The notes below the pieces were generated by a model that saw nothing but the letters and a program-made list of their open reading frames with translations, did not search any database and was not told where the DNA came from. A stretch of DNA of 63,714 nt, counting the filler, from Nitrospinota bacterium (lineage in GTDB: Bacteria; JAUXIQ01), in assembly GCA_030620925.1 (NCBI GenBank). It is 11 parts of 11 records of this genome, joined end to end, with 100 filler letters (N's around TTAATTAATTAA, not from the genome) between each part and the next. Parts side by side here need not be neighbours in the genome. Positions count along the whole stretch, not along the records: positions 14,865 to 23,293 come from JAUXIQ010000067.1; 10 more parts are not named here. One strand, written 5' to 3'. Positions 1-63,714 of this stretch are shown piece after piece; position 1 is the first letter of the stretch; each line of letters opens with the position of its first letter. Both the position numbers and the translations under genes were made by a program.

Positions 1-53
1 CACAACTTTAGTTAGCTGTACGGTTTATTCCCCTGAAGAAGAAGTGACCTGCA

Positions 54-572
54 ATGCAAACTTACGCCCATTATTTCTGGACTTACGTTATCTTCAGGAA
101 AAAACGCTGGGGCCACGAGGTAGCCGGTTTCTCCATGTTCCCTGACATGCCCTACTTCATGGCCTACCTGGCCACCTGGGGTAAGATCGGGTCTGAGGGC
201 AGGGAGAGCTTCAGAGAAGGAATCCTCTTTCTGGTGGCCAACGCTACCCATTCGGCTACTTTGCTGGGCATCGCCTCGTTAGTCTTCATCCTGTTGAAAA
301 AAAAGACTCTCTACCCCCTGCTCATAGGGTGGTTGGTGCATCAATTGGGAGACCATCTGCTGCACGTGAACGATGCTTACGCCATGTTTTGGCCCCTTTC
401 CGCCAAGCGTTTTCCGGGATTCATATCATACTGGGAACCGGCACACTACGGCAGGGAGTTCTTTCTAATCAACCATATGGCGATGTTGATCATCTTTACG
501 GTACTGGTGGTATTCAGGCTGAGGAACTCCTACAGGTTGAGAAAATTGAATGCCGGGATGGACTCCCGTTAA
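54..572 (+). CDS. Membrane protein, probable metal-dependent hydrolase (YdjM/DUF4184-like)
   Basis: 172 aa, hydrophobic; motif series H..., 'FPD', 'THS', 'HQLGDHLLH', 'FWPL' typical of membrane-bound metal-dependent hydrolases. Confidence 0.6.
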   Translation: MQTYAHYFWTYVIFRKKRWGHEVAGFSMFPDMPYFMAYLATWGKIGSEGRESFREGILFLVANATHSATLLGIASLVFILLKKKTLYPLLIGWLVHQLGDHLLHVNDAYAMFWPLSAKRFPGFISYWEPAHYGREFFLINHMAMLIIFTVLVVFRLRNSYRLRKLNAGMDSR

Positions 573-708
573 GGTTCGGTCCCTCCATATCCGCTCTTTT
601 CCGCTGCAAAAAACCGTCTAAAAATATGCATATTGTGGTATATATATGTCGGTGCAAGTCTGTTAACCGGGGGATGATATATATTTGCCCGATAGAGGTA
701 GTTTTATA

Positions 709-909
709 ATGATAAAAGATAAGAAGTTGCTCCGTGATTTTGAAGACAGGCTGTTGAGAGAGAGAAAGCCCGATTTCTTCAGCAATCTCCGGATTTATGA
801 AGCGCTCTATCAGGAAGCCGTAAGACTTGGAGTCTTACCGGGCGACGATCCTCTGGAAGGGATAGAAGTTAAAATCAAACTGGCGAAAGCTCTGAACAGT
901 GTTCGATGA
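709..909 (+). CDS. Small hypothetical protein, partner of the downstream nucleotidyltransferase-like gene
   Basis: MIKDKKLLRDFE...PLEGIEVKIKLAKALNSVR; GAGG upstream of ATG 709; overlaps the next GTG start. Confidence 0.6.
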   Translation: MIKDKKLLRDFEDRLLRERKPDFFSNLRIYEALYQEAVRLGVLPGDDPLEGIEVKIKLAKALNSVR

Positions 910-1006
910 ACTCCTGGAAAAGATAGGAAAGACGCTCGACGCTCACCAGGTCCCTTACATGATCATCGGTTGCGGTATAAGTGGAAAATCAGGGAAATTG
1001 AGTTAA
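899..1006 (+). pseudogene. Truncated N-terminus of a nucleotidyltransferase-like protein
   Basis: GTG 899 gives MFDELLEKIGKTLDAHQVPYMIIG, matching the 'L...L....ipYmiiGG' start of nucleotidyltransferase families; unrelated sequence follows and TAA at 1004-1006. Confidence 0.55.
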
Positions 1007-1028
1007 CTATTAAAAAGGGGGAGGAAGA

Positions 1029-2120
1029 TTGGTGGAATCTGTTCTGTTTGAGCCTATAGATATCAACGGTATGGTGGTGCCCAACAGGTTTGTCCGCTCT
1101 GCCACCAATGACAGGCTGGCCGAAGTATCGGGCCACGTGAACGATCCTTTCATAGCAGTTTACGAGAAACTTGCAGCGGGCGGTGTGGGGTTGATAGTGA
1201 CGGGCCACGCTTATGTCCAGTGGAATGGGAAAGCCAGCGCCACCATGATGGGCGGGCACGATGACGACCTGATACCGGGGATGAAAAAACTGGTGGAGAC
1301 GGTCCACAGGTACGACTCAAAAATCGTCTTGCAGATAAACCATGCCGGCAGGCAAACTGCTTCTGCCGTGCTGGGGGAGTCCGCGGTGGCCCCTTCCCCC
1401 GTTCACATCTCGTTGTACGACGAAACTCCCAGGGAACTCACCGGGGAGGAGATCGAAGAACTGATAGAAAACTTTGCCGCCACCACACGCAGGGCGGTCG
1501 CCGCGGGCTTCGATGGCGTTCAGCTTCATGGGGCGCACGGCTACCTTATAAGCCAGTTCATAAGTCCGTATACGAACAGGAGGGAGGATGCCTGGGGCGG
1601 CTCGCTGGAGAACCGGATGAGGTTCCCGCTGGAGGTGCTTCGCCGGGTCCGAGAGGAAGTGGGAGCGAGCTATCCGGTACTGATAAAGCTGAATTCCGAG
1701 GATTATCTCGAGGGCGGCCTTACCATCGAAGAAGGCTCACAGATTGCCAGGGCTTTGTCCGAGAACGGTATCGACGCCATAGAAATAAGCGGCGGCACGT
1801 ACGAATCCCCCAATGCAGCGGCGAAGATAGGCATAAAAGAGGAAGAGGACGAGGCTTATTTTCTGCCCAACGCAAGGAAGTTCAGGGAAGTGATCGATGT
1901 TCCCCTCATCCTGGTGGGAGGGTTGAGGACGCCGCGGCTGATGGTCAGGCTGGTTGAGGACGGAGAGGCCGATATGGTGTCCCTGTGCAGGCCGTTCATC
2001 AGGGAGCCCGACCTTGTGAACAGGTGGGAAGGGGGAGATGAGCTGAAAGCGGAGTGCATCTCGTGCGGCGGATGCCATAAATACCGCGACGAGCCGGTCA
2101 GGTGCATCGTGCTGGATTGA
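1029..2120 (+). CDS. NADH:flavin oxidoreductase (Old Yellow Enzyme family), copy 1
   Basis: NRFVRSAT, GGVGLIVTG, QINHAG, AGFDGVQLHGAHGYLISQF, C-terminal CISCGGC; GGAGG RBS. Confidence 0.95.
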   Translation: MVESVLFEPIDINGMVVPNRFVRSATNDRLAEVSGHVNDPFIAVYEKLAAGGVGLIVTGHAYVQWNGKASATMMGGHDDDLIPGMKKLVETVHRYDSKIVLQINHAGRQTASAVLGESAVAPSPVHISLYDETPRELTGEEIEELIENFAATTRRAVAAGFDGVQLHGAHGYLISQFISPYTNRREDAWGGSLENRMRFPLEVLRRVREEVGASYPVLIKLNSEDYLEGGLTIEEGSQIARALSENGIDAIEISGGTYESPNAAAKIGIKEEEDEAYFLPNARKFREVIDVPLILVGGLRTPRLMVRLVEDGEADMVSLCRPFIREPDLVNRWEGGDELKAECISCGGCHKYRDEPVRCIVLD

Positions 2121-2250
2121 AAGCTCTTCCTAACCTATCTAAACAAGAGGGAGAGTATGGAGCTGCTAATTATTTCAAGAATTTATCTGAAATTGATAAA
2201 TTTCAGTCTATTTTGCAAGGGGAAAACACAGGAATTGATTGAAGAGATAG

Positions 2251-2865
2251 CATGATCATCGGTTGCGGTATAAGTGGAAAATCAGGGAAATTGAGTTAAC
2301 TATTAAAAGGGGGAGGAAAATTGGTGGAATCTGTTCTGTTTGAGCCTATAGAAATCAACGGTATGGTGGTGCCCAACAGGTTCGTCCGCTCTGCCACCAA
2401 CGACAGGCTGGCCGAAGTGTCGGGCCACGTGAATGACCCTTTCATAGCAGTTTACGAGAAACTTGCGGCGGGCGGTGTGGGGTTGATAGTGACCGGCCAC
2501 GCTTATGTCCAGTGGAACGGAAAAGCCAGCGGCACCATGATGGGCGGGCACGATGACGACCTGATACCCGGGATGAAAAAACTGGTGGAGACCGTCCACA
2601 GGTACGACTCAAAAATCGTCTTGCAGATAAACCATGCCGGCAGGCAGACTGCTTCTGCCGTGCTGGGGGAATCCACGGTGGCCCCTTCCCCCGTTCAATT
2701 CCCGATGACTGAAGAGACGCCCAGAGAGCTGACCGGGGAGGAGATCGAAGAACTGATAGAGAACTATGCCGCCACCGCCCGCAGGGCTGTCGCCGCTGGT
2801 TTCGACGGCGTCCAGCTTCATGGGGCGCACGGCTACCTTATAAGCCAGTTCATAAGTCCGTATAC
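2251..2865 (+). repeat. Tandem duplicate of the segment starting at 958 (leader plus OYE 5' part)
   Basis: catgatcatcggttgcggtataagtggaaaatcagggaaattgagttaac occurs at 958 and 2251, each followed by a near-identical CDS. Confidence 0.9.
2321..2865 (+). CDS. NADH:flavin oxidoreductase (OYE family), copy 2, cut by contig end
   Basis: Near-identical protein to 1029..2120 up to the spacer. Confidence 0.93.
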
Positions 2866-2965
2866 NNNNNNNNNNNNNNNNNNNNNNNNNNNNNNNNNNN
2901 NNNNNNNNNTTAATTAATTAANNNNNNNNNNNNNNNNNNNNNNNNNNNNNNNNNNNNNNNNNNNN
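2866..2965. other. Artificial contig spacer. Others at 8111-8210, 14765-14864, 23294-23393, 27600-27699, 32643-32742, 44841-44940, 49779-49878, 56179-56278, 60212-60311
   Basis: Each is 100 bp: N-run, TTAATTAATTAA (stops in all six frames), N-run. Confidence 0.99.
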
Positions 2966-3909
2966 ACGTCCACCACCTGCGCCTCGCCGCCCTTCACCCT
3001 GTCGAACGCAGCCGTGAGTGCTTCCATCTCCGGGCGGCGGCCCACCAGCTCGGTCATCCCCCGAACGAGACCGGCATCCATCCGCGTGCGCACCTCTGTT
3101 CGCTCGGAGAGCACACGATAGAGCGACTGCTTTTGGGCCTTCCCCTTCAATTCTATCTCGCCAACCGATTCAGATTGGAAGTAGTCCTGTATGATGTTAT
3201 ACGTTTCCTGGCTCAGCCAGATTTCGCCGGGCATCGCCGCCTGCTGGACGCGGTCTGCCAGGTTGGTGGTATCGCCCACGGCGGTATAGTCCATTCGCAG
3301 GTCGTCCCCGATGGAACCCACGATTACCGGCCCCGAGTTGAGCCCTGTGCGCATCTTGAACTCCGCTCCGTGCTCTTTCTTTATCTTCTCACCATACTCA
3401 CTCATGGCTCTCTGAATGGATAGGGCCGTACTACATGCCCGCTGTGCGTGGTCTTCGTGGGCCAGGGGAGCGCCGAACAGGGCCATGACGCCGTCGCCGG
3501 TGAACTGGTTGATGCTCCCTTCATACTTGTGTATTTCGTCCATCACGATTTTGAAGAAGCCGTCCATTATTTGATGAACCTCTTCAGGGTCTAACTTTTC
3601 CGAAAGGGAAGTGAAGTCAGCAACATCAGCGAAGAGCACGGTTACAAGCTTCCGCTCACCTTCAATGGAGCTGCGGGTGGTGAGTATCTTATCTGCCAGG
3701 AACTTCGGGGTGTAGGACTGCGGACGGTCGTAGTCAACCGGAGCCGTTTCCGCTGGCTGTCTTAGCTCATGGCTGCACTCGTTACAAAAGGTGTTACCTG
3801 GTGGATTAGCATATCCGCATTCAGGGCAAACGAGTTCTAACTTACTTCTACATCCGCCGCAAAACTTTGCTCCGTCAGGATTTTCGGATTGGCATTTCGG
3901 GCATTTCAT
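2966..3909 (-). CDS. Double zinc-ribbon + class III adenylate/guanylate cyclase (+ start of AAA domain), partial
   Basis: Four CxxC pairs, ERKLVTVLFADVADFT, FTGDGVMALFGAP, GDTTNLADR, LVGR. Confidence 0.92.
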
Positions 3910-4235
3910 CTAAGATGGCCCTCCAAAACTGGTGTAGATGCTCTTTAGCCTGTTCCGGGTGCGAATCGCTGATGAATGCAACGATTACCATAGCAAAATC
4001 TCGTTATTATGTTAACAAGAAAATTCCTTGGGAAGGGTCAGCGAGGATTTGCTCATTATTGTCCTCAGATACTAATTTCATTTGTCGCTCATAAGATGAA
4101 TGTTGTATCATCACCGAAGCCGGGTTCCGGAAAGGATGCGTTTCAGATTTTTGGGTAACCCGAGAGTCGACCAATTTTTTTTAGATCCATATTTTTAACG
4201 TCGACCTGTCCAGCCTTAATAGAGAACCTTGATTT

Positions 4236-5768
4236 ATGGAAAGTGAATTGCAGCAATACGATGATAGCGAGGTGATAACACGGTATCACTGGATGCTCAT
4301 AATGGTCACCACGGCCGCTTCCATTACCGTGTGGGTGGATAACATGTCTGTGGCCATAATCCTGCCCAAGATAATGTCCGGCTTCGGGCTCAACGTCACC
4401 GAAAGTAGCTGGGTGGTGAACTCTACTTTGCTTGCCATCGCCGTAATGATCCCCGCCAGCGGCTGGCTGGGGAATACCTTCGGCAGGAACAATCTCTATA
4501 TCTGGAGCCTTGGCTTTTTCATGGTGGCCATCGTCTTGTGCGGTCTGGCATGGAGCGCCGGGTCGCTCATCTTCTTCAGGGTATTGGTCGGCGTCGCTTC
4601 AGGTGCAATCATGCCTACTTCTCACGCCCTCATCTTCGAGAACTTCCCTGAGAATAAGCGCGGCATGGCCATCGGCATTTACTCTTTCGGGGCCGCTGCG
4701 GGCATCGGTATCGCCACTGTTATCCTTGGAAGGTTCGCAGAGGAATTCACCTGGCGTGTCTTCTTCTACTTCAACGCGCCTCTGGCCATGTTCAGCTTTA
4801 TTTTTGCACTATTAATGCTGCGAAAACAGAAGAGGCAGCCGATGGTGAAACTGGACCTGTTAGGCTCGGTTCTCATGGCCGTATTTCTCCTGAGTCTGCT
4901 CCTGGCCCTTACTCAAGGAAGGCGCTACGGATGGAACTCTAACTATATTCTAACCCTGTTCGTGATATTCACGGCTACCCTGGCGCTGTTCGTAATCACC
5001 GAGCTACGCCGGAATAACCCGTTCGTGGAGCTGAGATTGTATAAGAGTTTTGTTTATGTTATGGGCAGCACCATAGCCGTAGCTTATGGGGTCATCCTCA
5101 TAGGAACCTCCTTTTTTGTTCCACAGTTCGCTAATAGTGTGCTGGGCTACGATGTATTCAAAATCTCCCTGGTCTTCTTACCCTCCGCACTGGTGGGCGG
5201 TACGGCTTTGTTCATAGCAGGATGGATGTCTGATCGGTTTCAGGCCAGGATACCCATTATCATGGGGTTGGGATTTTACATCATCAGCATGTTCTCGATG
5301 TCGCGACTGAACTATCAAAGCAGTTTCGGGATGATTACGACTCTGGTCATACTCAGAGAAATCGGCGGGGGCTTGCTCTTCGCGCCCTTGATAAGGGCCA
5401 GTCTGGGAGCATTGCCTCTGAACCAGGTAGGTATGGGCTCAGGGCTGCTGAACATGAACCGTCAAATCGGGGGGATGGTGGGCATAGCTTTCTTCGGGAC
5501 TTATATGGAAGGCCGGGAAATTTTCTATCGGCAGATGTTCGGAACGAGCCAGGCCGATGCTCCTTACGCCGCCCGGTTTTTCCTCAACTCCGTTAAGAAC
5601 CTGTTCGTTTCCCACGGCAACACGGAAGCACTTGCCTCCGCCAAAGCCATGTCAGTGTTGAACAAAGTGGTCGGGCTGCAGGCGCTGGTCAACTCTTTCA
5701 ACGATATTTTTCTGCTGGTGGCGTTAATGGTTATAATAGTGATCATTCCCGCGCTGTTCATTAAATAG
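4236..5768 (+). CDS. DHA2 (EmrB/QacA) family MFS efflux transporter
   Basis: 510 aa, many TM segments, 'GWLGNTFGR' motif A variant, 'WRVFFYFNAP'. Confidence 0.9.
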   Translation: MESELQQYDDSEVITRYHWMLIMVTTAASITVWVDNMSVAIILPKIMSGFGLNVTESSWVVNSTLLAIAVMIPASGWLGNTFGRNNLYIWSLGFFMVAIVLCGLAWSAGSLIFFRVLVGVASGAIMPTSHALIFENFPENKRGMAIGIYSFGAAAGIGIATVILGRFAEEFTWRVFFYFNAPLAMFSFIFALLMLRKQKRQPMVKLDLLGSVLMAVFLLSLLLALTQGRRYGWNSNYILTLFVIFTATLALFVITELRRNNPFVELRLYKSFVYVMGSTIAVAYGVILIGTSFFVPQFANSVLGYDVFKISLVFLPSALVGGTALFIAGWMSDRFQARIPIIMGLGFYIISMFSMSRLNYQSSFGMITTLVILREIGGGLLFAPLIRASLGALPLNQVGMGSGLLNMNRQIGGMVGIAFFGTYMEGREIFYRQMFGTSQADAPYAARFFLNSVKNLFVSHGNTEALASAKAMSVLNKVVGLQALVNSFNDIFLLVALMVIIVIIPALFIK

Positions 5769-6026
5769 CGCTCTCATCTGCCTTCTGAAATTACCATTCA
5801 GCATTAGCGATAAATGTTGATTGAGTTACCCTCAACTAATAAATCAATCACTTACAAGCATCAAATTCATAGCGTTGGGATTTTCCGACAGTCTCAGCAG
5901 GAATCATAACTATTAGGTCGAGCCTCTAATATACGAAATGTTGTTTCGCTCAGGAGCGTCAACAGATGGCGGAACAGCTTCAATGCCGTAAATTTATAGC
6001 CAGGGCCCGACTCCCTAATGACCAGC

Positions 6027-8110
6027 TTATCTTGTCAGCACCCTCTCACCCAGGTTTCCGTAGCGGTGGTAGCTGTTGCAGAGGCTCTGTTCCTGGAAGT
6101 ATTGCAGCAGCTCAAGCCGGCCTTCCATTAAAACCCTTGCTCTGGAGATATAAAACCCTGTGCGGGCCGCCTCCCGGTAGACTTCCGACGGTACATTTTT
6201 AGGAGCGGCGTATCGGATCAGTTGAACGGAGGGTATCATCTCCATCAGTTCCCGGTCGGTCTGGCGGGCTACCGGCGCGGAACCCCGTATCTTTCGGCCT
6301 TCTGTGCCTTCCAGGAACAAAACTGCGTCTGTTTCCAGACCCGGCGGCAGGCTGACCGTCAGCTCGCACCCGGATATCCTGACTGCAGCAATACGAGCCA
6401 GGATTTCGAAAAGACTGTCGTCTTCATGCAGCCTGACCACGATCTTTCCTTTAGGAAGGTAGCGCACGATGTTGTCCTGCCCGCGCAGGTGAAAATAGTC
6501 CTTCTCCCGGGAGAACTCCTGTTCCATATTGTAAAGGTAGCTCTTGATGGCCCGTATGGTCTTCCTCAGGTCGACCTCGTGTCCTTTCATCTTGCCCCAG
6601 GAAAGTTTTTGCGTCCATTCCTGGGCCAGACTGAGCAATGGATGTTCTATTTGTATGGCCCCCACCGCGGGATAATCGGTCTCTTTAAAGTCAATGAACT
6701 GGACCACGTAGTTAGGCCCACCGACCTTTATGCCCGCGCCCAGAGCCGATTTGCCCATACCGCCGAAGGGCTGCCTGAGGACGATGGCCCCGGTGGTGCC
6801 TCGGTTGATATACAGGTTTCCGGCCTTGATCTTTTCCTTCCAGTATTCCTGTTCCCGCTCGTCCAGGCTTTCCAGGCCCGAAGTCAGCCCGTATCCGGTG
6901 GAGTTGGCCATTTCTATGGCTTCATCCAGGTCCCCGGCCCGCATCACCCCCAGTACCGGACCGAAAAGCTCGGTTTGGTGGGTGAAGCTCCCCGGTTTGA
7001 CGTCCCATTTGATTCCGGGAGTCAGAATGTAGGGGTTGTCATCGACCATCCGTGGTTCAAGGGCCCAGGATTCTCCGGTCTCCAACTGAGTGGCCGCCCT
7101 TTTCAAAGCACCATCCGGAGGGTTGATCAAGGGGCCCATCCTGTTTCTGAAGTCCCAGGCCGACCCGGTGGAAAAGCTTCGTGCTGAGTCGACGAGCTGC
7201 TTCTTGAAATGAGGGTCGTCGTACAGCTCCTTTTCAAGTATCAGCAGCGATGTGGCTGAGCATTTCTGGCCGCTGTTGCCGAATGCGGAATAGATCACGT
7301 TCTTGACTGCCTGGTCCCGGTCCGACATGGCGGTGACGATGGTGGCGTTCTTGCCGCCGGTTTCTGCGGCCAGGGATGTGTCGGGGCTTTTTTTGAGTAT
7401 TTCGAGTCCGGTCTCCGTCCCGCCTGTGAGGATTATATAGTCCACGTCGGGATGCGCGGTCAGTTTGGGGCCCACCCGGGAACCGGAACAGGGCAGGAAC
7501 TGCAAGACGTTCTTTGAAACGCCGCCCCTCCAGAAGCACTGGCAGAGAGTCCAGGCCGTCAAGACAGCGGCCGAGGCGGGTTTGAAAATAACTGTATTAC
7601 CGGCAGCCAGTGAAGCGCATATCCCGCCGCAGGGAATGGCGATGGGAAAATTCCACGGGGAAAGGATCAGCCCCACTCCCTTGCCTCTCCCCTCAACGCC
7701 TTTGAGCTCCTTGAACTTGTATACCGAAAAGGGGTAGTATTCGGAGAAATCGATGGCTTCGGAGACCTCCGCGTCCGTTTCTGTAAAGACTTTGCCCGTA
7801 TCGGCCGCGGCCGCACCGATGAGGTCTCCCCTGGCCAGACGGATTTCCCGGGCCACTCGGGAAAGGATCTGGTGGCGCTCTTCATGGGTCTTACCCCCCC
7901 ACCCGTCCGGGTCGGCCGCGGCCGCGGCAACCGCCCGGTCCACGTCTTCCCCGTCGGCCAGGGTGTACACGGCCGCGCAGACTTTCTCCTTCAGCTGAGA
8001 CGAGTCCTGGCTCTTTCCGGTTGACCGCCCTTCGAATATTTCGCCACCTCCCACCACTATCGGAATTTCCAGAGGCTTGTCGGATGCTCTCTTTTTCCAC
8101 CTGTCTCTTA
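6027..8110 (-). CDS. putA: Bifunctional proline dehydrogenase/P5C dehydrogenase, C-terminal part (5' end lost at contig edge)
   Basis: SPWNFPIAI, AETGGKN, GQKCSA, ELFGPVL, GNLYINRGTTGAIVLRQPFGG, terminal HRYGN; frame open to the spacer. Confidence 0.9.
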
Positions 8111-8211
8111 NNNNNNNNNNNNNNNNNNNNNNNNNNNNNNNNNNNNNNNNNNNNTTAATTAATTAANNNNNNNNNNNNNNNNNNNNNNNNNNNNNNNNNN
8201 NNNNNNNNNNA

Positions 8212-8899
8212 TATGTCCCCGCAGACGAGATCGAAAACAGTGTCTTAATTCAATTGATACAGACCTTTGGAGATCAGGAACGACTGCAGAAGGCAGTGGA
8301 AAAAGCTACCCCTGATAAGGGAAAGAGGGAGAAGATAGAGGAAGGGTTAGACATTCTGAAGAAAGACATAGAGAAGGTTAATAGACAGATAAATAAAATT
8401 GTGGAGAAGATTTCCGAGGGCAAATTATCCGATGAGGAAGCTGAGGAAAAGGAAAGCTAATCTCAAAGATCAAATATGTGGAGAAGAGGAACAACTCAAA
8501 GACCTCTCTGACCCCCCCGATCCTGCAAAGGTGAAGCGCCTCTCCAAACTGGGGCTGGCCATTCTAAAGAACGCGACTGCAAACCAGCCGGAGGCCATCT
8601 TTGAGAAATCCTATGCGTAGAAACGCAACCTCCTTGAGCATGCATTCGCTGGAGAAACTGTTAACAAAGCTCGTTTGGGCGAGTATGTATGTGAGACGGG
8701 TGTTCCGGCTCAGCCGTGGAACTTTGAAATCCAGGGTCTTTTGGAAAGCACTATCTTGGGTTTGCCTTTGGATGATATTTATCTGGAGGAGGCATTCAAG
8801 CTCGACCCAGAATTTCAGGACATCCAGGCGGAGCTGAAGGAGATACGGGATAAAGTAGGAAGTTTTGCTCAGCGTTTACCAGGCACAACCCTTCATTGA
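8212..8899 (+). pseudogene. Decayed C-terminal part of a probable large serine recombinase
   Basis: YVPADEIENSVL, then coiled coil (...INKIVEKISEGKLSDEE), frameshift ~8445-8460, in-frame TAG 8618-8620, then KRNLLEHAF; resembles the coiled-coil C-terminus of large serine recombinases; abuts a broken yjbQ. Confidence 0.55.
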
Positions 8900-8999
8900 C
8901 GCCGCTCTCTCTGACCGCCCGGTCGACTTCGGGGGTGATGTTGATGAATTCCCTGCGTTGTGACGTATCAAACCAGAGTTCCTTCCTGTAGGTTTTCAT
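8871..8999 (-). pseudogene. yjbQ: 5' fragment (43 codons) of yjbQ, interrupted
   Basis: [25 protein letters not shown]...EGLCLVNA then unrelated sequence; the expected HITAS motif is missing; GGAGG RBS. Confidence 0.8.
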
Positions 9000-9050
9000 A
9001 TCCTCCACCCGGCGTTCTTAATTTCAAAACCCGGTCCCGCATCTTCTGCC

Positions 9051-10097
9051 TCAGGCATCTATTAGGGGAACAGTGACGGCGCGGGTATCGGCCCCGAATG
9101 TAGGGATAAATACAGAGTGGGGTCCGGCCCCGCCGGCGACGACGATCATGATATCCTCCGGCCTGTCCGCAATAGGAATCAAATCCTCTCCCTTAAGGGG
9201 TAACCCCTGGGCCTCCCGCCTGCTTACCACTCCCTCCAGCGCTTCTGGTGAAAAATAGGAAACGTGGGCTTTCGATTTTTCGAAGAGGAAACGTTTAACC
9301 TCTTCTTTATCGAACCCTCCCTTATGAACGATTGCCGCGTGCTCGGGGCAGAGCAGCACCAGGGGCTCGCCGCCCATGAGGATGTTGTTGGTGCCCACTG
9401 CGTTCATGGAACCGGCGATGGTGGTGAGCACTCCTTCGGCGGTCTTGCTGTACATATCTATGGCGTTGGTGGTCCCCGCCGCTCCCACCGAAGTAACCGT
9501 GCTCTGCTCCGGAGCGAACCCCCGCTCCACGTGGAGCGGCTGCCAGGGATTCCTCTCTTCGTTCTCAGCCAGGCAAAAGCTGTATTTCCCCGGCTGACCG
9601 GCGGTGGCCCTGTCCAGCTTACCCGGAATCCCGCCACCCAGGTTCATCATGACCAGCCTCACCGCCCGGCCGATGGTGGCGTTGGCCCGGTTCCCCTGAC
9701 CCAGACAGTTGTATCCCCAGTTCATTTCCAGTTTCCGGGTTACAGGCCCGTTCACTATGATGAGCGGGGATACGGGATTGGTGGTAGCCTGGAGACCGTA
9801 TAGATTGAAAGGTCTTTCCGCTATGGCTCTCACCGCCGCAACTACCACCGGGAAATAATCGGGCAGGCAGCCGGCCATCACCGCGTTTACGGCTACCTTT
9901 TCCACCGTGGCTTCGGCCCATCTGGGGGGTATCACACCGATAACGTCTTGGGCGGGCAGGCTCACCGATTCGAGCATCCGCCCCACCCTCTCCTCGGTGG
10001 GTGGAACTATTGGTAGCCCGTCCGTCTGCCCCAGGGAATAGTAGTGGTCGTTCACCACCTCCAGAAAATCGAGTTCCTCGGAAGTATCACCGCCCAT
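9051..10097 (-). CDS. Conserved hypothetical protein associated with UGSC-family genes
   Basis: TDGLPIVPPTEERV, EKVAVNAVMAGC, GNRANATIGRA, AENEE.NPW. Confidence 0.8.
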   Translation of the reverse strand: MGGDTSEELDFLEVVNDHYYSLGQTDGLPIVPPTEERVGRMLESVSLPAQDVIGVIPPRWAEATVEKVAVNAVMAGCLPDYFPVVVAAVRAIAERPFNLYGLQATTNPVSPLIIVNGPVTRKLEMNWGYNCLGQGNRANATIGRAVRLVMMNLGGGIPGKLDRATAGQPGKYSFCLAENEERNPWQPLHVERGFAPEQSTVTSVGAAGTTNAIDMYSKTAEGVLTTIAGSMNAVGTNNILMGGEPLVLLCPEHAAIVHKGGFDKEEVKRFLFEKSKAHVSYFSPEALEGVVSRREAQGLPLKGEDLIPIADRPEDIMIVVAGGAGPHSVFIPTFGADTRAVTVPLIDA

Positions 10098-10133
10098 GAT
10101 TTAATTACCTCTTGCGTTTAGTGGGCGAAAAAA

Positions 10134-10685
10134 TCACCCTTTCGGGTGAGACGTGAGGGCCTCTATTATCTCCTCCACCACCTTCCCCGCCTCATCCCTC
10201 ACCGACCCCTCATCGAGGCTCCCGAAGGGGTGCGGCACCATTACTATGGGAAGGGAAGGTGTGCCCAGCGACTCGGATTCCGCCCTGCCCAGATGATAAA
10301 ACTCCTGTGAACAAACGGTTACCGTGGGTATACCGGCTTTCTCGAACTCGACCGCGTCATGGACACTCCATGACGTGCAGGAACCTCAATCCCCCAGGCC
10401 GGTGATGACCGAATCGCACCCAAGCAACTCGGCCCTAATTTCTTCAGGGGCGGGTGCCGCAACGGTGGGTTTCCTTCGCCTGGTCACGGAAGTAGAGGGG
10501 TATCGGTCCAGCAACAACTCCTCCAGGGTGGACAGCAGTATATCGAAGTTCGGTTTACCGTTATCCAACATGCCTATGTTTTTACCCTCCACGCCGCTCA
10601 GCCTGGCCGAAATATCAGTGCCGGGCATGCTGGAGGGGGCGGTGGGATCCAGCAGTTTCAGCTCCCGCGGTAATTTGTCATTCAT
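10134..10685 (-). CDS. UGSC-family selenoprotein (183 aa, Sec at TGA 10388-10386)
   Basis: Reading through TGA gives ...[30 protein letters not shown]...PHPFG... to TGA at 10134-10136; N-terminal DNGKPN motif. Confidence 0.88.
10355..10375 (-). promoter_or_regulatory. Putative bacterial SECIS hairpin
   Basis: Minus strand CGTCATGGA-GTG-TCCATGACG, a perfect 9-bp stem with G-containing loop beginning 10 nt after the UGA. Confidence 0.7.
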
Positions 10686-10736
10686 CCCGCACCTCCATAA
10701 TAAGTGTGAAAAAGTATAAGGCTGCCTTCCTCGTCG

Positions 10737-11957
10737 CTACACTACTCCTTCTTCCCGCAGCTTTTCCACCTCCTCAGGACTGTAGCCCAACTCTCCGAAT
10801 ACCTCTTCGTTATTCTGGCCGAGCTGAGGGGCGGGGTTCCTGGGGCCGCAAGGGGTCTTTGAAAGCTTCACCGGACAACCCATGATCTTGATCTTTCCCG
10901 CCACCGGGTGATCCTGCTCCACTAACATGTCGCCCGCCAGCACGTGCGGGTCGTTCACCAGGTCCTTGTAGGTGTAGACCGGGCAGACCAGGATGTCTTC
11001 CTTCTCCAGTATCTCTATCCATTCGTCGGTGGTTTTGGTAAGGAACATCTTCTCTACATATTCATGAAGCTGTTCCTGGTTCTCCTGCCTCTTTGCCACT
11101 GTTTCGTATAGGGGGTCGTTCTCCAGGTGTTCCAGGTCCATTACCCGGCAGACGGCCGGCCAGCGACTATCGGTGAAGGAATCGGCGACCAGGTAAGAAT
11201 CCCTGGTCTTATAGACTCCGCATATCTCGCGCCGGTATACACCGGTATGGGAAAGGTAGTGTCCCTTGCGGCGCTTGATCTTGTCCATATCCAGGTTAGC
11301 GGTCGGCAGCATCTCCCAGGATTGGAGGGCCATCTGGCTGTCCAGCAGAGAGACCGCGACCCTCTGACCCTCGCCGGTGCGCTCCCTGTGAAAAAGGGCA
11401 ACGACTATGCCGTAAGCGCTGTTCATGCCCCCCACCTGATCGGCGATGGCAGCACCCACTGGCGTGGGCGGCGAATCGGGCCCGCCGGTAACGCTCATTA
11501 TCCCGCCCATGGCCTGGGCCATGGTATCCATTCCCGGCTTGTGAGCGTAGGGGCCTTCCTGCCCGTAACAGGAAGCCGAGCAGTAGATGATGCGGGGGTT
11601 AATCCCTGAAAGCTTTTCATAGCTGAATCCCAGCGCCCCGGCCACGCCCGGCCGGTAATTTTCCAGGAAGACGTCGCAGACCTTTGCCAGCCGGTAAATA
11701 ATTTCTTTTCCCTTATCCTGCTTTATATCGACCGTGATGCTCCCCTTGTTGCGGTTCAGGGTCAGGAAGCAGAGGTTCTCTCCATTAACCAGGTAATCCT
11801 TCTCGAACCGCTCCGGGCGGCGCGTCAACTCGCCTCTGTCCGGCGGCTCAACCTTTATCACCTCGGCACCCATGTCGGCAAGCAACATGGAGCATACGGG
11901 TCCCACCTGGAATCTGGAGAGGTCCAACACCCTGATTCCCTCAAGCGGCAGTTTCAT
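10737..11957 (-). CDS. CaiB/BaiF (class III) CoA-transferase
   Basis: LEGIRVLDLS, LADMGAEVIKVE, NRNK, ENYRPG, catalytic Asp in AIADQVGG; start re-placed at MKLPLEG behind GGAGG. Confidence 0.93.
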   Translation of the reverse strand: MKLPLEGIRVLDLSRFQVGPVCSMLLADMGAEVIKVEPPDRGELTRRPERFEKDYLVNGENLCFLTLNRNKGSITVDIKQDKGKEIIYRLAKVCDVFLENYRPGVAGALGFSYEKLSGINPRIIYCSASCYGQEGPYAHKPGMDTMAQAMGGIMSVTGGPDSPPTPVGAAIADQVGGMNSAYGIVVALFHRERTGEGQRVAVSLLDSQMALQSWEMLPTANLDMDKIKRRKGHYLSHTGVYRREICGVYKTRDSYLVADSFTDSRWPAVCRVMDLEHLENDPLYETVAKRQENQEQLHEYVEKMFLTKTTDEWIEILEKEDILVCPVYTYKDLVNDPHVLAGDMLVEQDHPVAGKIKIMGCPVKLSKTPCGPRNPAPQLGQNNEEVFGELGYSPEEVEKLREEGVV

Positions 11958-11992
11958 TTCCTCCCCCCTCTTGAAAGGTAAAATATCTTTAT

Positions 11993-13405
11993 CTACCATA
12001 TCTCTTTGTATTTGTGCGCCCAGGGCAGCGCCTCTTCGAAGGCGGCCGAAGCCTTGAGCACGGTCGCCTCATCGTAGCGCCGCCCCACTATCTGTAGTCC
12101 CACGGGGAGGCCGTCTTCCGTCCACCCGCAGGGTAGGCTGGCTGCTGGCTGACCGGTGAGGTTAAAAGGAAAGGTCAGGGCAACCCAGCTCAGTGGGCCC
12201 AATTTCCTGCCTTCGATTTCATCAACCCTGGATAGCTCTGCGGAAAACGGAGGAACGGCGGTTGACGGACACAACAGCAGATCGTAGCGTTCGAAGAAGG
12301 AGTTCACCTGTCCCCAGAAAGCCTCCCGCTGGTGGCCTGCTTTGACGTAGTCGTTGGCGGTAACGTTGTCCGATGCCTGGAGCATCTCCACCAGGGTGGG
12401 GTCCATCTTCCCGCCCCACTCCTCCAGCTTACCGCCCCAGGCGCCGTAAACATCTGCCTGGGCTATGGTCATAAAAACAGCTTCCGGATCATCGAAGCCT
12501 GGGTCTTCTTCCACAAACTCGCAGCCCAGCCCCGCAAAAACCCGCGCCGCTTCCCCGGCGATGGCGCGCACCTGGGGGTCCACAGCAGCGTAGCCGAAGT
12601 CGGGCGTCCAGGCCACGCGCAGGCCCCTCACGCCGCCCTCGCACGAGTCCAGGTATGATATTCCCTGGTCGGGTAGTGAGGCGCGGTCCCGGTCATCAGG
12701 TCCGGCGATTGAGTCCATCATGAGGGCCGCGTCGCGCACGGTGCGGGTCATGGGGCCGGTGTGCGAAAAAGAACCCATCCCCGGGAAGCCTGCTCCTTTG
12801 GCCACCCTTCCGTACTGGGGCTTCAATCCGTAGACACCGCAGAAACTGGCGGGTATGCGGATGGAACCGCCGCCGTCCGTGCCCACGGCCAGGGGCCCCA
12901 TACCGGTGGCCACCGCCACCCCCGCCCCGCCGCTGGAGCCGCCTGATGTGCGGTCCGTCACCCAGGGGTTATAGGTGGTGCCTAAGAGGGGGCTGTTGGT
13001 CACGCCTTTGTGTCCGAATTCGGGGGTGTTGGTCTTGCCCAGGATGATGGCGCCCGCCCCTTTCAGTTTATCCACCACCACGGCGTCCTCATCGGGAACG
13101 AAGTCCTCGAAAATTTTGGAGCCCAAGGTGGTCCTCACTCCTTTGGTGAAAACCAGGTCCTTGATGGAGACCGGAACTCCATGCAGCGGGCCCAGCTCTT
13201 CGCCGCGCCCCACGGCCTCTTCCGCCGATTTAGCGGCATCCCGCGCCGCGCCGTCGGTTAGCGTGCAAAAAGCGTTCAACTTCGGGTTCAGCTCTTCTAT
13301 CCTTTCCAGGGCGGCGTCCACCGCCTCCACCGGCGAGAGCTTCTTGTCTCTTATGGCGGCAGCCATTTCCGTGGCGGGCATAAGACAGAGTTCTTTATCG
13401 GCCAT
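11993..13405 (-). CDS. Amidase-signature family amidase
   Basis: GVPVSIKD, GKTNTPEFG, GGSSGG, GTDGGGSIRIPA. Confidence 0.93.
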   Translation of the reverse strand: MADKELCLMPATEMAAAIRDKKLSPVEAVDAALERIEELNPKLNAFCTLTDGAARDAAKSAEEAVGRGEELGPLHGVPVSIKDLVFTKGVRTTLGSKIFEDFVPDEDAVVVDKLKGAGAIILGKTNTPEFGHKGVTNSPLLGTTYNPWVTDRTSGGSSGGAGVAVATGMGPLAVGTDGGGSIRIPASFCGVYGLKPQYGRVAKGAGFPGMGSFSHTGPMTRTVRDAALMMDSIAGPDDRDRASLPDQGISYLDSCEGGVRGLRVAWTPDFGYAAVDPQVRAIAGEAARVFAGLGCEFVEEDPGFDDPEAVFMTIAQADVYGAWGGKLEEWGGKMDPTLVEMLQASDNVTANDYVKAGHQREAFWGQVNSFFERYDLLLCPSTAVPPFSAELSRVDEIEGRKLGPLSWVALTFPFNLTGQPAASLPCGWTEDGLPVGLQIVGRRYDEATVLKASAAFEEALPWAHKYKEIW

Positions 13406-13627
13406 GAGTCCATCCCCCATTCTTCATTTCAGGTGTTTTCAGATCGATCGACAATGACAACGATACAAGTTTAATCGAACTCCACTATTTTGCAATTAAA
13501 AAGGTCCATGTATCAACCCGATTTATTGATTGATATTAAAATATCGTTCCGCTAAAGTTATATAAAATAACGACCAAGTATCTCCACGAGAGAGCATTTC
13601 AACAATTTCCGAAGAGAGCCGACGCAA

Positions 13628-14764
13628 ATGAATTGCCCCCAATGCCAAACCGAAAACCCGGAAACGAGAAAGTTTTGCCGGGAGTGCGGGTCGAAACTTT
13701 CGCTGGCCTGTGCTCAATGCGGCTATGAGAACCTGCCCGGAGACAAGTTCTGCGGCGAATGCGGGCATGAGCTGGCGGCTCCTGCCGAACAGCAGCCCCC
13801 CAAAGAGCTATCCTTCGAAGAGAAGCTGGACAAAATCCAGCGCTACCTCCCCGGCGGAGTCACCGAAAAGATACTGGCCCAGCGGGGCAAGATCGAGGGG
13901 GAGCGGAAACAGGTAACCGTCATGTTCTGCGACATGGAGGGATATACCTCACTTGCCGAGAGGGTTGGGCCGGAAGAAATCTACTCCATAATGGACGAAG
14001 TCTACGAGCTGCTCATCCATAACGTCCACGACTACGGCGGTACAGTCAACGAGCTGACCGGCGATGGCGTAATGGCCCTGTTCGGCGCGCCGATAGCACA
14101 GGAGGACGCCCCACAGCGCGCCATTCGCTCAGCACTGGCCGTCCACCGGGAGATGGTCAGATTCAGCGATAGTCGTAGGGGCGGCGCTCGCTCCGCCCAA
14201 AATGTCCCCGCCCTTAAAATGCGCGTGGGCATCCATACCGGCCCCGTGGTGGTGGGAACCGTAGGGAATGATTTAAGAGTGGAGTTCAAGGCGGTGGGGG
14301 ACACGGTGAACCTGTCCTCACGTATGCAGGAGATAGCCGAGCCGGGCACCACCTACGTAACCGATGATACATTTAAGCTCACCGAGGGCCTGTTCCGTTT
14401 CGAGGCCATGGGTGAGCGTGAAATAAAGGGCAAGGAAGAGCCTGTCAGCACCTACCGGGTCATCGCACCCAGCGCCAGGCGGACGCGCTTCGACGTAAAC
14501 GCCGAACGCGGCTTGACCCCCTTCATAGGGCGAGAAAAAGAGCTGGAGCTTCTGCTGGACGGCTACCAGCGGGCCAGGGAAGGGAGGGGCCAGGCGTTCT
14601 CGATAGTGGCCGAGGCGGGCGTGGGTAAGTCCAGGCTCCTGTACGAGTTCAGGAAAGCAGTGACCAACGAGGACGCCACCTTTTTAGAAGGCAGATGCCT
14701 CTCCTACAGCGGCGGCACGGCCTACCATCCGATTATAGACCTCCTGAAATCCAACTTCGATATC
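13628..14764 (+). CDS. Double zinc-ribbon + class III cyclase + AAA ATPase, partial
   Basis: CxxC x4, VTVMFCD, TGDGVMALFGAP, Walker A AEAGVGKS. Confidence 0.92.
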
Positions 14765-14864
14765 NNNNNNNNNNNNNNNNNNNNNNNNNNNNNNNNNNNN
14801 NNNNNNNNTTAATTAATTAANNNNNNNNNNNNNNNNNNNNNNNNNNNNNNNNNNNNNNNNNNNN

Positions 14865-15087
14865 ACAGATAAACATTTTGGAAAAGGCTTTTCGTGCCAC
14901 AGTTACGACAGCTATTAATCGCGAATTGAATATATTGCGAAGGAACGGAATGACGGGTCAAAACCTATTGAGTACTCTCATTAATATCTACCATCAGCAC
15001 AATATGAAGGAGCGGTTGGATAACCGTAGGCTGATATTAGAGGATCATCTGATTCCTAAGATAGTGTGTAGTGAATATTTGATGTAA
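14865..15087 (+). CDS. Hypothetical protein, 3' fragment, AT-rich
   Basis: Open frame from the contig edge to TAA 15087; no recognised motif. Confidence 0.3.
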
Positions 15088-15107
15088 CACTACATATATG
15101 TTACCAG

Positions 15108-15341
15108 TCAGCCGTAGGTTTCTTCGATGATGCGGTTAAAACGGGGGACGTAGATGAGGTCGTAGACGTTGCCCTTGTCGGGGAACAGGGCCAGCACTTT
15201 CAGGCGGGTGTTCTTTAATAACGACTTTATCTCGTTTCCGGAAAGGTCGCCCCGGCTCAGCTTCCCGGCCGCGCCGTCGACGATATCGCGCAGCATGGCT
15301 ATCTTGACGTCTTCCCAGAGCGCTTCGTCATCTTTCTCCAT
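15108..15341 (-). CDS. Small hypothetical protein
   Basis: 77 aa with 'LFPDK..YDLIY.PRF.R' motif; 12 bp downstream of the radical SAM gene. Confidence 0.7.
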   Translation of the reverse strand: MEKDDEALWEDVKIAMLRDIVDGAAGKLSRGDLSGNEIKSLLKNTRLKVLALFPDKGNVYDLIYVPRFNRIIEETYG

Positions 15342-15353
15342 GTTTTTTTTCGG

Positions 15354-16805
15354 CTAATCTCCTGCCAGCTTCCTCAGTATGTCCCAGAAGGCCCCCCGAT
15401 AGCCCTCTTCCTTTATGGCTTTGAGGAGGAGGCTGTTGTCGTTATAGTTAAAGTTGTCGTCCACTTCTTCCTGGCGGGCGAAAAAGAACCTCCGGTCGCC
15501 GCCCACCAGCCTTTCCACTACGTCCATCATCCCCTCACCCAGTGTCGGCGAGACGTAGAAGGTGGGGTGGAAGAAATCTTCCTCGCCGGGGTGTGCGCCG
15601 TAGATATCCGGTCGGCCCTCAACACTTTCCTCATTTATAACAATATCCGCCATCTCCAGCCCTGGATAGAGCCGAACACCGGCGTTTATACCTACCCTGA
15701 CGGGCGAGAGCTCTTTCATCAGGCCGATGGTCCGGGCCAGGGTATCCTCGGTCTCCCCCGGGCCGCCGATGAGGAGGTCGAACATGAAGGGGATGCCCGT
15801 CTCCCTGCAGATGGATGCGGTGCGTATCAGGTCTTCCCTCTTGAAATCGCGCCCCAGACCCTCCAGGATTTCGTCGCAGCCGCTGTCCACACCGAAATTT
15901 ATTCCCGCGCATCCCGCCTCGACCATGAGCCGGGCAAGCTCTGCGTCGAACGGCAGTGGCGACAGGTAGGTATACCATCGGATGCGGTCGCCCAGTTTTC
16001 GTCTCGCAAGCTCGCGGCATACTTCACGGGCATGGTCGTAGGGCAGGTTGAACTCGCTGTCGCAGGTGTGGAAATGGTTCACCCCCCGGGATAGTAGAGA
16101 CTCTATTTCGCCTGCTACATCAGAGGGGGGCTTCAACCGGTAGCGCCTCCCTTTGATGACCGGCTCCGGGCAGAAGACGCACCCGCTGTCGCAGCCGCGC
16201 CCCGCCTCGAAACTTCCCATGCCCCCTTCATCGTGGTAGCGCCGGTTGTCCACCCAATCCCGCCCCAGGGGGGGCATGGAGGAGAAATCGGGAAAACAGG
16301 CCGGGTTTTTTCGGTAACCATCGCCCTCTCTATATATCAGGCCCGGCACGCCGCGAACATCCTCGCCGCGGGCGAGACGCTCGGCCAGCTCGAGGATGGG
16401 GACCTCCCCGTCCCCCCATATCCCGAAAGGGACGCCGCAATACCCGGCTATGCGCTCCGGAAAAATGGAGTAGCCCGTCCCGCCCAGCACTATGGGTGCA
16501 TCTGAATGGCGTCTCACGGCATCCACCACCTCTTTCAGGCGGGGCACCATGAAATCTCTGCTCACGTAGTAGACGTCATCGGTGTTTCTGAAGGTGATGC
16601 CTATGAGGAGATATTCATTTCCGCCGAGGGCGTGTGCTATGTCTTCCTCCACGTCCCTTGAGAAACAGAGGTCGAGAAGCTCCGCCCTGAAGCCGCCCGA
16701 ATGGAGTGCGGAGGCGAGGTAGTCCAGGGCCACCGGCGCAACGGGGGGCTTGATCCGGTTCGGATTAATCAGTAGCACTGATTTATCGGGCATCTGCGTT
16801 TCCAC
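15354..16805 (-). CDS. Cobalamin-binding radical SAM methyltransferase, TsrM-like
   Basis: LINPN..PP.AP.ALD.L, RNTD, CDSGCVFCPE (CxxxCxxC+E), H.H.CDSEFNL, C-terminal NYNDN..GY.GAFW. Confidence 0.85.
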   Translation of the reverse strand: METQMPDKSVLLINPNRIKPPVAPVALDYLASALHSGGFRAELLDLCFSRDVEEDIAHALGGNEYLLIGITFRNTDDVYYVSRDFMVPRLKEVVDAVRRHSDAPIVLGGTGYSIFPERIAGYCGVPFGIWGDGEVPILELAERLARGEDVRGVPGLIYREGDGYRKNPACFPDFSSMPPLGRDWVDNRRYHDEGGMGSFEAGRGCDSGCVFCPEPVIKGRRYRLKPPSDVAGEIESLLSRGVNHFHTCDSEFNLPYDHAREVCRELARRKLGDRIRWYTYLSPLPFDAELARLMVEAGCAGINFGVDSGCDEILEGLGRDFKREDLIRTASICRETGIPFMFDLLIGGPGETEDTLARTIGLMKELSPVRVGINAGVRLYPGLEMADIVINEESVEGRPDIYGAHPGEEDFFHPTFYVSPTLGEGMMDVVERLVGGDRRFFFARQEEVDDNFNYNDNSLLLKAIKEEGYRGAFWDILRKLAGD

Positions 16806-16841
16806 TGCGGCTCAACCATGAAATGCGGTCGCGTCCGGGGA

Positions 16842-17882
16842 TCATCGCTGGTCGAGATAAATTCTATCCAGCCCCAGCAGGTCTACGGACTCATCAAGTA
16901 TCACCGCGTAGAGGTTGAGGTAAGTGGGATACTCTACGAACCCCATGAGCCTGAACACCGTCTCGTCCATGCAGGGCGGGCCCATGATGTTCGCTACTAT
17001 ATTTCCCTGCTCTTTTATTCTGGACAGGGCGGCGGCGATGAGGGCCGAGGTCTGTATGCCGTCCAGGCTCCCGAACCAGACGTTGTCAAAAGTGGCCACC
17101 TGCTCCACCGTCTTGGCGATACGGGGCATGGTGAAGTAGTTTAGGAGCCCCTCCACTTTTCCCTCCACTTCCATGACCAGCGTGTCGGAAAATGGAGGAT
17201 GGCGGAGCTGCCAGGCCAGCTCCTCCTCGCTGTCCCAGACCCTGGCGAAAGGCACGCTGTGCCGGATGCCGTTAAGCAGCTCCAGGCAGCGGGGGAGATC
17301 GGAATCCTGGTAAGGGCGGATGTCGCCCTGGTAGCCGGTAACGGCAGGAATATCCACCTGCACCTTGCTCCAGTCCACCCTGCTCTTAGCCGAGAGCTTG
17401 GAGGTATCCAGTATGCGCACCCTGAGCGGACATTTGTAAACCAGTTGCACCTTGACGTCCCGCTCATCCCCGTAGCGCTTATACAGGGGTTCGGAGGCGT
17501 GTCCTTCCTGCAGGTAGACGAAGGTGCACTGATAACCCTTCTCTCTGTTTCTCCGCAGTCGTTCTTCCACCAGCCTCCAGCCTATCTTCTTCCGGCGGTG
17601 GTCGGCGTGGGCGGTGAAAAAGGTGGACATGGTGGTCTTGAGGGGCCGCTCGCCCAGGTACATACTGCGGTGGAATGAGGAGCCGAAGCCGACTATCTCC
17701 TCCCCGAGATATGCGCCCACCAGAAGCTCCTCATCCGCGCCGGGGGCCTGAAAGTGCCACTTGAGGAACTCCGGTGTATAGTCCAGGCGCGGCTCCCTGT
17801 GATAATCCTTATCCCATGCGACGTCCATCATGGAATATAGTTGCTCTATATCCGAATCGAAAGTCTTGATGGCGTAATCCAT
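16842..17882 (-). CDS. Tandem-GNAT acyltransferase resembling glycylpeptide N-myristoyltransferase
   Basis: [17 protein letters not shown], motif A '[11 protein letters not shown]', second GNAT half '[10 protein letters not shown]...EEEL.W...DTLV.E..G.V'. Confidence 0.7.
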   Translation of the reverse strand: [346 protein letters not shown]

Positions 17883-17925
17883 CGGATCAAGGCCTCCCTT
17901 TTTCAGGCCTGCGCTCCGGTCCGTA

Positions 17926-18321
17926 TCACTTGCTGCGGCAGGCTATGCATTCGATCTCCACCAGAAGCCCCTCCGCCAGGGCGGCAACCTGGAAGCAGCT
18001 CCGGGCGGGCTGATTGTCGGGGAAATATCCCCTGTAGATTTCGTTGAGCTTGCCGAAATTCTTCATATCGGTCAGGAAAACGGTGACTTTCAATACGTCA
18101 TCCAGGGATGAATCCGTTCCCTCGAGAATAATTTTAACGTTGTCCAGCGTCCTCCTCACCTGCTCCTCGAAACTGCCCTTGACCAGTTGGTCCGACTGAG
18201 GATCGAATGAGACCTGCCCCGATACGAATATCAGGTCCCCGTAAGCGGTTGCCTGGGAAAAAGGCAGGTTGAGCTTCTCGAACCCGGGTCCATTTTCTAC
18301 GTGTATAATCTCCTTTTTCAT
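17926..18321 (-). CDS. RidA/YjgF/UK114 family enamine deaminase
   Basis: PFSQA, FVSGQ, KVTVFL, PARSC, VEIECIA. Confidence 0.92.
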   Translation of the reverse strand: MKKEIIHVENGPGFEKLNLPFSQATAYGDLIFVSGQVSFDPQSDQLVKGSFEEQVRRTLDNVKIILEGTDSSLDDVLKVTVFLTDMKNFGKLNEIYRGYFPDNQPARSCFQVAALAEGLLVEIECIACRSK

Positions 18322-18362
18322 TTCTCCCTCCTCTGCTTATGCAATGTCGGTTAACTAAAAAA

Positions 18363-19610
18363 TCATCCGTAAAAACGACTAAGGATAAGGTAGATAACTA
18401 TGGTCAAACCCGCGGTGAAAGGTACGGTCAACAGCCAGGACTTTACGATGTTGCCTATTATCTTGAGGTTGAGCGCTCCCATTCCCCTGGCCAGGCCGAC
18501 CCCCACCACGCAGCCCACAAGGGTGTGCGTGGTTGAGATGGGCATACCCATTTTGGAAGCAACGAGAACGGTGGTGGCTCCCGCAAACTCGGCCGAAAAC
18601 CCCCGTGAAGGCGTCATCTCAGTGATTTTTTTACCCAGTGTCTCCATCACCCTGTAGCCCCAGGTCGCTATCCCCACGGCAATGCCTACGCCACCCATCA
18701 GGAGAATCCAGGACGGCACTTCCACTTTAAGCGTCACTACACCGCTTTTTACCACTGAGTATATGGCCACCAGCGGTCCGACAGAGTTAGCCACATCGTT
18801 GGACCCGTGTGCAAAAGCCACATAGGCTGCAGTAATTATCTGCAGGTGGCGGAAAACGCCCTCCATGGTGGCAAACTCCTCGTGCAGGTTCTCATGTGAT
18901 TCGGGCAAGGCCTTTATCAATACCTTAACTACTACCATGGCCGCCAACCCCGCTCCGATGGAGATGACCAGGGCTTCCCATAAAGGCAGATTCAGATGCA
19001 GGTTTTTAAGCCCCTTGTAAATCAAGGCCATACTTATGAGTGCGAAAACGCAAAATACCAGGTAAGGAGCGTATTGCTTGACGGCGCTCGATGGGCTCTC
19101 TGTATTTATAATCTTTTTCTGTATGAAGGTAAACACGGCAAAAGCGATTACTCCGCCTGCAACCGGCGATATAAGCCAGCTTAAGACCACCATTCCCATC
19201 TTGCTCCAATCAACGGAAAAGAAACCTCCTCCTATTATTCCGAAACCCATGATGGCCCCGATGATGGAATGCGTGGTGGAGACCGGCATCCCGAAATAGG
19301 TGGCTATCTGGAGCCAGATACCGGCGGAGAGGAGAGCAGCAAACATTCCTATCACGAAGGCGTCGGGGTTTCCTTCGAAAATCACGGGGTCCACTATCCC
19401 TTTGCGCACCGTATCCGTAACTTGCGCCCCGACGAATACAGCGCCTATGGTAGTAAGAATGCCGGCCACGAAAATCGCCTGCCGCAACGTTATGGCTTTT
19501 GAAGCCACGGAGGTGGCCATGGAGTTGGCCACATCGTTGGCGCCTATATTCCAGGCCATGTACATGCCGGCAGCCATAGCGGCGAGGAGGAAGCCGTACT
19601 CAAATCCCAT
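18363..19610 (-). CDS. PiT family inorganic phosphate transporter
   Basis: GANDVANS, PVSTTHS, HGSNDVAN, PISTTH. Confidence 0.95.
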   Translation of the reverse strand: MGFEYGFLLAAMAAGMYMAWNIGANDVANSMATSVASKAITLRQAIFVAGILTTIGAVFVGAQVTDTVRKGIVDPVIFEGNPDAFVIGMFAALLSAGIWLQIATYFGMPVSTTHSIIGAIMGFGIIGGGFFSVDWSKMGMVVLSWLISPVAGGVIAFAVFTFIQKKIINTESPSSAVKQYAPYLVFCVFALISMALIYKGLKNLHLNLPLWEALVISIGAGLAAMVVVKVLIKALPESHENLHEEFATMEGVFRHLQIITAAYVAFAHGSNDVANSVGPLVAIYSVVKSGVVTLKVEVPSWILLMGGVGIAVGIATWGYRVMETLGKKITEMTPSRGFSAEFAGATTVLVASKMGMPISTTHTLVGCVVGVGLARGMGALNLKIIGNIVKSWLLTVPFTAGLTIVIYLILSRFYG

Positions 19611-19669
19611 CTGGACGAACCTCAACTTTAATTGGAGTAACAGAAGAGTTCAATTTAGAGGCGCAGGCT

Positions 19670-20341
19670 CTACTTCTGAAGGAACATGCGAATTTGTTTT
19701 CCCACCTTCTCAGCGTCGTTGCTGAGCTGCCCCAGCTTCTTGAAAATCTCCACCCACATGAACACCGCCACAGGCTCCAGCTCCTTTTCCATGGAGAACA
19801 GAAGCTGAGCCAGCTTGTACTGCCGCTTGTCGGCCTCCCATTCCATGGTCCCGTGCTCTTCGATCATCTTCAGCACTTTCCCCGACTCGGGCCCCCCGAA
19901 GGAAGCCTCCACAAGCTCATCCAGCTCATTCACTATTTCCCGGGACCTGTAGCATACCCGCAGTACATGGTCCACCACCTCGCGCAGGCTGGCCTCCATC
20001 CAGGAGGGGCATTCCATCTTACGCATGTTGACCAGTGCCGCCAGGTCCTCCACCGAATCGCTAATGTCGTCCTGAGCCGAGAGGAGCTTGAGGAGGTCGG
20101 TGCGGTCCACGGGAAGGAACAGGCTTTTCGGCAGGTTGTCGCGGATGTCGTTTTTTAACTCGTCGGCATCGTGCTCCAGCCGCATTATCTGTTTGGATAA
20201 AGCTTTCTGCTCGTCGTGATCCTTCTGATAGAGGGCTTCGAACAGGGGAGTAACCAGGTCCAGACACTCCTTCACCTTGGTCATGTGCTCCTGAAGGGGG
20301 AGAAAAGGTGATTTAGTGAAAAGTTTGGAAATGGATCTCAC
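19670..20341 (-). CDS. DUF47 / PhoU-like phosphate transport regulator
   Basis: LEHDADELK..IR..LP.SLFLPVDR.D, E.EAD; GTG start behind GGAGG; adjacent to PiT. Confidence 0.9.
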   Translation of the reverse strand: MRSISKLFTKSPFLPLQEHMTKVKECLDLVTPLFEALYQKDHDEQKALSKQIMRLEHDADELKNDIRDNLPKSLFLPVDRTDLLKLLSAQDDISDSVEDLAALVNMRKMECPSWMEASLREVVDHVLRVCYRSREIVNELDELVEASFGGPESGKVLKMIEEHGTMEWEADKRQYKLAQLLFSMEKELEPVAVFMWVEIFKKLGQLSNDAEKVGKQIRMFLQK

Positions 20342-20588
20342 GGTAGTTCCTCCTAAGCGTGTTATATCTTCCGTGGAAAGGCTGGCGAGCCTCACCAGGT
20401 CTGATCAATAATAGATTACTTCCTCCGTGGTTACCATAAAGTAAGCCGCCACAACCAGCGCTCTATTATAAATCTATTCCCATCAAGAGTTAAGTAAAAA
20501 TGTCAGACGGGTCGATAGTTTTCAGCAGTATGGTTTTGAAATTTAACACCTGATATTATATTATTACTGGCTATCATCGAAAGGAGAG

Positions 20589-21782
20589 ATGAAGATGAGA
20601 ATAATTCTATTTACGGGCAAAGGAGGCGTGGGGAAAACCACCATCTCAGCCGCTACCGCCGTCAGGTGCGCTCAACTGGGTTACAGGACCATAGTCATCA
20701 GCACCGACATTGCCCACAGCCTGGCCGACGCTTTTGGAGAAGAGATAGGCAACGAGCCCGTTTCTCTCATGGACAACCTCTGCGCGCAGGAAATAGACGT
20801 CAACGAAGAAATCAAAGCCCACTGGGGCACCATCCAGGATTTCGTCACCAGCTTCCTCACCAAGCAGGGGTTTGACGCGATCATCGCCGAGGAGTTCTCT
20901 GTTTTTCCGGGGACAGAGGAGATGTTTTCCCTCATGAAGCTCAATAGTCATTACGAGAGCGGGAAATACGACGTGGCGATCGTAGACTGTGCACCCACGG
21001 GGGCCACTATCAGGATGCTCAGTTTTCCCGATATCCTCAAATGGTACATGGAGAAGCTGTTCAACCTGGAACGCAAGCTGGTGAGGACCCTTCGTCCCAT
21101 AGCCCAGAAGATAACCAAGATACCGCTCCCCTCGGATGATGTATACATATCCTTCGAAGAACTTTACAAAAAAGTGGGCAACATCAAGGACATCCTGATG
21201 AACCCCAAGGAAGCCAGCATAAGGTTAGTTTGCAACGCCGAGAAGATGGTCATCAAAGAGTCGCAGCGCGCTTATACCTATCTCAACCTGTTCGGATATC
21301 CGGTGGACTCGGTGGTGGTGAACCGTCTACTCCCTTCCGAGGCGCGTAAATCCTACCTGCAGCATTGGAAATCCATACAGGAAAAATACCTGAAGGAGGT
21401 GGAGGAGGCGTTCGGCCCACTGCCCATATTCCACGTAAAGTTCTTCGAGAGGGAGATATCGGGCGCTGGGGACCTTTCCCTGGTCGCTGATGATACTTAC
21501 GGGGAAAGCGATCCCGCCAAAATACTCTACCGCGGTAAACCCATGCAAATAAAGCAGAAAGGCAAGGATTACAACCTCTCGCTGAAACTCCCCTTCATGG
21601 ACAAAGAAAACCTTGATATGTGGGTGCGGGGAGACGAGTTGATCCTTCAGGTGGATAACTTCAAGCGGAACATTTTCCTCCCCAGGACTCTGGTGGACAA
21701 AAAGATAAAGAACGCCGAGTTTCTGGGAAACACGCTGCATATAACCTTTGAGGGAGAAAAAGATGGCGGAAAGAAAAAGTAA
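20589..21782 (+). CDS. ArsA/Get3 family ATPase with C-terminal HSP20-like domain
   Basis: GKGGVGKT, STDIAHSL, DCAPTG; C-terminal 'LKLPF...GDELIL...KRNIFLP'. Confidence 0.9.
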   Translation: MKMRIILFTGKGGVGKTTISAATAVRCAQLGYRTIVISTDIAHSLADAFGEEIGNEPVSLMDNLCAQEIDVNEEIKAHWGTIQDFVTSFLTKQGFDAIIAEEFSVFPGTEEMFSLMKLNSHYESGKYDVAIVDCAPTGATIRMLSFPDILKWYMEKLFNLERKLVRTLRPIAQKITKIPLPSDDVYISFEELYKKVGNIKDILMNPKEASIRLVCNAEKMVIKESQRAYTYLNLFGYPVDSVVVNRLLPSEARKSYLQHWKSIQEKYLKEVEEAFGPLPIFHVKFFEREISGAGDLSLVADDTYGESDPAKILYRGKPMQIKQKGKDYNLSLKLPFMDKENLDMWVRGDELILQVDNFKRNIFLPRTLVDKKIKNAEFLGNTLHITFEGEKDGGKKK

Positions 21783-21960
21783 AAAGAGTGTGGAGAGCGA
21801 TCTTCTCCCCGAGTTTTCAGAAGCCAAGAGCCATCTACTGAAAGCGCAGAAGGAGTTTTTACTGGCGGTACGATCCGTATTGGATAAAGCCATAGAGCGA
21901 GCCGAAGACGTTGCCAAAAAACAGAAGAGAAAGACGATCAAGAAGGTCGAGATAAAGTAG
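21763..21960 (+). CDS. Small basic helical hypothetical protein
   Basis: 65 aa, GGAG RBS, overlaps the 3' end of the ATPase gene. Confidence 0.65.
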   Translation: MAERKSKKSVESDLLPEFSEAKSHLLKAQKEFLLAVRSVLDKAIERAEDVAKKQKRKTIKKVEIK

Positions 21961-22052
21961 TATGCCCACGGCGGCTTTTTTTAACCCTCCCGGCTACCGG
22001 GAAACCCCGGCGCCGGATAACAATCACCTGATCAGAATCCGAGGAAGAGCAG

Positions 22053-23066
22053 ATGATAATAGTTCTCAAACCAAGTACCACTGACGAGGAATTAAAAGAG
22101 ATCGAGAAGAAGGTCAATGAGTGGGGGCTCAAGCTCCACGTCTCCAAAGGCACCGACAGGACTATCCTGGGCGTCATAGGCGGCGACGCCGTCATGTACC
22201 AGGACGCTTTGATAGGCTTCCCCGGGGTGGAAAAGATAATGCCCATCATGCAGCCCTTCAAGCTGGTGGGCCGCGAGATCAAACCCTTCGACACCGTGGT
22301 CAAAGTCGGCGACACGGAAATAGGGGGAAAGAAGATCAACGTCATGGCCGGGCCCTGCGCCATCGAGAATTTGGACATACTGCTGGAGATCGCCGACACG
22401 GTGAAGGAAGCGGGGGCCACCTTCCTGCGCGGCGGCGCTTTCAAGCCGAGGACATCCCCCTACAGCTTTCAGGGCCTGGAAGAAGAAGGGCTCAAATACC
22501 TTGCAGAGGCCAAGGAGCGCACCGGTCTCAACGTCATAACCGAGCTGATGGACCCCAGGGATTTGGAGCTGGTCCACCGCTACACGGATATCATTCAGAT
22601 AGGCGCCCGCAATATGCAGAACTTCAGGCTCCTCAAGGAAGTGGGAAACCAGGAAAAGCCCGTGCTGCTCAAGAGGGGCATGAGCTCCACCATAAACGAC
22701 CTCCTCATGTCCGCCGAATATATCGCCTCCAACGGGAACGAAAACATAATCCTCTGCGAACGCGGCATAAGAACCTTCGAGAACTATACCCGCAACACCC
22801 TGGACCTCAGCGCCGTACCCGCAGCGAAGGAGCTGAGCCACCTTCCCGTCGTAGTGGACCCCAGCCACGGGGTGGGCAAGTGGAGCCTGGTCATGCCCAT
22901 GGCCAAAGCCGCCCTGGCCGCCGGCGCTGACGGCCTGATGATAGAAGTTCACCCCAGGCCTCAGGAGGCCTTCTCCGACGGCCCTCAGTCTCTCAAACCC
23001 AAAGTATTCGCCCGGATGATGGAAGAACTAAAAGAGATAGCCTCGGCAGTAGGCAGAGAGCTATAG
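22053..23066 (+). CDS. aroF: DAHP synthase (type I-beta)
   Basis: [50 protein letters not shown]. Confidence 0.96.
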
Positions 23067-23078
23067 GAAGACGGACCA

Positions 23079-23293
23079 ATGAATGTACACATTACTATAT
23101 ACGGAGATTACGTCTGCCCCTTCTGTTATGTCGGGGACGAAATGATCAAACAGTTGGGAGAGGAATACGATTTAACCGTCGAATGGCGGGGGTACCAGAT
23201 CCATAAAGAAGGGAAATCCTCCCGATATATGGAGCCGGGCTATGTGGACAGAAAGTGGAATATCCTCAGACAACTGGCCGCGGAAATGGAAAG
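23079..23293 (+). CDS. DsbA/FrnE family oxidoreductase, partial
   Basis: DYVCPFCYVG. Confidence 0.8.
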
Positions 23294-23398
23294 NNNNNNN
23301 NNNNNNNNNNNNNNNNNNNNNNNNNNNNNNNNNNNNNTTAATTAATTAANNNNNNNNNNNNNNNNNNNNNNNNNNNNNNNNNNNNNNNNNNNNCGCAC

Positions 23399-24271
23399 TC
23401 AAACCAGACCGTATTCCTCCATCACGCCCGTGAGGCGTTCCTTATTGGCCTCGGACATCTCGCAAAGGGGCAGGCGCAGCTCACCGCTGATTTTTCCCAT
23501 CAGGGCCAGAGCGGTCTTGACCGGGATGGGGTTGGTCTCGTAAAACATGGCCTCGACCAGGGGCAGCAGTTTATAGTGCATCTCTATGGCCCTATCATGG
23601 TTCCCCGCCAGGAACTCGTCCACCAGCGTCGCCGTGTCCCTGGGCGCTACGTTGGCCGCAACAGAGATAACCCCCTTCCCGCCGATGGACAACAGGGGCA
23701 GGGTGATGGAGTCATCACCCGAAAGCAGGGTGAAATCCCCGTGGCAGCGGGCTACTATGTGGCTCATCTGTTCCAGCGAGCCGGAGGCCTCTTTGATAGC
23801 CACGACGTTGTCCATCTCCGCCAGTCGGGCTACCGTGGCGGGCAGCATGTTAATCCCCGTGCGGCTGGGAACGTTGTAGAGGACGATGGGTACATCCACC
23901 TTCGAGGCTACTTCCGTGTAATGGCGATAGAGCCCTTCCTGGGTGGGTTTGTTGTAGTAGGGCGTGATCATCAACACCCCGTCAGCACCGGCTTTCTTGG
24001 CGTGGCGCGTGAGACGCAGCGCCTCTTCCGTGGAGTTTGAGCCGGTGCCCGCGATTACCGGCACCCGCTTGTTCACCGTTTCCAACACGATCTCCGTCAC
24101 CCGCTCATGCTCTTCGTAGGTCAGAGTAGCCGATTCTCCTGTACAGCCGCAGGGCACGATGCCGTGAGTGCCGTTCTCGATCTGGAACTCCACAAGCTCG
24201 CGCAACGCCACCTCGTCTATGAGACCGTTCCTTAACGGCGTCACTAAGGCTACGATTGATCCCTGATACAT
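23399..24271 (-). CDS. dapA: 4-hydroxy-tetrahydrodipicolinate synthase
   Basis: GCTGES, PYYNKP, LYNVPSRTG, IKEASG, ETNPIPVK. Confidence 0.96.
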   Translation of the reverse strand: MYQGSIVALVTPLRNGLIDEVALRELVEFQIENGTHGIVPCGCTGESATLTYEEHERVTEIVLETVNKRVPVIAGTGSNSTEEALRLTRHAKKAGADGVLMITPYYNKPTQEGLYRHYTEVASKVDVPIVLYNVPSRTGINMLPATVARLAEMDNVVAIKEASGSLEQMSHIVARCHGDFTLLSGDDSITLPLLSIGGKGVISVAANVAPRDTATLVDEFLAGNHDRAIEMHYKLLPLVEAMFYETNPIPVKTALALMGKISGELRLPLCEMSEANKERLTGVMEEYGLV

Positions 24272-24357
24272 TGTCCCTCACCCCCATGATTCATGATGAT
24301 GCAGGATACAGGATAAATGTTATGATCCGGCTGCGCCTGTCTATTCTGTATCCCGCT

Positions 24358-25629
24358 CTATTCGAGAAACTCCGGTATCTTCTCCCCCTTTATGAGGTCC
24401 CGGAAAGTCTCCCGCCTCCGGATGATATGATACTCATCTCCCTTGACCAGCACCTCGGCGGCGCGGGGCCGGGCGTTGTAATTGGAAGCCATGGTGAACC
24501 CGTAGGCTCCCGCGCTCATGACCGCAATCAGCGATCGGGGCTCCATCACGGGCATCTCCCTGTCCTGCGCAAAATAGTCTCCGCTCTCGCAGATTGGTCC
24601 CACCACGTCCACGGTTATCGTACCGTCACGCTCGGGCACGAGCTGCACGGGCGCTATATGGTGATGCGCCTGATAGAGCGAAGGGCGTATCAGATCGTTC
24701 ATGGCCGCGTCCACGATATAAAAATTTTTCACCGCGTTGCTCTTTATGTAAAGCAGCCGGGTGATAAGAGCCCCGCTGTTGCCCACGATGCTTCGCCCCG
24801 GCTCCACGATCAACCGGCAGCCGCTGCTTTCCAGCACCTCCCGAAGCGCACCGGCCAGCCGCTCCGGCGTTAATGCCCGCTCTTTATCGTATCTTATGCC
24901 CGGGCCGCCCCCTATATCCAGGTATTGAAGGCGCAGGCCCTCCGCCCGCAGCCTCTCCAGAAGGTCCACCAGCTTTCGCACCGAATCCCGGTAAGGGCCC
25001 ACCCTGGTTATCTGAGAGCCGATATGCTGGTGGAGCCCCACAACCTCCAGGTTGCTCATGGCGGCGGCTCTTTTATAGTAATCCAGGGCACGTTCGATGG
25101 GTATGCCGAACTTGTCCTTCTTCAAGCCGGTGGCGATGTAAGGGTGCGTGTTGGGGTTTACGTCCGGGTTAACCCTCAAAGCTATGCGGGCCTTGACCTT
25201 CATTTCACCGGCCAGGGCGTCTATACATTCCAGCTCCTGCTCTGACTCCACGTTGAACATGAGCACGCCCTCGCGGAGGGCGTAGCGTATCTCTTCGGGG
25301 GATTTGCCCGGCCCGTCGAAGACGATCTTCCCGGGTTTGACGCCTGCCTGGCGGGCCCTGTAAAGCTCGCCGCCGGAGATTACCTCCGCCCCGCACCCCA
25401 GGCTCTCCAACAGCTTCAATATCGCAATATTGGCGTTGGCCTTGACCGCGTAGCATAGCAGGAGCGGAGTGCCCCTGAAAGCGATCTTATATTCTTTAAC
25501 CGCGTCCTTAATGAACGCATGGCTGTAAACAAAAAGGGGTGTACCCGCGTCTTCGGCCATGCGTTCCACGGGAACCTTCTCACAATAGAGCTCCCCTCCC
25601 CGGTAATGAAAATTTCCGATGCTTTCCAA
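24358..25629 (-). CDS. lysA: Diaminopimelate decarboxylase
   Basis: YAVKAN, HIGSQI, EPGRS, GPICESGD, GAYG. Confidence 0.96.
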   Translation of the reverse strand: MESIGNFHYRGGELYCEKVPVERMAEDAGTPLFVYSHAFIKDAVKEYKIAFRGTPLLLCYAVKANANIAILKLLESLGCGAEVISGGELYRARQAGVKPGKIVFDGPGKSPEEIRYALREGVLMFNVESEQELECIDALAGEMKVKARIALRVNPDVNPNTHPYIATGLKKDKFGIPIERALDYYKRAAAMSNLEVVGLHQHIGSQITRVGPYRDSVRKLVDLLERLRAEGLRLQYLDIGGGPGIRYDKERALTPERLAGALREVLESSGCRLIVEPGRSIVGNSGALITRLLYIKSNAVKNFYIVDAAMNDLIRPSLYQAHHHIAPVQLVPERDGTITVDVVGPICESGDYFAQDREMPVMEPRSLIAVMSAGAYGFTMASNYNARPRAAEVLVKGDEYHIIRRRETFRDLIKGEKIPEFLE

Positions 25630-26000
25630 TATCGCCTCTCCACAACAGCGGCGCTCTCCAGTAAGCCGCTTCTCCGATCTACGCAGATAGAGAAATCAAA
25701 CCAAGTCTGGCAATTGTAGAGTAAATCCGCAATTGCGTCAACCATTTAGTCCTACCACCGGAGCGGGATTCGAACGCAATAAAGAATAGGCGTGAACAAG
25801 GTCTATAACCGTCGGCGGCTTTGAATAGACGAGTCCATACGGCTCGCCTCTGCCTGAAAACCTTCAGCCTCCAGGATGGACTGCGCGGGCATTGAATTGT
25901 CGGATTTTCGATATAAATATTACTAAATGGGCACGAATAAGGCCGATGGCTTTATCGTTTCGTATGGAGCTAAATTCCTGTTAAATGGGAGGATCATAAA

Positions 26001-26843
26001 ATGGCACAGTATGCGCATCCGGAAGTTTTGCTTACCACCGACTGGGTAGCCGAACATCTGGACGATGATGATATAAGATTGGTGGAAGTGGATGTGAACA
26101 CCACCATGTACGACAAAAGACATATACCCGGGGCCATATCTTTCAACTGGGAGACACAGCTTTGCGACCAGGTATATCGGGACATAATAGACAGGGAGCA
26201 ATTCGCGGAGTTGATGTCGCACAACGGTATCAGTAATAACACCAGGGTCGTCCTGTACGGGGACAACAACAACTGGTTCGCAGCCTACTGTTTCTGGCTC
26301 ATGGAGATGTACGGCCACGAACACCTTTATCTGATGAACGGCGGCCGCAAAAAGTGGGAGGACGAGGGGAGAATAATGACCACCGAGAAGCCCAAGATCA
26401 TTCACGCCGTCTATAAGGCCCGGAACATGGACTCCGGCATCCGCGCCGACCGGGAAATGATCTTCCAGACCGTAAAAAAGAAGAACCGTTTCCTGGTGGA
26501 CGTGCGCTCCAGGGAAGAGTACACGGGGGAAGTCATCGCTCCTCCGGGGATGACTGAGACGGCTCAACGGGGCGGACATATACCCGGGGCCATAAACGTC
26601 CCCTGGTCCATGGCGGTCAATGAAGACGGCACTTTCAAATCCAGGGACGAGCTGGTTCAGCTCTACGAAACCACCTACGGGATGAGCGCCAACAAGGAAG
26701 CCATCGCTTACTGCCGCATCGGGGAGCGCTCCTCCCACACCTGGTTCGTTCTGAAATATCTCATGGGCTATCACAAAGTGCGCAACTATGACGGCTCGTG
26801 GACCGAATGGGGAAACCTGATCAGCGCCCCTATAGAGAAATAG
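26001..26843 (+). CDS. Two-domain rhodanese sulfurtransferase (CysA/SseA type)
   Basis: HIPGA twice, active-site YCRIGERS, YDGSWTEWG. Confidence 0.95.
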   Translation: MAQYAHPEVLLTTDWVAEHLDDDDIRLVEVDVNTTMYDKRHIPGAISFNWETQLCDQVYRDIIDREQFAELMSHNGISNNTRVVLYGDNNNWFAAYCFWLMEMYGHEHLYLMNGGRKKWEDEGRIMTTEKPKIIHAVYKARNMDSGIRADREMIFQTVKKKNRFLVDVRSREEYTGEVIAPPGMTETAQRGGHIPGAINVPWSMAVNEDGTFKSRDELVQLYETTYGMSANKEAIAYCRIGERSSHTWFVLKYLMGYHKVRNYDGSWTEWGNLISAPIEK

Positions 26844-26950
26844 GGGAATCTTAAAAAAACCTGTGAGGGGGCCTTTTAAAAAACACCCCCTCACGCTCCC
26901 CCCAAAACTTTTGTGTTTGCCCGTCCGGGTTACTCTCTTCTACCCCGCCT
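26843..26950 (+). repeat. 108-bp direct repeat, copy 1 (hairpin-rich, REP/MITE-like)
   Basis: ggggaatcttaaaa...gtgagggggcctttt...ccccctcacgctcccc...ctaccccgcct; copy 2 at 27279-27386. Confidence 0.9.
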
Positions 26951-27057
26951 GGCAAGAAACCCGCGCGGGTGCCCTGCATAATACTCAAAAGTTTTGGTAG
27001 GCTGGTCAGGAGCTGCTTACCCAGCCGGCGAATGTTTATATCGAAGGGCTCTCGATT

Positions 27058-27103
27058 GTCATTCTGAACGGAGTCTCGCTTGGCGGGACGAAGTGAAGAA
27101 TCT
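27058..27103 (+). repeat. GTCATTCTGA...GAAGAATCT short palindromic element
   Basis: Same element type in reverse orientation at 56396-56433. Confidence 0.65.
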
Positions 27104-27278
27104 GGCCGGGAAATTCTTAATCACGTTTTGTTCATTACGAGATTGTTCGATAATTCGATAATTCGTTAAATCGCGCCTCTCCCTCGTGCCCCGGATTCGG
27201 TCGCCGGATACCCATCCATTTATGGGTGGGAGCATCATGACCCACGCTCTGCGTAGTGCGAACCTCCGGACTCGGCCG

Positions 27279-27386
27279 GGGGAATCTTAAAAGAAACTGT
27301 GAGGGGGCCTTTTGAAAAACACCCCCTCACGCTCCCCCCCAAACTTTTGTGTTTGCCCGTCCGGGTTACTCTCTTCTACCCCGCCT
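27279..27386 (+). repeat. 108-bp direct repeat, copy 2
   Basis: Few mismatches to 26843-26950. Confidence 0.9.
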
Positions 27387-27505
27387 TTTTGAGCCGGAAA
27401 AAAGCTGAAATATTAATTTTGACTCACGCGCCGCCCTATGCTAAAGGTAACTGAACCATAAAACTTGATGCAATCCCATAACCGTAATTCATAAGGATCG
27501 GTTTT

Positions 27506-27599
27506 ATGCGCAGCGACAAAGTAAGAGATAAACGCGCCCTGCTCTACGCACTGGGCAAGACCAGGGAAGACCTGGATAAACCTTTCATAGGAGTGGTGA
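27506..27599 (+). CDS. ilvD: Dihydroxy-acid dehydratase, N-terminal fragment
   Basis: MRSDKVRDKRALLYALGKTREDLDKPFIGVV, then contig end. Confidence 0.8.
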
Positions 27600-27699
27600 N
27601 NNNNNNNNNNNNNNNNNNNNNNNNNNNNNNNNNNNNNNNNNNNTTAATTAATTAANNNNNNNNNNNNNNNNNNNNNNNNNNNNNNNNNNNNNNNNNNNN

Positions 27700-29147
27700 C
27701 CAGAGGAGGCGAAAACCGCACCCATCTGGCCGGTCGTACGGGGGTCGTAGGGGTAGTCGAAATCCGTCGGGTCGAGCTCTAAATCCAGTCTCTTCCCATT
27801 TCGCAGAAGGGTGACGGAAGACTCTGTCGGGCGGCTGTTATTCAGCATGGTCAGTAAAGACCGCGCCTGAGGGCGGCTCTTGACCGGTAACCCGCCCAAC
27901 TTGAGTATCCGGTCACCCATTCGGACTCCCGCCCTGGCCAGCGGTGAATTTTTGATCGTGCCGATCAGGTAAGGGACGTTGACGGCCTCCGGATCCGAAT
28001 ACTCCTCGAACAGCCCGGGACGAAGTATCAACGGGCAATCGGTCTCCCCTCGGAGCTCCTGCACGGTCTCTTTGATTTCGTTCCAGACCGGCTCCTGATC
28101 GAACAGCCGTTCCTCGGAAAAGAATCTGGAGTATCCGGGCAGGCTGATCTGAATGAAGGACGGATCGCGTTGGGCGGCGAAGAGCACTGTCTCTTTCAGA
28201 TCGGCGAGCATGGTCTCCACCGAGGGAAACGGCCAGGGCACGATGACCACCGAGTAGGGAATCCACGCCGCCTTGAGTTGGGCCAGGGCGCCAATGGCTA
28301 TCTGTGGTCTGGGGTCGTTCATCAACCAGCGTCGGCGGGTCGGCGAAGCGCTGTTCAGAGAGACGTCCAGAAAGACCGGCTGCATCCCGGCCAGGGCCTT
28401 TATCATATCCGGCTCCAGCAGGGAGCCGTTGGTGGGAATGCGGATGGGCTCCGGGGTTTTATTGCGCAGGGCGGTGAGAATATCCAGAATCCGCGGGTGG
28501 AGCAACGATTCGCATGGGCTGCCCATGTCGGGAAACAGGCTCAAGCCGGAGCCCGGCACATAATGGTCGATGCGGGTTAATATCTCTCGATGTTCTTCGT
28601 CCGGATGGCGAGACGTGGGTTTGAAGGCCGGAGGGCTTCCGGAGATATAACAGAAGCGGCAGTCGAGATTGCAACGGGTGGCGGCGTGGGCCAGGATGTC
28701 GGCAGGCCACCCGCCCGGCCCCAGCCACTGGTCCAACCTTTTCAATCGAACGGCGTCCACGGAGACCGGCTGCCCCTGATGCTCCAGGTCCACAACGGCC
28801 AGTAACGATTCAATGATGCGCTGGATATATTTGATGCGCGGCTCATAGACGCTCAGCGGGTCGCTCGGCCCCGCCCTATCCAAATCCCCGGACGGATAAA
28901 GACGATGGACGGCGGATCGATCGTTGAGCAGGCTGAACCCGTCGATATTGACCTCCCGCCCATGATGCGTAGGGGTTAATATATCGAGTAGTTCGCGCAG
29001 GTGAACGAGGAGCATCTCTCTGAGGTTGATGGGGTCAGGGCTCGATTTCCGGTCGATGGGGAACCGGAATACGTATTCTTCCTCCGCCTTCGTCGTCTGT
29101 TCCCTGTTTTGCGCCGCATCAGAATATGGCCGGCGGTTCATACTCAC
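27700..29147 (-). CDS. Radical SAM protein with PDZ-like domain, partial
   Basis: CNLDCRFC, 'PTNGS', 'VSLNS', PDZ-like 'NSPLARAGVRMGDRIL'; 3' end lost. Confidence 0.75.
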
Positions 29148-30864
29148 CGAAGACCTCCCTCAACACGTCGCAGACTTCCTGCAGCGATACGTAAGCACTG
29201 GCGCACTCGATCATGTGTGGCATCAGGTTTTCATTATTGTCGCGCGCCTTTTGTTCCAGTTCGACCAGCAGTTGTTTCACCTGGGTATCGTTCCGGGTTC
29301 GCCTGACCTCTTTGAGGTTGGCGATCTGTCGATCCTCGGCCTTAGCACGCTTTTCCGGGTCGTAGGGATGGGGGACCAGGCGGGTGGTTTCCACTTCCAG
29401 CTCGTTTTCGCCCAGGAAACAGTTAACACCCACGATCTGGACGTCGCCATCGGCTATCTTTTTCTGGTGCTCGTATGCGCTTTCCGTCACGGCTTTTTGC
29501 ACGTAACCCTGTTCGATAGCCTTGACTATCCCGCCCATGTCGTCGATTTTCTTCATTTCCTTCCCGGCCGCTACCTCTATTTCGTCGGTCATCGCTTCCA
29601 TAAAATAGGAGCCGGCAAAAGGGTCGACAACGTCCAGCAGCCTGGCCTCGCAGGCCAGAATCCGGCCGGCGTCCTGGGTCAGTTGTTGGGCCTCCCGGCT
29701 CCATCCCAGGCCCATCGGTTCATCATAGGGCGGGAAAACGGCCGGTGGTCCGCCGGACAGAGCGCCGGCGATACCGCCCACAACCGACCGGGCCAGGTTG
29801 TTGAGCGGGCGCTGTTTGGCGGCGCTCGAAGCCCCCACGTGAGCGGTGATCCGCTGGCGAATGATCATGCTCCGGGGGTTCTTCGCTCCGAACTGTTCCT
29901 TGACGATGCGGGCGTACATCCGGCGGGATGCGCGTTGAAAGGCGATTTCTTTCAACAACTCCATACTGCCACCGGAGGCGTTGAAAGTGAATCGGGGGGC
30001 GAAGGAATCTATGTCCAGTCCGGCGTCGAGCCCGGTCTGCAGGTATGCACGGGCTATGGCCATACTGAACGCCAGGTCCTGCTCGCGCGTGGCGCCGGCC
30101 TCACGAATATGATACCCGCCCATGCTGGTGATGTTCATCTGCGGGATATGCTCGTGCACGAAGACCAGTATGTCGCGAAATAGCCGCATTGCCGGTTTCG
30201 GCGGAAAAATGTAGGTCCCCCGGGCGATATATTCTTTGAGGATGTCATTTTGCGGCGTCGCCTTAAGTTTGTTCAACGGTATTCCACGCTTTTCGGCAAG
30301 AGCCGCGTACATGGCGATCATAAAGATTGCCGGGGCGTTGATGGTGAAGTTGGAGGCGATGTTGTCCAGGTTCAGGTCCCCCTGGAAAGGCTCGTAGATA
30401 ATTTCAAAATCCTTCAAAGTGTCTATGGCTGCACCTACCTTGCCGATTTCACCGTACATCACAGGGTTGTCGGAGTCGTACCCGCACTGCGTAGGCAGGT
30501 CCATGGCCAGGTTCGGACCCTGCCGGATGCCGCGCTCGATGTTTTGCTTGTAGTAGTCGCGGGTGTCTTCCGAGGTTCCGTAGCCTGAGTATGTGGCCGC
30601 ACGGGTGAGGCCGGATTCGGTCGGGGCCTTGGCGGCCAGTCTCGACAGCCCGGCCATGGGATCGAAAGGGTAGACGCTGGCTGTATAAGGATATTCACCG
30701 GGGAACCCCACCTTGTCTAAAAATTTGAAGCCCTCCTGATCCAGCGGTGTGTAGAAACGGCTGGGCGCTTCCTTAAGGAAAGAGAACCGCCCCACCGCCT
30801 TGCTTAAGGTCCCTTCCTCCCACTCCTGTCTCTTTTCACGGATTTTGTCGTCTCGTTTAGTCAT
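29119..30864 (-). CDS. Acyl-CoA mutase large subunit (methylmalonyl-CoA mutase family; no B12 domain)
   Basis: GFPGEYPYT, DLPTQCGYDSD, QNDILKEYIARGTYIFPP, GYHIREAGAT, DPFAGSYFME. Confidence 0.92.
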   Translation of the reverse strand: MTKRDDKIREKRQEWEEGTLSKAVGRFSFLKEAPSRFYTPLDQEGFKFLDKVGFPGEYPYTASVYPFDPMAGLSRLAAKAPTESGLTRAATYSGYGTSEDTRDYYKQNIERGIRQGPNLAMDLPTQCGYDSDNPVMYGEIGKVGAAIDTLKDFEIIYEPFQGDLNLDNIASNFTINAPAIFMIAMYAALAEKRGIPLNKLKATPQNDILKEYIARGTYIFPPKPAMRLFRDILVFVHEHIPQMNITSMGGYHIREAGATREQDLAFSMAIARAYLQTGLDAGLDIDSFAPRFTFNASGGSMELLKEIAFQRASRRMYARIVKEQFGAKNPRSMIIRQRITAHVGASSAAKQRPLNNLARSVVGGIAGALSGGPPAVFPPYDEPMGLGWSREAQQLTQDAGRILACEARLLDVVDPFAGSYFMEAMTDEIEVAAGKEMKKIDDMGGIVKAIEQGYVQKAVTESAYEHQKKIADGDVQIVGVNCFLGENELEVETTRLVPHPYDPEKRAKAEDRQIANLKEVRRTRNDTQVKQLLVELEQKARDNNENLMPHMIECASAYVSLQEVCDVLREVFGEYEPPAIF

Positions 30865-31076
30865 GATTACCTCCCTTGAGTGTCACTCCGGCAGAGCTCA
30901 GGATTGAATCGGCCTCGCTCTGATAGACATCCCCGGAAGCACGGGTAACTGTCGTTCCCCCTGCTCTTTCCATCTCGGGATAAATAGTTCCCATTAAGAG
31001 CCAAATCGTTAACAGGATATTACTTTAATGCGCTAAGCTCAACTATTTTACATGAAGAGTTATTGATGTTCCACCG

Positions 31077-31106
31077 TTGACACACCGGCCCGCTTTCCCC
31101 TATACT
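31077..31106 (+). promoter_or_regulatory. Sigma70-like promoter for the VOC gene
   Basis: TTGACA-18 bp-TATACT. Confidence 0.5.
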
Positions 31107-31169
31107 CCTTCCCATTAAAGGGGAATTAATATTATTTCGTTTTAAACCGCGGAGAGGAAGGGGGTATTC

Positions 31170-32147
31170 ATGTCACAGGATAGTACTGCCAGGGTAAAAT
31201 GTGAAGGCATCAAGCAGATTGCAATCGCTGTCAAAGACCTGGAGTCGGTGGCGGAGAGCTACTGGAACATTCTGGGCATCGGTCCCTGGGCCATATATGA
31301 ATGGGAAGCCCCCACGGTCTACGATCGCAAATACCGGGGTAAATCAACGACGGCCAGGGAGAAGATAGCTTTGGCTGAGGTGGGAAACGTCGAGCTCGAG
31401 CTGGTGCAGCCCATCGATGGAAATTCTATTTATCAGGACTGGCTGGATGAGCACGGGGAAGGACTCCACCACCTGAAATTCCTGGTGGAAGACGTAGATA
31501 AGACCGCCGCAATGCTGGCTGAGGAAGGATTCCCCAGCATTCAAAGCGGCCGCTTCGGGCCGAAGGGGGGTAAGGGCGCCTACAATTACATCGAAATCGA
31601 GCCCCTCCGCGCTATCTGGGAACCGGTAAACCGGGGTGAGGGGCTGGGCGTAGAGCCTGTCGTCTTTCCGGATACGAAGCAGGAAAGCCCCGCTAAAATC
31701 AAATGCGACAATATCAATCAAGTGGCGATAGTGGTTAAGGACGCGGAGTCGATAACGCAGAACTTTTGGAACATCCTGGGTATCGGCCCCTGGACTATTT
31801 TAGACTGGGAGGAGCCTACGGTCTACGATCGCACGTATCATGGTAAATCCGCATGGGCCAGGGAGAGGATCGCCCTGGCTAGGGCGGGGGATGTGCAGCT
31901 CGAGCTTGTCCAGCCCGTTGAAGGGGATTCTATTTATCAGGACTGGCTGGACGAGCACGGGGAAGGGCTCCATCACGTAAACTTCCTGGTGGATGATGTA
32001 GATAAGACCGCCGAAATACTGGCCGGGGAAGGATTCCCCAGTATTCAAAGCGGCCGTTTTGAGCGTGAGGGCCGAAAAGGCGGTTATAACTACATCGATA
32101 TCGAACCACTGCGAACCATCTGGGAACCGGTTCAAACCATAGGGTAA
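31170..32147 (+). CDS. VOC family protein with two tandem methylmalonyl-CoA-epimerase-like domains
   Basis: Duplicated WNILGIGPW, LELVQP, IYQDWLDEHGEGLHH. Confidence 0.85.
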   Translation: MSQDSTARVKCEGIKQIAIAVKDLESVAESYWNILGIGPWAIYEWEAPTVYDRKYRGKSTTAREKIALAEVGNVELELVQPIDGNSIYQDWLDEHGEGLHHLKFLVEDVDKTAAMLAEEGFPSIQSGRFGPKGGKGAYNYIEIEPLRAIWEPVNRGEGLGVEPVVFPDTKQESPAKIKCDNINQVAIVVKDAESITQNFWNILGIGPWTILDWEEPTVYDRTYHGKSAWARERIALARAGDVQLELVQPVEGDSIYQDWLDEHGEGLHHVNFLVDDVDKTAEILAGEGFPSIQSGRFEREGRKGGYNYIDIEPLRTIWEPVQTIG

Positions 32148-32230
32148 GCGGGCGCGCATCGGCCGACGCCCGGGTGAGTATTACGCTATACTTGAACGGA
32201 ACTCTCCTTAGTTTCGATGAGGTATTACAG

Positions 32231-32642
32231 ATGGAATGCCCGAAATGCCGGTTTGATAACCGCGAGGGGATAAAGTTCTGTGAAGAATGCGGGGCTGCGC
32301 TGGAGCTGAATTGTCCCAAATGCGGAGCTAAAATCCCTCTGGGCAGGAAATTTTGCGGGGAATGCGCCACGCCTCTCAAAGACCAGGCTCCGACTCCTGA
32401 TACCCAAACACCCCTGAGCTACACTCCACCTCACCTTGCCGAGCGCATACTGGCCGAGAAGAAAGCTCTTGAGGATCGGGCTTCTCCTGAGGGTGAGCGG
32501 AAAACCATCACCGCCCTATTCGCCGACATAAAGGGCTCCATGGAGCTTATAGAAGACCTCGATCCCGAAGAAGCCCGCTCCATAATCGATCCCGCCCTCA
32601 AGCTCATGATGGACGCCGTTCACCGATACGATGGCTACGTCG
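32231..32642 (+). CDS. Double zinc-ribbon + class III cyclase, N-terminal fragment
   Basis: MECPKC...CEECG..CPKCG..CGECA, GERKTITALFADIKGS. Confidence 0.88.
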
Positions 32643-32742
32643 NNNNNNNNNNNNNNNNNNNNNNNNNNNNNNNNNNNNNNNNNNNNTTAATTAATTAANN
32701 NNNNNNNNNNNNNNNNNNNNNNNNNNNNNNNNNNNNNNNNNN

Positions 32743-34129
32743 AATCCTCCAGATGTTTGAGGGCTCTGAGAACATGCTCGTCCACCGTATATCTATGATA
32801 GAGGTCGTGTTGGGCCAGACTGGTGAGCCCCTCGAACTCAGGGATATATTTTCCCAGACCTCCCGCATCGTGCATTTGGCGGAGCGCATCCGCGGCATCC
32901 TCCTGAGACAGTATCTCCAAGAAGATGTCTCTGGCCTGCGGACTGTCTATTATACTGCGATCCAGGTGGTGAAGGTTCTGGCCGATCTTCCTCAAGGTGC
33001 TCTGCCCCGGGGCCAGCTTCAGGGCCTGGCTATGCCTGAACAGCTTTTACTTAAGAATAGGATGGTCTACGAAAGGGTCCCCTTCCACCACAATTTCCCC
33101 ACCGACGGAGTAGAGGCCGCGGTCGACCTTTTTCCGCTTCAGGGCCCTGCCCAATCGATGGAAAAAGCCGTCCCTGCGTCCGCAACTTTTTATTACAAGC
33201 CTGGAGTACCTCCCCATATCCCTGGCCCGGAGAAAATAGTCCCTCATGAAAAGCTCGACGGCCGGGAAAAGGTCGTTGCCCTGGTAGTTAAGGTTAGCGG
33301 CGATGACTCGCTGGACTTCCATCAGGAGCACATCGTTGCGCTGTTTAACCGTGAAATGCAGCTCGTTGCGCACCCTGTGCAAAAAATCGTAAGCTTCTTT
33401 GAATTTCTGAAGCTCCTCGAGTGTCAGTACTCCCAGGGCCACCAGGTCGTCGAGCACCCCGGCGTCATACCTGGTTTTGGCGCACCACAAGGCCACGTGG
33501 TAGTCCCTGAGCCCCCCCATACCCTCCTTAACATTAGGCTCCTGGTAGTTGGAAGAATCTCCGTATTGCGCGTAGCGCTGGGTCTGTTCCCTGGTCTTAA
33601 TCTCGATGAAATCGGCTGCGCCCCTGGTCAGGAACTCTTTCCTGATGGCCCGGTTGAGCTGGCGGGTTATGCTTTCATCACCGCATATATGCCGGTTCTC
33701 TATCATTGAAGTCTTGACCGTGGAATCATCACGGGCGATCTTCATACATTCGGGTACGGACCTGCAGCTGTGCCCCACGCGAATACCCAAATCCCACAGG
33801 AAATAGAGGGCCTCCTTGACCATAAAATCGACAAACCGGTTCATTTTGCGGTAGAGGAACAGCACGTCAACGTCAGACTGGGGGTTCAGTTCCCCCCGGC
33901 CGTATCCGCCCAGAGCCACCAGGGCCATTCCGTCAGTCTGCGCTTCTCCATCAGCCAGCGCCTCCTCCCTGCAATAGCTGTAGACTCTGCGCACCACACC
34001 GTCCATCAAATCCGTATTTCGACGCACCACCTCCAGTCCCCCGCCGCCGGCCCGGTGCATGGTAAATATCTCCTCGCCGCCGCGTTCTATCTGAAACTTC
34101 AGCCTGTCTACTACATCTTTCCTGCTCAT
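32743..34129 (-). pseudogene. glnD: PII uridylyltransferase with in-frame TAA at 33049-33047; 3' end lost
   Basis: ALGGYGRGEL.P.SDVD, EPNVKEG.GGLRD, then PILK*KLF, continuing in frame to QHDLYHRYTVDEH. Confidence 0.85.
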
Positions 34130-34146
34130 TTCACCATAACCACCGG

Positions 34147-35034
34147 TTACCTGGCCCTGGGATGAAATTTATCGTACTGTTCTCTCAACAGCTTATCCAT
34201 CAGGTGGGTATATATCTGAGTGGTCGAAATATCCGCATGTCCCAGCATCTGTTGAACCGATCTCAAGTCGGCCCCTCCGTTAAGGAGATGGGAGGCGAAA
34301 GAATGTCTGAGCATGTGAGGGGTAACCTCCCCTAAACGGGCGAGACGGGCGTAGAGCTTGACCCTGTTCCAGAAGTTGTTGCGGGTCATCGGCCCCCCGC
34401 GCCGGCTGAGAAAAAGGTAGGGCGAACGCTTCTCCCCGGCCATGACGGGCCTCGACGAGCTCAGGTAGGTCTTCAATATATCCAGCGCTCTCTCACCCAC
34501 CGGCACCACGCGCTCTTTCTTCCCCTTGCCGTACGCGATCAGGTAGCCGGCCTCCAGGTTCACATCGGCCTCTTTCAACCCCACAAGCTCCGAGACTCTG
34601 AGGCCGGCAGCGTACATTAACTCCAGCATGGCCGCATCCCTCAGGCCCAGGGGCTCTCCAGTATCCGGCTGGGCGAGCAGGGCTTCCACCTGATGCTCTT
34701 GAAGAACGCCGGGCAGCTTCCTGCCCGTTCTGGGAGACTCTATGTACGCGGCGGGGTCCGCCTCGACCAGACCTTCCCTCAAAAGGAACCGATGGAAAGA
34801 CTTTATCGAGCTGAGATGGCGTCTCAAAGAGATTGAAGAAAGCCCCTTCTCCTTCAGATGGGCCAGATGGATGATTATGTCTTCCCTCTCCAGGGAAGAA
34901 ACGTCACCCCCGCGTCGGGGGAACGTTTCATCCAGGTAGCAGGCTATATCCCTGGCGTAGGATTCAACGGTGCGAGACGAAAGCCGGGCCTCCACCCTGA
35001 GGTAATTAAGATACTGGTCTAAAATGAGGTCCAT
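34147..35034 (-). CDS. xerD: Tyrosine recombinase XerD
   Basis: LELMYAAGLRVSEL, GKGKKER, HMLRHSFASH, LGHADISTTQIY, HPRA. Confidence 0.93.
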   Translation of the reverse strand: MDLILDQYLNYLRVEARLSSRTVESYARDIACYLDETFPRRGGDVSSLEREDIIIHLAHLKEKGLSSISLRRHLSSIKSFHRFLLREGLVEADPAAYIESPRTGRKLPGVLQEHQVEALLAQPDTGEPLGLRDAAMLELMYAAGLRVSELVGLKEADVNLEAGYLIAYGKGKKERVVPVGERALDILKTYLSSSRPVMAGEKRSPYLFLSRRGGPMTRNNFWNRVKLYARLARLGEVTPHMLRHSFASHLLNGGADLRSVQQMLGHADISTTQIYTHLMDKLLREQYDKFHPRAR

Positions 35035-35088
35035 CTGAAAAACCCTGCTCCCCTTGAAAGCTCCCTTAAGAGAGGATGCGCGTCCACC

Positions 35089-36645
35089 TCAACCCCTGCG
35101 CACCAGTTTGAGCAATTGGTCCAGCTCCTCGCTCCTCCAGAGCCGATTGATGGCCAGGTATACCGCTGCTCCCCCTGCAATGCAAACCACCAGCACTCCT
35201 ATCCTTAGCAGAAGGGGCGCCGTCAAATCAAACATACTATTATACAACGCCCAGACAACCAGGGCCAGCCCTCCCGAGGCGATCAGACTTCTGTAAACCG
35301 AGCGCGCCAGCTCCCTCCCGCCTTGAGTGCCTACTCTTCTGAACAATATAATAAGCAACACGAAGAAATTAAACATGGAGGAGATGGAAGTGGCCAGCGC
35401 GAGACCGTTATGTTTCATAGGGCCCATGAGCAGAAGGTTCAGGATCACGTTTATTATCAGGGCGTATATAGCCACCTTGAAAGGAGTCTTCGTATCCTGC
35501 ATCGAAAAGAAGCCCGTAGCGGTGATCTTCACGCCGGCGAAGGCGAATAGCCCCAGAGAGTAGTAAAAAAGCGCGGTGGCCGTGGCGTAAGCGGCATAGG
35601 GGCCGAAAGCGCCCCGCTGGAAGAGAACGTTCACTATGGGCGTATTAAGCACCATGAGGCCCACCGAAGAGGGAACCATGATAAAGACAGCCAATCTCGT
35701 CCCGAACAGAAAGGAAGACCTGAGCTCATCCAGCTCTCTCCTGGCCGCCTGCTCCGATAATACGGGGAGGATGGCCACCGCAATTGCGATCCCGAACACG
35801 CCCAGTGGAAACTGGACCAGCCTGTTGGCGTAGTATAGGAAGGAGACGCTGCCCTCAGGCAGCCACGACGCTATCCACCTGTCCACCAGCAGATTGACCT
35901 GGTTGACCCCCAGCCCCAAAAGCGCTGGAACCATGAGCCCCAGAACCCTTCCCAGACCGGGGTGCCTGACCCTTTTCAGCGTCAACCGGGGGGCCGCCCC
36001 GCGAGACAGCATGGGAGGAACCTGCACCACTAACTGCAGCAACCCCCCCAGCAGGGCGCCGGCGGCCAGGGCCAATATGGGAACCCCGAACCGGAAATGG
36101 AGCAACAACGCGCAGGAAATCATGGCAACATTCAGAAAAGCCGGGGAGACCGCGGGCCAGAAGAAATGCCCCCTGGTATTAAGAATCCCCGTGGAGAGCG
36201 AAGCCAGCCCCACGAAGAAGATAAAAGGGAAGAGCATCCTGGTGAGGAAAACGGTGAGCTCGATTTTCCCGGGCACACTCGCGAAACCCGGCACCAGGGC
36301 CTTGACGAACCAGGGCGCCAGAATGACGCCCGCCACCGAAACGAGGGCCAGGACTGCGGCCAGCGTGGTGGCCATGGAATCCGCGAACCTCCCCGCTTCT
36401 TCCGTCCCCTCCTTGTTGATATACTCGGAATAGACGGGCACGAAGGAAGATGAAAGCCCGCCCTCCGCGAATATTCTGCGGAGCATATTGGGCACGCCAA
36501 AGGCCACGAAGAAGGCGTCGGTGGAGCCGTGGGCGCCGAACAACTGGGCTATTATCATGTCCCTGACGAAGCCCAGTATCCGGCTGATGAGTGTGGCTCC
36601 GCCCACAACGCCGGTGGACCTGGTTATCTTATCCTCTTGAGACAT
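35089..36645 (-). CDS. murJ: Lipid II flippase
   Basis: SRILGFVRD, PNMLRRIFAEG, LYYANRLVQFPLGVFG. Confidence 0.96.
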   Translation of the reverse strand: MSQEDKITRSTGVVGGATLISRILGFVRDMIIAQLFGAHGSTDAFFVAFGVPNMLRRIFAEGGLSSSFVPVYSEYINKEGTEEAGRFADSMATTLAAVLALVSVAGVILAPWFVKALVPGFASVPGKIELTVFLTRMLFPFIFFVGLASLSTGILNTRGHFFWPAVSPAFLNVAMISCALLLHFRFGVPILALAAGALLGGLLQLVVQVPPMLSRGAAPRLTLKRVRHPGLGRVLGLMVPALLGLGVNQVNLLVDRWIASWLPEGSVSFLYYANRLVQFPLGVFGIAIAVAILPVLSEQAARRELDELRSSFLFGTRLAVFIMVPSSVGLMVLNTPIVNVLFQRGAFGPYAAYATATALFYYSLGLFAFAGVKITATGFFSMQDTKTPFKVAIYALIINVILNLLLMGPMKHNGLALATSISSMFNFFVLLIILFRRVGTQGGRELARSVYRSLIASGGLALVVWALYNSMFDLTAPLLLRIGVLVVCIAGGAAVYLAINRLWRSEELDQLLKLVRRG

Positions 36646-36715
36646 CCTTCAAGAAACCCTCTGCAGCCGTAAACCGCCTCTATTCCATCGATTACAGACA
36701 TGAGGTATAAACCGC

Positions 36716-36744
36716 TTGACATGCGCCGAACAGGAATATAGGAT
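36716..36744 (+). promoter_or_regulatory. Sigma70-like promoter of rpsT
   Basis: TTGACA-17 bp-TAGGAT, 60 bp upstream of the ATG. Confidence 0.6.
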
Positions 36745-36804
36745 TATATGGAAATTTCCCTAATTTAAACTCTCCAAATTGCTGATTACGGAGGAAAACT
36801 GCGA

Positions 36805-37083
36805 ATGCCAAAAAAGGCATCTGTATTAAAGAGAATCAGACAGAGCAACGAAAGGCGCGAGCGAAACAAGGACGTTAAATCAAACATGCGCACCGCTATC
36901 AAAAAGCTGTATGCGGCCATGGACTCCCGCGACATCGAACAGGCGCGGCAGGAGCTTCAGAAAGTTATTCCCACCATAGATACGGCCGCATCCAAGGGAG
37001 TAATCCATAAAAATACCGCCTCAAGGAAAATCTCCAGGCTTAACCGCAGGTTCCACGTCCTGTCCTCCGACCAATCGAATTGA
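36805..37083 (+). CDS. rpsT: 30S ribosomal protein S20
   Basis: KRIRQ..RN...KS.MRTAIKK, KGVIHKNTASRKISRL. Confidence 0.96.
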   Translation: MPKKASVLKRIRQSNERRERNKDVKSNMRTAIKKLYAAMDSRDIEQARQELQKVIPTIDTAASKGVIHKNTASRKISRLNRRFHVLSSDQSN

Positions 37084-37169
37084 ACCTTTTACATTCGAAT
37101 TAAAATAACGCAAGGTAATTTTAAGGGAGCTGAGCCTTGACTTTTTACGGTCCCCTGCCCGCATTCCGG

Positions 37170-37738
37170 CTACAATCCCGAGAACAGCAGCTCGACCAGT
37201 TCCTCCGCCAACTCCCTGAATCCCCTTCTCTCGGCAGACTCTTTTGCCTTCTCCAGCGCTGACAACTTCATGTGAACGGCATACTCAGAGCGGGCCTGAA
37301 GGTTGAAAGAGACCAGCTCCTTTCCGCTCGACCTCTCTACGACGCTCACCCTCACCGACACCACCACCCTCCTCTCCGATGCCCTGTCCGTATCGTCGAA
37401 AGCGAGCGTTCGGGCGCCGTAGCCGGTTATCTTCCCCCGCAGGATGAGCTCCGCCCGCTCCACGGGCACCACCTCCAGCCTCCCGTCATCGATGAACTCC
37501 TCTCTCACCGCTTCGGTGAGCAGCGTTTCGATAAGCGGCTCAGAGGAGACGTTTTCAAAGATAGGGATGGCGATGCTGTTTATACCGGGATCGAACCCGG
37601 GGGATATTCTGCCTGGTCGGTAGCCGCATCCGGACACGCTGAGAGCGATCAAGGCCACGCACCAGCACCATCTCACGAATTTCACCGCAGCGGATTGTGA
37701 AACTGCCGGAAGCAGCTTAATGGAGGCCGACACAGGAT

Positions 37739-37742
<4 letters not shown>
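37170..37742 (-). CDS. lptE: LPS assembly lipoprotein LptE family
   Basis: Lipobox [14 protein letters not shown]; directly after leuS; start uncertain. Confidence 0.8.
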
Positions 37743-40231
<2,489 letters not shown>

Positions 40232-40273
40232 AAAAAACTACCTCCGTCGGTAATTTAAACTCTTCAAATTCCC

Positions 40274-40705
40274 TCACACCAACCCGGCTATCCGCATCAA
40301 TATCTGCGTATCGGCGTGCAGCTCATCCCAGCGCGATTCCAACTCCTGCTCGGTGAACCATTCAGCCTCCCCCACGTCGTCGTCAGGGGTTAGCTCGCCG
40401 TCTACCATCTCGGCTATACAGTCTATATATATTACGTGTAGGCCGGTCTTTCCGTCATCGTCAACGACTATCCGCTCGAACGGTTCCAGCATTTTCTTTA
40501 TGGATATTTCCAGATGCGTCTCTTCACGCACCTCCCTAACTATTCCATCGCGGATGGCTTCTCCCACGTCCAGCTTTCCGCCGGGGCATATCCACTTGCC
40601 TTTCCAGTAGCCCTCGCGCTCTGGGACATGGCGCACCATCAGCACCCCCTTCTCAGGATGGGTGATAACCGCTCCCACGGCTACGATTATGCGTCCTCCC
40701 TCCAT
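40274..40705 (-). CDS. NUDIX hydrolase
   Basis: GGKLDVGE......REVREET. Confidence 0.92.
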   Translation of the reverse strand: MEGGRIIVAVGAVITHPEKGVLMVRHVPEREGYWKGKWICPGGKLDVGEAIRDGIVREVREETHLEISIKKMLEPFERIVVDDDGKTGLHVIYIDCIAEMVDGELTPDDDVGEAEWFTEQELESRWDELHADTQILMRIAGLV

Positions 40706-40723
40706 TCGCTGCCTCCGGCGGGA

Positions 40724-41452
40724 TTACATCCCCAGGGCCAGCCGCTGCGCCAGGTAAGGCGGCAGCCCGGCCTTCACGATTTTTTCCTGCGCGGCGTAAA
40801 CATCGTAGGACACCCGCAGGAACTCTACGCTCTGCCTCTCAGCGTCATAAACAACGTAACACGAGCGGGGGTCACCGTCCCTGGGCTGGCCCACGCTGCC
40901 CGCATTGATTATATACCTGCACCCTTCCTTAAGCTGCAACTGCCCTGGAGACTCGAAGCCCAGTTTGCCCTCGCTGTCCATGCAGAACACCGCAGGGGTG
41001 TGAGAGTGCCCTATAAAGCAGAGCCCGTTTTCGAAAGCGTCGTAATTCTGCTCCGCCTGCTCCACGGACAACAGATAATTCCAGTTTAAAGGGTTGAGGG
41101 GAGAGGCGTGCACTATGGTGAAACCCTCTTCCTCCGCACTCACATCCAGTCCGGCCAGGTACGTCCTTTCTCCGTCGCTCAGCCTGTCCCTGGTCCAGAG
41201 GACGGCGTTTTTGGCGTAAGAGTTGAAATAGACCGGCTCCTCCTTCCCGGAAGCCACGTAGTCATGGTTGCCCACCACCGAGGCGTCCGCCATCGACCTG
41301 ATCATATCCATCACTTCAGAGGGTTGGGCGCCGTAGCCCACGGCGTCCCCCAGGAAGATTATCCGGTCCACGCCCTGCGTCTCAATGGCTTCGGAGACCG
41401 CCTGCAGGGAATCCAGGTTCCCATGTATATCCGAAACAACAGCGTATCTCAA
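40724..41452 (-). CDS. Metallophosphoesterase (calcineurin-like)
   Basis: SDIHGN, LGDAVGYG, GNHD, GHSH, NAGSVGQPRD. Confidence 0.92.
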   Translation of the reverse strand: MRYAVVSDIHGNLDSLQAVSEAIETQGVDRIIFLGDAVGYGAQPSEVMDMIRSMADASVVGNHDYVASGKEEPVYFNSYAKNAVLWTRDRLSDGERTYLAGLDVSAEEEGFTIVHASPLNPLNWNYLLSVEQAEQNYDAFENGLCFIGHSHTPAVFCMDSEGKLGFESPGQLQLKEGCRYIINAGSVGQPRDGDPRSCYVVYDAERQSVEFLRVSYDVYAAQEKIVKAGLPPYLAQRLALGM

Positions 41453-41478
41453 AGAATCTGTTCCCTGAGGTAAACCGG

Positions 41479-42054
41479 TTAATCCCCCATCTTTTTCGAT
41501 TCTATTTCCGAATCCACCTTGTCCCGGTATTGGACCATGACTTCGTAGGATACCCCTTCCAGAATCCTCCAGTGCTCGAAGGATTCCTCTATCAATACCA
41601 CTTCGTAATCTTCCTCCTGCGAAGGCTCCAGGAAGGAATAACCCTGATATATGCCTTTTATAGTGGAACGGGAGAGGTCCCTATACTCCCAGGAGTCGAA
41701 ATCCTGCCTCACGGTGGGCGCGGAAAAACCACTGAAGCCCATCTCCTGAACGTCTCCTACCAGTTCGGTGAACATTCCCTCAATGGTTAACGGCAGCGCT
41801 TTATTGGCTTCCCCCATCCCATAGGCCATAATCCTTTCCGCCCTGAACTTAATGCTGCCCATGAGGACCACTTTATCTCCATTGGCTCCGGTCAGTCCCC
41901 CCTTCATTATGGCCCGGGAGATGCTGCCACCATGCAGCCAATCGATCCATCCCACAATTCCTTTAAAGGGGATCCTATCGCTGAAAAAAGGAACCACCAT
42001 AAGCTCTGTCTCGGCCTGGTAGAGCCGGGTATTGGCGAGCTCGATCTTCAACAC
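41479..42054 (-). CDS. Stand-alone peptidase M17 N-terminal-domain-like protein
   Basis: '[19 protein letters not shown]'; no catalytic domain. Confidence 0.55.
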
Positions 42055-42461
42055 TGGGCGTCTACCTCCCTGTTCACCTTGTCCAGGATACCGTTCACAA
42101 AGGCCGGTGAATTCTCACCGCCGAACTTCTTGGCCAGCTCCACCGCTTCGTTGATGGTCACCTTATAGGGTATATCGCTGATGTACTTGAGCTCGTAGAC
42201 GGCCATGCGGAGAATATTCTTATCTATAATCGCCATTCGCTCTATGGACCAATGCATGCTTGCGCTCTTAAGATGTTCGTCTATCTCTTCCTTCTTTTCA
42301 GCGGCGCCTCTGGTCAGTTGCAGGGCGAAGTCCCTCACTTCCTGCGGAAGAGGCCCCCCTTCCGTGGCGGCTTCAAGGGCCTGCTCCGGGTCAATCTTCA
42401 CCATATCCAGTTGATAGAGCATCTGCAAGGCTAGTTCACGTGCTTTACTCCTGGCTCTCAC
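42048..42461 (-). CDS. nusB: Transcription antitermination factor NusB
   Basis: [33 protein letters not shown]. Confidence 0.96.
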
Positions 42462-42465
42462 GGCA

Positions 42466-42939
42466 TCATTTTCCCTCTATCGCTTTGTAGAGATTTACCA
42501 TCTCCAAAGCGGAAACGGCGGCCTCGAAGCCCTTGTTTCCCATCTTGGTGCCAGCACGCTCGATCGCCTGTTCCAGGGAATCGGTGGTGAGAACTCCCAG
42601 GGTGATGGGCACGCCCGTCTCCAGCGACGTGTTGGCTATACCCTTTGTAACCTCGGCGGCTATATACTCGTGATGGGTTGTAGCGCCCCGTATGACGGCG
42701 CCCAGGCATATGATGGCGTCATACTTCTTCAGTTGAGCCAGCTTCTTGGCCACCAGAGGTATCTCAAAGGAACCCGGCACACGCACCACGCTGACATTCT
42801 GCTCCTTGGTCCCATGTCTGTACAACGCGTCCAGAGCCCCTTCCAGCAGTTTCCCGGTAATGAAATCGTTGAACCTGCTGACGACAATACCGAACTTAAA
42901 CTTTTCCCCGATCAGGTGGCCTTCAATGGTTTTAGGCAT
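42466..42939 (-). CDS. ribH: Lumazine synthase
   Basis: [29 protein letters not shown]. Confidence 0.96.
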
Positions 42940-42963
42940 GGTGCCCTCCTCCTGCAAAATGGA

Positions 42964-43629
42964 TCAAACAAAACCGTGCCGCGCCAGGAATTCCTGGTCT
43001 ATGCCGCCTGTTTTCTGAGCCTGCGTTTCCCCCCTCTCCGAGTAACCGGCCAGGAGGCGCTCCACGTATTTACCTATAATATCGCACTCTATGTTAACCA
43101 CAGAGCCCGCCCTTCTCTGTGAAAAGGTGGTCTCCCTGTAAGTAAATGGTATGACCGCCACCGTGAAGCCGTCTTCCCGCACGTCCACCACGGTGAGGCT
43201 GATACCTTCCACCGCCACCGATCCCTTGGGCACCACGTAGCGCATGATCCGTTCCGGGGTCTGAAAAGCGAAAACGTAGGATTCGCCTTCTTTCCCGATC
43301 TCTGTGATCCTGCCCGTCCCGTCGATATGACCGGATACCAGATGCCCCCCCATCTTTCCGCCCAGCCGCAGAGACCTTTCCAGGTTGACACCGGAACCGG
43401 GTGGAAGCTCACCCAGGTTGGTGATGCCCATAGTTTCGGGGGTGGCCTCAACGGTGAAGTCGGTCTCCCCGAAATCCACCACTGTGAGACAGACGCCGGA
43501 GACGGATATGCTGTCCCCCAGCGCTATCTCTTCCAACGCCTTACGGGCGGCGATAGTGAACAGGCTGATATCGCCCCTCCTGTCGGTTCGGCGGACTTCG
43601 CCCACCTCCTCTACTATGCCGGTGAACAC
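42964..43629 (-). CDS. ribE: Riboflavin synthase
   Basis: MFTGIVEE, GVCLTV, GGHLVSGHIDG. Confidence 0.96.
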   Translation of the reverse strand: MFTGIVEEVGEVRRTDRRGDISLFTIAARKALEEIALGDSISVSGVCLTVVDFGETDFTVEATPETMGITNLGELPPGSGVNLERSLRLGGKMGGHLVSGHIDGTGRITEIGKEGESYVFAFQTPERIMRYVVPKGSVAVEGISLTVVDVREDGFTVAVIPFTYRETTFSQRRAGSVVNIECDIIGKYVERLLAGYSERGETQAQKTGGIDQEFLARHGFV

Positions 43630-43639
43630 GGGAACCCTC

Positions 43640-44734
43640 TCAATTCCTGGTTATATACCCTTCCATCAATAAATCCCCTCCGATTCTCCTGTACTTGACT
43701 CTCTCCAACCCCACCGCCTCGGCAAGCGATGCAGCACCGCCGCCCCCCACCACGTCCGGGGAGCTCTTTCCGCCGATTATCATGGGCGATACGAAAAGCA
43801 TCACCTTGTCCACCAGGCCCGCATCCAGCATGGAGGCGTTGACTTCTCCCCCTCCTTCCAGAAGCAGGCTGGTCACTCCCTTCTTTCCCAGGCTCTTCAT
43901 CAACCGAGGGAGGTCCACGCGTCCCCGGGGTCCGTCCAGGGTGATCACCGTCACCCCCTCCAGGGCCTCAAGCTTCCGTTTCTTTTCAACATCCGCGCCC
44001 TTGGTGGTGGCTACCACCACGCCTGCATCAGAATCGCGGTCGAAAATTCTGGCCGACAGGGGGAGCCGCAGTCTGCTGTCCACAATCACCCTCACCGGGT
44101 CTCTGCCCCCCTTAATCCTTGCGGTTAACCGGGGGTCGTCTTTAATGACCGTCTCCGCCCCCACCATAACCGCGTCGCATACGGCCCTGAGCCTGTGCAC
44201 CTGTCGTCTCGATGCTTCACCGGTTATCCAGCGCGATTCTCCTGAAGCTGCTGCTATCTTGCCGTCCAGGCTCATCCCGGCCTTCATGATCACCTGGGGA
44301 AGACCGGTGGTAATATGCTTTATGTACGGCTCGTTTAACTCCCTGGCCCTCTCTTCAAGGACCCCGCAAACGGTCCTGATCCCCGCATCCTGAAGCCTCT
44401 TAAATCCCTTACCGGACACCGCAGGGTTGGGGTCCTCCATGGCCGCCACTACATCCTTGATCCCCGCTTCTATAAGGGTATCGGTGCAGGGTGGCGTCCG
44501 CCCCTGATGACAGCAGGGCTCCAGGTTCACGTAAAGCGTTGCGCCACGGGCCTCCTTCCCCGCCCGCCACAGGGCCTCGATCTCGGCATGAGGTTTTCCC
44601 GCCGCTCGATGATAACCCTTCCCTACGATCTTTCCCTTTTTTATCAGTACCGAACCCACCATGGGGTTGGGGCTGATCTTACCCGCCCCCTTGCGGGCAA
44701 GAGAAAGGGCGGCCCTCATGTACGACTCGTGCAT
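43640..44734 (-). CDS. ribD: Bifunctional riboflavin deaminase/reductase
   Basis: PNPMVG, HAE, LEPCCHQGRTPPC, LLEGG; start placed at ATG 44734, just after the ppdK stop. Confidence 0.95.
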   Translation of the reverse strand: MHESYMRAALSLARKGAGKISPNPMVGSVLIKKGKIVGKGYHRAAGKPHAEIEALWRAGKEARGATLYVNLEPCCHQGRTPPCTDTLIEAGIKDVVAAMEDPNPAVSGKGFKRLQDAGIRTVCGVLEERARELNEPYIKHITTGLPQVIMKAGMSLDGKIAAASGESRWITGEASRRQVHRLRAVCDAVMVGAETVIKDDPRLTARIKGGRDPVRVIVDSRLRLPLSARIFDRDSDAGVVVATTKGADVEKKRKLEALEGVTVITLDGPRGRVDLPRLMKSLGKKGVTSLLLEGGGEVNASMLDAGLVDKVMLFVSPMIIGGKSSPDVVGGGGAASLAEAVGLERVKYRRIGGDLLMEGYITRN

Positions 44735-44741
44735 GGCCCCA

Positions 44742-44840
44742 TTACTCGCGAAGTATCCCGGCGGCGTCTTTAAGCGCGGCATGGGCTGCCGCCAACCGGG
44801 CCACCGGAACCCTATATGGTGAACAACTCACGTAATCGAG
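44742..44840 (-). CDS. ppdK: Pyruvate phosphate dikinase, C-terminal 32 aa
   Basis: LDYVSCSPYRVPVARLAAAHAAL; not in the ORF track. Confidence 0.88.
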   Translation of the reverse strand, partial: LDYVSCSPYRVPVARLAAAHAALKDAAGILRE

Positions 44841-45088
44841 NNNNNNNNNNNNNNNNNNNNNNNNNNNNNNNNNNNNNNNNNNNNTTAATTAATTAANNNN
44901 NNNNNNNNNNNNNNNNNNNNNNNNNNNNNNNNNNNNNNNNACACACGCCAATTGCAATGACTGCGGCCTGGCGGGGGGCGGCTTCGGGCGCATCCTGATG
45001 CGGGTCACGGTGGAGAAATAGAGGCAAGCCGTATAATTAAAGAGGAGAACGCCTGGCTCAAGGCCGACTCTTATAATAAACTGTGAGT

Positions 45089-46795
45089 CTATTTCCTTGT
45101 CTGGCTGAGCAGGGGAATCAGTTCTCCGGCTGCCCGGAGGAGGAAAGGGGCGGAGGCTTCGATGTCGCCGTCCACGAAAACACCCAGTGTCTCCCTGGCC
45201 CTGATCAGATAAACCTCCTTTCCGGTTAGCCGGTATGCATGCAGCAGATTGAGAGCCATGAGGCCGTTGGCGTCGAACGGTTTTTCCCTGCTTACCGCGT
45301 CTCCCTCCTTGTAGAATTGGCGGCTGGTGCTGTTCCGTTCAAAAAACCCTCCTCCCTTTGAGTCGTACAGCTCCTCAAGCGAAAAGTCTATGAGGCCCAA
45401 CGCAATACGAGTAAATTTCTTATCGTTCAGGGCCCCGGCCGCACCGATGAAAGCGCGTGCCACCCAGGCATTATCCATCAACTGTCCGTCTATACGGGCA
45501 CGGCGCTCATCCGGGTCGTAATAGCTCATCGCCCCGCGCATCCCCATCAACTTCTTCTCCAGGAACCGAAGACCTCTCCGGGCCGTTTCCCTGTATCTTT
45601 CTTCCCCGAGGATTTTATGCGCATAGAGGAGCGCCTCCACCATCTGCGCCGTGGAAACCGCATAGGAGGTTGTGTCTACGGCGGGCGGTTCCACCTGCGC
45701 CCGCTCCTCTCCGGTCAGGTGGTAGTAGACCTCGTCGGCGGACTGACTGCCGAAGAAGCGGCCGCTGCCGGTTTCGTACAGCTCTCCCAGCACGTAATCG
45801 AGGGTATCTTGAGCTATTTGCTTATACTCATGCCTCCCCGTCAGGCGGTAGGCATGCAGGTAGACGATTACCATTTCGGCATTGACGCCAAGCAGTTTTT
45901 CGTAATGCGGAATCCCCCAATCCCGGAGTATTGCCAGGCGGAAGAAGCCTTTTCCCACAGGGTCGAAGAGGCCCACTATCTTATGCCGGCGCTGCAGTCT
46001 CTCCACCTTTTCAAGCCATCCCTCCTGCTGTTTGCCCTGGTAAAGGCTCAACAGATAATCCGCCGGCGGTCTTCGGGCGGTCGTCTTTTCCTTTTTGAGA
46101 CCGGCAATCCGGTCAAGTGTATGGAGCACCATGTTCTTCAGTTCTTCATCGCCTGTCTCCCCGTAAAGGTCCAGCGCATAGAGCAGGGTGCGGCCGAAGG
46201 GCTCTTTGAAATCGGCTCCGAAGCCGCCGTAGTCCCTGTCGTAAGCGGCCCCAAGAACTCTCCTGAAGCGAGCCCTGAACCTTTTTAGCTCCTCCACCGT
46301 AGGCTGTTTAACCTCAGTGGCGGGGGGTTCTTCTACCGATCCGACGGATTTGTAGTTCGCCCATCTATGCTTCATAAACTCGTTCAAACGCCTAGTGAAG
46401 TTTTTCTTGTTCATATATCCGGGGAGCAGTAGCAAGAGTTGGCCGTCGGGGGCCAGGATGATGATAGAAGGCAGGCCGTAAGAGGGGTACTTTCGCACCA
46501 GGTCTTTGCGTCGGTCGTAATCAACGAAGACGGCGATAAAATCGCCGTTAATTTGCTCGGAAACATCCTCGGTTTCCAGCACCTTCTCCTCGAAAACGTG
46601 GCACCAGTGGCACCAGACTGCGGTGATGAGCATCAGAATGGGCTTGTTCTCCCGGGAGGCGACCCTGAAGGCCTCAGGCGTGTATTCTTTCCAGCGGATG
46701 AGCGAGTCCCGATGGGTGTGGGCGAAGGAACAACTGCCGAAGATGAGCAGTAACGCAGAAATCAACAATGAGGCTGAGAGGGTTTTCATTCTCAT
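45089..46795 (-). CDS. Secreted DUF255/YyaL-like protein (thioredoxin + alpha-helical domain)
   Basis: Signal-peptide-like N-terminus, WCHWCH, GGFG, PHYEKLL, GGGFF. Confidence 0.8.
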   Translation of the reverse strand: MRMKTLSASLLISALLLIFGSCSFAHTHRDSLIRWKEYTPEAFRVASRENKPILMLITAVWCHWCHVFEEKVLETEDVSEQINGDFIAVFVDYDRRKDLVRKYPSYGLPSIIILAPDGQLLLLLPGYMNKKNFTRRLNEFMKHRWANYKSVGSVEEPPATEVKQPTVEELKRFRARFRRVLGAAYDRDYGGFGADFKEPFGRTLLYALDLYGETGDEELKNMVLHTLDRIAGLKKEKTTARRPPADYLLSLYQGKQQEGWLEKVERLQRRHKIVGLFDPVGKGFFRLAILRDWGIPHYEKLLGVNAEMVIVYLHAYRLTGRHEYKQIAQDTLDYVLGELYETGSGRFFGSQSADEVYYHLTGEERAQVEPPAVDTTSYAVSTAQMVEALLYAHKILGEERYRETARRGLRFLEKKLMGMRGAMSYYDPDERRARIDGQLMDNAWVARAFIGAAGALNDKKFTRIALGLIDFSLEELYDSKGGGFFERNSTSRQFYKEGDAVSREKPFDANGLMALNLLHAYRLTGKEVYLIRARETLGVFVDGDIEASAPFLLRAAGELIPLLSQTRK

Positions 46796-46916
46796 GACGC
46801 TTTCCCTCGAAATGAGAACGTGGTGCGGCCATAGGGAGATAACCATTCATTAAAAGGAATATATACCCGCACTCAAACAGGGCCGACATCTGCGTGGGGT
46901 TGGAGAAAAAGATGCT

Positions 46917-48305
46917 TCAATTCAGCTTAATCTTTATACGGACGTCTTCCCGCCCCGCTGCACCGTCAAAACGGATGTTAAGCAGGCATCCCCCACGGCT
47001 TTTCTTGAAGGAATGTCTTATCCTGTAGACCGCCTCTTCATCCGGACTGCCGCGATGGTAGAGCGCCCGCACTCCTTTCCGGGTTATCTCCACGTCCATT
47101 CGCCCGGTGTAAGACTGGCCGGTCTTCATGTTCTTTATGTAGATGTAAAACTGCACGTCATCGGGGGTATCCGATTTCTCCCGCTGCAGCCCTTCGAAAC
47201 TGTAAGTGGTCACATAAATGTAATAATGCTTGTGTTTCACCACCTTTTCCCTGGTGGGATTCTGGGGGTAGTTCTCCGTGTAACCGTAATGGGGCAGGCC
47301 CCTGATATGGTGCGCCTGGGCCGTGTTGGCCAGCGCAAAAAAAGCAATGGCCACGCCCGCGAAGATAGCCAATCTCATGTTCCCCCTCCATCGAAAACCG
47401 AGCAACCCCTCCTCGCACCGGGGAAGGCAGAGGCCGCATTGTGAACATTCCATCATGGAGGCACCCGTATGAGGTTCCAACCCCAATGGGCAGGCATCGA
47501 CGCAGGAACGGCAGCCCTGAATACAATCCCGGGCCGTTTTCTCCACCCTTAACAATCTGGGCACAGCCAGCAGCGAAAGGAGAGCCCCCGCCGGGCAGAG
47601 ATACCTGCACCATCCTCTCCTGGTAAACAGTATTTCGAACAGTATAATTCCGCAGATAAAAAAGATGCCCCAGGAGATCGACCCGAAATAGACGACCTGA
47701 AAGACCTCCTTGCCCAGATGCAGTTGGGGCATCAGGTAGGGGAAAACCGAGACCCCGGAAATAGCCGCCGCGATGAACAGTGCGGTCAAAAGAAAGTATT
47801 TGTTCAAGCGGCCGGAGTGCAAATCTTTGGTGGGAAGGGATTCCCCTCGCCTGAGCCTGTTTCGCAGCTTATCGGTAAACTCCAGCAGAGTGTTCATGGG
47901 GCATATCCAGCCGCAGTACGCCCTCCCCAGGGTCATTGCCGCAAACAAAGGAACGAGCATGCCAAAAATTAGTGGAATATAAACACTCCTGGTGGCCACC
48001 AGGTGGCCCAAGCCCGCCAGCGGGTCGGTGATGGTTAAACCGAAGACGGTGATGGACCAGTAAGTGCCCTTGAAACCATCCGCAACCCTCACCGGCTCCC
48101 GCAGTGCCCCCATGGTTTCGGTAAAAAACCTGTAAAGCCAGAAACTCCATTTCCCTTCCATGAGGCCGGCCAGGTGCTCCCCCCCGGGGCCATACACCTG
48201 GTGGAGGGTGGCCCCGTAACTGACCATGATTATCAGCACCAGCGAAACCACCACCCCTATCTGAACCGTTTTCCGCATGTTAAGGAGAATGTTCATATCT
48301 TTCAT
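46917..48305 (-). CDS. NapH/MauN-like membrane ferredoxin with extra C-terminal domain
   Basis: CGWICP, WCRYLCP, two ferredoxin Cys motifs, then ~150 aa extension. Confidence 0.82.
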   Translation of the reverse strand: MKDMNILLNMRKTVQIGVVVSLVLIIMVSYGATLHQVYGPGGEHLAGLMEGKWSFWLYRFFTETMGALREPVRVADGFKGTYWSITVFGLTITDPLAGLGHLVATRSVYIPLIFGMLVPLFAAMTLGRAYCGWICPMNTLLEFTDKLRNRLRRGESLPTKDLHSGRLNKYFLLTALFIAAAISGVSVFPYLMPQLHLGKEVFQVVYFGSISWGIFFICGIILFEILFTRRGWCRYLCPAGALLSLLAVPRLLRVEKTARDCIQGCRSCVDACPLGLEPHTGASMMECSQCGLCLPRCEEGLLGFRWRGNMRLAIFAGVAIAFFALANTAQAHHIRGLPHYGYTENYPQNPTREKVVKHKHYYIYVTTYSFEGLQREKSDTPDDVQFYIYIKNMKTGQSYTGRMDVEITRKGVRALYHRGSPDEEAVYRIRHSFKKSRGGCLLNIRFDGAAGREDVRIKIKLN

Positions 48306-48316
48306 CTATTCCCATC

Positions 48317-48889
48317 TCAGACCTCAGTGTATATTCTGATCGCCTGGGGTATATGTATACATACCCTCTCGCACAGACCGCAGCCCACGCATTTGTCCAG
48401 CACCACTGGCTGCTCGAACAATTTCACCTTGAGGGCCACATCCGGGTAAGGGCAGGCCCTGTAACAGACCCCACAGGTGCGCCCGTTGTAAGAGTAGCAG
48501 AGGTTCTCGTCCACCACGGCCTTACCCATGCGCACCCTGGTGAGAATTTCCTGGGGATCATCGGCTATTTTCTGCAAAGCGTCGGTGGGGCACACCTGGG
48601 TGCACTTCATGCACAGCATGCAGGCCTGATCTCTGGGGAGGATGTATGGCGTGTCCATAGCCGCCGGGCCGTACTCCGGCCCCATGAAACGGATGGCGGT
48701 GTTTGGGCAGATGTTTCCGCACTTGAAGCAACGCACGCAGCTACTCAGGAATCGTTCCTCGGCGAGCGCACCCGGGGGCCTTATTATAAGGAACCGCTCC
48801 CTTCGCCTGTCCAGAAGCAGGCCGCCGCCCAGAGCGATGCCTGCTCCGCCGAAGGCTGAGAGCCTTATGAATTCTCTTCTTGTTAACAC
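48317..48889 (-). CDS. NapG/MauM-like ferredoxin
   Basis: Tat signal TRREFI, RPPGA, four Cys clusters. Confidence 0.87.
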   Translation of the reverse strand: MLTRREFIRLSAFGGAGIALGGGLLLDRRRERFLIIRPPGALAEERFLSSCVRCFKCGNICPNTAIRFMGPEYGPAAMDTPYILPRDQACMLCMKCTQVCPTDALQKIADDPQEILTRVRMGKAVVDENLCYSYNGRTCGVCYRACPYPDVALKVKLFEQPVVLDKCVGCGLCERVCIHIPQAIRIYTEV

Positions 48890-48932
48890 AGCAGTTCAAA
48901 GGGGAGCACTGATAAAGCCCCCACACTCCGTC

Positions 48933-49778
48933 TTATATCTTTTCGATGCGCGCTTTGAGATGCTTGAAATCCACCTGTCCGGACACGGGGTCGAACGCTC
49001 TGTGAGATGTCTCGTTGACCAGCCAGCGGTTCTTTCTGGGGTCCGCGCTGTCGGCCACAGAAAGGTTCCAGGGAGAGAATATCAGTCCCTTCATGACCTT
49101 GTTCCTGGCGGGGCGCACTTTGCTCTTGGTCCCTATGCTGGCTCTCCCCTGGTAGTTTCCCCTGGGGGTGACCACCTTGATCCATTCGCCGTCCTGTATG
49201 TTCAGCTCCCTGGCGTCCTCAGGGTGAAGCTCAACGTATTGCTCGGGCACCAGCTTGCGCGTCGTGGCCTGGCGAATGGTCTTGGTGGTATGGAAATGCT
49301 CGAACACGATACCCAGGCTGAGCCAGAAGGGATATTTATCGGCTTTCATCGTCTCGCTGATCGATTTCCCCAGGTAGTCGAAATCCGGGAGTTCGGGGGT
49401 CAGGGCGTTATCCCTCATGGCTACCAGGACATCGTAGTGGTCTATGATATAGGCGTTGGGGTCTTTCCCCACCTTGTCGATCTTTGCCATCAACTCCCTT
49501 GCCCTTGAATAGTCCTGCTCGCAGAGCTTGAACCTGGCTTTCCCGGAGGAGGTGCGGAAACTTCCATAAGGCTTATCCGCCCACTTCTCCTGATCCATGT
49601 AGCGCCTGGGGGTTCCGCCTTGTTTGGCGTTCTCATAGGTGGGTGCCGGCCACTGCACCCCTTTTATATTCCTTAGCAGTTGATAGGGGGAGATGCCGTC
49701 TCGCTTCTCCACCTCCAACATACCGCTCAGGTCGGCGTCGGTCCCCTTGCTGGCGGCCAGGATGTTTCTGAATACCTC
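48933..49778 (-). CDS. Molybdopterin oxidoreductase catalytic subunit (NapA/Nas-like), C-terminal part
   Basis: GVQWP, EHFHT, VELHPEDA, DPVSGQVDFK; frame open to contig edge. Confidence 0.8.
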   Translation of the reverse strand, partial: EVFRNILAASKGTDADLSGMLEVEKRDGISPYQLLRNIKGVQWPAPTYENAKQGGTPRRYMDQEKWADKPYGSFRTSSGKARFKLCEQDYSRARELMAKIDKVGKDPNAYIIDHYDVLVAMRDNALTPELPDFDYLGKSISETMKADKYPFWLSLGIVFEHFHTTKTIRQATTRKLVPEQYVELHPEDARELNIQDGEWIKVVTPRGNYQGRASIGTKSKVRPARNKVMKGLIFSPWNLSVADSADPRKNRWLVNETSHRAFDPVSGQVDFKHLKARIEKI

Positions 49779-49982
49779 NNNNNNNNNNNNNNNNNNNNNN
49801 NNNNNNNNNNNNNNNNNNNNNNTTAATTAATTAANNNNNNNNNNNNNNNNNNNNNNNNNNNNNNNNNNNNNNNNNNNNATCTTGACTTTCCAGGCGTATA
49901 CTCTGTTAATCATTTTGGTGATGTGGTTTTCAAGACGGCAGCTTCAGATCTATTTCTAATATCGGGAAATTGAAACCGTATA

Positions 49983-50980
49983 ATGACACGCATGCCAATG
50001 GATAAAGTGCGTATGATGAGCACCGCGGGCCGCATCGTCGAGGTGTGCGCAAACGTGCAGCCCGGAGAGAAAGTACTTATTCTCACCGACACGGGCATGG
50101 ACCCCGACATCCCTGAGGTAATCGCCATGGCCTGCGCCGGACGTGAGGCGGAGGTGGCGATGATGACCATCACCCCCAGGGCATTTCACGGTTCCCAGCC
50201 TCCGGACATCGCGGCGGGAGCCATGATGCGCGCAGACGTCATCCTGGAAGTGACCTCCGTGTTCGTAGGGCACAGCCAGGCACGCTTCGATGCCTGCGAC
50301 GCGGGGGCCAGATATTTGACCATGCCCGAGCTGACCCGGGAGATGATGACGGGGCCTTCCGGATTCGACGCAGACTTCCACTCGCTGGTGCCCATGGTGG
50401 AGAAAATTCAGCAAGAGGTTACCAGTGCTTCGAGTATCCGCATCACCACCGAGGCGGGCACTGACCTTCGGGCGGACATTGAGGGACGACCCGCCCGAGG
50501 CCTGCATTGCCTCGTGCATAATAGAGGGGATTTCGCGCCGCCTCCCGATGTAGAGGTGAGTGTGTCGCCGGTGGAGGATAACGCTGAAGGGAAAGTGGTG
50601 GTGGACGGCTTCGTGGTGGGTGTGGGCATCATCGAAGAGCCCATAACCCTCAACATTAAGAAAGGCATGGCGGTGAGCATAGAGGGCGGGAAACAGGCCC
50701 GGTCTCTTGAACAGATGCTGACTTCCGCCGATGATCCCAACGCTTTCGCCCTGTGCGAAATAGGGTTGGGCCCAATCCCTGCGCCAACCTCCGCTTGGGA
50801 ACGACCCTGGAGGCGGAAGGCACCTACGGCACAGCCCACATCGCTCTGGGGGGCAAACCCTGGCCTGAAGCCAGACTCCTCTCACCGCTCCATATAGACC
50901 TGGTGTTCTGGCGGGTTACAGCCGAGGCGGACGGGACCCTACTGATCGAAAACGGCGAGGTGGCTCAAGAATTCCGGTGA
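49983..50980 (+). pseudogene. M29/leucyl aminopeptidase-like protein with a frameshift near 50772
   Basis: PGEKVLI, P..EV...P, G.VVVDG, CEIGLG; the other frame continues NP...E.EG..GTAHIALG...HIDLV. Confidence 0.75.
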
Positions 50981-51056
50981 TGGCTGTATCCATGAATTTC
51001 CCAAAGGGGCCGTGGTCTGTCATTGCACATCGTAAGATGGATGGGGGAAAAGGTAA

Positions 51057-51329
51057 TTGGAGGCAGAAGAGGTAATAATTTGCCGCTGCGAGGATGTGAC
51101 CCTGAAGGACATCCTGAAGGTGATCGCGGAGGGAGGCACCACAGTGAACGAGGTCAAGAGGTTTAGCCGCGCCGGAATGGGTTTATGCCAGGGCAAGATA
51201 TGCTGTCGCTTGATCAGCCAGGTCGTCGCCGCCCGTACCGGCCGTTCCCTGGCCCGGATAGAGCCGCCCACCTCCAGGCCTCCGGTGAGACCTATCCCCA
51301 TCGGCATCATGGCCGATCTAACTGAATGA
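51057..51329 (+). CDS. BFD-like [2Fe-2S]-binding protein
   Basis: ICRCEDVT, RAGMGLCQGKIC, RPPVRP. Confidence 0.88.
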   Translation: MEAEEVIICRCEDVTLKDILKVIAEGGTTVNEVKRFSRAGMGLCQGKICCRLISQVVAARTGRSLARIEPPTSRPPVRPIPIGIMADLTE

Positions 51330-51383
51330 AAGAGGCGGCACCGGAACGGGACGAACAGACCGCTTTCCCATTAAGGAGTGAGA

Positions 51384-53480
51384 ATGGGTGATCTGCTTTT
51401 TCGATTGGGCTGTGACATCGGCGGCACTTTCACCGATTTCATACTGCTCAACCAGGAAACCGGGGAGACGGAAATCCACAAACTTCTCACCACCCCCGAC
51501 GATCCCTCCAAAGCAGTGCTCAGCGGGATTGAGAGATACCTTGAAAGCCGTCCCGACCTCCTGTCGGAGATGGAGAACATCATCCACGGCACCACCCTGG
51601 TCATCAACGCCATCATAGAACGCAAGGGTGCGCTCACCGCCCTGATCACCACAGGCGGCTTGCGCGACATCCTTGAGATCGGACGGGAGAAACGCTACGA
51701 CATATACGACGTGTTCATCTCTTACCCCCCTCCTCTCGTTCCCCGATACCTGCGCAGAGAGGTAGGAGAGCGCATCAACCGCGACGGCCTGGTTATCAAG
51801 CGCCTGGACGAACAGGAGGCCGGGAAGGTGGCGGCCGAACTGGCAGCCGCCGGCGTGGAATCCATCGCCGTCTGTTTCCTTCATTCCTTCGTCAACCCGG
51901 AACACGAACAGCTCATGGGACGAGTCCTAAAGGAGACTTGCGGTCAGATACCCTTTTCCTTGTCTTCGGAAGTGCTGCCTGAGATTCGCGAATATGAACG
52001 CACCAGCACCACGGTGGCCAACTCCTACGTACAACCGCTTACTAACCGCTACCTGAACAACTTGAAAGACAGCCTGAGCTCCATGGGTTTTAACAGAAAG
52101 CTCTTCGTCATGCTGTCCAGCGGCGGAACCGCTTCCCTGGAGACCGCCATCAAGTACCCCATAAGGATCTGCGAATCGGGCCCTGCGTCGGGGGTCATGG
52201 CGGCCCGGTTTTACGGGCGGGCGGCAGGCATCGAGGACCTGCTCTCCTTCGACATGGGAGGCACTACCGCCAAGTCGTGCATCGTCTCCGGGGGTCAGGC
52301 CGCCATGACCCAAACGTATGAAGTGGCCCGCATGCACCGGTTCAAGAGGGGCAGCGGCATACCGCTGCGCATCCCGGTCATCGACCTGATGGAAACGGGT
52401 GCGGGCGGAGGGAGCATCGCCCACGTGGACGATATGGGCCTCCTCAAGGTTGGGCCCATAAGCGCAGGCGCTGAACCTGGCCCGGCATGCTACGGGCGCG
52501 GGGGGGCGGAACCCACCGTCTCCGATGCCGACCTGTGCCTGGGCTACCTCAACCCCGACTATTTCCTGGGGGGGCAGATGCAGCTGGACCATGAAGCGGG
52601 CCTGGCCGCTATCCAGGATCGCATCGGCGTGCCCCTCAAGGTATCGCTCACCGATGCGGCCTGGGGCATTCACAGCCTGGTTAACGAGAACATGGCTGCG
52701 GCTATCAGGATGCAGGTGGCGGAGAAAGGCCTGGACATCTCGCGCTTCACTTTGGTGGCGTTCGGCGGCGCCGGCCCGGTGCATGCCTACAACCTCGCCA
52801 GTACACTTAACATTTCGTGCATCCTCATACCTCATGCCGCCGGTGTGGCCTCCGCCCTGGGTTTTTTCACCGTGCCACTCTCTTTTGAGCATTCGCGGTC
52901 CCACAAAGCATCCCTTTCCGACGCTGACATGGGTGAAATCGAGCGCATATACGGGGAGCTTGAGGAGGAAGGACGTCTGATCCTATCCGGCGCGGGATAT
53001 TCCGGAGAGATTGAATACAGCAGGACTGCGGATGCCAGATACTCCGGCCAGGGATTCGAGATAACGTTCCCCCTTCCACACCGCGATTTTCGCGGGATGG
53101 ACGTCGAGCAAGTGATAAAGTCTTTTAATCAGCACTACCAGGCGCTCTACGGACGTCTATATTCAGACATTCCGGTGGAGCTGGTTACGCTGCGCAGTGT
53201 CGCCCGCGGCCCCGAACGCCATTTAAACCTTAGCAGACCGGAGTTAAAAGGGGGCAGCGTAGATGATGCCTTGAAGGGAAACCGAGAGGCCTATTCACCG
53301 GAAATTGGTCAAATTATGAATCATACCGTTTACGATAGATACCTGCTTCCGGCAGGGACCGCACTGAAAGGTCCTGCTATCATCGAGGAGCGGGAGTCCA
53401 CCACCATCATAGGAAAAGGGGGCCGGGCGGTTATGGACGAATACGGCACCCTTCATATAGAAGTCGCTGCCGGGAAATAG
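51384..53480 (+). CDS. Hydantoinase/oxoprolinase subunit A
   Basis: DIGGTFTD, HGTT, EYER, SGPA, DMGGTT, GAGGGSI, AFGGAG. Confidence 0.94.
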   Translation: MGDLLFRLGCDIGGTFTDFILLNQETGETEIHKLLTTPDDPSKAVLSGIERYLESRPDLLSEMENIIHGTTLVINAIIERKGALTALITTGGLRDILEIGREKRYDIYDVFISYPPPLVPRYLRREVGERINRDGLVIKRLDEQEAGKVAAELAAAGVESIAVCFLHSFVNPEHEQLMGRVLKETCGQIPFSLSSEVLPEIREYERTSTTVANSYVQPLTNRYLNNLKDSLSSMGFNRKLFVMLSSGGTASLETAIKYPIRICESGPASGVMAARFYGRAAGIEDLLSFDMGGTTAKSCIVSGGQAAMTQTYEVARMHRFKRGSGIPLRIPVIDLMETGAGGGSIAHVDDMGLLKVGPISAGAEPGPACYGRGGAEPTVSDADLCLGYLNPDYFLGGQMQLDHEAGLAAIQDRIGVPLKVSLTDAAWGIHSLVNENMAAAIRMQVAEKGLDISRFTLVAFGGAGPVHAYNLASTLNISCILIPHAAGVASALGFFTVPLSFEHSRSHKASLSDADMGEIERIYGELEEEGRLILSGAGYSGEIEYSRTADARYSGQGFEITFPLPHRDFRGMDVEQVIKSFNQHYQALYGRLYSDIPVELVTLRSVARGPERHLNLSRPELKGGSVDDALKGNREAYSPEIGQIMNHTVYDRYLLPAGTALKGPAIIEERESTTIIGKGGRAVMDEYGTLHIEVAAGK

Positions 53481-53514
53481 CGTCCCGAAGTTGAAACAGA
53501 ATAAAGGGTAAATC

Positions 53515-55254
53515 ATGAACCTGAAACTGGACGCCATCAGCACCGAAATCTTCTGGTCACGCCTGGTATCCATCGTGGACGAAGTAGCCGTGGCACTGCT
53601 GCGCACCTCTTTTTCCAACGTGGTGCGGGATGCAGAAGACTTTTCGGTGGCCATGTTCGACGCCGCGGGCAACCTTCTGGCCCAGGGCACCTCCAGTATA
53701 CCCAGCCATCTGGGAGCAATGCCCAACGTTGTGAAGCATTTCCTGGACAGGTTCCCCCCTCAGACGCTGGTGCCCGGCGATGCCATTATTACCAACGATC
53801 CCTGGATCGGCAACGGACACCTGGAGGACGTCTTCCTGGCCACGCCCGTTTTCCACCACGGAAAGCTGGCGGCTTTCTCACTCAACATCGTGCACCACTG
53901 CGACATCGGCGGCCGCTACGGGACGTCGGAAAGCCGCGAAATCTTCGAGGAAGGGTTGCGCATACCCATCAGCAAGTTATGCAAAGCAGGAGAGCCGAAC
54001 GAGGACATCTTCAACATCATCGCCGCCAACGTGCGGACGCCGGACAAAGTCATCGGCGACATTAACGCACAACTGGCAGCCAACCACGTGGGTTCCACAA
54101 GGCTGCTGGAGTTCCTGGAGGAACAGGGCTGGGAGAACATGGACCACCTGGCCCGGGAAATCTTCGACCGGACAGAGGCCGCCATGCGGGCCTCTATCGA
54201 GGAGTTGCCCGATGGGACCTACCGTCAAGAGTTCATCGGAGAAGAAGCGGGCACCTCGGGCCGCCCCATCACCATTAAGGTGGCCGTTACTATAAAAGGC
54301 AGCGACATTCATGTCGATTACACCGGCACATCGCCCCAGGAGGACAAGGCCATCAACGTGGCCCTGAACTATACATACGCTCATACGGTGTTCGGCCTGA
54401 AGGCGGCCATCAACCCCGTCATCCTGAACAATGAGGGAAGCCTGCGCTGTTTCAGAGTCACCGCCCCCGAGGGGTGCATCCTCAACCCCAGGTTCCCCGC
54501 CGCTCTCTTCTGGCGCATCCCCATAGGGCACATGCTGCCTGAGATGGTCTTTCACACCCTGCACCCGGTGATTCCCGAGCGGGTGATGGCGGGCAACGGC
54601 TCCACACCCCTATCCACCATCGCATTCAACGGCGAGGAGGTCGGCGGGCGGAGGTTCGTGGACATAGTTTTTTTCAACGGAGGTATGGGCGGCCGAAGCG
54701 ATCGGGACGGAGTATCCTGCCTGGCATACCCGGCGAACATATCCAATTCCTCCCTGGAGATTCTCGAAAACGAGGCCCCCCTACTCTTCGAGAAAAAAGA
54801 GCTCATCTGCGATTCCGGTGGTGCGGGCAGGTTCAGGGGAGGCTGCGGTCAGGAGATAGTGATGCGGGTGCCGACTGAGGGAGAGGGCACGGCCAGGACG
54901 GTGGCGGCATTCGTGGCCGGAGGAAGGTTCGAGCGACCGGCGCAAGGGCTTCTGGGAGGAAAAGAAGGGTCGTGTTCCCGCATCGTGTTAAACGGCGATC
55001 ATGTTTATGATACCAGCCAGGAATTTTTACTCAAGCCGGGAGACGTGGTCAGCATGCTGGTAAGCGGTGGGGGCGGCTACGGGTCCCCTCTGGAGAGAGA
55101 ACCCCGCCTGGTGGCTGAGGACGTTCGCAACGGCATGGTCTCCCTCCGGAAAGCTGGAGAAGACTACGGCGTGGTTCTGGACGAATCCACCCTGGAAGTA
55201 GATGAGGAAGCCACAAAGGCTGCACGGGCCGCCAGGGATGGGGGTATTAGCTGA
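53515..55254 (+). CDS. Hydantoinase B/oxoprolinase
   Basis: NDPW.G.GH..D, HHCDIGG, EEGLRIP, DSGGAGRFRGG, GGGGYG.PLER. Confidence 0.94.
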   Translation: MNLKLDAISTEIFWSRLVSIVDEVAVALLRTSFSNVVRDAEDFSVAMFDAAGNLLAQGTSSIPSHLGAMPNVVKHFLDRFPPQTLVPGDAIITNDPWIGNGHLEDVFLATPVFHHGKLAAFSLNIVHHCDIGGRYGTSESREIFEEGLRIPISKLCKAGEPNEDIFNIIAANVRTPDKVIGDINAQLAANHVGSTRLLEFLEEQGWENMDHLAREIFDRTEAAMRASIEELPDGTYRQEFIGEEAGTSGRPITIKVAVTIKGSDIHVDYTGTSPQEDKAINVALNYTYAHTVFGLKAAINPVILNNEGSLRCFRVTAPEGCILNPRFPAALFWRIPIGHMLPEMVFHTLHPVIPERVMAGNGSTPLSTIAFNGEEVGGRRFVDIVFFNGGMGGRSDRDGVSCLAYPANISNSSLEILENEAPLLFEKKELICDSGGAGRFRGGCGQEIVMRVPTEGEGTARTVAAFVAGGRFERPAQGLLGGKEGSCSRIVLNGDHVYDTSQEFLLKPGDVVSMLVSGGGGYGSPLEREPRLVAEDVRNGMVSLRKAGEDYGVVLDESTLEVDEEATKAARAARDGGIS

Positions 55255-55265
55255 AAGGGCCGGTC

Positions 55266-56178
55266 ATGGGAAAAACGGCGGACGTGGTGATAATAGGGGG
55301 AGGTCTCATAGGCTGCTCAGCGGCCTACTATCTGAGCAGGAAAGGGATGAAGACAGTCCTCCTGGAGCGGAACTTCCTGGCTTCAGAGGCCTCGGGCGCC
55401 AACGGAGGTATGGTGGGGGGAGTACTCAAGCGGCCGCCGGACGTGGAACTGGAGATGGTGCGTCAGGGGCTGGAGATATACGAAACGCTGGACCGGGAGC
55501 TGGATTGCGAAATCGACTATGTGAAAAGCGGCGGCCTGTACATCGTGGAAACCGAAGAGCAGTGGGAGCCGGCGGAGCGATACGCCAGGGACAGGATGAC
55601 CAAAGGCTACGAGCTGCAACTGCTGAACGGCCGGGAGAGCCGCGAGCTGGAACCGCTCCTTTCCGAAAGCATAGCGGGAGCCATCTTCGATCCCAGCCGG
55701 GATCAGGCCAACCCTTTTTACGTGTGCAACGGATACGCCCGCGCCGCCGCCAGACTGGGTGCGGAAATCCACACCCACACCTCGGTGAGGAGTGTTAAAA
55801 AGAAGGGGAACAGAGTCACTGGAGTGGGCACCGATGAATGGATAATCGAGGCACCGGTGGTGGTCAACTCGGCAGGAAGCTGGGCGTCTGAGCTGGGCAG
55901 GATGGCAGGGATAGAAATACCCATAAAGCCCACCAGGGGCCAGGTCATGGTGAGCGAACCGATGCCTCCGGTCTGGAAACACACCATTTTTTACATCGAA
56001 GGGCTTTATCCAAGATTCAATGCTCAAATAATGGAATATCAGCGTATCCCGGACGCCGGTGCAGAACCCGCTTCCAGCACCTTGGGGCTTCAATATTACG
56101 GAAGGCAGGGGCCGGACGGGAAACTCTACCTGGGCGGCGGCTATGAAGAGGAAGGCACGGACAAAAGGTGCGGGGCGC
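55266..56178 (+). CDS. FAD-dependent oxidoreductase (DAO/sarcosine oxidase beta-like), partial
   Basis: IIGGGLIG, ASGANGG, VNSAGSW, RGQ. Confidence 0.88.
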
Positions 56179-56312
56179 NNNNNNNNNNNNNNNNNNNNNN
56201 NNNNNNNNNNNNNNNNNNNNNNTTAATTAATTAANNNNNNNNNNNNNNNNNNNNNNNNNNNNNNNNNNNNNNNNNNNNACGATTCATCGGTCCGAAATCT
56301 TTCGAATCGACA

Positions 56313-56520
56313 AATCTCCCCTCCACGGGAGGGAGGGGATGAAGGGGAGGGGGATTTTGAAAGCGCAAAAGAAAGCGGGTTTGCCAGGGCAGGCGAGATT
56401 CTTCGTCCCGCGATAAGCGGGACTCAGAATGACAGGATGCTGCGTAGGGGCGGGTTTGAAACCCGCCCTATTGAGGCGTATCGCAATACGCCCCTGCAAT
56501 TTGAAAATGTAAGGGCGACC
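56313..56520. repeat. Cluster of short palindromic repeats, including GTAG-type REP-like elements
   Basis: cccctcc...ggagggg (~56318-56338); agattcttc...cagaatgac (56396-56433); gtaggggcgggtttgaaacccgccc (56444-56468); ggcgtatcgcaatacgcccctgc (56475-56497). Confidence 0.7.
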
Positions 56521-56652
56521 CCGCTTACCGCGGTGGCGGCTCACCGACCATCACTGCAGGGATAAAGGCATCCAAGAGGAGGTGAGGCAGGAGAACCACG
56601 TCGAACCGAAAAAAAGGGATAGAGTGAGGGTTGCCCGCTGTTTTAAAATTTC

Positions 56653-56681
56653 TTGACACCCCTCAAGCCTTTTGCTAAAAT
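56653..56681 (+). promoter_or_regulatory. Sigma70-like promoter of the nuo operon
   Basis: TTGACA-17 bp-TAAAAT with extended -10 TG. Confidence 0.65.
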
Positions 56682-56802
56682 CCCTTTTCGCTTGATTAAT
56701 TTATTTTATCAAAATCTCTTATTTTTTGTATACTTGCCGACAATAAGAACCGCACCACACTTTCTTCATTACGATTTGAATTAGTCTTTTTTAAAGCCGA
56801 AA

Positions 56803-57162
56803 ATGGAGCTTATAGATTATCTACCCATATTCATCCTTCTCATAATTGCCGTGCTGTTCGTGGGCGGCACCATCCTGGTCTCCCACATGGTGGGGCGGCG
56901 CAAGTATGGCAAAGAGAAGATGAGCCCCTATGAATCGGGGATGATTCCCGTCGGTGACGCCCGACGTCGTTTTTCGGTAAAGTTTTACGTGGTGGCCATC
57001 CTGTTCGTCATTTTCGATATTGAAGTGGTATTCATGTATCCCTGGGCGGTTATCTTCAAGAAGTTAGGTGTCTTCGGTTTCGTGGAAATGATGATTTTCA
57101 TCGCTATTCTTTTGGTGGGTTTCATATACATCTGGAAGAAGGGGGCGCTGGAATGGGCTTAG
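56803..57162 (+). CDS. nuoA: NADH-quinone oxidoreductase subunit A
   Basis: PYESG, FVIFDIE..FMYPWA, KKGALEW. Confidence 0.96.
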
Positions 57163-57638
57163 AAGAAGTGCTGGTGGATACCGTATTCGGCACCACGGTC
57201 GACAAGGCCGTGAACTGGGCCAGAAAGAACTCGTTGTGGCCTATGCCTTTCGGGACCGCCTGCTGCGCCATAGAGATGATGGCCGCTTTCTGCTCGAGGT
57301 ATGACCTGGCAAGGTTCGGAGCAGAGCGGATGAGTTTTTCACCCCGGCAGGCCGACCTCATGCTCGTGGCCGGAACCATTACTCACAAGATGGTACCGGT
57401 GCTCATGAGAATATACCGGCAGATGACCGAGCCAAAGTGGGTCTTAGCCATGGGCGCATGTGCCTCCTCCGGAGGTCTGTTTAATACCTACAGTGTTCTG
57501 CAGGGGATAGACAGGGTGCTCCCCGTGGACGTCTATGTGCCCGGCTGTCCTCCAAGGCCCGAGGGTCTTATTTATGGAATAATGCAGGTCCAGCAGAAGA
57601 TCGAGCAGGACAAGATAGCCCATCACGTTACACCTTGA
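57153..57638 (+). CDS. nuoB: NADH-quinone oxidoreductase subunit B
   Basis: [21 protein letters not shown]. Confidence 0.96.
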
Positions 57639-57704
57639 CATCGATTCAGATTTTCCGGCTTCGGTGGAGAGACAGGGGTGACGGCTTTTTCAGGATAACC
57701 GGCG

Positions 57705-58208
57705 ATGGAAGATAACCTGACCCTCAAAAAACTGAAAGAGAAGTTTCCGGATTACGTTCTGGATGCAGGGGAATTCAGAGACCAGGTATACGTCTACGTG
57801 GATAAGAGGGGCGTGCTGGAAGTCCTGAATTTTCTCAGAGACGATGCACAGCTTAACTACGATTTTCTCACCGACCTCACCGCAGTGGACAACCTGGGCA
57901 AAGAACCCCGCTTCGAGATGGTTTACAACCTCTATTCCATTAAATACAGGCATCGATTCAGGGTGAAAGTTTCCCTTGCGGAAGATGAGTCCATCCCCTC
58001 CAGCGTGGAAGTCTGGAAGACGGCCGATTGGCACGAGCGGGAGGTTTTCGATATGTTCGGTATAAACTTCGAGGGCCACCCTGATTTACGCAGGATCATG
58101 ATGCCCGACGATTATCCGGGGCACCCCCTGCGGAAAGATTTCCCTCTCCAGGGGCCGGAGGACGTGGATTACGAAGAGATGATGAAAAAACATCTCAAGA
58201 GCGATTAG
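57705..58208 (+). CDS. nuoC: NADH-quinone oxidoreductase subunit C
   Basis: EREVFDMFG, GHPDLRRI, HPLRKDFP. Confidence 0.95.
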   Translation: MEDNLTLKKLKEKFPDYVLDAGEFRDQVYVYVDKRGVLEVLNFLRDDAQLNYDFLTDLTAVDNLGKEPRFEMVYNLYSIKYRHRFRVKVSLAEDESIPSSVEVWKTADWHEREVFDMFGINFEGHPDLRRIMMPDDYPGHPLRKDFPLQGPEDVDYEEMMKKHLKSD

Positions 58209-58246
58209 CATTCGGTTTAGATGAGGCGAAAGGGCCAGGCGGATTT

Positions 58247-59437
58247 ATGGCTGAGAGCAGCACAGGGCTGAAAACAGAAGTCATGACCCTCAACTTCGGG
58301 CCGCAGCACCCGGCCACGCACGGGACGCTGCGCATCGTGCTTGAGCTCGACGGGGAGACGGTGGTCAAGGCAATGCCTCACATAGGTTTCCTGCACCGGG
58401 GTTTCGAGAAGCTCGCCGAACATCACACCTACCATCAGTTCATTGTACACACCGATCGGCTGGACTATCTGGGCCCTCTGGTGAACAACGTAGGCTACGT
58501 CCTGGCCGTCGAGAAACTACTGGGCATAGAGGTCACCCCCCGCTGCCGCTTTATGAGAGTCATCCTGTGCGAGCTGTCCCGCATAGCCGACCACCTTCTA
58601 TGGCTGGGCACGGCGAGCTTGGACCTGGGCGCTTTCACCGCCCTCCTCTATACCTTCAGAGAGCGGGAGCAGTTATACGACATTTTCGAAAACGTAACCG
58701 GAGCCCGCCTCACTACCAGCTTCACCAGGATAGGGGGTATGGCCGGAGACCTGCCCGAAGGGTTCGAGAAACAGGTGGCGGATTTCACCTCAACCTTCCC
58801 CGACAAAATCCAGGAGTACGAGCGCCTCCTCACCAGGAATAAGATATGGGCTCACAGGACCAGAGGAGTGGGCGCCATCTCCGCCGAGGAGGCGGTTAGC
58901 TACGGCCTGAGCGGGCCCAACCTGAGGGCCAGCGGCGTCGAGTACGACCTGCGGAAGGCTCTGCCCTACCTGGGTTACCAGGAGTTCGACTTCGAGGTGC
59001 CCGTGGGGGAAAACGGGGATGCCTACGACAGGTATCTCTGCCGCATCGAGGAGATGAGGCAGAGCAACGAAATCGTGAAACAGGCCATGAGCAGGCTCCC
59101 TGACGGGCCGGTGAACTTAGATATGCCGAAGGTGATGCTCCCGGAAAAGGACTCCGTTTATAACACCATGGAAGGACTCATCCATCATTTCAAACTTATC
59201 GTAGAGGGTATAACACCGCCCTGCGGAGAGGTCTATCAGGGAATAGAGGCCCCCAACGGGGAACTGGGGTTCTACATAGTCAGCCGGGGCGAGGGCAAAC
59301 CTTATCGCATGCGCATACGTTCCCCTTCGTTCTGCAACTATTCAGCTTTTCACCGGATGATTGAGGGGGGGATGCTTTCCGACCTGGTCTCCGTGCTGGG
59401 AAGTCTTAACATAATTGCCGGTGAGTTAGACCGCTGA
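58247..59437 (+). CDS. nuoD: NADH-quinone oxidoreductase subunit D
   Basis: GPQHPATHG, LHRGFEK, DRLDY, GELDR. Confidence 0.96.
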   Translation: MAESSTGLKTEVMTLNFGPQHPATHGTLRIVLELDGETVVKAMPHIGFLHRGFEKLAEHHTYHQFIVHTDRLDYLGPLVNNVGYVLAVEKLLGIEVTPRCRFMRVILCELSRIADHLLWLGTASLDLGAFTALLYTFREREQLYDIFENVTGARLTTSFTRIGGMAGDLPEGFEKQVADFTSTFPDKIQEYERLLTRNKIWAHRTRGVGAISAEEAVSYGLSGPNLRASGVEYDLRKALPYLGYQEFDFEVPVGENGDAYDRYLCRIEEMRQSNEIVKQAMSRLPDGPVNLDMPKVMLPEKDSVYNTMEGLIHHFKLIVEGITPPCGEVYQGIEAPNGELGFYIVSRGEGKPYRMRIRSPSFCNYSAFHRMIEGGMLSDLVSVLGSLNIIAGELDR

Positions 59438-59458
59438 TTAATAGCGGGAGGCGGCGTA

Positions 59459-59938
59459 ATGGCTGTGGAGTTATCGCCTGAAGGCATCGAAGAATGCCGC
59501 AAGATAATTGATAAGCTGGGCAACGAAGAAGCTGCCCTGATACCCGTTCTCCATGTAGCCCAGGAAGAATTCCGGTGGCTCAGTACGGAGGCCATGGACT
59601 ACGTGGCCCGGATGCTCCATCTTCCGCCTGCCAGAGTGTACGGGGTGGCGACCTTCTACACGATGTTCAACAAGGAGCCGGTGGGCAAATACCATATACA
59701 GGTGTGCACCAACCTGTCTTGTTCCCTTCTGGGGGCGGAGGGCGTGGTTGAATATATATCCACCAAGCTGGGCATAAAGGCGGGCGAGACGACGCAGGAC
59801 GACAAGTTCACCCTTTCCACGGCGGAATGTCTGGGCTCCTGCGGCACAGCGCCCATGATGCAGATAAACGATGAATATTACGAGGAGCTCACCGAGGAGA
59901 GGATAGATAAGATTCTCGAGGAGCTGTCCAATAAATAA
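59459..59938 (+). CDS. nuoE: NADH-quinone oxidoreductase subunit E
   Basis: VATFYTMF, CTNLSC, CLGSC. Confidence 0.95.
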   Translation: MAVELSPEGIEECRKIIDKLGNEEAALIPVLHVAQEEFRWLSTEAMDYVARMLHLPPARVYGVATFYTMFNKEPVGKYHIQVCTNLSCSLLGAEGVVEYISTKLGIKAGETTQDDKFTLSTAECLGSCGTAPMMQINDEYYEELTEERIDKILEELSNK

Positions 59939-59978
59939 AGGCGAATAAGAGGTTTCCCGCAAAGGGAGTTCGGATAGT

Positions 59979-60211
59979 ATGGAAAAGATTTTGATGAGAC
60001 GTGAGGGCGTAGCCGACGTGCACCGCATCGAGGTCTATGAGGAGCAGGGCGGGTACAAGGGGCTGGCCAGGGCGCTGAACGAGTTCAGCCCGGAAGAGCT
60101 CATAGAGGAGATCAAGAAGTCCGGCCTCCGGGGAAGGGGCGGAGCGGGTTTCCCTGCGGGGGTTAAATGGGGTTTCGTGCCCAAGGATTCTCCCAAGCCC
60201 AAGTATCTGGC
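59979..60211 (+). CDS. nuoF: NADH-quinone oxidoreductase subunit F, partial
   Basis: [15 protein letters not shown]. Confidence 0.93.
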
Positions 60212-60503
60212 NNNNNNNNNNNNNNNNNNNNNNNNNNNNNNNNNNNNNNNNNNNNTTAATTAATTAANNNNNNNNNNNNNNNNNNNNNNNNNNNNNNNNN
60301 NNNNNNNNNNNGGCTGGCTTACAGGTCCGGCACAATTTATTTCGGGTAGATTACCATAGATGTATCAACAGAATAAACGGGAGAGCGAAACGACTTACGC
60401 AGATAAACGGCCGTCTTCCCTAAAAACTGACGACCCCTATCGCCGCACACAGCGAAAGGGGCCGCCTGATTCTTCGAAAGCCCTACCTTAATTAAAAACC
60501 GGG

Positions 60504-61160
60504 TCAGCACGATGGTTCGAGAACTACTATCCTGGTGGGTTCGGGAAGCAGCGCCGTGCTTAATTCCACCTCGCTCGAACCGCTTCGCTCAACCCTCTCC
60601 TTGCCTCCCAGGAAATCGTCCACCTCGGCCAACGGAAACCCGCATTTTTCCGTCTTGAAATGCATGGGGATGAACACTTTGGGGTTCAGTGCTTGGCACA
60701 GACGGTCGGCGCCCTGGGTGTCGATGGTGAAGACCCCGCCCACCGGGGCCATCAATACATCTACCTCTCCGATCTCATTCACCTGTTCCTGACTCAGGTC
60801 GTGGCCGAGGTCCCCTACGTGGCAGACTTTTATCCCGCTCACTTCCATCTTGATGATAGTGTTCTCGCCGCGCTCAGCGCCGTTTTGGTCATCATGATAG
60901 GTGGCTATGCCATTGAACTCGATGCCTTCGACGGATTTGGGACCAGGACTCGTGACCACCTGCGGAGAGCCCGGCAGGCTCTCAACATCGGCATGGTCGG
61001 CATGGTCGTGGGAAAGGGTAACGATATCCGCCTCGTCTTTTATGCTGCCGTAACCGATAGCGCCGTCGTAACCCCCCGGCTCATAGGGGTCCGTGATTAT
61101 TTTGGTGCCGTCATCGGCGGTGATCAAAAACGCTGAATGACCTAAAAATTTGACCTTCAT
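60504..61160 (-). CDS. Metallo-beta-lactamase fold hydrolase
   Basis: LGHSAF, SHDHADH, HVGD, IPMH. Confidence 0.9.
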   Translation of the reverse strand: MKVKFLGHSAFLITADDGTKIITDPYEPGGYDGAIGYGSIKDEADIVTLSHDHADHADVESLPGSPQVVTSPGPKSVEGIEFNGIATYHDDQNGAERGENTIIKMEVSGIKVCHVGDLGHDLSQEQVNEIGEVDVLMAPVGGVFTIDTQGADRLCQALNPKVFIPMHFKTEKCGFPLAEVDDFLGGKERVERSGSSEVELSTALLPEPTRIVVLEPSC

Positions 61161-61267
61161 TTTTCCTCTCCCCCTGCATCGAAATGGTGAAAAACCCGTA
61201 ATCAGAGTAGGTCCCTCTGCGCCCGGCCAAAGATAAGGTTTTGGCTAAAAAGGGACGCTCGGACCAC

Positions 61268-62800
61268 TTACGATACCCTTCTATCATGTCCCTCCCAGTA
61301 TGTTTCCCGCAGAACGCGCTTCAGTATCTTCCCCATGGCGTTCTTGGGGAGTTCGTCCATGAAATCCACGGAGCGGGGTTTTTTGTATCCCGCCAGCCTG
61401 CTGTTGCAGTATTCCATTATTTCATCGGCGGTGGAGCCTTCTCCGTCTTTGAGCACCACTATCGCCTTCACCGATTCCCCCCATTTTTCGTCCGGCACAC
61501 CGATAACCGCGGCCTCATGCACATTCGGATGGGTGTACAAAACCCGCTCCACCTCCGCCGGATATACGTTCTCGCCTCCGCTTATTATCATATCCTGTTT
61601 ACGATCGGCTATATAATAATAACCGTCTTCGTCCATAAAGAGCATATCTCCCGCCGTGAACCACTCGCCCATGCGGCTGGCAGAGGTGGCTTCCGGATTA
61701 TTGTAGAACTCGGCATCGACGTTTTTCATATACAACGTACCCGGCGTACCCAAGGGCACGTCGCGACCTTCGTCGTCTACTATACGCACTTCGGCGCCGA
61801 AGGCAAGATGCCCTACTGAGTCTATCTTTGACATTTCCTTGCGCATGTTGAGGTTCGTGCAAACGCCTATTTCCGTGGCCCCGTAAAAATCGTAGAGCTC
61901 GGCGTTGGGGAACAGCTCCATGAGCTCTAGCTTAGCCTCCTTATGAAGCGGGGAACCGGCGGAACATACGAAAGAGACCGACCTCATGTCGTACGTATCT
62001 TTCACCTGGTCGGGCAGACCGAGTATCCAGTTGAAAGCCGTAGGCAGGGCGAATATACGCGTTATTTTATGCTCTTCTATAAGTCTCAGGGCTTCTTCTG
62101 CCTTGAATGATTTCATGATCACGCATTTGCCCCCGAAATAGAGCTGCTGGGGCCCGAAATTGCCGTGAGAGAGATGAAACAGGGGGCCGGTGATCAGCGT
62201 GACATCATCTTCTTTTATTTCCCCCCATTCCCCGGCAAGTATCTCGGGTGGAACGAAGGTATGGTGCACCACCACCCCCTTGGGGAACCCCGTGGTGCCT
62301 GAGGTATAGCCCAGTGCACGGAGGTCGGTCTCCTCCACGGTGACCGGCGGCTCGCTCTCATCGGCTCGGGCCAACAATTCCTCATAGTCATTTGCCCAGG
62401 AAGGCGCTTCCCCGCCCACGGCGATATAGTTATTCACCTTGCTGAGGCGGGGGACCAGCTCTTCAACCAGAGACTTATACTCTGGCCCGAATATGAGCGC
62501 TTTGGAATCTGAATTATCCACTATATATTCCACTTCATCCGCCACCAGGCGATAATTGACAGGCACCAGGCACAACCCCGCCCTGGAAACGCCGAAGATG
62601 ATTTCGAAGAATTCCATGCAGTTGGAAAGGAGCACGGAAACCTTCTCCCCCTTCTGCAGGTCCAACGATAATATCGCGTTGGCCAACCGTTTAACACGCC
62701 GGTAGAGTTCGTCGTAGGTCACATCCCGGTCCTCAAAGTGGAGGCACACCTTGTCCGGTATCCGTTTAGCCTGGTTGGTGAATCCTTCGTGGAGCAGCAT
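61268..62800 (-). CDS. AMP-dependent acyl-CoA synthetase
   Basis: YTSGTTGFPKG, YGATE, DRKQDMIISGGENVYP, GKILKR; start at MLLHEG behind GGAG. Confidence 0.93.
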   Translation of the reverse strand: MLLHEGFTNQAKRIPDKVCLHFEDRDVTYDELYRRVKRLANAILSLDLQKGEKVSVLLSNCMEFFEIIFGVSRAGLCLVPVNYRLVADEVEYIVDNSDSKALIFGPEYKSLVEELVPRLSKVNNYIAVGGEAPSWANDYEELLARADESEPPVTVEETDLRALGYTSGTTGFPKGVVVHHTFVPPEILAGEWGEIKEDDVTLITGPLFHLSHGNFGPQQLYFGGKCVIMKSFKAEEALRLIEEHKITRIFALPTAFNWILGLPDQVKDTYDMRSVSFVCSAGSPLHKEAKLELMELFPNAELYDFYGATEIGVCTNLNMRKEMSKIDSVGHLAFGAEVRIVDDEGRDVPLGTPGTLYMKNVDAEFYNNPEATSASRMGEWFTAGDMLFMDEDGYYYIADRKQDMIISGGENVYPAEVERVLYTHPNVHEAAVIGVPDEKWGESVKAIVVLKDGEGSTADEIMEYCNSRLAGYKKPRSVDFMDELPKNAMGKILKRVLRETYWEGHDRRVS

Positions 62801-62835
62801 CGAGTCTCCTTTCCGTTCGTTGATATAAACCCGTC

Positions 62836-63714
62836 TCAGGCCAGCCCCAACTGGCTTAATTTGTCCTGCGTGGGAATACCCTCCCGGGTATCCCAACCTC
62901 TCTCCCCGTAATAGCGGGAGATGAGCTCATCCATGTAATCCTTATCCACCGGTCCGTGTTCCTTCCCTCCGAACTTCACCGACTCCTTGAGGAACCTCTC
63001 CGGCACGGCGTCGTCCTTTTTACCGGCGCCCAGCTTGACGTTGAGCATTCGTTTGAGCGTCCAGACCCGTTCTCCGGCGCGCAGCAATAGCTCCGGCGAG
63101 GCTTCGATACCGGTGAGGGTTGAATAGAGATCGGCCCAAATCTGGATTCCGTATCGCTGAAAGATGGGGAAAACGCAGAGGCCGAGGAACTCCATGGAAG
63201 CCACGTAGTCCTCGCAGTAGCGGGTGAAGCGGGGTACGTCGAACCCCTCCGGGCCTTCCAGAACCGCATCCATCTCCCCTTCCGGCACCCCCACTTTTCT
63301 GGCGTAGCGCTCCAGCTGGCCCCTGTTCCGGGGTATGAGGGTGATGCCGCCATGGGAGATATGGCTGCCCCGGGGGTTAATGAAAGAGCTGAAGGCTTCG
63401 GTGGAAAGCCGGGCACGGGGGTCGGAGGGAGCGCCCAGACCTTTTCCGTGCAATGAATAATATTCCGCGCCCTTGCCTATGCGGCGGGCCGCTTCCACCG
63501 GCCCGTCGGCCAGCACGTCGCCGATGCCCTCCCTGTGGGCTATCTTGCGGAGCAGCTCGTGAACCGCCTCCCCATCACCCCAGCGAAGCTCCAATCCGTC
63601 GGTATCCTGGAGGCTGAGGATTTCCTTATTGTAAAGCTCGGTGGCGAAGGCGGCTATATTGGCGGCTTCGATGAAATCCATCCCGTAACGCGAGCACAGC
63701 TCGGCGCTGCGCAC
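62836..63714 (-). CDS. Aldehyde:ferredoxin oxidoreductase family, C-terminal part
   Basis: YGMD, REGIGD.LA.G, KG....DPR, GLC.F, YY.ERGWD...GIPT..KL..LGL. Confidence 0.88.
   Translation of the reverse strand: MRSAELCSRYGMDFIEAANIAAFATELYNKEILSLQDTDGLELRWGDGEAVHELLRKIAHREGIGDVLADGPVEAARRIGKGAEYYSLHGKGLGAPSDPRARLSTEAFSSFINPRGSHISHGGITLIPRNRGQLERYARKVGVPEGEMDAVLEGPEGFDVPRFTRYCEDYVASMEFLGLCVFPIFQRYGIQIWADLYSTLTGIEASPELLLRAGERVWTLKRMLNVKLGAGKKDDAVPERFLKESVKFGGKEHGPVDKDYMDELISRYYGERGWDTREGIPTQDKLSQLGLA

Follow-up and report, generated by a model that had tools for sequence, protein, structure and literature searches.

A Nitrospinota member of the prokaryotic NMT-type double-GNAT family

The locus

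The window analysed here (63,714 nucleotides) is a string of MAG contigs of a Nitrospinota bacterium with runs of N between them. The contig located at positions 14865..23293 carries on its minus strand an open reading frame (16842..17882) coding for a tandem GNAT protein of 346 aa, which we refer to as the NMT-like protein owing to its similarity to N-myristoyltransferase (NMT). Its gene comes fourth in a run of five genes with the same orientation (PhoU_div/DUF47, PHO4, RidA, NMT-like and a B12-binding radical SAM gene). The features of the locus, in the direction of transcription, are as follows.

19670..20395, minus strand: PhoU_div/DUF47 gene (Pfam)
18363..19625, minus strand: PHO4 phosphate transporter gene (Pfam)
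17926..18321, minus strand: RidA gene (Pfam; Rid family in NCBIfam)
17893..17898, minus strand: Shine-Dalgarno sequence GGGAGG, 10 nt before the ATG, read off the sequence
16842..17882, minus strand: NMT-type double-GNAT gene, open reading frame with its stop codon at 16842..16844
17403..17882, minus strand: N-terminal GNAT lobe, residues 1-160, with the predicted acyl-CoA site (boundary taken from the secondary structure of the model)
16893..17402, minus strand: C-terminal GNAT lobe, residues 161-330, counterpart of the peptide-binding lobe of NMT (PDB search and structural alignment)
16845..16892, minus strand: C-terminal tail, residues 331-346, where the aligned range ends at the last residue, opposite the last residue of NMT
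15354..16805, minus strand: B12-binding radical SAM gene (Pfam Radical_SAM and B12-binding), 36 bp downstream of the NMT-like gene

The intergenic gaps are 36-44 bp throughout the five-gene run and 41-44 bp from PhoU_div to the NMT-like gene. The best promoter-like site on the minus strand (20493..20465) lies upstream of PhoU_div, and no Rfam elements were found on the contig. The PhoU_div, PHO4 and RidA genes (17926..20395) and the NMT-like gene downstream of them probably form one transcription unit. The adjacency of the first three implies no functional link to the NMT-like gene.

The same four genes, PhoU_div, PHO4, RidA and NMT-like, appear in the same order on a contig of a sister genome, with 79-84% amino acid identity. 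That contig is labelled 'uncultured Nitrospinota bacterium'. Compared to its sister ortholog, the NMT-like gene has a dN/dS of about 0.09 (dN 0.133, dS 1.43, a dS near saturation), the values for RidA and DAHP synthase being 0.06 and 0.07. Its GC3 (0.76) falls among those of the neighbours (0.64-0.78). This is a resident bacterial gene under selection. Eukaryotic contamination or a recent transfer were considered and ruled out, because the neighbours are bacterial, there is a Shine-Dalgarno site, the GC3 is like that of the neighbours and synteny is preserved in the sister genome.

Similarity to NMT at the sequence level

NMT, the eukaryotic enzyme that adds a fatty chain to the termini of proteins, is essential and serves as a drug target, and descriptions of it usually state that prokaryotes lack it. 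The preliminary description of this gene had proposed a resemblance to NMT along the whole protein, and this has been borne out by the Pfam NMT model (PF01233; 43.5 bits against a cut-off of 25, E 3.9e-11), by the phmmer match to human NMT2 in a search of all PDB chains (E 2.4e-12, query residues 12-255) and by structural alignments with Z of about 31 over some 320 residues (see below). The Pfam comparison that it suggested held for the N-terminal model but not for NMT_C (PF02799), which remained below its cut-off (11.8 bits against 27.9, E 0.19). It had also aligned five pairs of motifs, and all five are real alignments. Pairs 1, 2, 4 and 5 are found in the phmmer alignment with NMT2, while the third (RILDTSKL vs RSLNPRKL) is shifted in this single-sequence alignment and is recovered by the profile built from 68 sequences of the family.

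The identity to NMT is about 21%. The similarity is far above chance and extends over the whole length. Among the 39 PDB sequences found by phmmer with E<=10, NMTs take the top 35 places, and the remaining four have E values of 0.31 or more. When the C-terminal lobe was searched alone (residues 161-346), all 18 PDB matches were again NMTs (best E 3.1e-4), aligned at the position of their own C-terminal lobe. For the last ~90 residues, the likeness comes from the predicted structure only. With the family profile, 44 NMT sequences of the PDB match with E from 2e-24 to 1.6e-17, and the best non-NMT among the matches listed has 7.6e-8. Eis, at the sequence level and among the matches listed, aligns with this profile over the N-terminal lobe only (E 1.6e-6 to 8e-5). 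Generic Pfam models match the protein as well (Acetyltransf_9, E 1.1e-9; Acetyltransf_1, E 2.7e-8).

Predicted fold

The AlphaFold2 model, obtained from an input of nine sequences, has a pLDDT of 89.6 and a pTM of 0.89. In the Foldseek search every match listed down to rank 50 was an NMT (TM 0.73-0.79, E ~1e-20), and the VIA-align comparisons with NMTs (the best 50, all of them NMT) gave Z of 30-31.5 and rmsd of 2.8-3.1 Å over 314-323 residues. A structural search independent of Foldseek ranked NMTs first (Z 30.4 and 29.9), followed by MAB_4324 (7q3a) with 25.6. The latter superposes with an rmsd of 2.9 Å over 298 residues at 17% identity, and the alignment stops at residue 329 of the model. 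Other double GNATs had lower Z: Eis2 20.9, the tandem GNAT of the clavulanate pathway (2wpw) 20.6, MshD 17.5, HisAT 16.1, FemX 14.8 and FemA 14.4. The Eis chains of ~390-410 residues among the matches listed gave Z of 17-21 with rmsd of 5.2-5.9 Å.

FemABX, Eis and MshD were discarded as the closest fold, with scores well under those of NMT. The preliminary description had proposed that this bacterial protein adopts the NMT fold, and had pointed to FemAB, Eis or generic GNATs as the best matches that would speak against it. We have looked for such matches, and NMT outscores FemABX, Eis, MshD and the generic GNATs, both by structure (Z) and by family profile, in agreement with the proposal. As judged from the sequence and the predicted fold, the closest known relatives of this protein are the eukaryotic NMTs, and the protein is a genuine, if distant, relative of them.

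Active site and chain end

We have used the residue roles described for NMT (Gly2 pocket formed by Tyr180, Tyr192, Asn246 and Thr282; oxyanion hole by Phe247/Leu248; Dian et al., PMC7048800) as a reference. The residues were mapped through the phmmer alignment with NMT2, and the columns were checked in the alignment of 68 family sequences:

NMT Tyr180 (Ab-loop): W23 here; W in 65/68 of the family
NMT Tyr192: Y35 here; Y/W/F in 57/68
NMT Asn246: T87 here; T/S in 49/68
NMT Phe247/Leu248 (beta-bulge of the oxyanion hole): F88/F89 here; hydrophobic in the family
NMT Arg255..Ala260: R96..G101 here; R96 in 43/68, G99 in 38/68, G/A101 in 60/68

The R-x-x-G-x-G/A motif is kept across the family, and the CoA-pyrophosphate motif aligns with that of NMT. 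The strictly conserved Gly2 pocket of NMT, on the other hand, is not kept (W23, Y35, T87 and L124/E126). The equivalent of Thr282, the 'catalyst platform', varies with the alignment, being L124 by the pairwise one and E126, two positions further on, by the profile. No conserved Thr or Ser appears at columns 124-126 of the 68-sequence alignment, and without a conserved hydroxyl in the place of Thr282 the chemistry may differ from that of NMT.

The two ends of the chain behave differently. Model residues 1..346 align with residues 154..496 of HsNMT1, 77..455 of ScNMT, 81..451 of CaNMT and 54..421 of the Leishmania NMT, i.e. residue 1 falls opposite positions 154, 77, 81 and 54, respectively. The start positions agree to within one residue in 9/9 close homologues. 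Since the chain starts opposite HsNMT1 residue 154, the N-terminal region of NMT is absent. This region helps to bind both myristoyl-CoA and the peptide, according to PMC4964394.

At the other end, the aligned range reaches residue 346, opposite the own last residue of NMT in the full-length NMT chains listed, and the last two blocks of the chain have pLDDT of 91 and 85. The chain ends at the same column in 67/68 family members, with Arg as the last residue in 49/68 and Tyr at position -4 in 39/68. In a broader set of 137 proteins (search matches of 330-390 aa, leaving out entry P0001) 91 end in Arg. The catalytic base of NMT is its C-terminal carboxylate (PMC7048800; PMC4964394), a feature that the latter describes as unique to NMT among GNATs. 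If the C-terminus is catalytic, the end of the chain would be expected to be fixed and conserved, as it is here. Along these lines, the ends of the aligned ranges and the conservation suggest that the chain end of this protein would lie at the active site.

The prokaryotic family

A word-indexed search retrieved nine clusters only (99-31% identity, 345-352 aa), and the word-indexed profile search provided only one further member, labelled as a Thermoplasmata archaeon MAG and added no eukaryotic NMTs. An exhaustive profile search gave 1211 representatives at E<=1e-3, 404 at <=1e-10 and 67 at <=1e-30, in a library of unnamed entries where eukaryotic NMTs may sit among the weaker matches, including the 404. 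The best 150 of these representatives are mostly about 350 aa long. Among 301 genomes sampled across Bacteria, 18 had a match with E<=1e-8 and eight a full-length one with E<=1e-90, the genome of the window included. The host phylum is represented in the genome collection by two species, and both have the gene. The ESM Atlas neighbours are bacterial clusters labelled as generic GNATs, from Myxococcota, Aminicenantota, Acidobacteriota, Chloroflexota, Verrucomicrobiota, Planctomycetota and Nitrospirota. At E<=0.01, PF01233 recognises 36/68 family members and PF02799 23/68 (best 3e-7). The family consists of scattered prokaryotic proteins of ~350 aa with a fixed C-terminus, usually Arg.

A literature search for prokaryotic or Asgard NMTs found nothing. 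A 2025 paper on HisAT/NAT16 searched the PDB and the AlphaFold DB and describes bacterial and archaeal double GNATs of the NMT type (PMC12219266). By the definition given there, this type comprises double GNATs in which the chain terminates at the active site, as it does in NMT1. No function is assigned to the prokaryotic proteins, and the reader is cautioned against inferring one. At the level of the AlphaFold2 model and of the ends of the aligned ranges, the protein described here is of the NMT type in that sense. The view of NMT-type enzymes as purely eukaryotic, from which the preliminary description started, is outdated in the light of these bacterial and archaeal structures. The protein adds a new member to a prokaryotic family of NMT-type double GNATs that was already in the literature, and the prokaryotic proteins of that paper likely belong to the same sequence family.

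Gene neighbourhoods

We have examined six distant loci of the family and found no conserved neighbour common to them. One carries an ABC-2 exporter operon and another a Ser/Thr kinase. Locus L023 has a CmlS-like flavoenzyme and a PigE-like reductase-aminotransferase (781 bits), and L025 a long SDR protein and a convergent wax-ester synthase. Two loci from one genus (L027 among them) have UbiB and a transglutaminase-like gene, with MMPL and LolA-like genes close by. Some of these neighbours hint at lipid or amine chemistry, a post hoc reading that is not applicable to the Nitrospinota locus. With no common partner in the six distant loci, the context gives no substrate. Relatives with 48-54% identity (P0005-P0008) were also sought, and none was found in two metagenome scans, while a scan of genome contigs gave only the sister MAG.

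Proposed activity and alternative explanations

We favour an acyl-CoA-dependent N-acylation that uses the oxyanion bulge and the C-terminal carboxylate, and on balance we consider it rather probable. The protein would be a soluble, two-lobed tandem-GNAT N-acyltransferase of the NMT type. Acyl-CoA would bind to the N-terminal lobe, where backbone amides at the beta-bulge (F88/F89) would polarise its thioester carbonyl, and the acceptor amine would occupy the cleft that separates the lobes. As in NMT, the end of the chain would run back into the active site, and its carboxylate (Arg346) would deprotonate the amine either directly or via water. The donor chain may be long, as the preliminary description proposed, or short (see below). 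The acceptor might be a small amine, a lipid amine, a peptide or a protein, and would be other than the N-terminal Gly-peptide of NMT, given the replacement of the Gly2-holding residues and the lack of the N-terminal substrate-binding region. What the analysis establishes is the homology, the fold, the position of the chain end, the conservation and a bacterial gene under selection, from which we infer the use of acyl-CoA, the catalytic role of the C-terminus and any substrate.

The alternative that survives best is an N-acetyltransferase that transfers short chains (acetyl or propionyl) to a small molecule or a protein, with a likeness to NMT that reflects shared scaffold ancestry only. MAB_4324c of Mycobacterium abscessus, the best non-NMT structure (7q3a), is reportedly titled an N-acetyltransferase, so that a short acyl donor is quite possible. 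The matches to Acetyltransf_9 and Acetyltransf_1 and the database labels of the relatives ('GNAT family N-acetyltransferase') point in the same direction, and so does the absence of the N-terminal region of NMT that helps to bind myristoyl-CoA (PMC4964394). However, the labels are automatic, the alignment with 7q3a ends at residue 329 and leaves the conserved tail uncovered, and 7q3a is missing from the best 60 PDB matches listed for the family profile, which include 44 NMTs. On this evidence we take the short-chain activity as a possibility to be kept in mind, although a doubtful one.

N-acylation of a lipid or a long-chain amine, by a ceramide-synthase-like enzyme or by an acyltransferase of lipoamino acids or natural products, appears unlikely. 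It would fit with the lipid- or amine-forming genes that adjoin some distant members (L023, L025 and L027), a link made post hoc, but no such neighbours exist at the Nitrospinota locus. None of the nine PF00155 matches of this 89%-complete genome is an alpha-oxoamine synthase (e.g. serine palmitoyltransferase), so a ceramide-synthase-like role is unsupported here, and we have rejected the ceramide-synthase idea. For comparison, bCerS is presumably a GNAT too. Caulobacter vibrioides, which makes bCerS (PMC11087976), is one of 14 control genomes in which PF01233 had no match, weak evidence given that this model recognises little more than half of the family (36/68).

A true bacterial protein N-myristoyltransferase, lipidating an N-terminal Gly (or Lys), is very unlikely. 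The NMT fold over the whole length, the position of the chain end, the preserved oxyanion bulge, the retention of Tyr192 as Y35 and of an aromatic residue (W23) in the place of Tyr180 would all agree with it. Against it are the changes of Asn246 to Thr87 and of Thr282 to Leu124 or Glu126, in family columns that are T/S and hydrophobic or variable, the absence of the region before HsNMT1 154 and the NMT_C score below the cut-off.

Finally, the gene might act in one pathway with the adjacent B12-binding radical SAM methyltransferase, acylating for example Trp, methyl-Trp or a RiPP peptide, and to this we give hardly any credit. Both genes lie on one strand with 36 bp between them, the best NCBIfam match of the radical SAM protein is the Trp 2-C-methyltransferase model and a 77-aa open reading frame starts 12 nt after the radical SAM gene. 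But that match (301 bits against a cut-off of 500) and the one to a ladderane-type lipid radical SAM model (243 against 360) are, like those to every other NCBIfam model, below the cut-off. The radical SAM gene is absent from the orthologous sister locus, where a convergent Lyase_1 gene follows instead, and its best counterparts in the sister genome are on other contigs; nor does it neighbour the family gene in any of the six distant loci (0/6). The 77-aa product belongs to no Pfam family and matches nothing in the sister genome, and we have discarded it as a RiPP precursor. The sister locus largely refutes this reading: the partnership of the NMT-like and radical SAM genes was rejected, and the Trp or methyl-Trp acceptor contemplated in the preliminary description, a hint that rested on this neighbour, is weakened accordingly.

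Significance

There is a sizeable prokaryotic family with the fold and the oxyanion hole of NMT, a predicted chain-end geometry that is otherwise unique to NMT and a different acceptor pocket. The copy studied here adds little beyond its membership of the family, and its neighbours give no substrate. A bolder and improbable extension is that the family fatty-acylates amines of peptides or proteins in bacteria and archaea by means of a C-terminal carboxylate base, and that the eukaryotic NMT was recruited from this stock. If this were true, protein N-lipidation of the NMT kind would predate eukaryotes. The characterisation of one member would reveal the role that the NMT scaffold had prior to its recruitment to protein myristoylation, and whether bacteria lipidate with it.

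Comparison with known systems

Eis, MshD, the tandem GNAT of the clavulanate pathway, HisAT/NAT16 and FemABX resemble the protein in having two GNAT lobes and one active site, and differ in their lower structural scores. Eis has a three-domain architecture. With ~400 aa and an extra C-terminal domain, it contrasts with the 346 aa and two lobes only found here. MAB_4324c (7q3a), a tandem-repeat GNAT, comes closer, being bacterial, of similar size and the best non-NMT structural match, but the alignment with it leaves out the conserved tail.

NMT itself (glycylpeptide N-tetradecanoyltransferase, EC 2.3.1.97; PF01233 plus PF02799; human NMT1/NMT2, yeast Nmt1p) shares the tandem GNAT fold along the chain, the oxyanion bulge, the basic CoA-binding stretch, an aromatic residue at the kink of the Ab-loop and a chain end that falls opposite its catalytic C-terminal residue. 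The differences are the prokaryotic host, the NMT_C score below the cut-off, the lack of a counterpart to the region before HsNMT1 154, the replacement of Asn246 by Thr and of Thr282 by Leu or Glu, and a chain that ends in Arg instead of the Gln or Leu of NMT. Hence it is not a canonical NMT, but a protein with the NMT scaffold and, probably, its catalytic geometry, without the Gly-peptide pocket of NMT.

Composition of the window and its host genomes

The 63.7-kb window is made up of eleven contigs of a metagenome-assembled genome (MAG) together with N spacers and is not contiguous. Since it consists of joined contigs, physical linkage to the NMT-like gene is limited to the genes found in 14865..23293. 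Within the genome collection the host phylum is represented by two species only, the one studied here (G000) and its sister (G001, publicly labeled 'uncultured Nitrospinota bacterium'), both MAGs being ~89% complete and distributed over 445 and ~550 contigs, respectively. The features considered are the following.

2866..60311, N spacers (ten pairs of 44-N runs)
13628..14764 (+), cyclase-domain protein, incomplete at the contig end
15108..15341 (-), 77-aa ORF starting 12 nt past the stop of the radical SAM gene
15354..16805 (-), class B (B12-binding) radical SAM enzyme
20589..21782 (+), ArsA-type ATPase carrying an HSP20-like domain at its C-terminus

Other genes in the window

For the radical SAM gene downstream of the NMT-like gene, no NCBIfam model reached its cut-off. 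The nearest was that of Trp 2-C-methyltransferase (score 301, cut-off 500), and a model of a ladderane-type lipid radical SAM enzyme was also near (243, cut-off 360). The orthologous locus of the sister genome has no counterpart of this gene, and genome-wide matches to it numbered 11 in G001 versus two in G000. A Pfam search assigned no family to the 77-aa ORF that follows, and the sister genome contains nothing that matches it. The ArsA-type ATPase gene is divergently oriented from the PhoU_div operon and has a counterpart in G001 at 79% identity. The cyclase-domain protein is truncated where the assembly's contig ends. An N-terminal double zinc ribbon and an adenylate/guanylate cyclase domain are present, but only the beginning of an AAA_16 ATPase domain is, and the protein looks like a signaling ATPase of the cyclase-STAND kind.

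Distant members of the family

Two of the six loci of distant family members in other genomes are the following.

L023, 6410..12011 (G154:C111)
L024, 8017..11208 (G018:C92)

The genome carrying L023 contains planctomycete-type genes (PSCyt, DUF1501). Here the family member is flanked by a CmlS-like FAD halogenase/monooxygenase and a PigE-like reductase-aminotransferase, the latter sub-threshold (781 bits, cut-off 850). Possibly these genes form a small cluster for a natural product, with the NMT-like enzyme acylating the amine that results. In L024, where a baeRF-family release-factor-like gene lies nearby, a pair of ABC ATPase and ABC-2 permease genes (DrrB-like) has its end overlapped by the family member, and this overlap suggests that a product is exported in that lineage.
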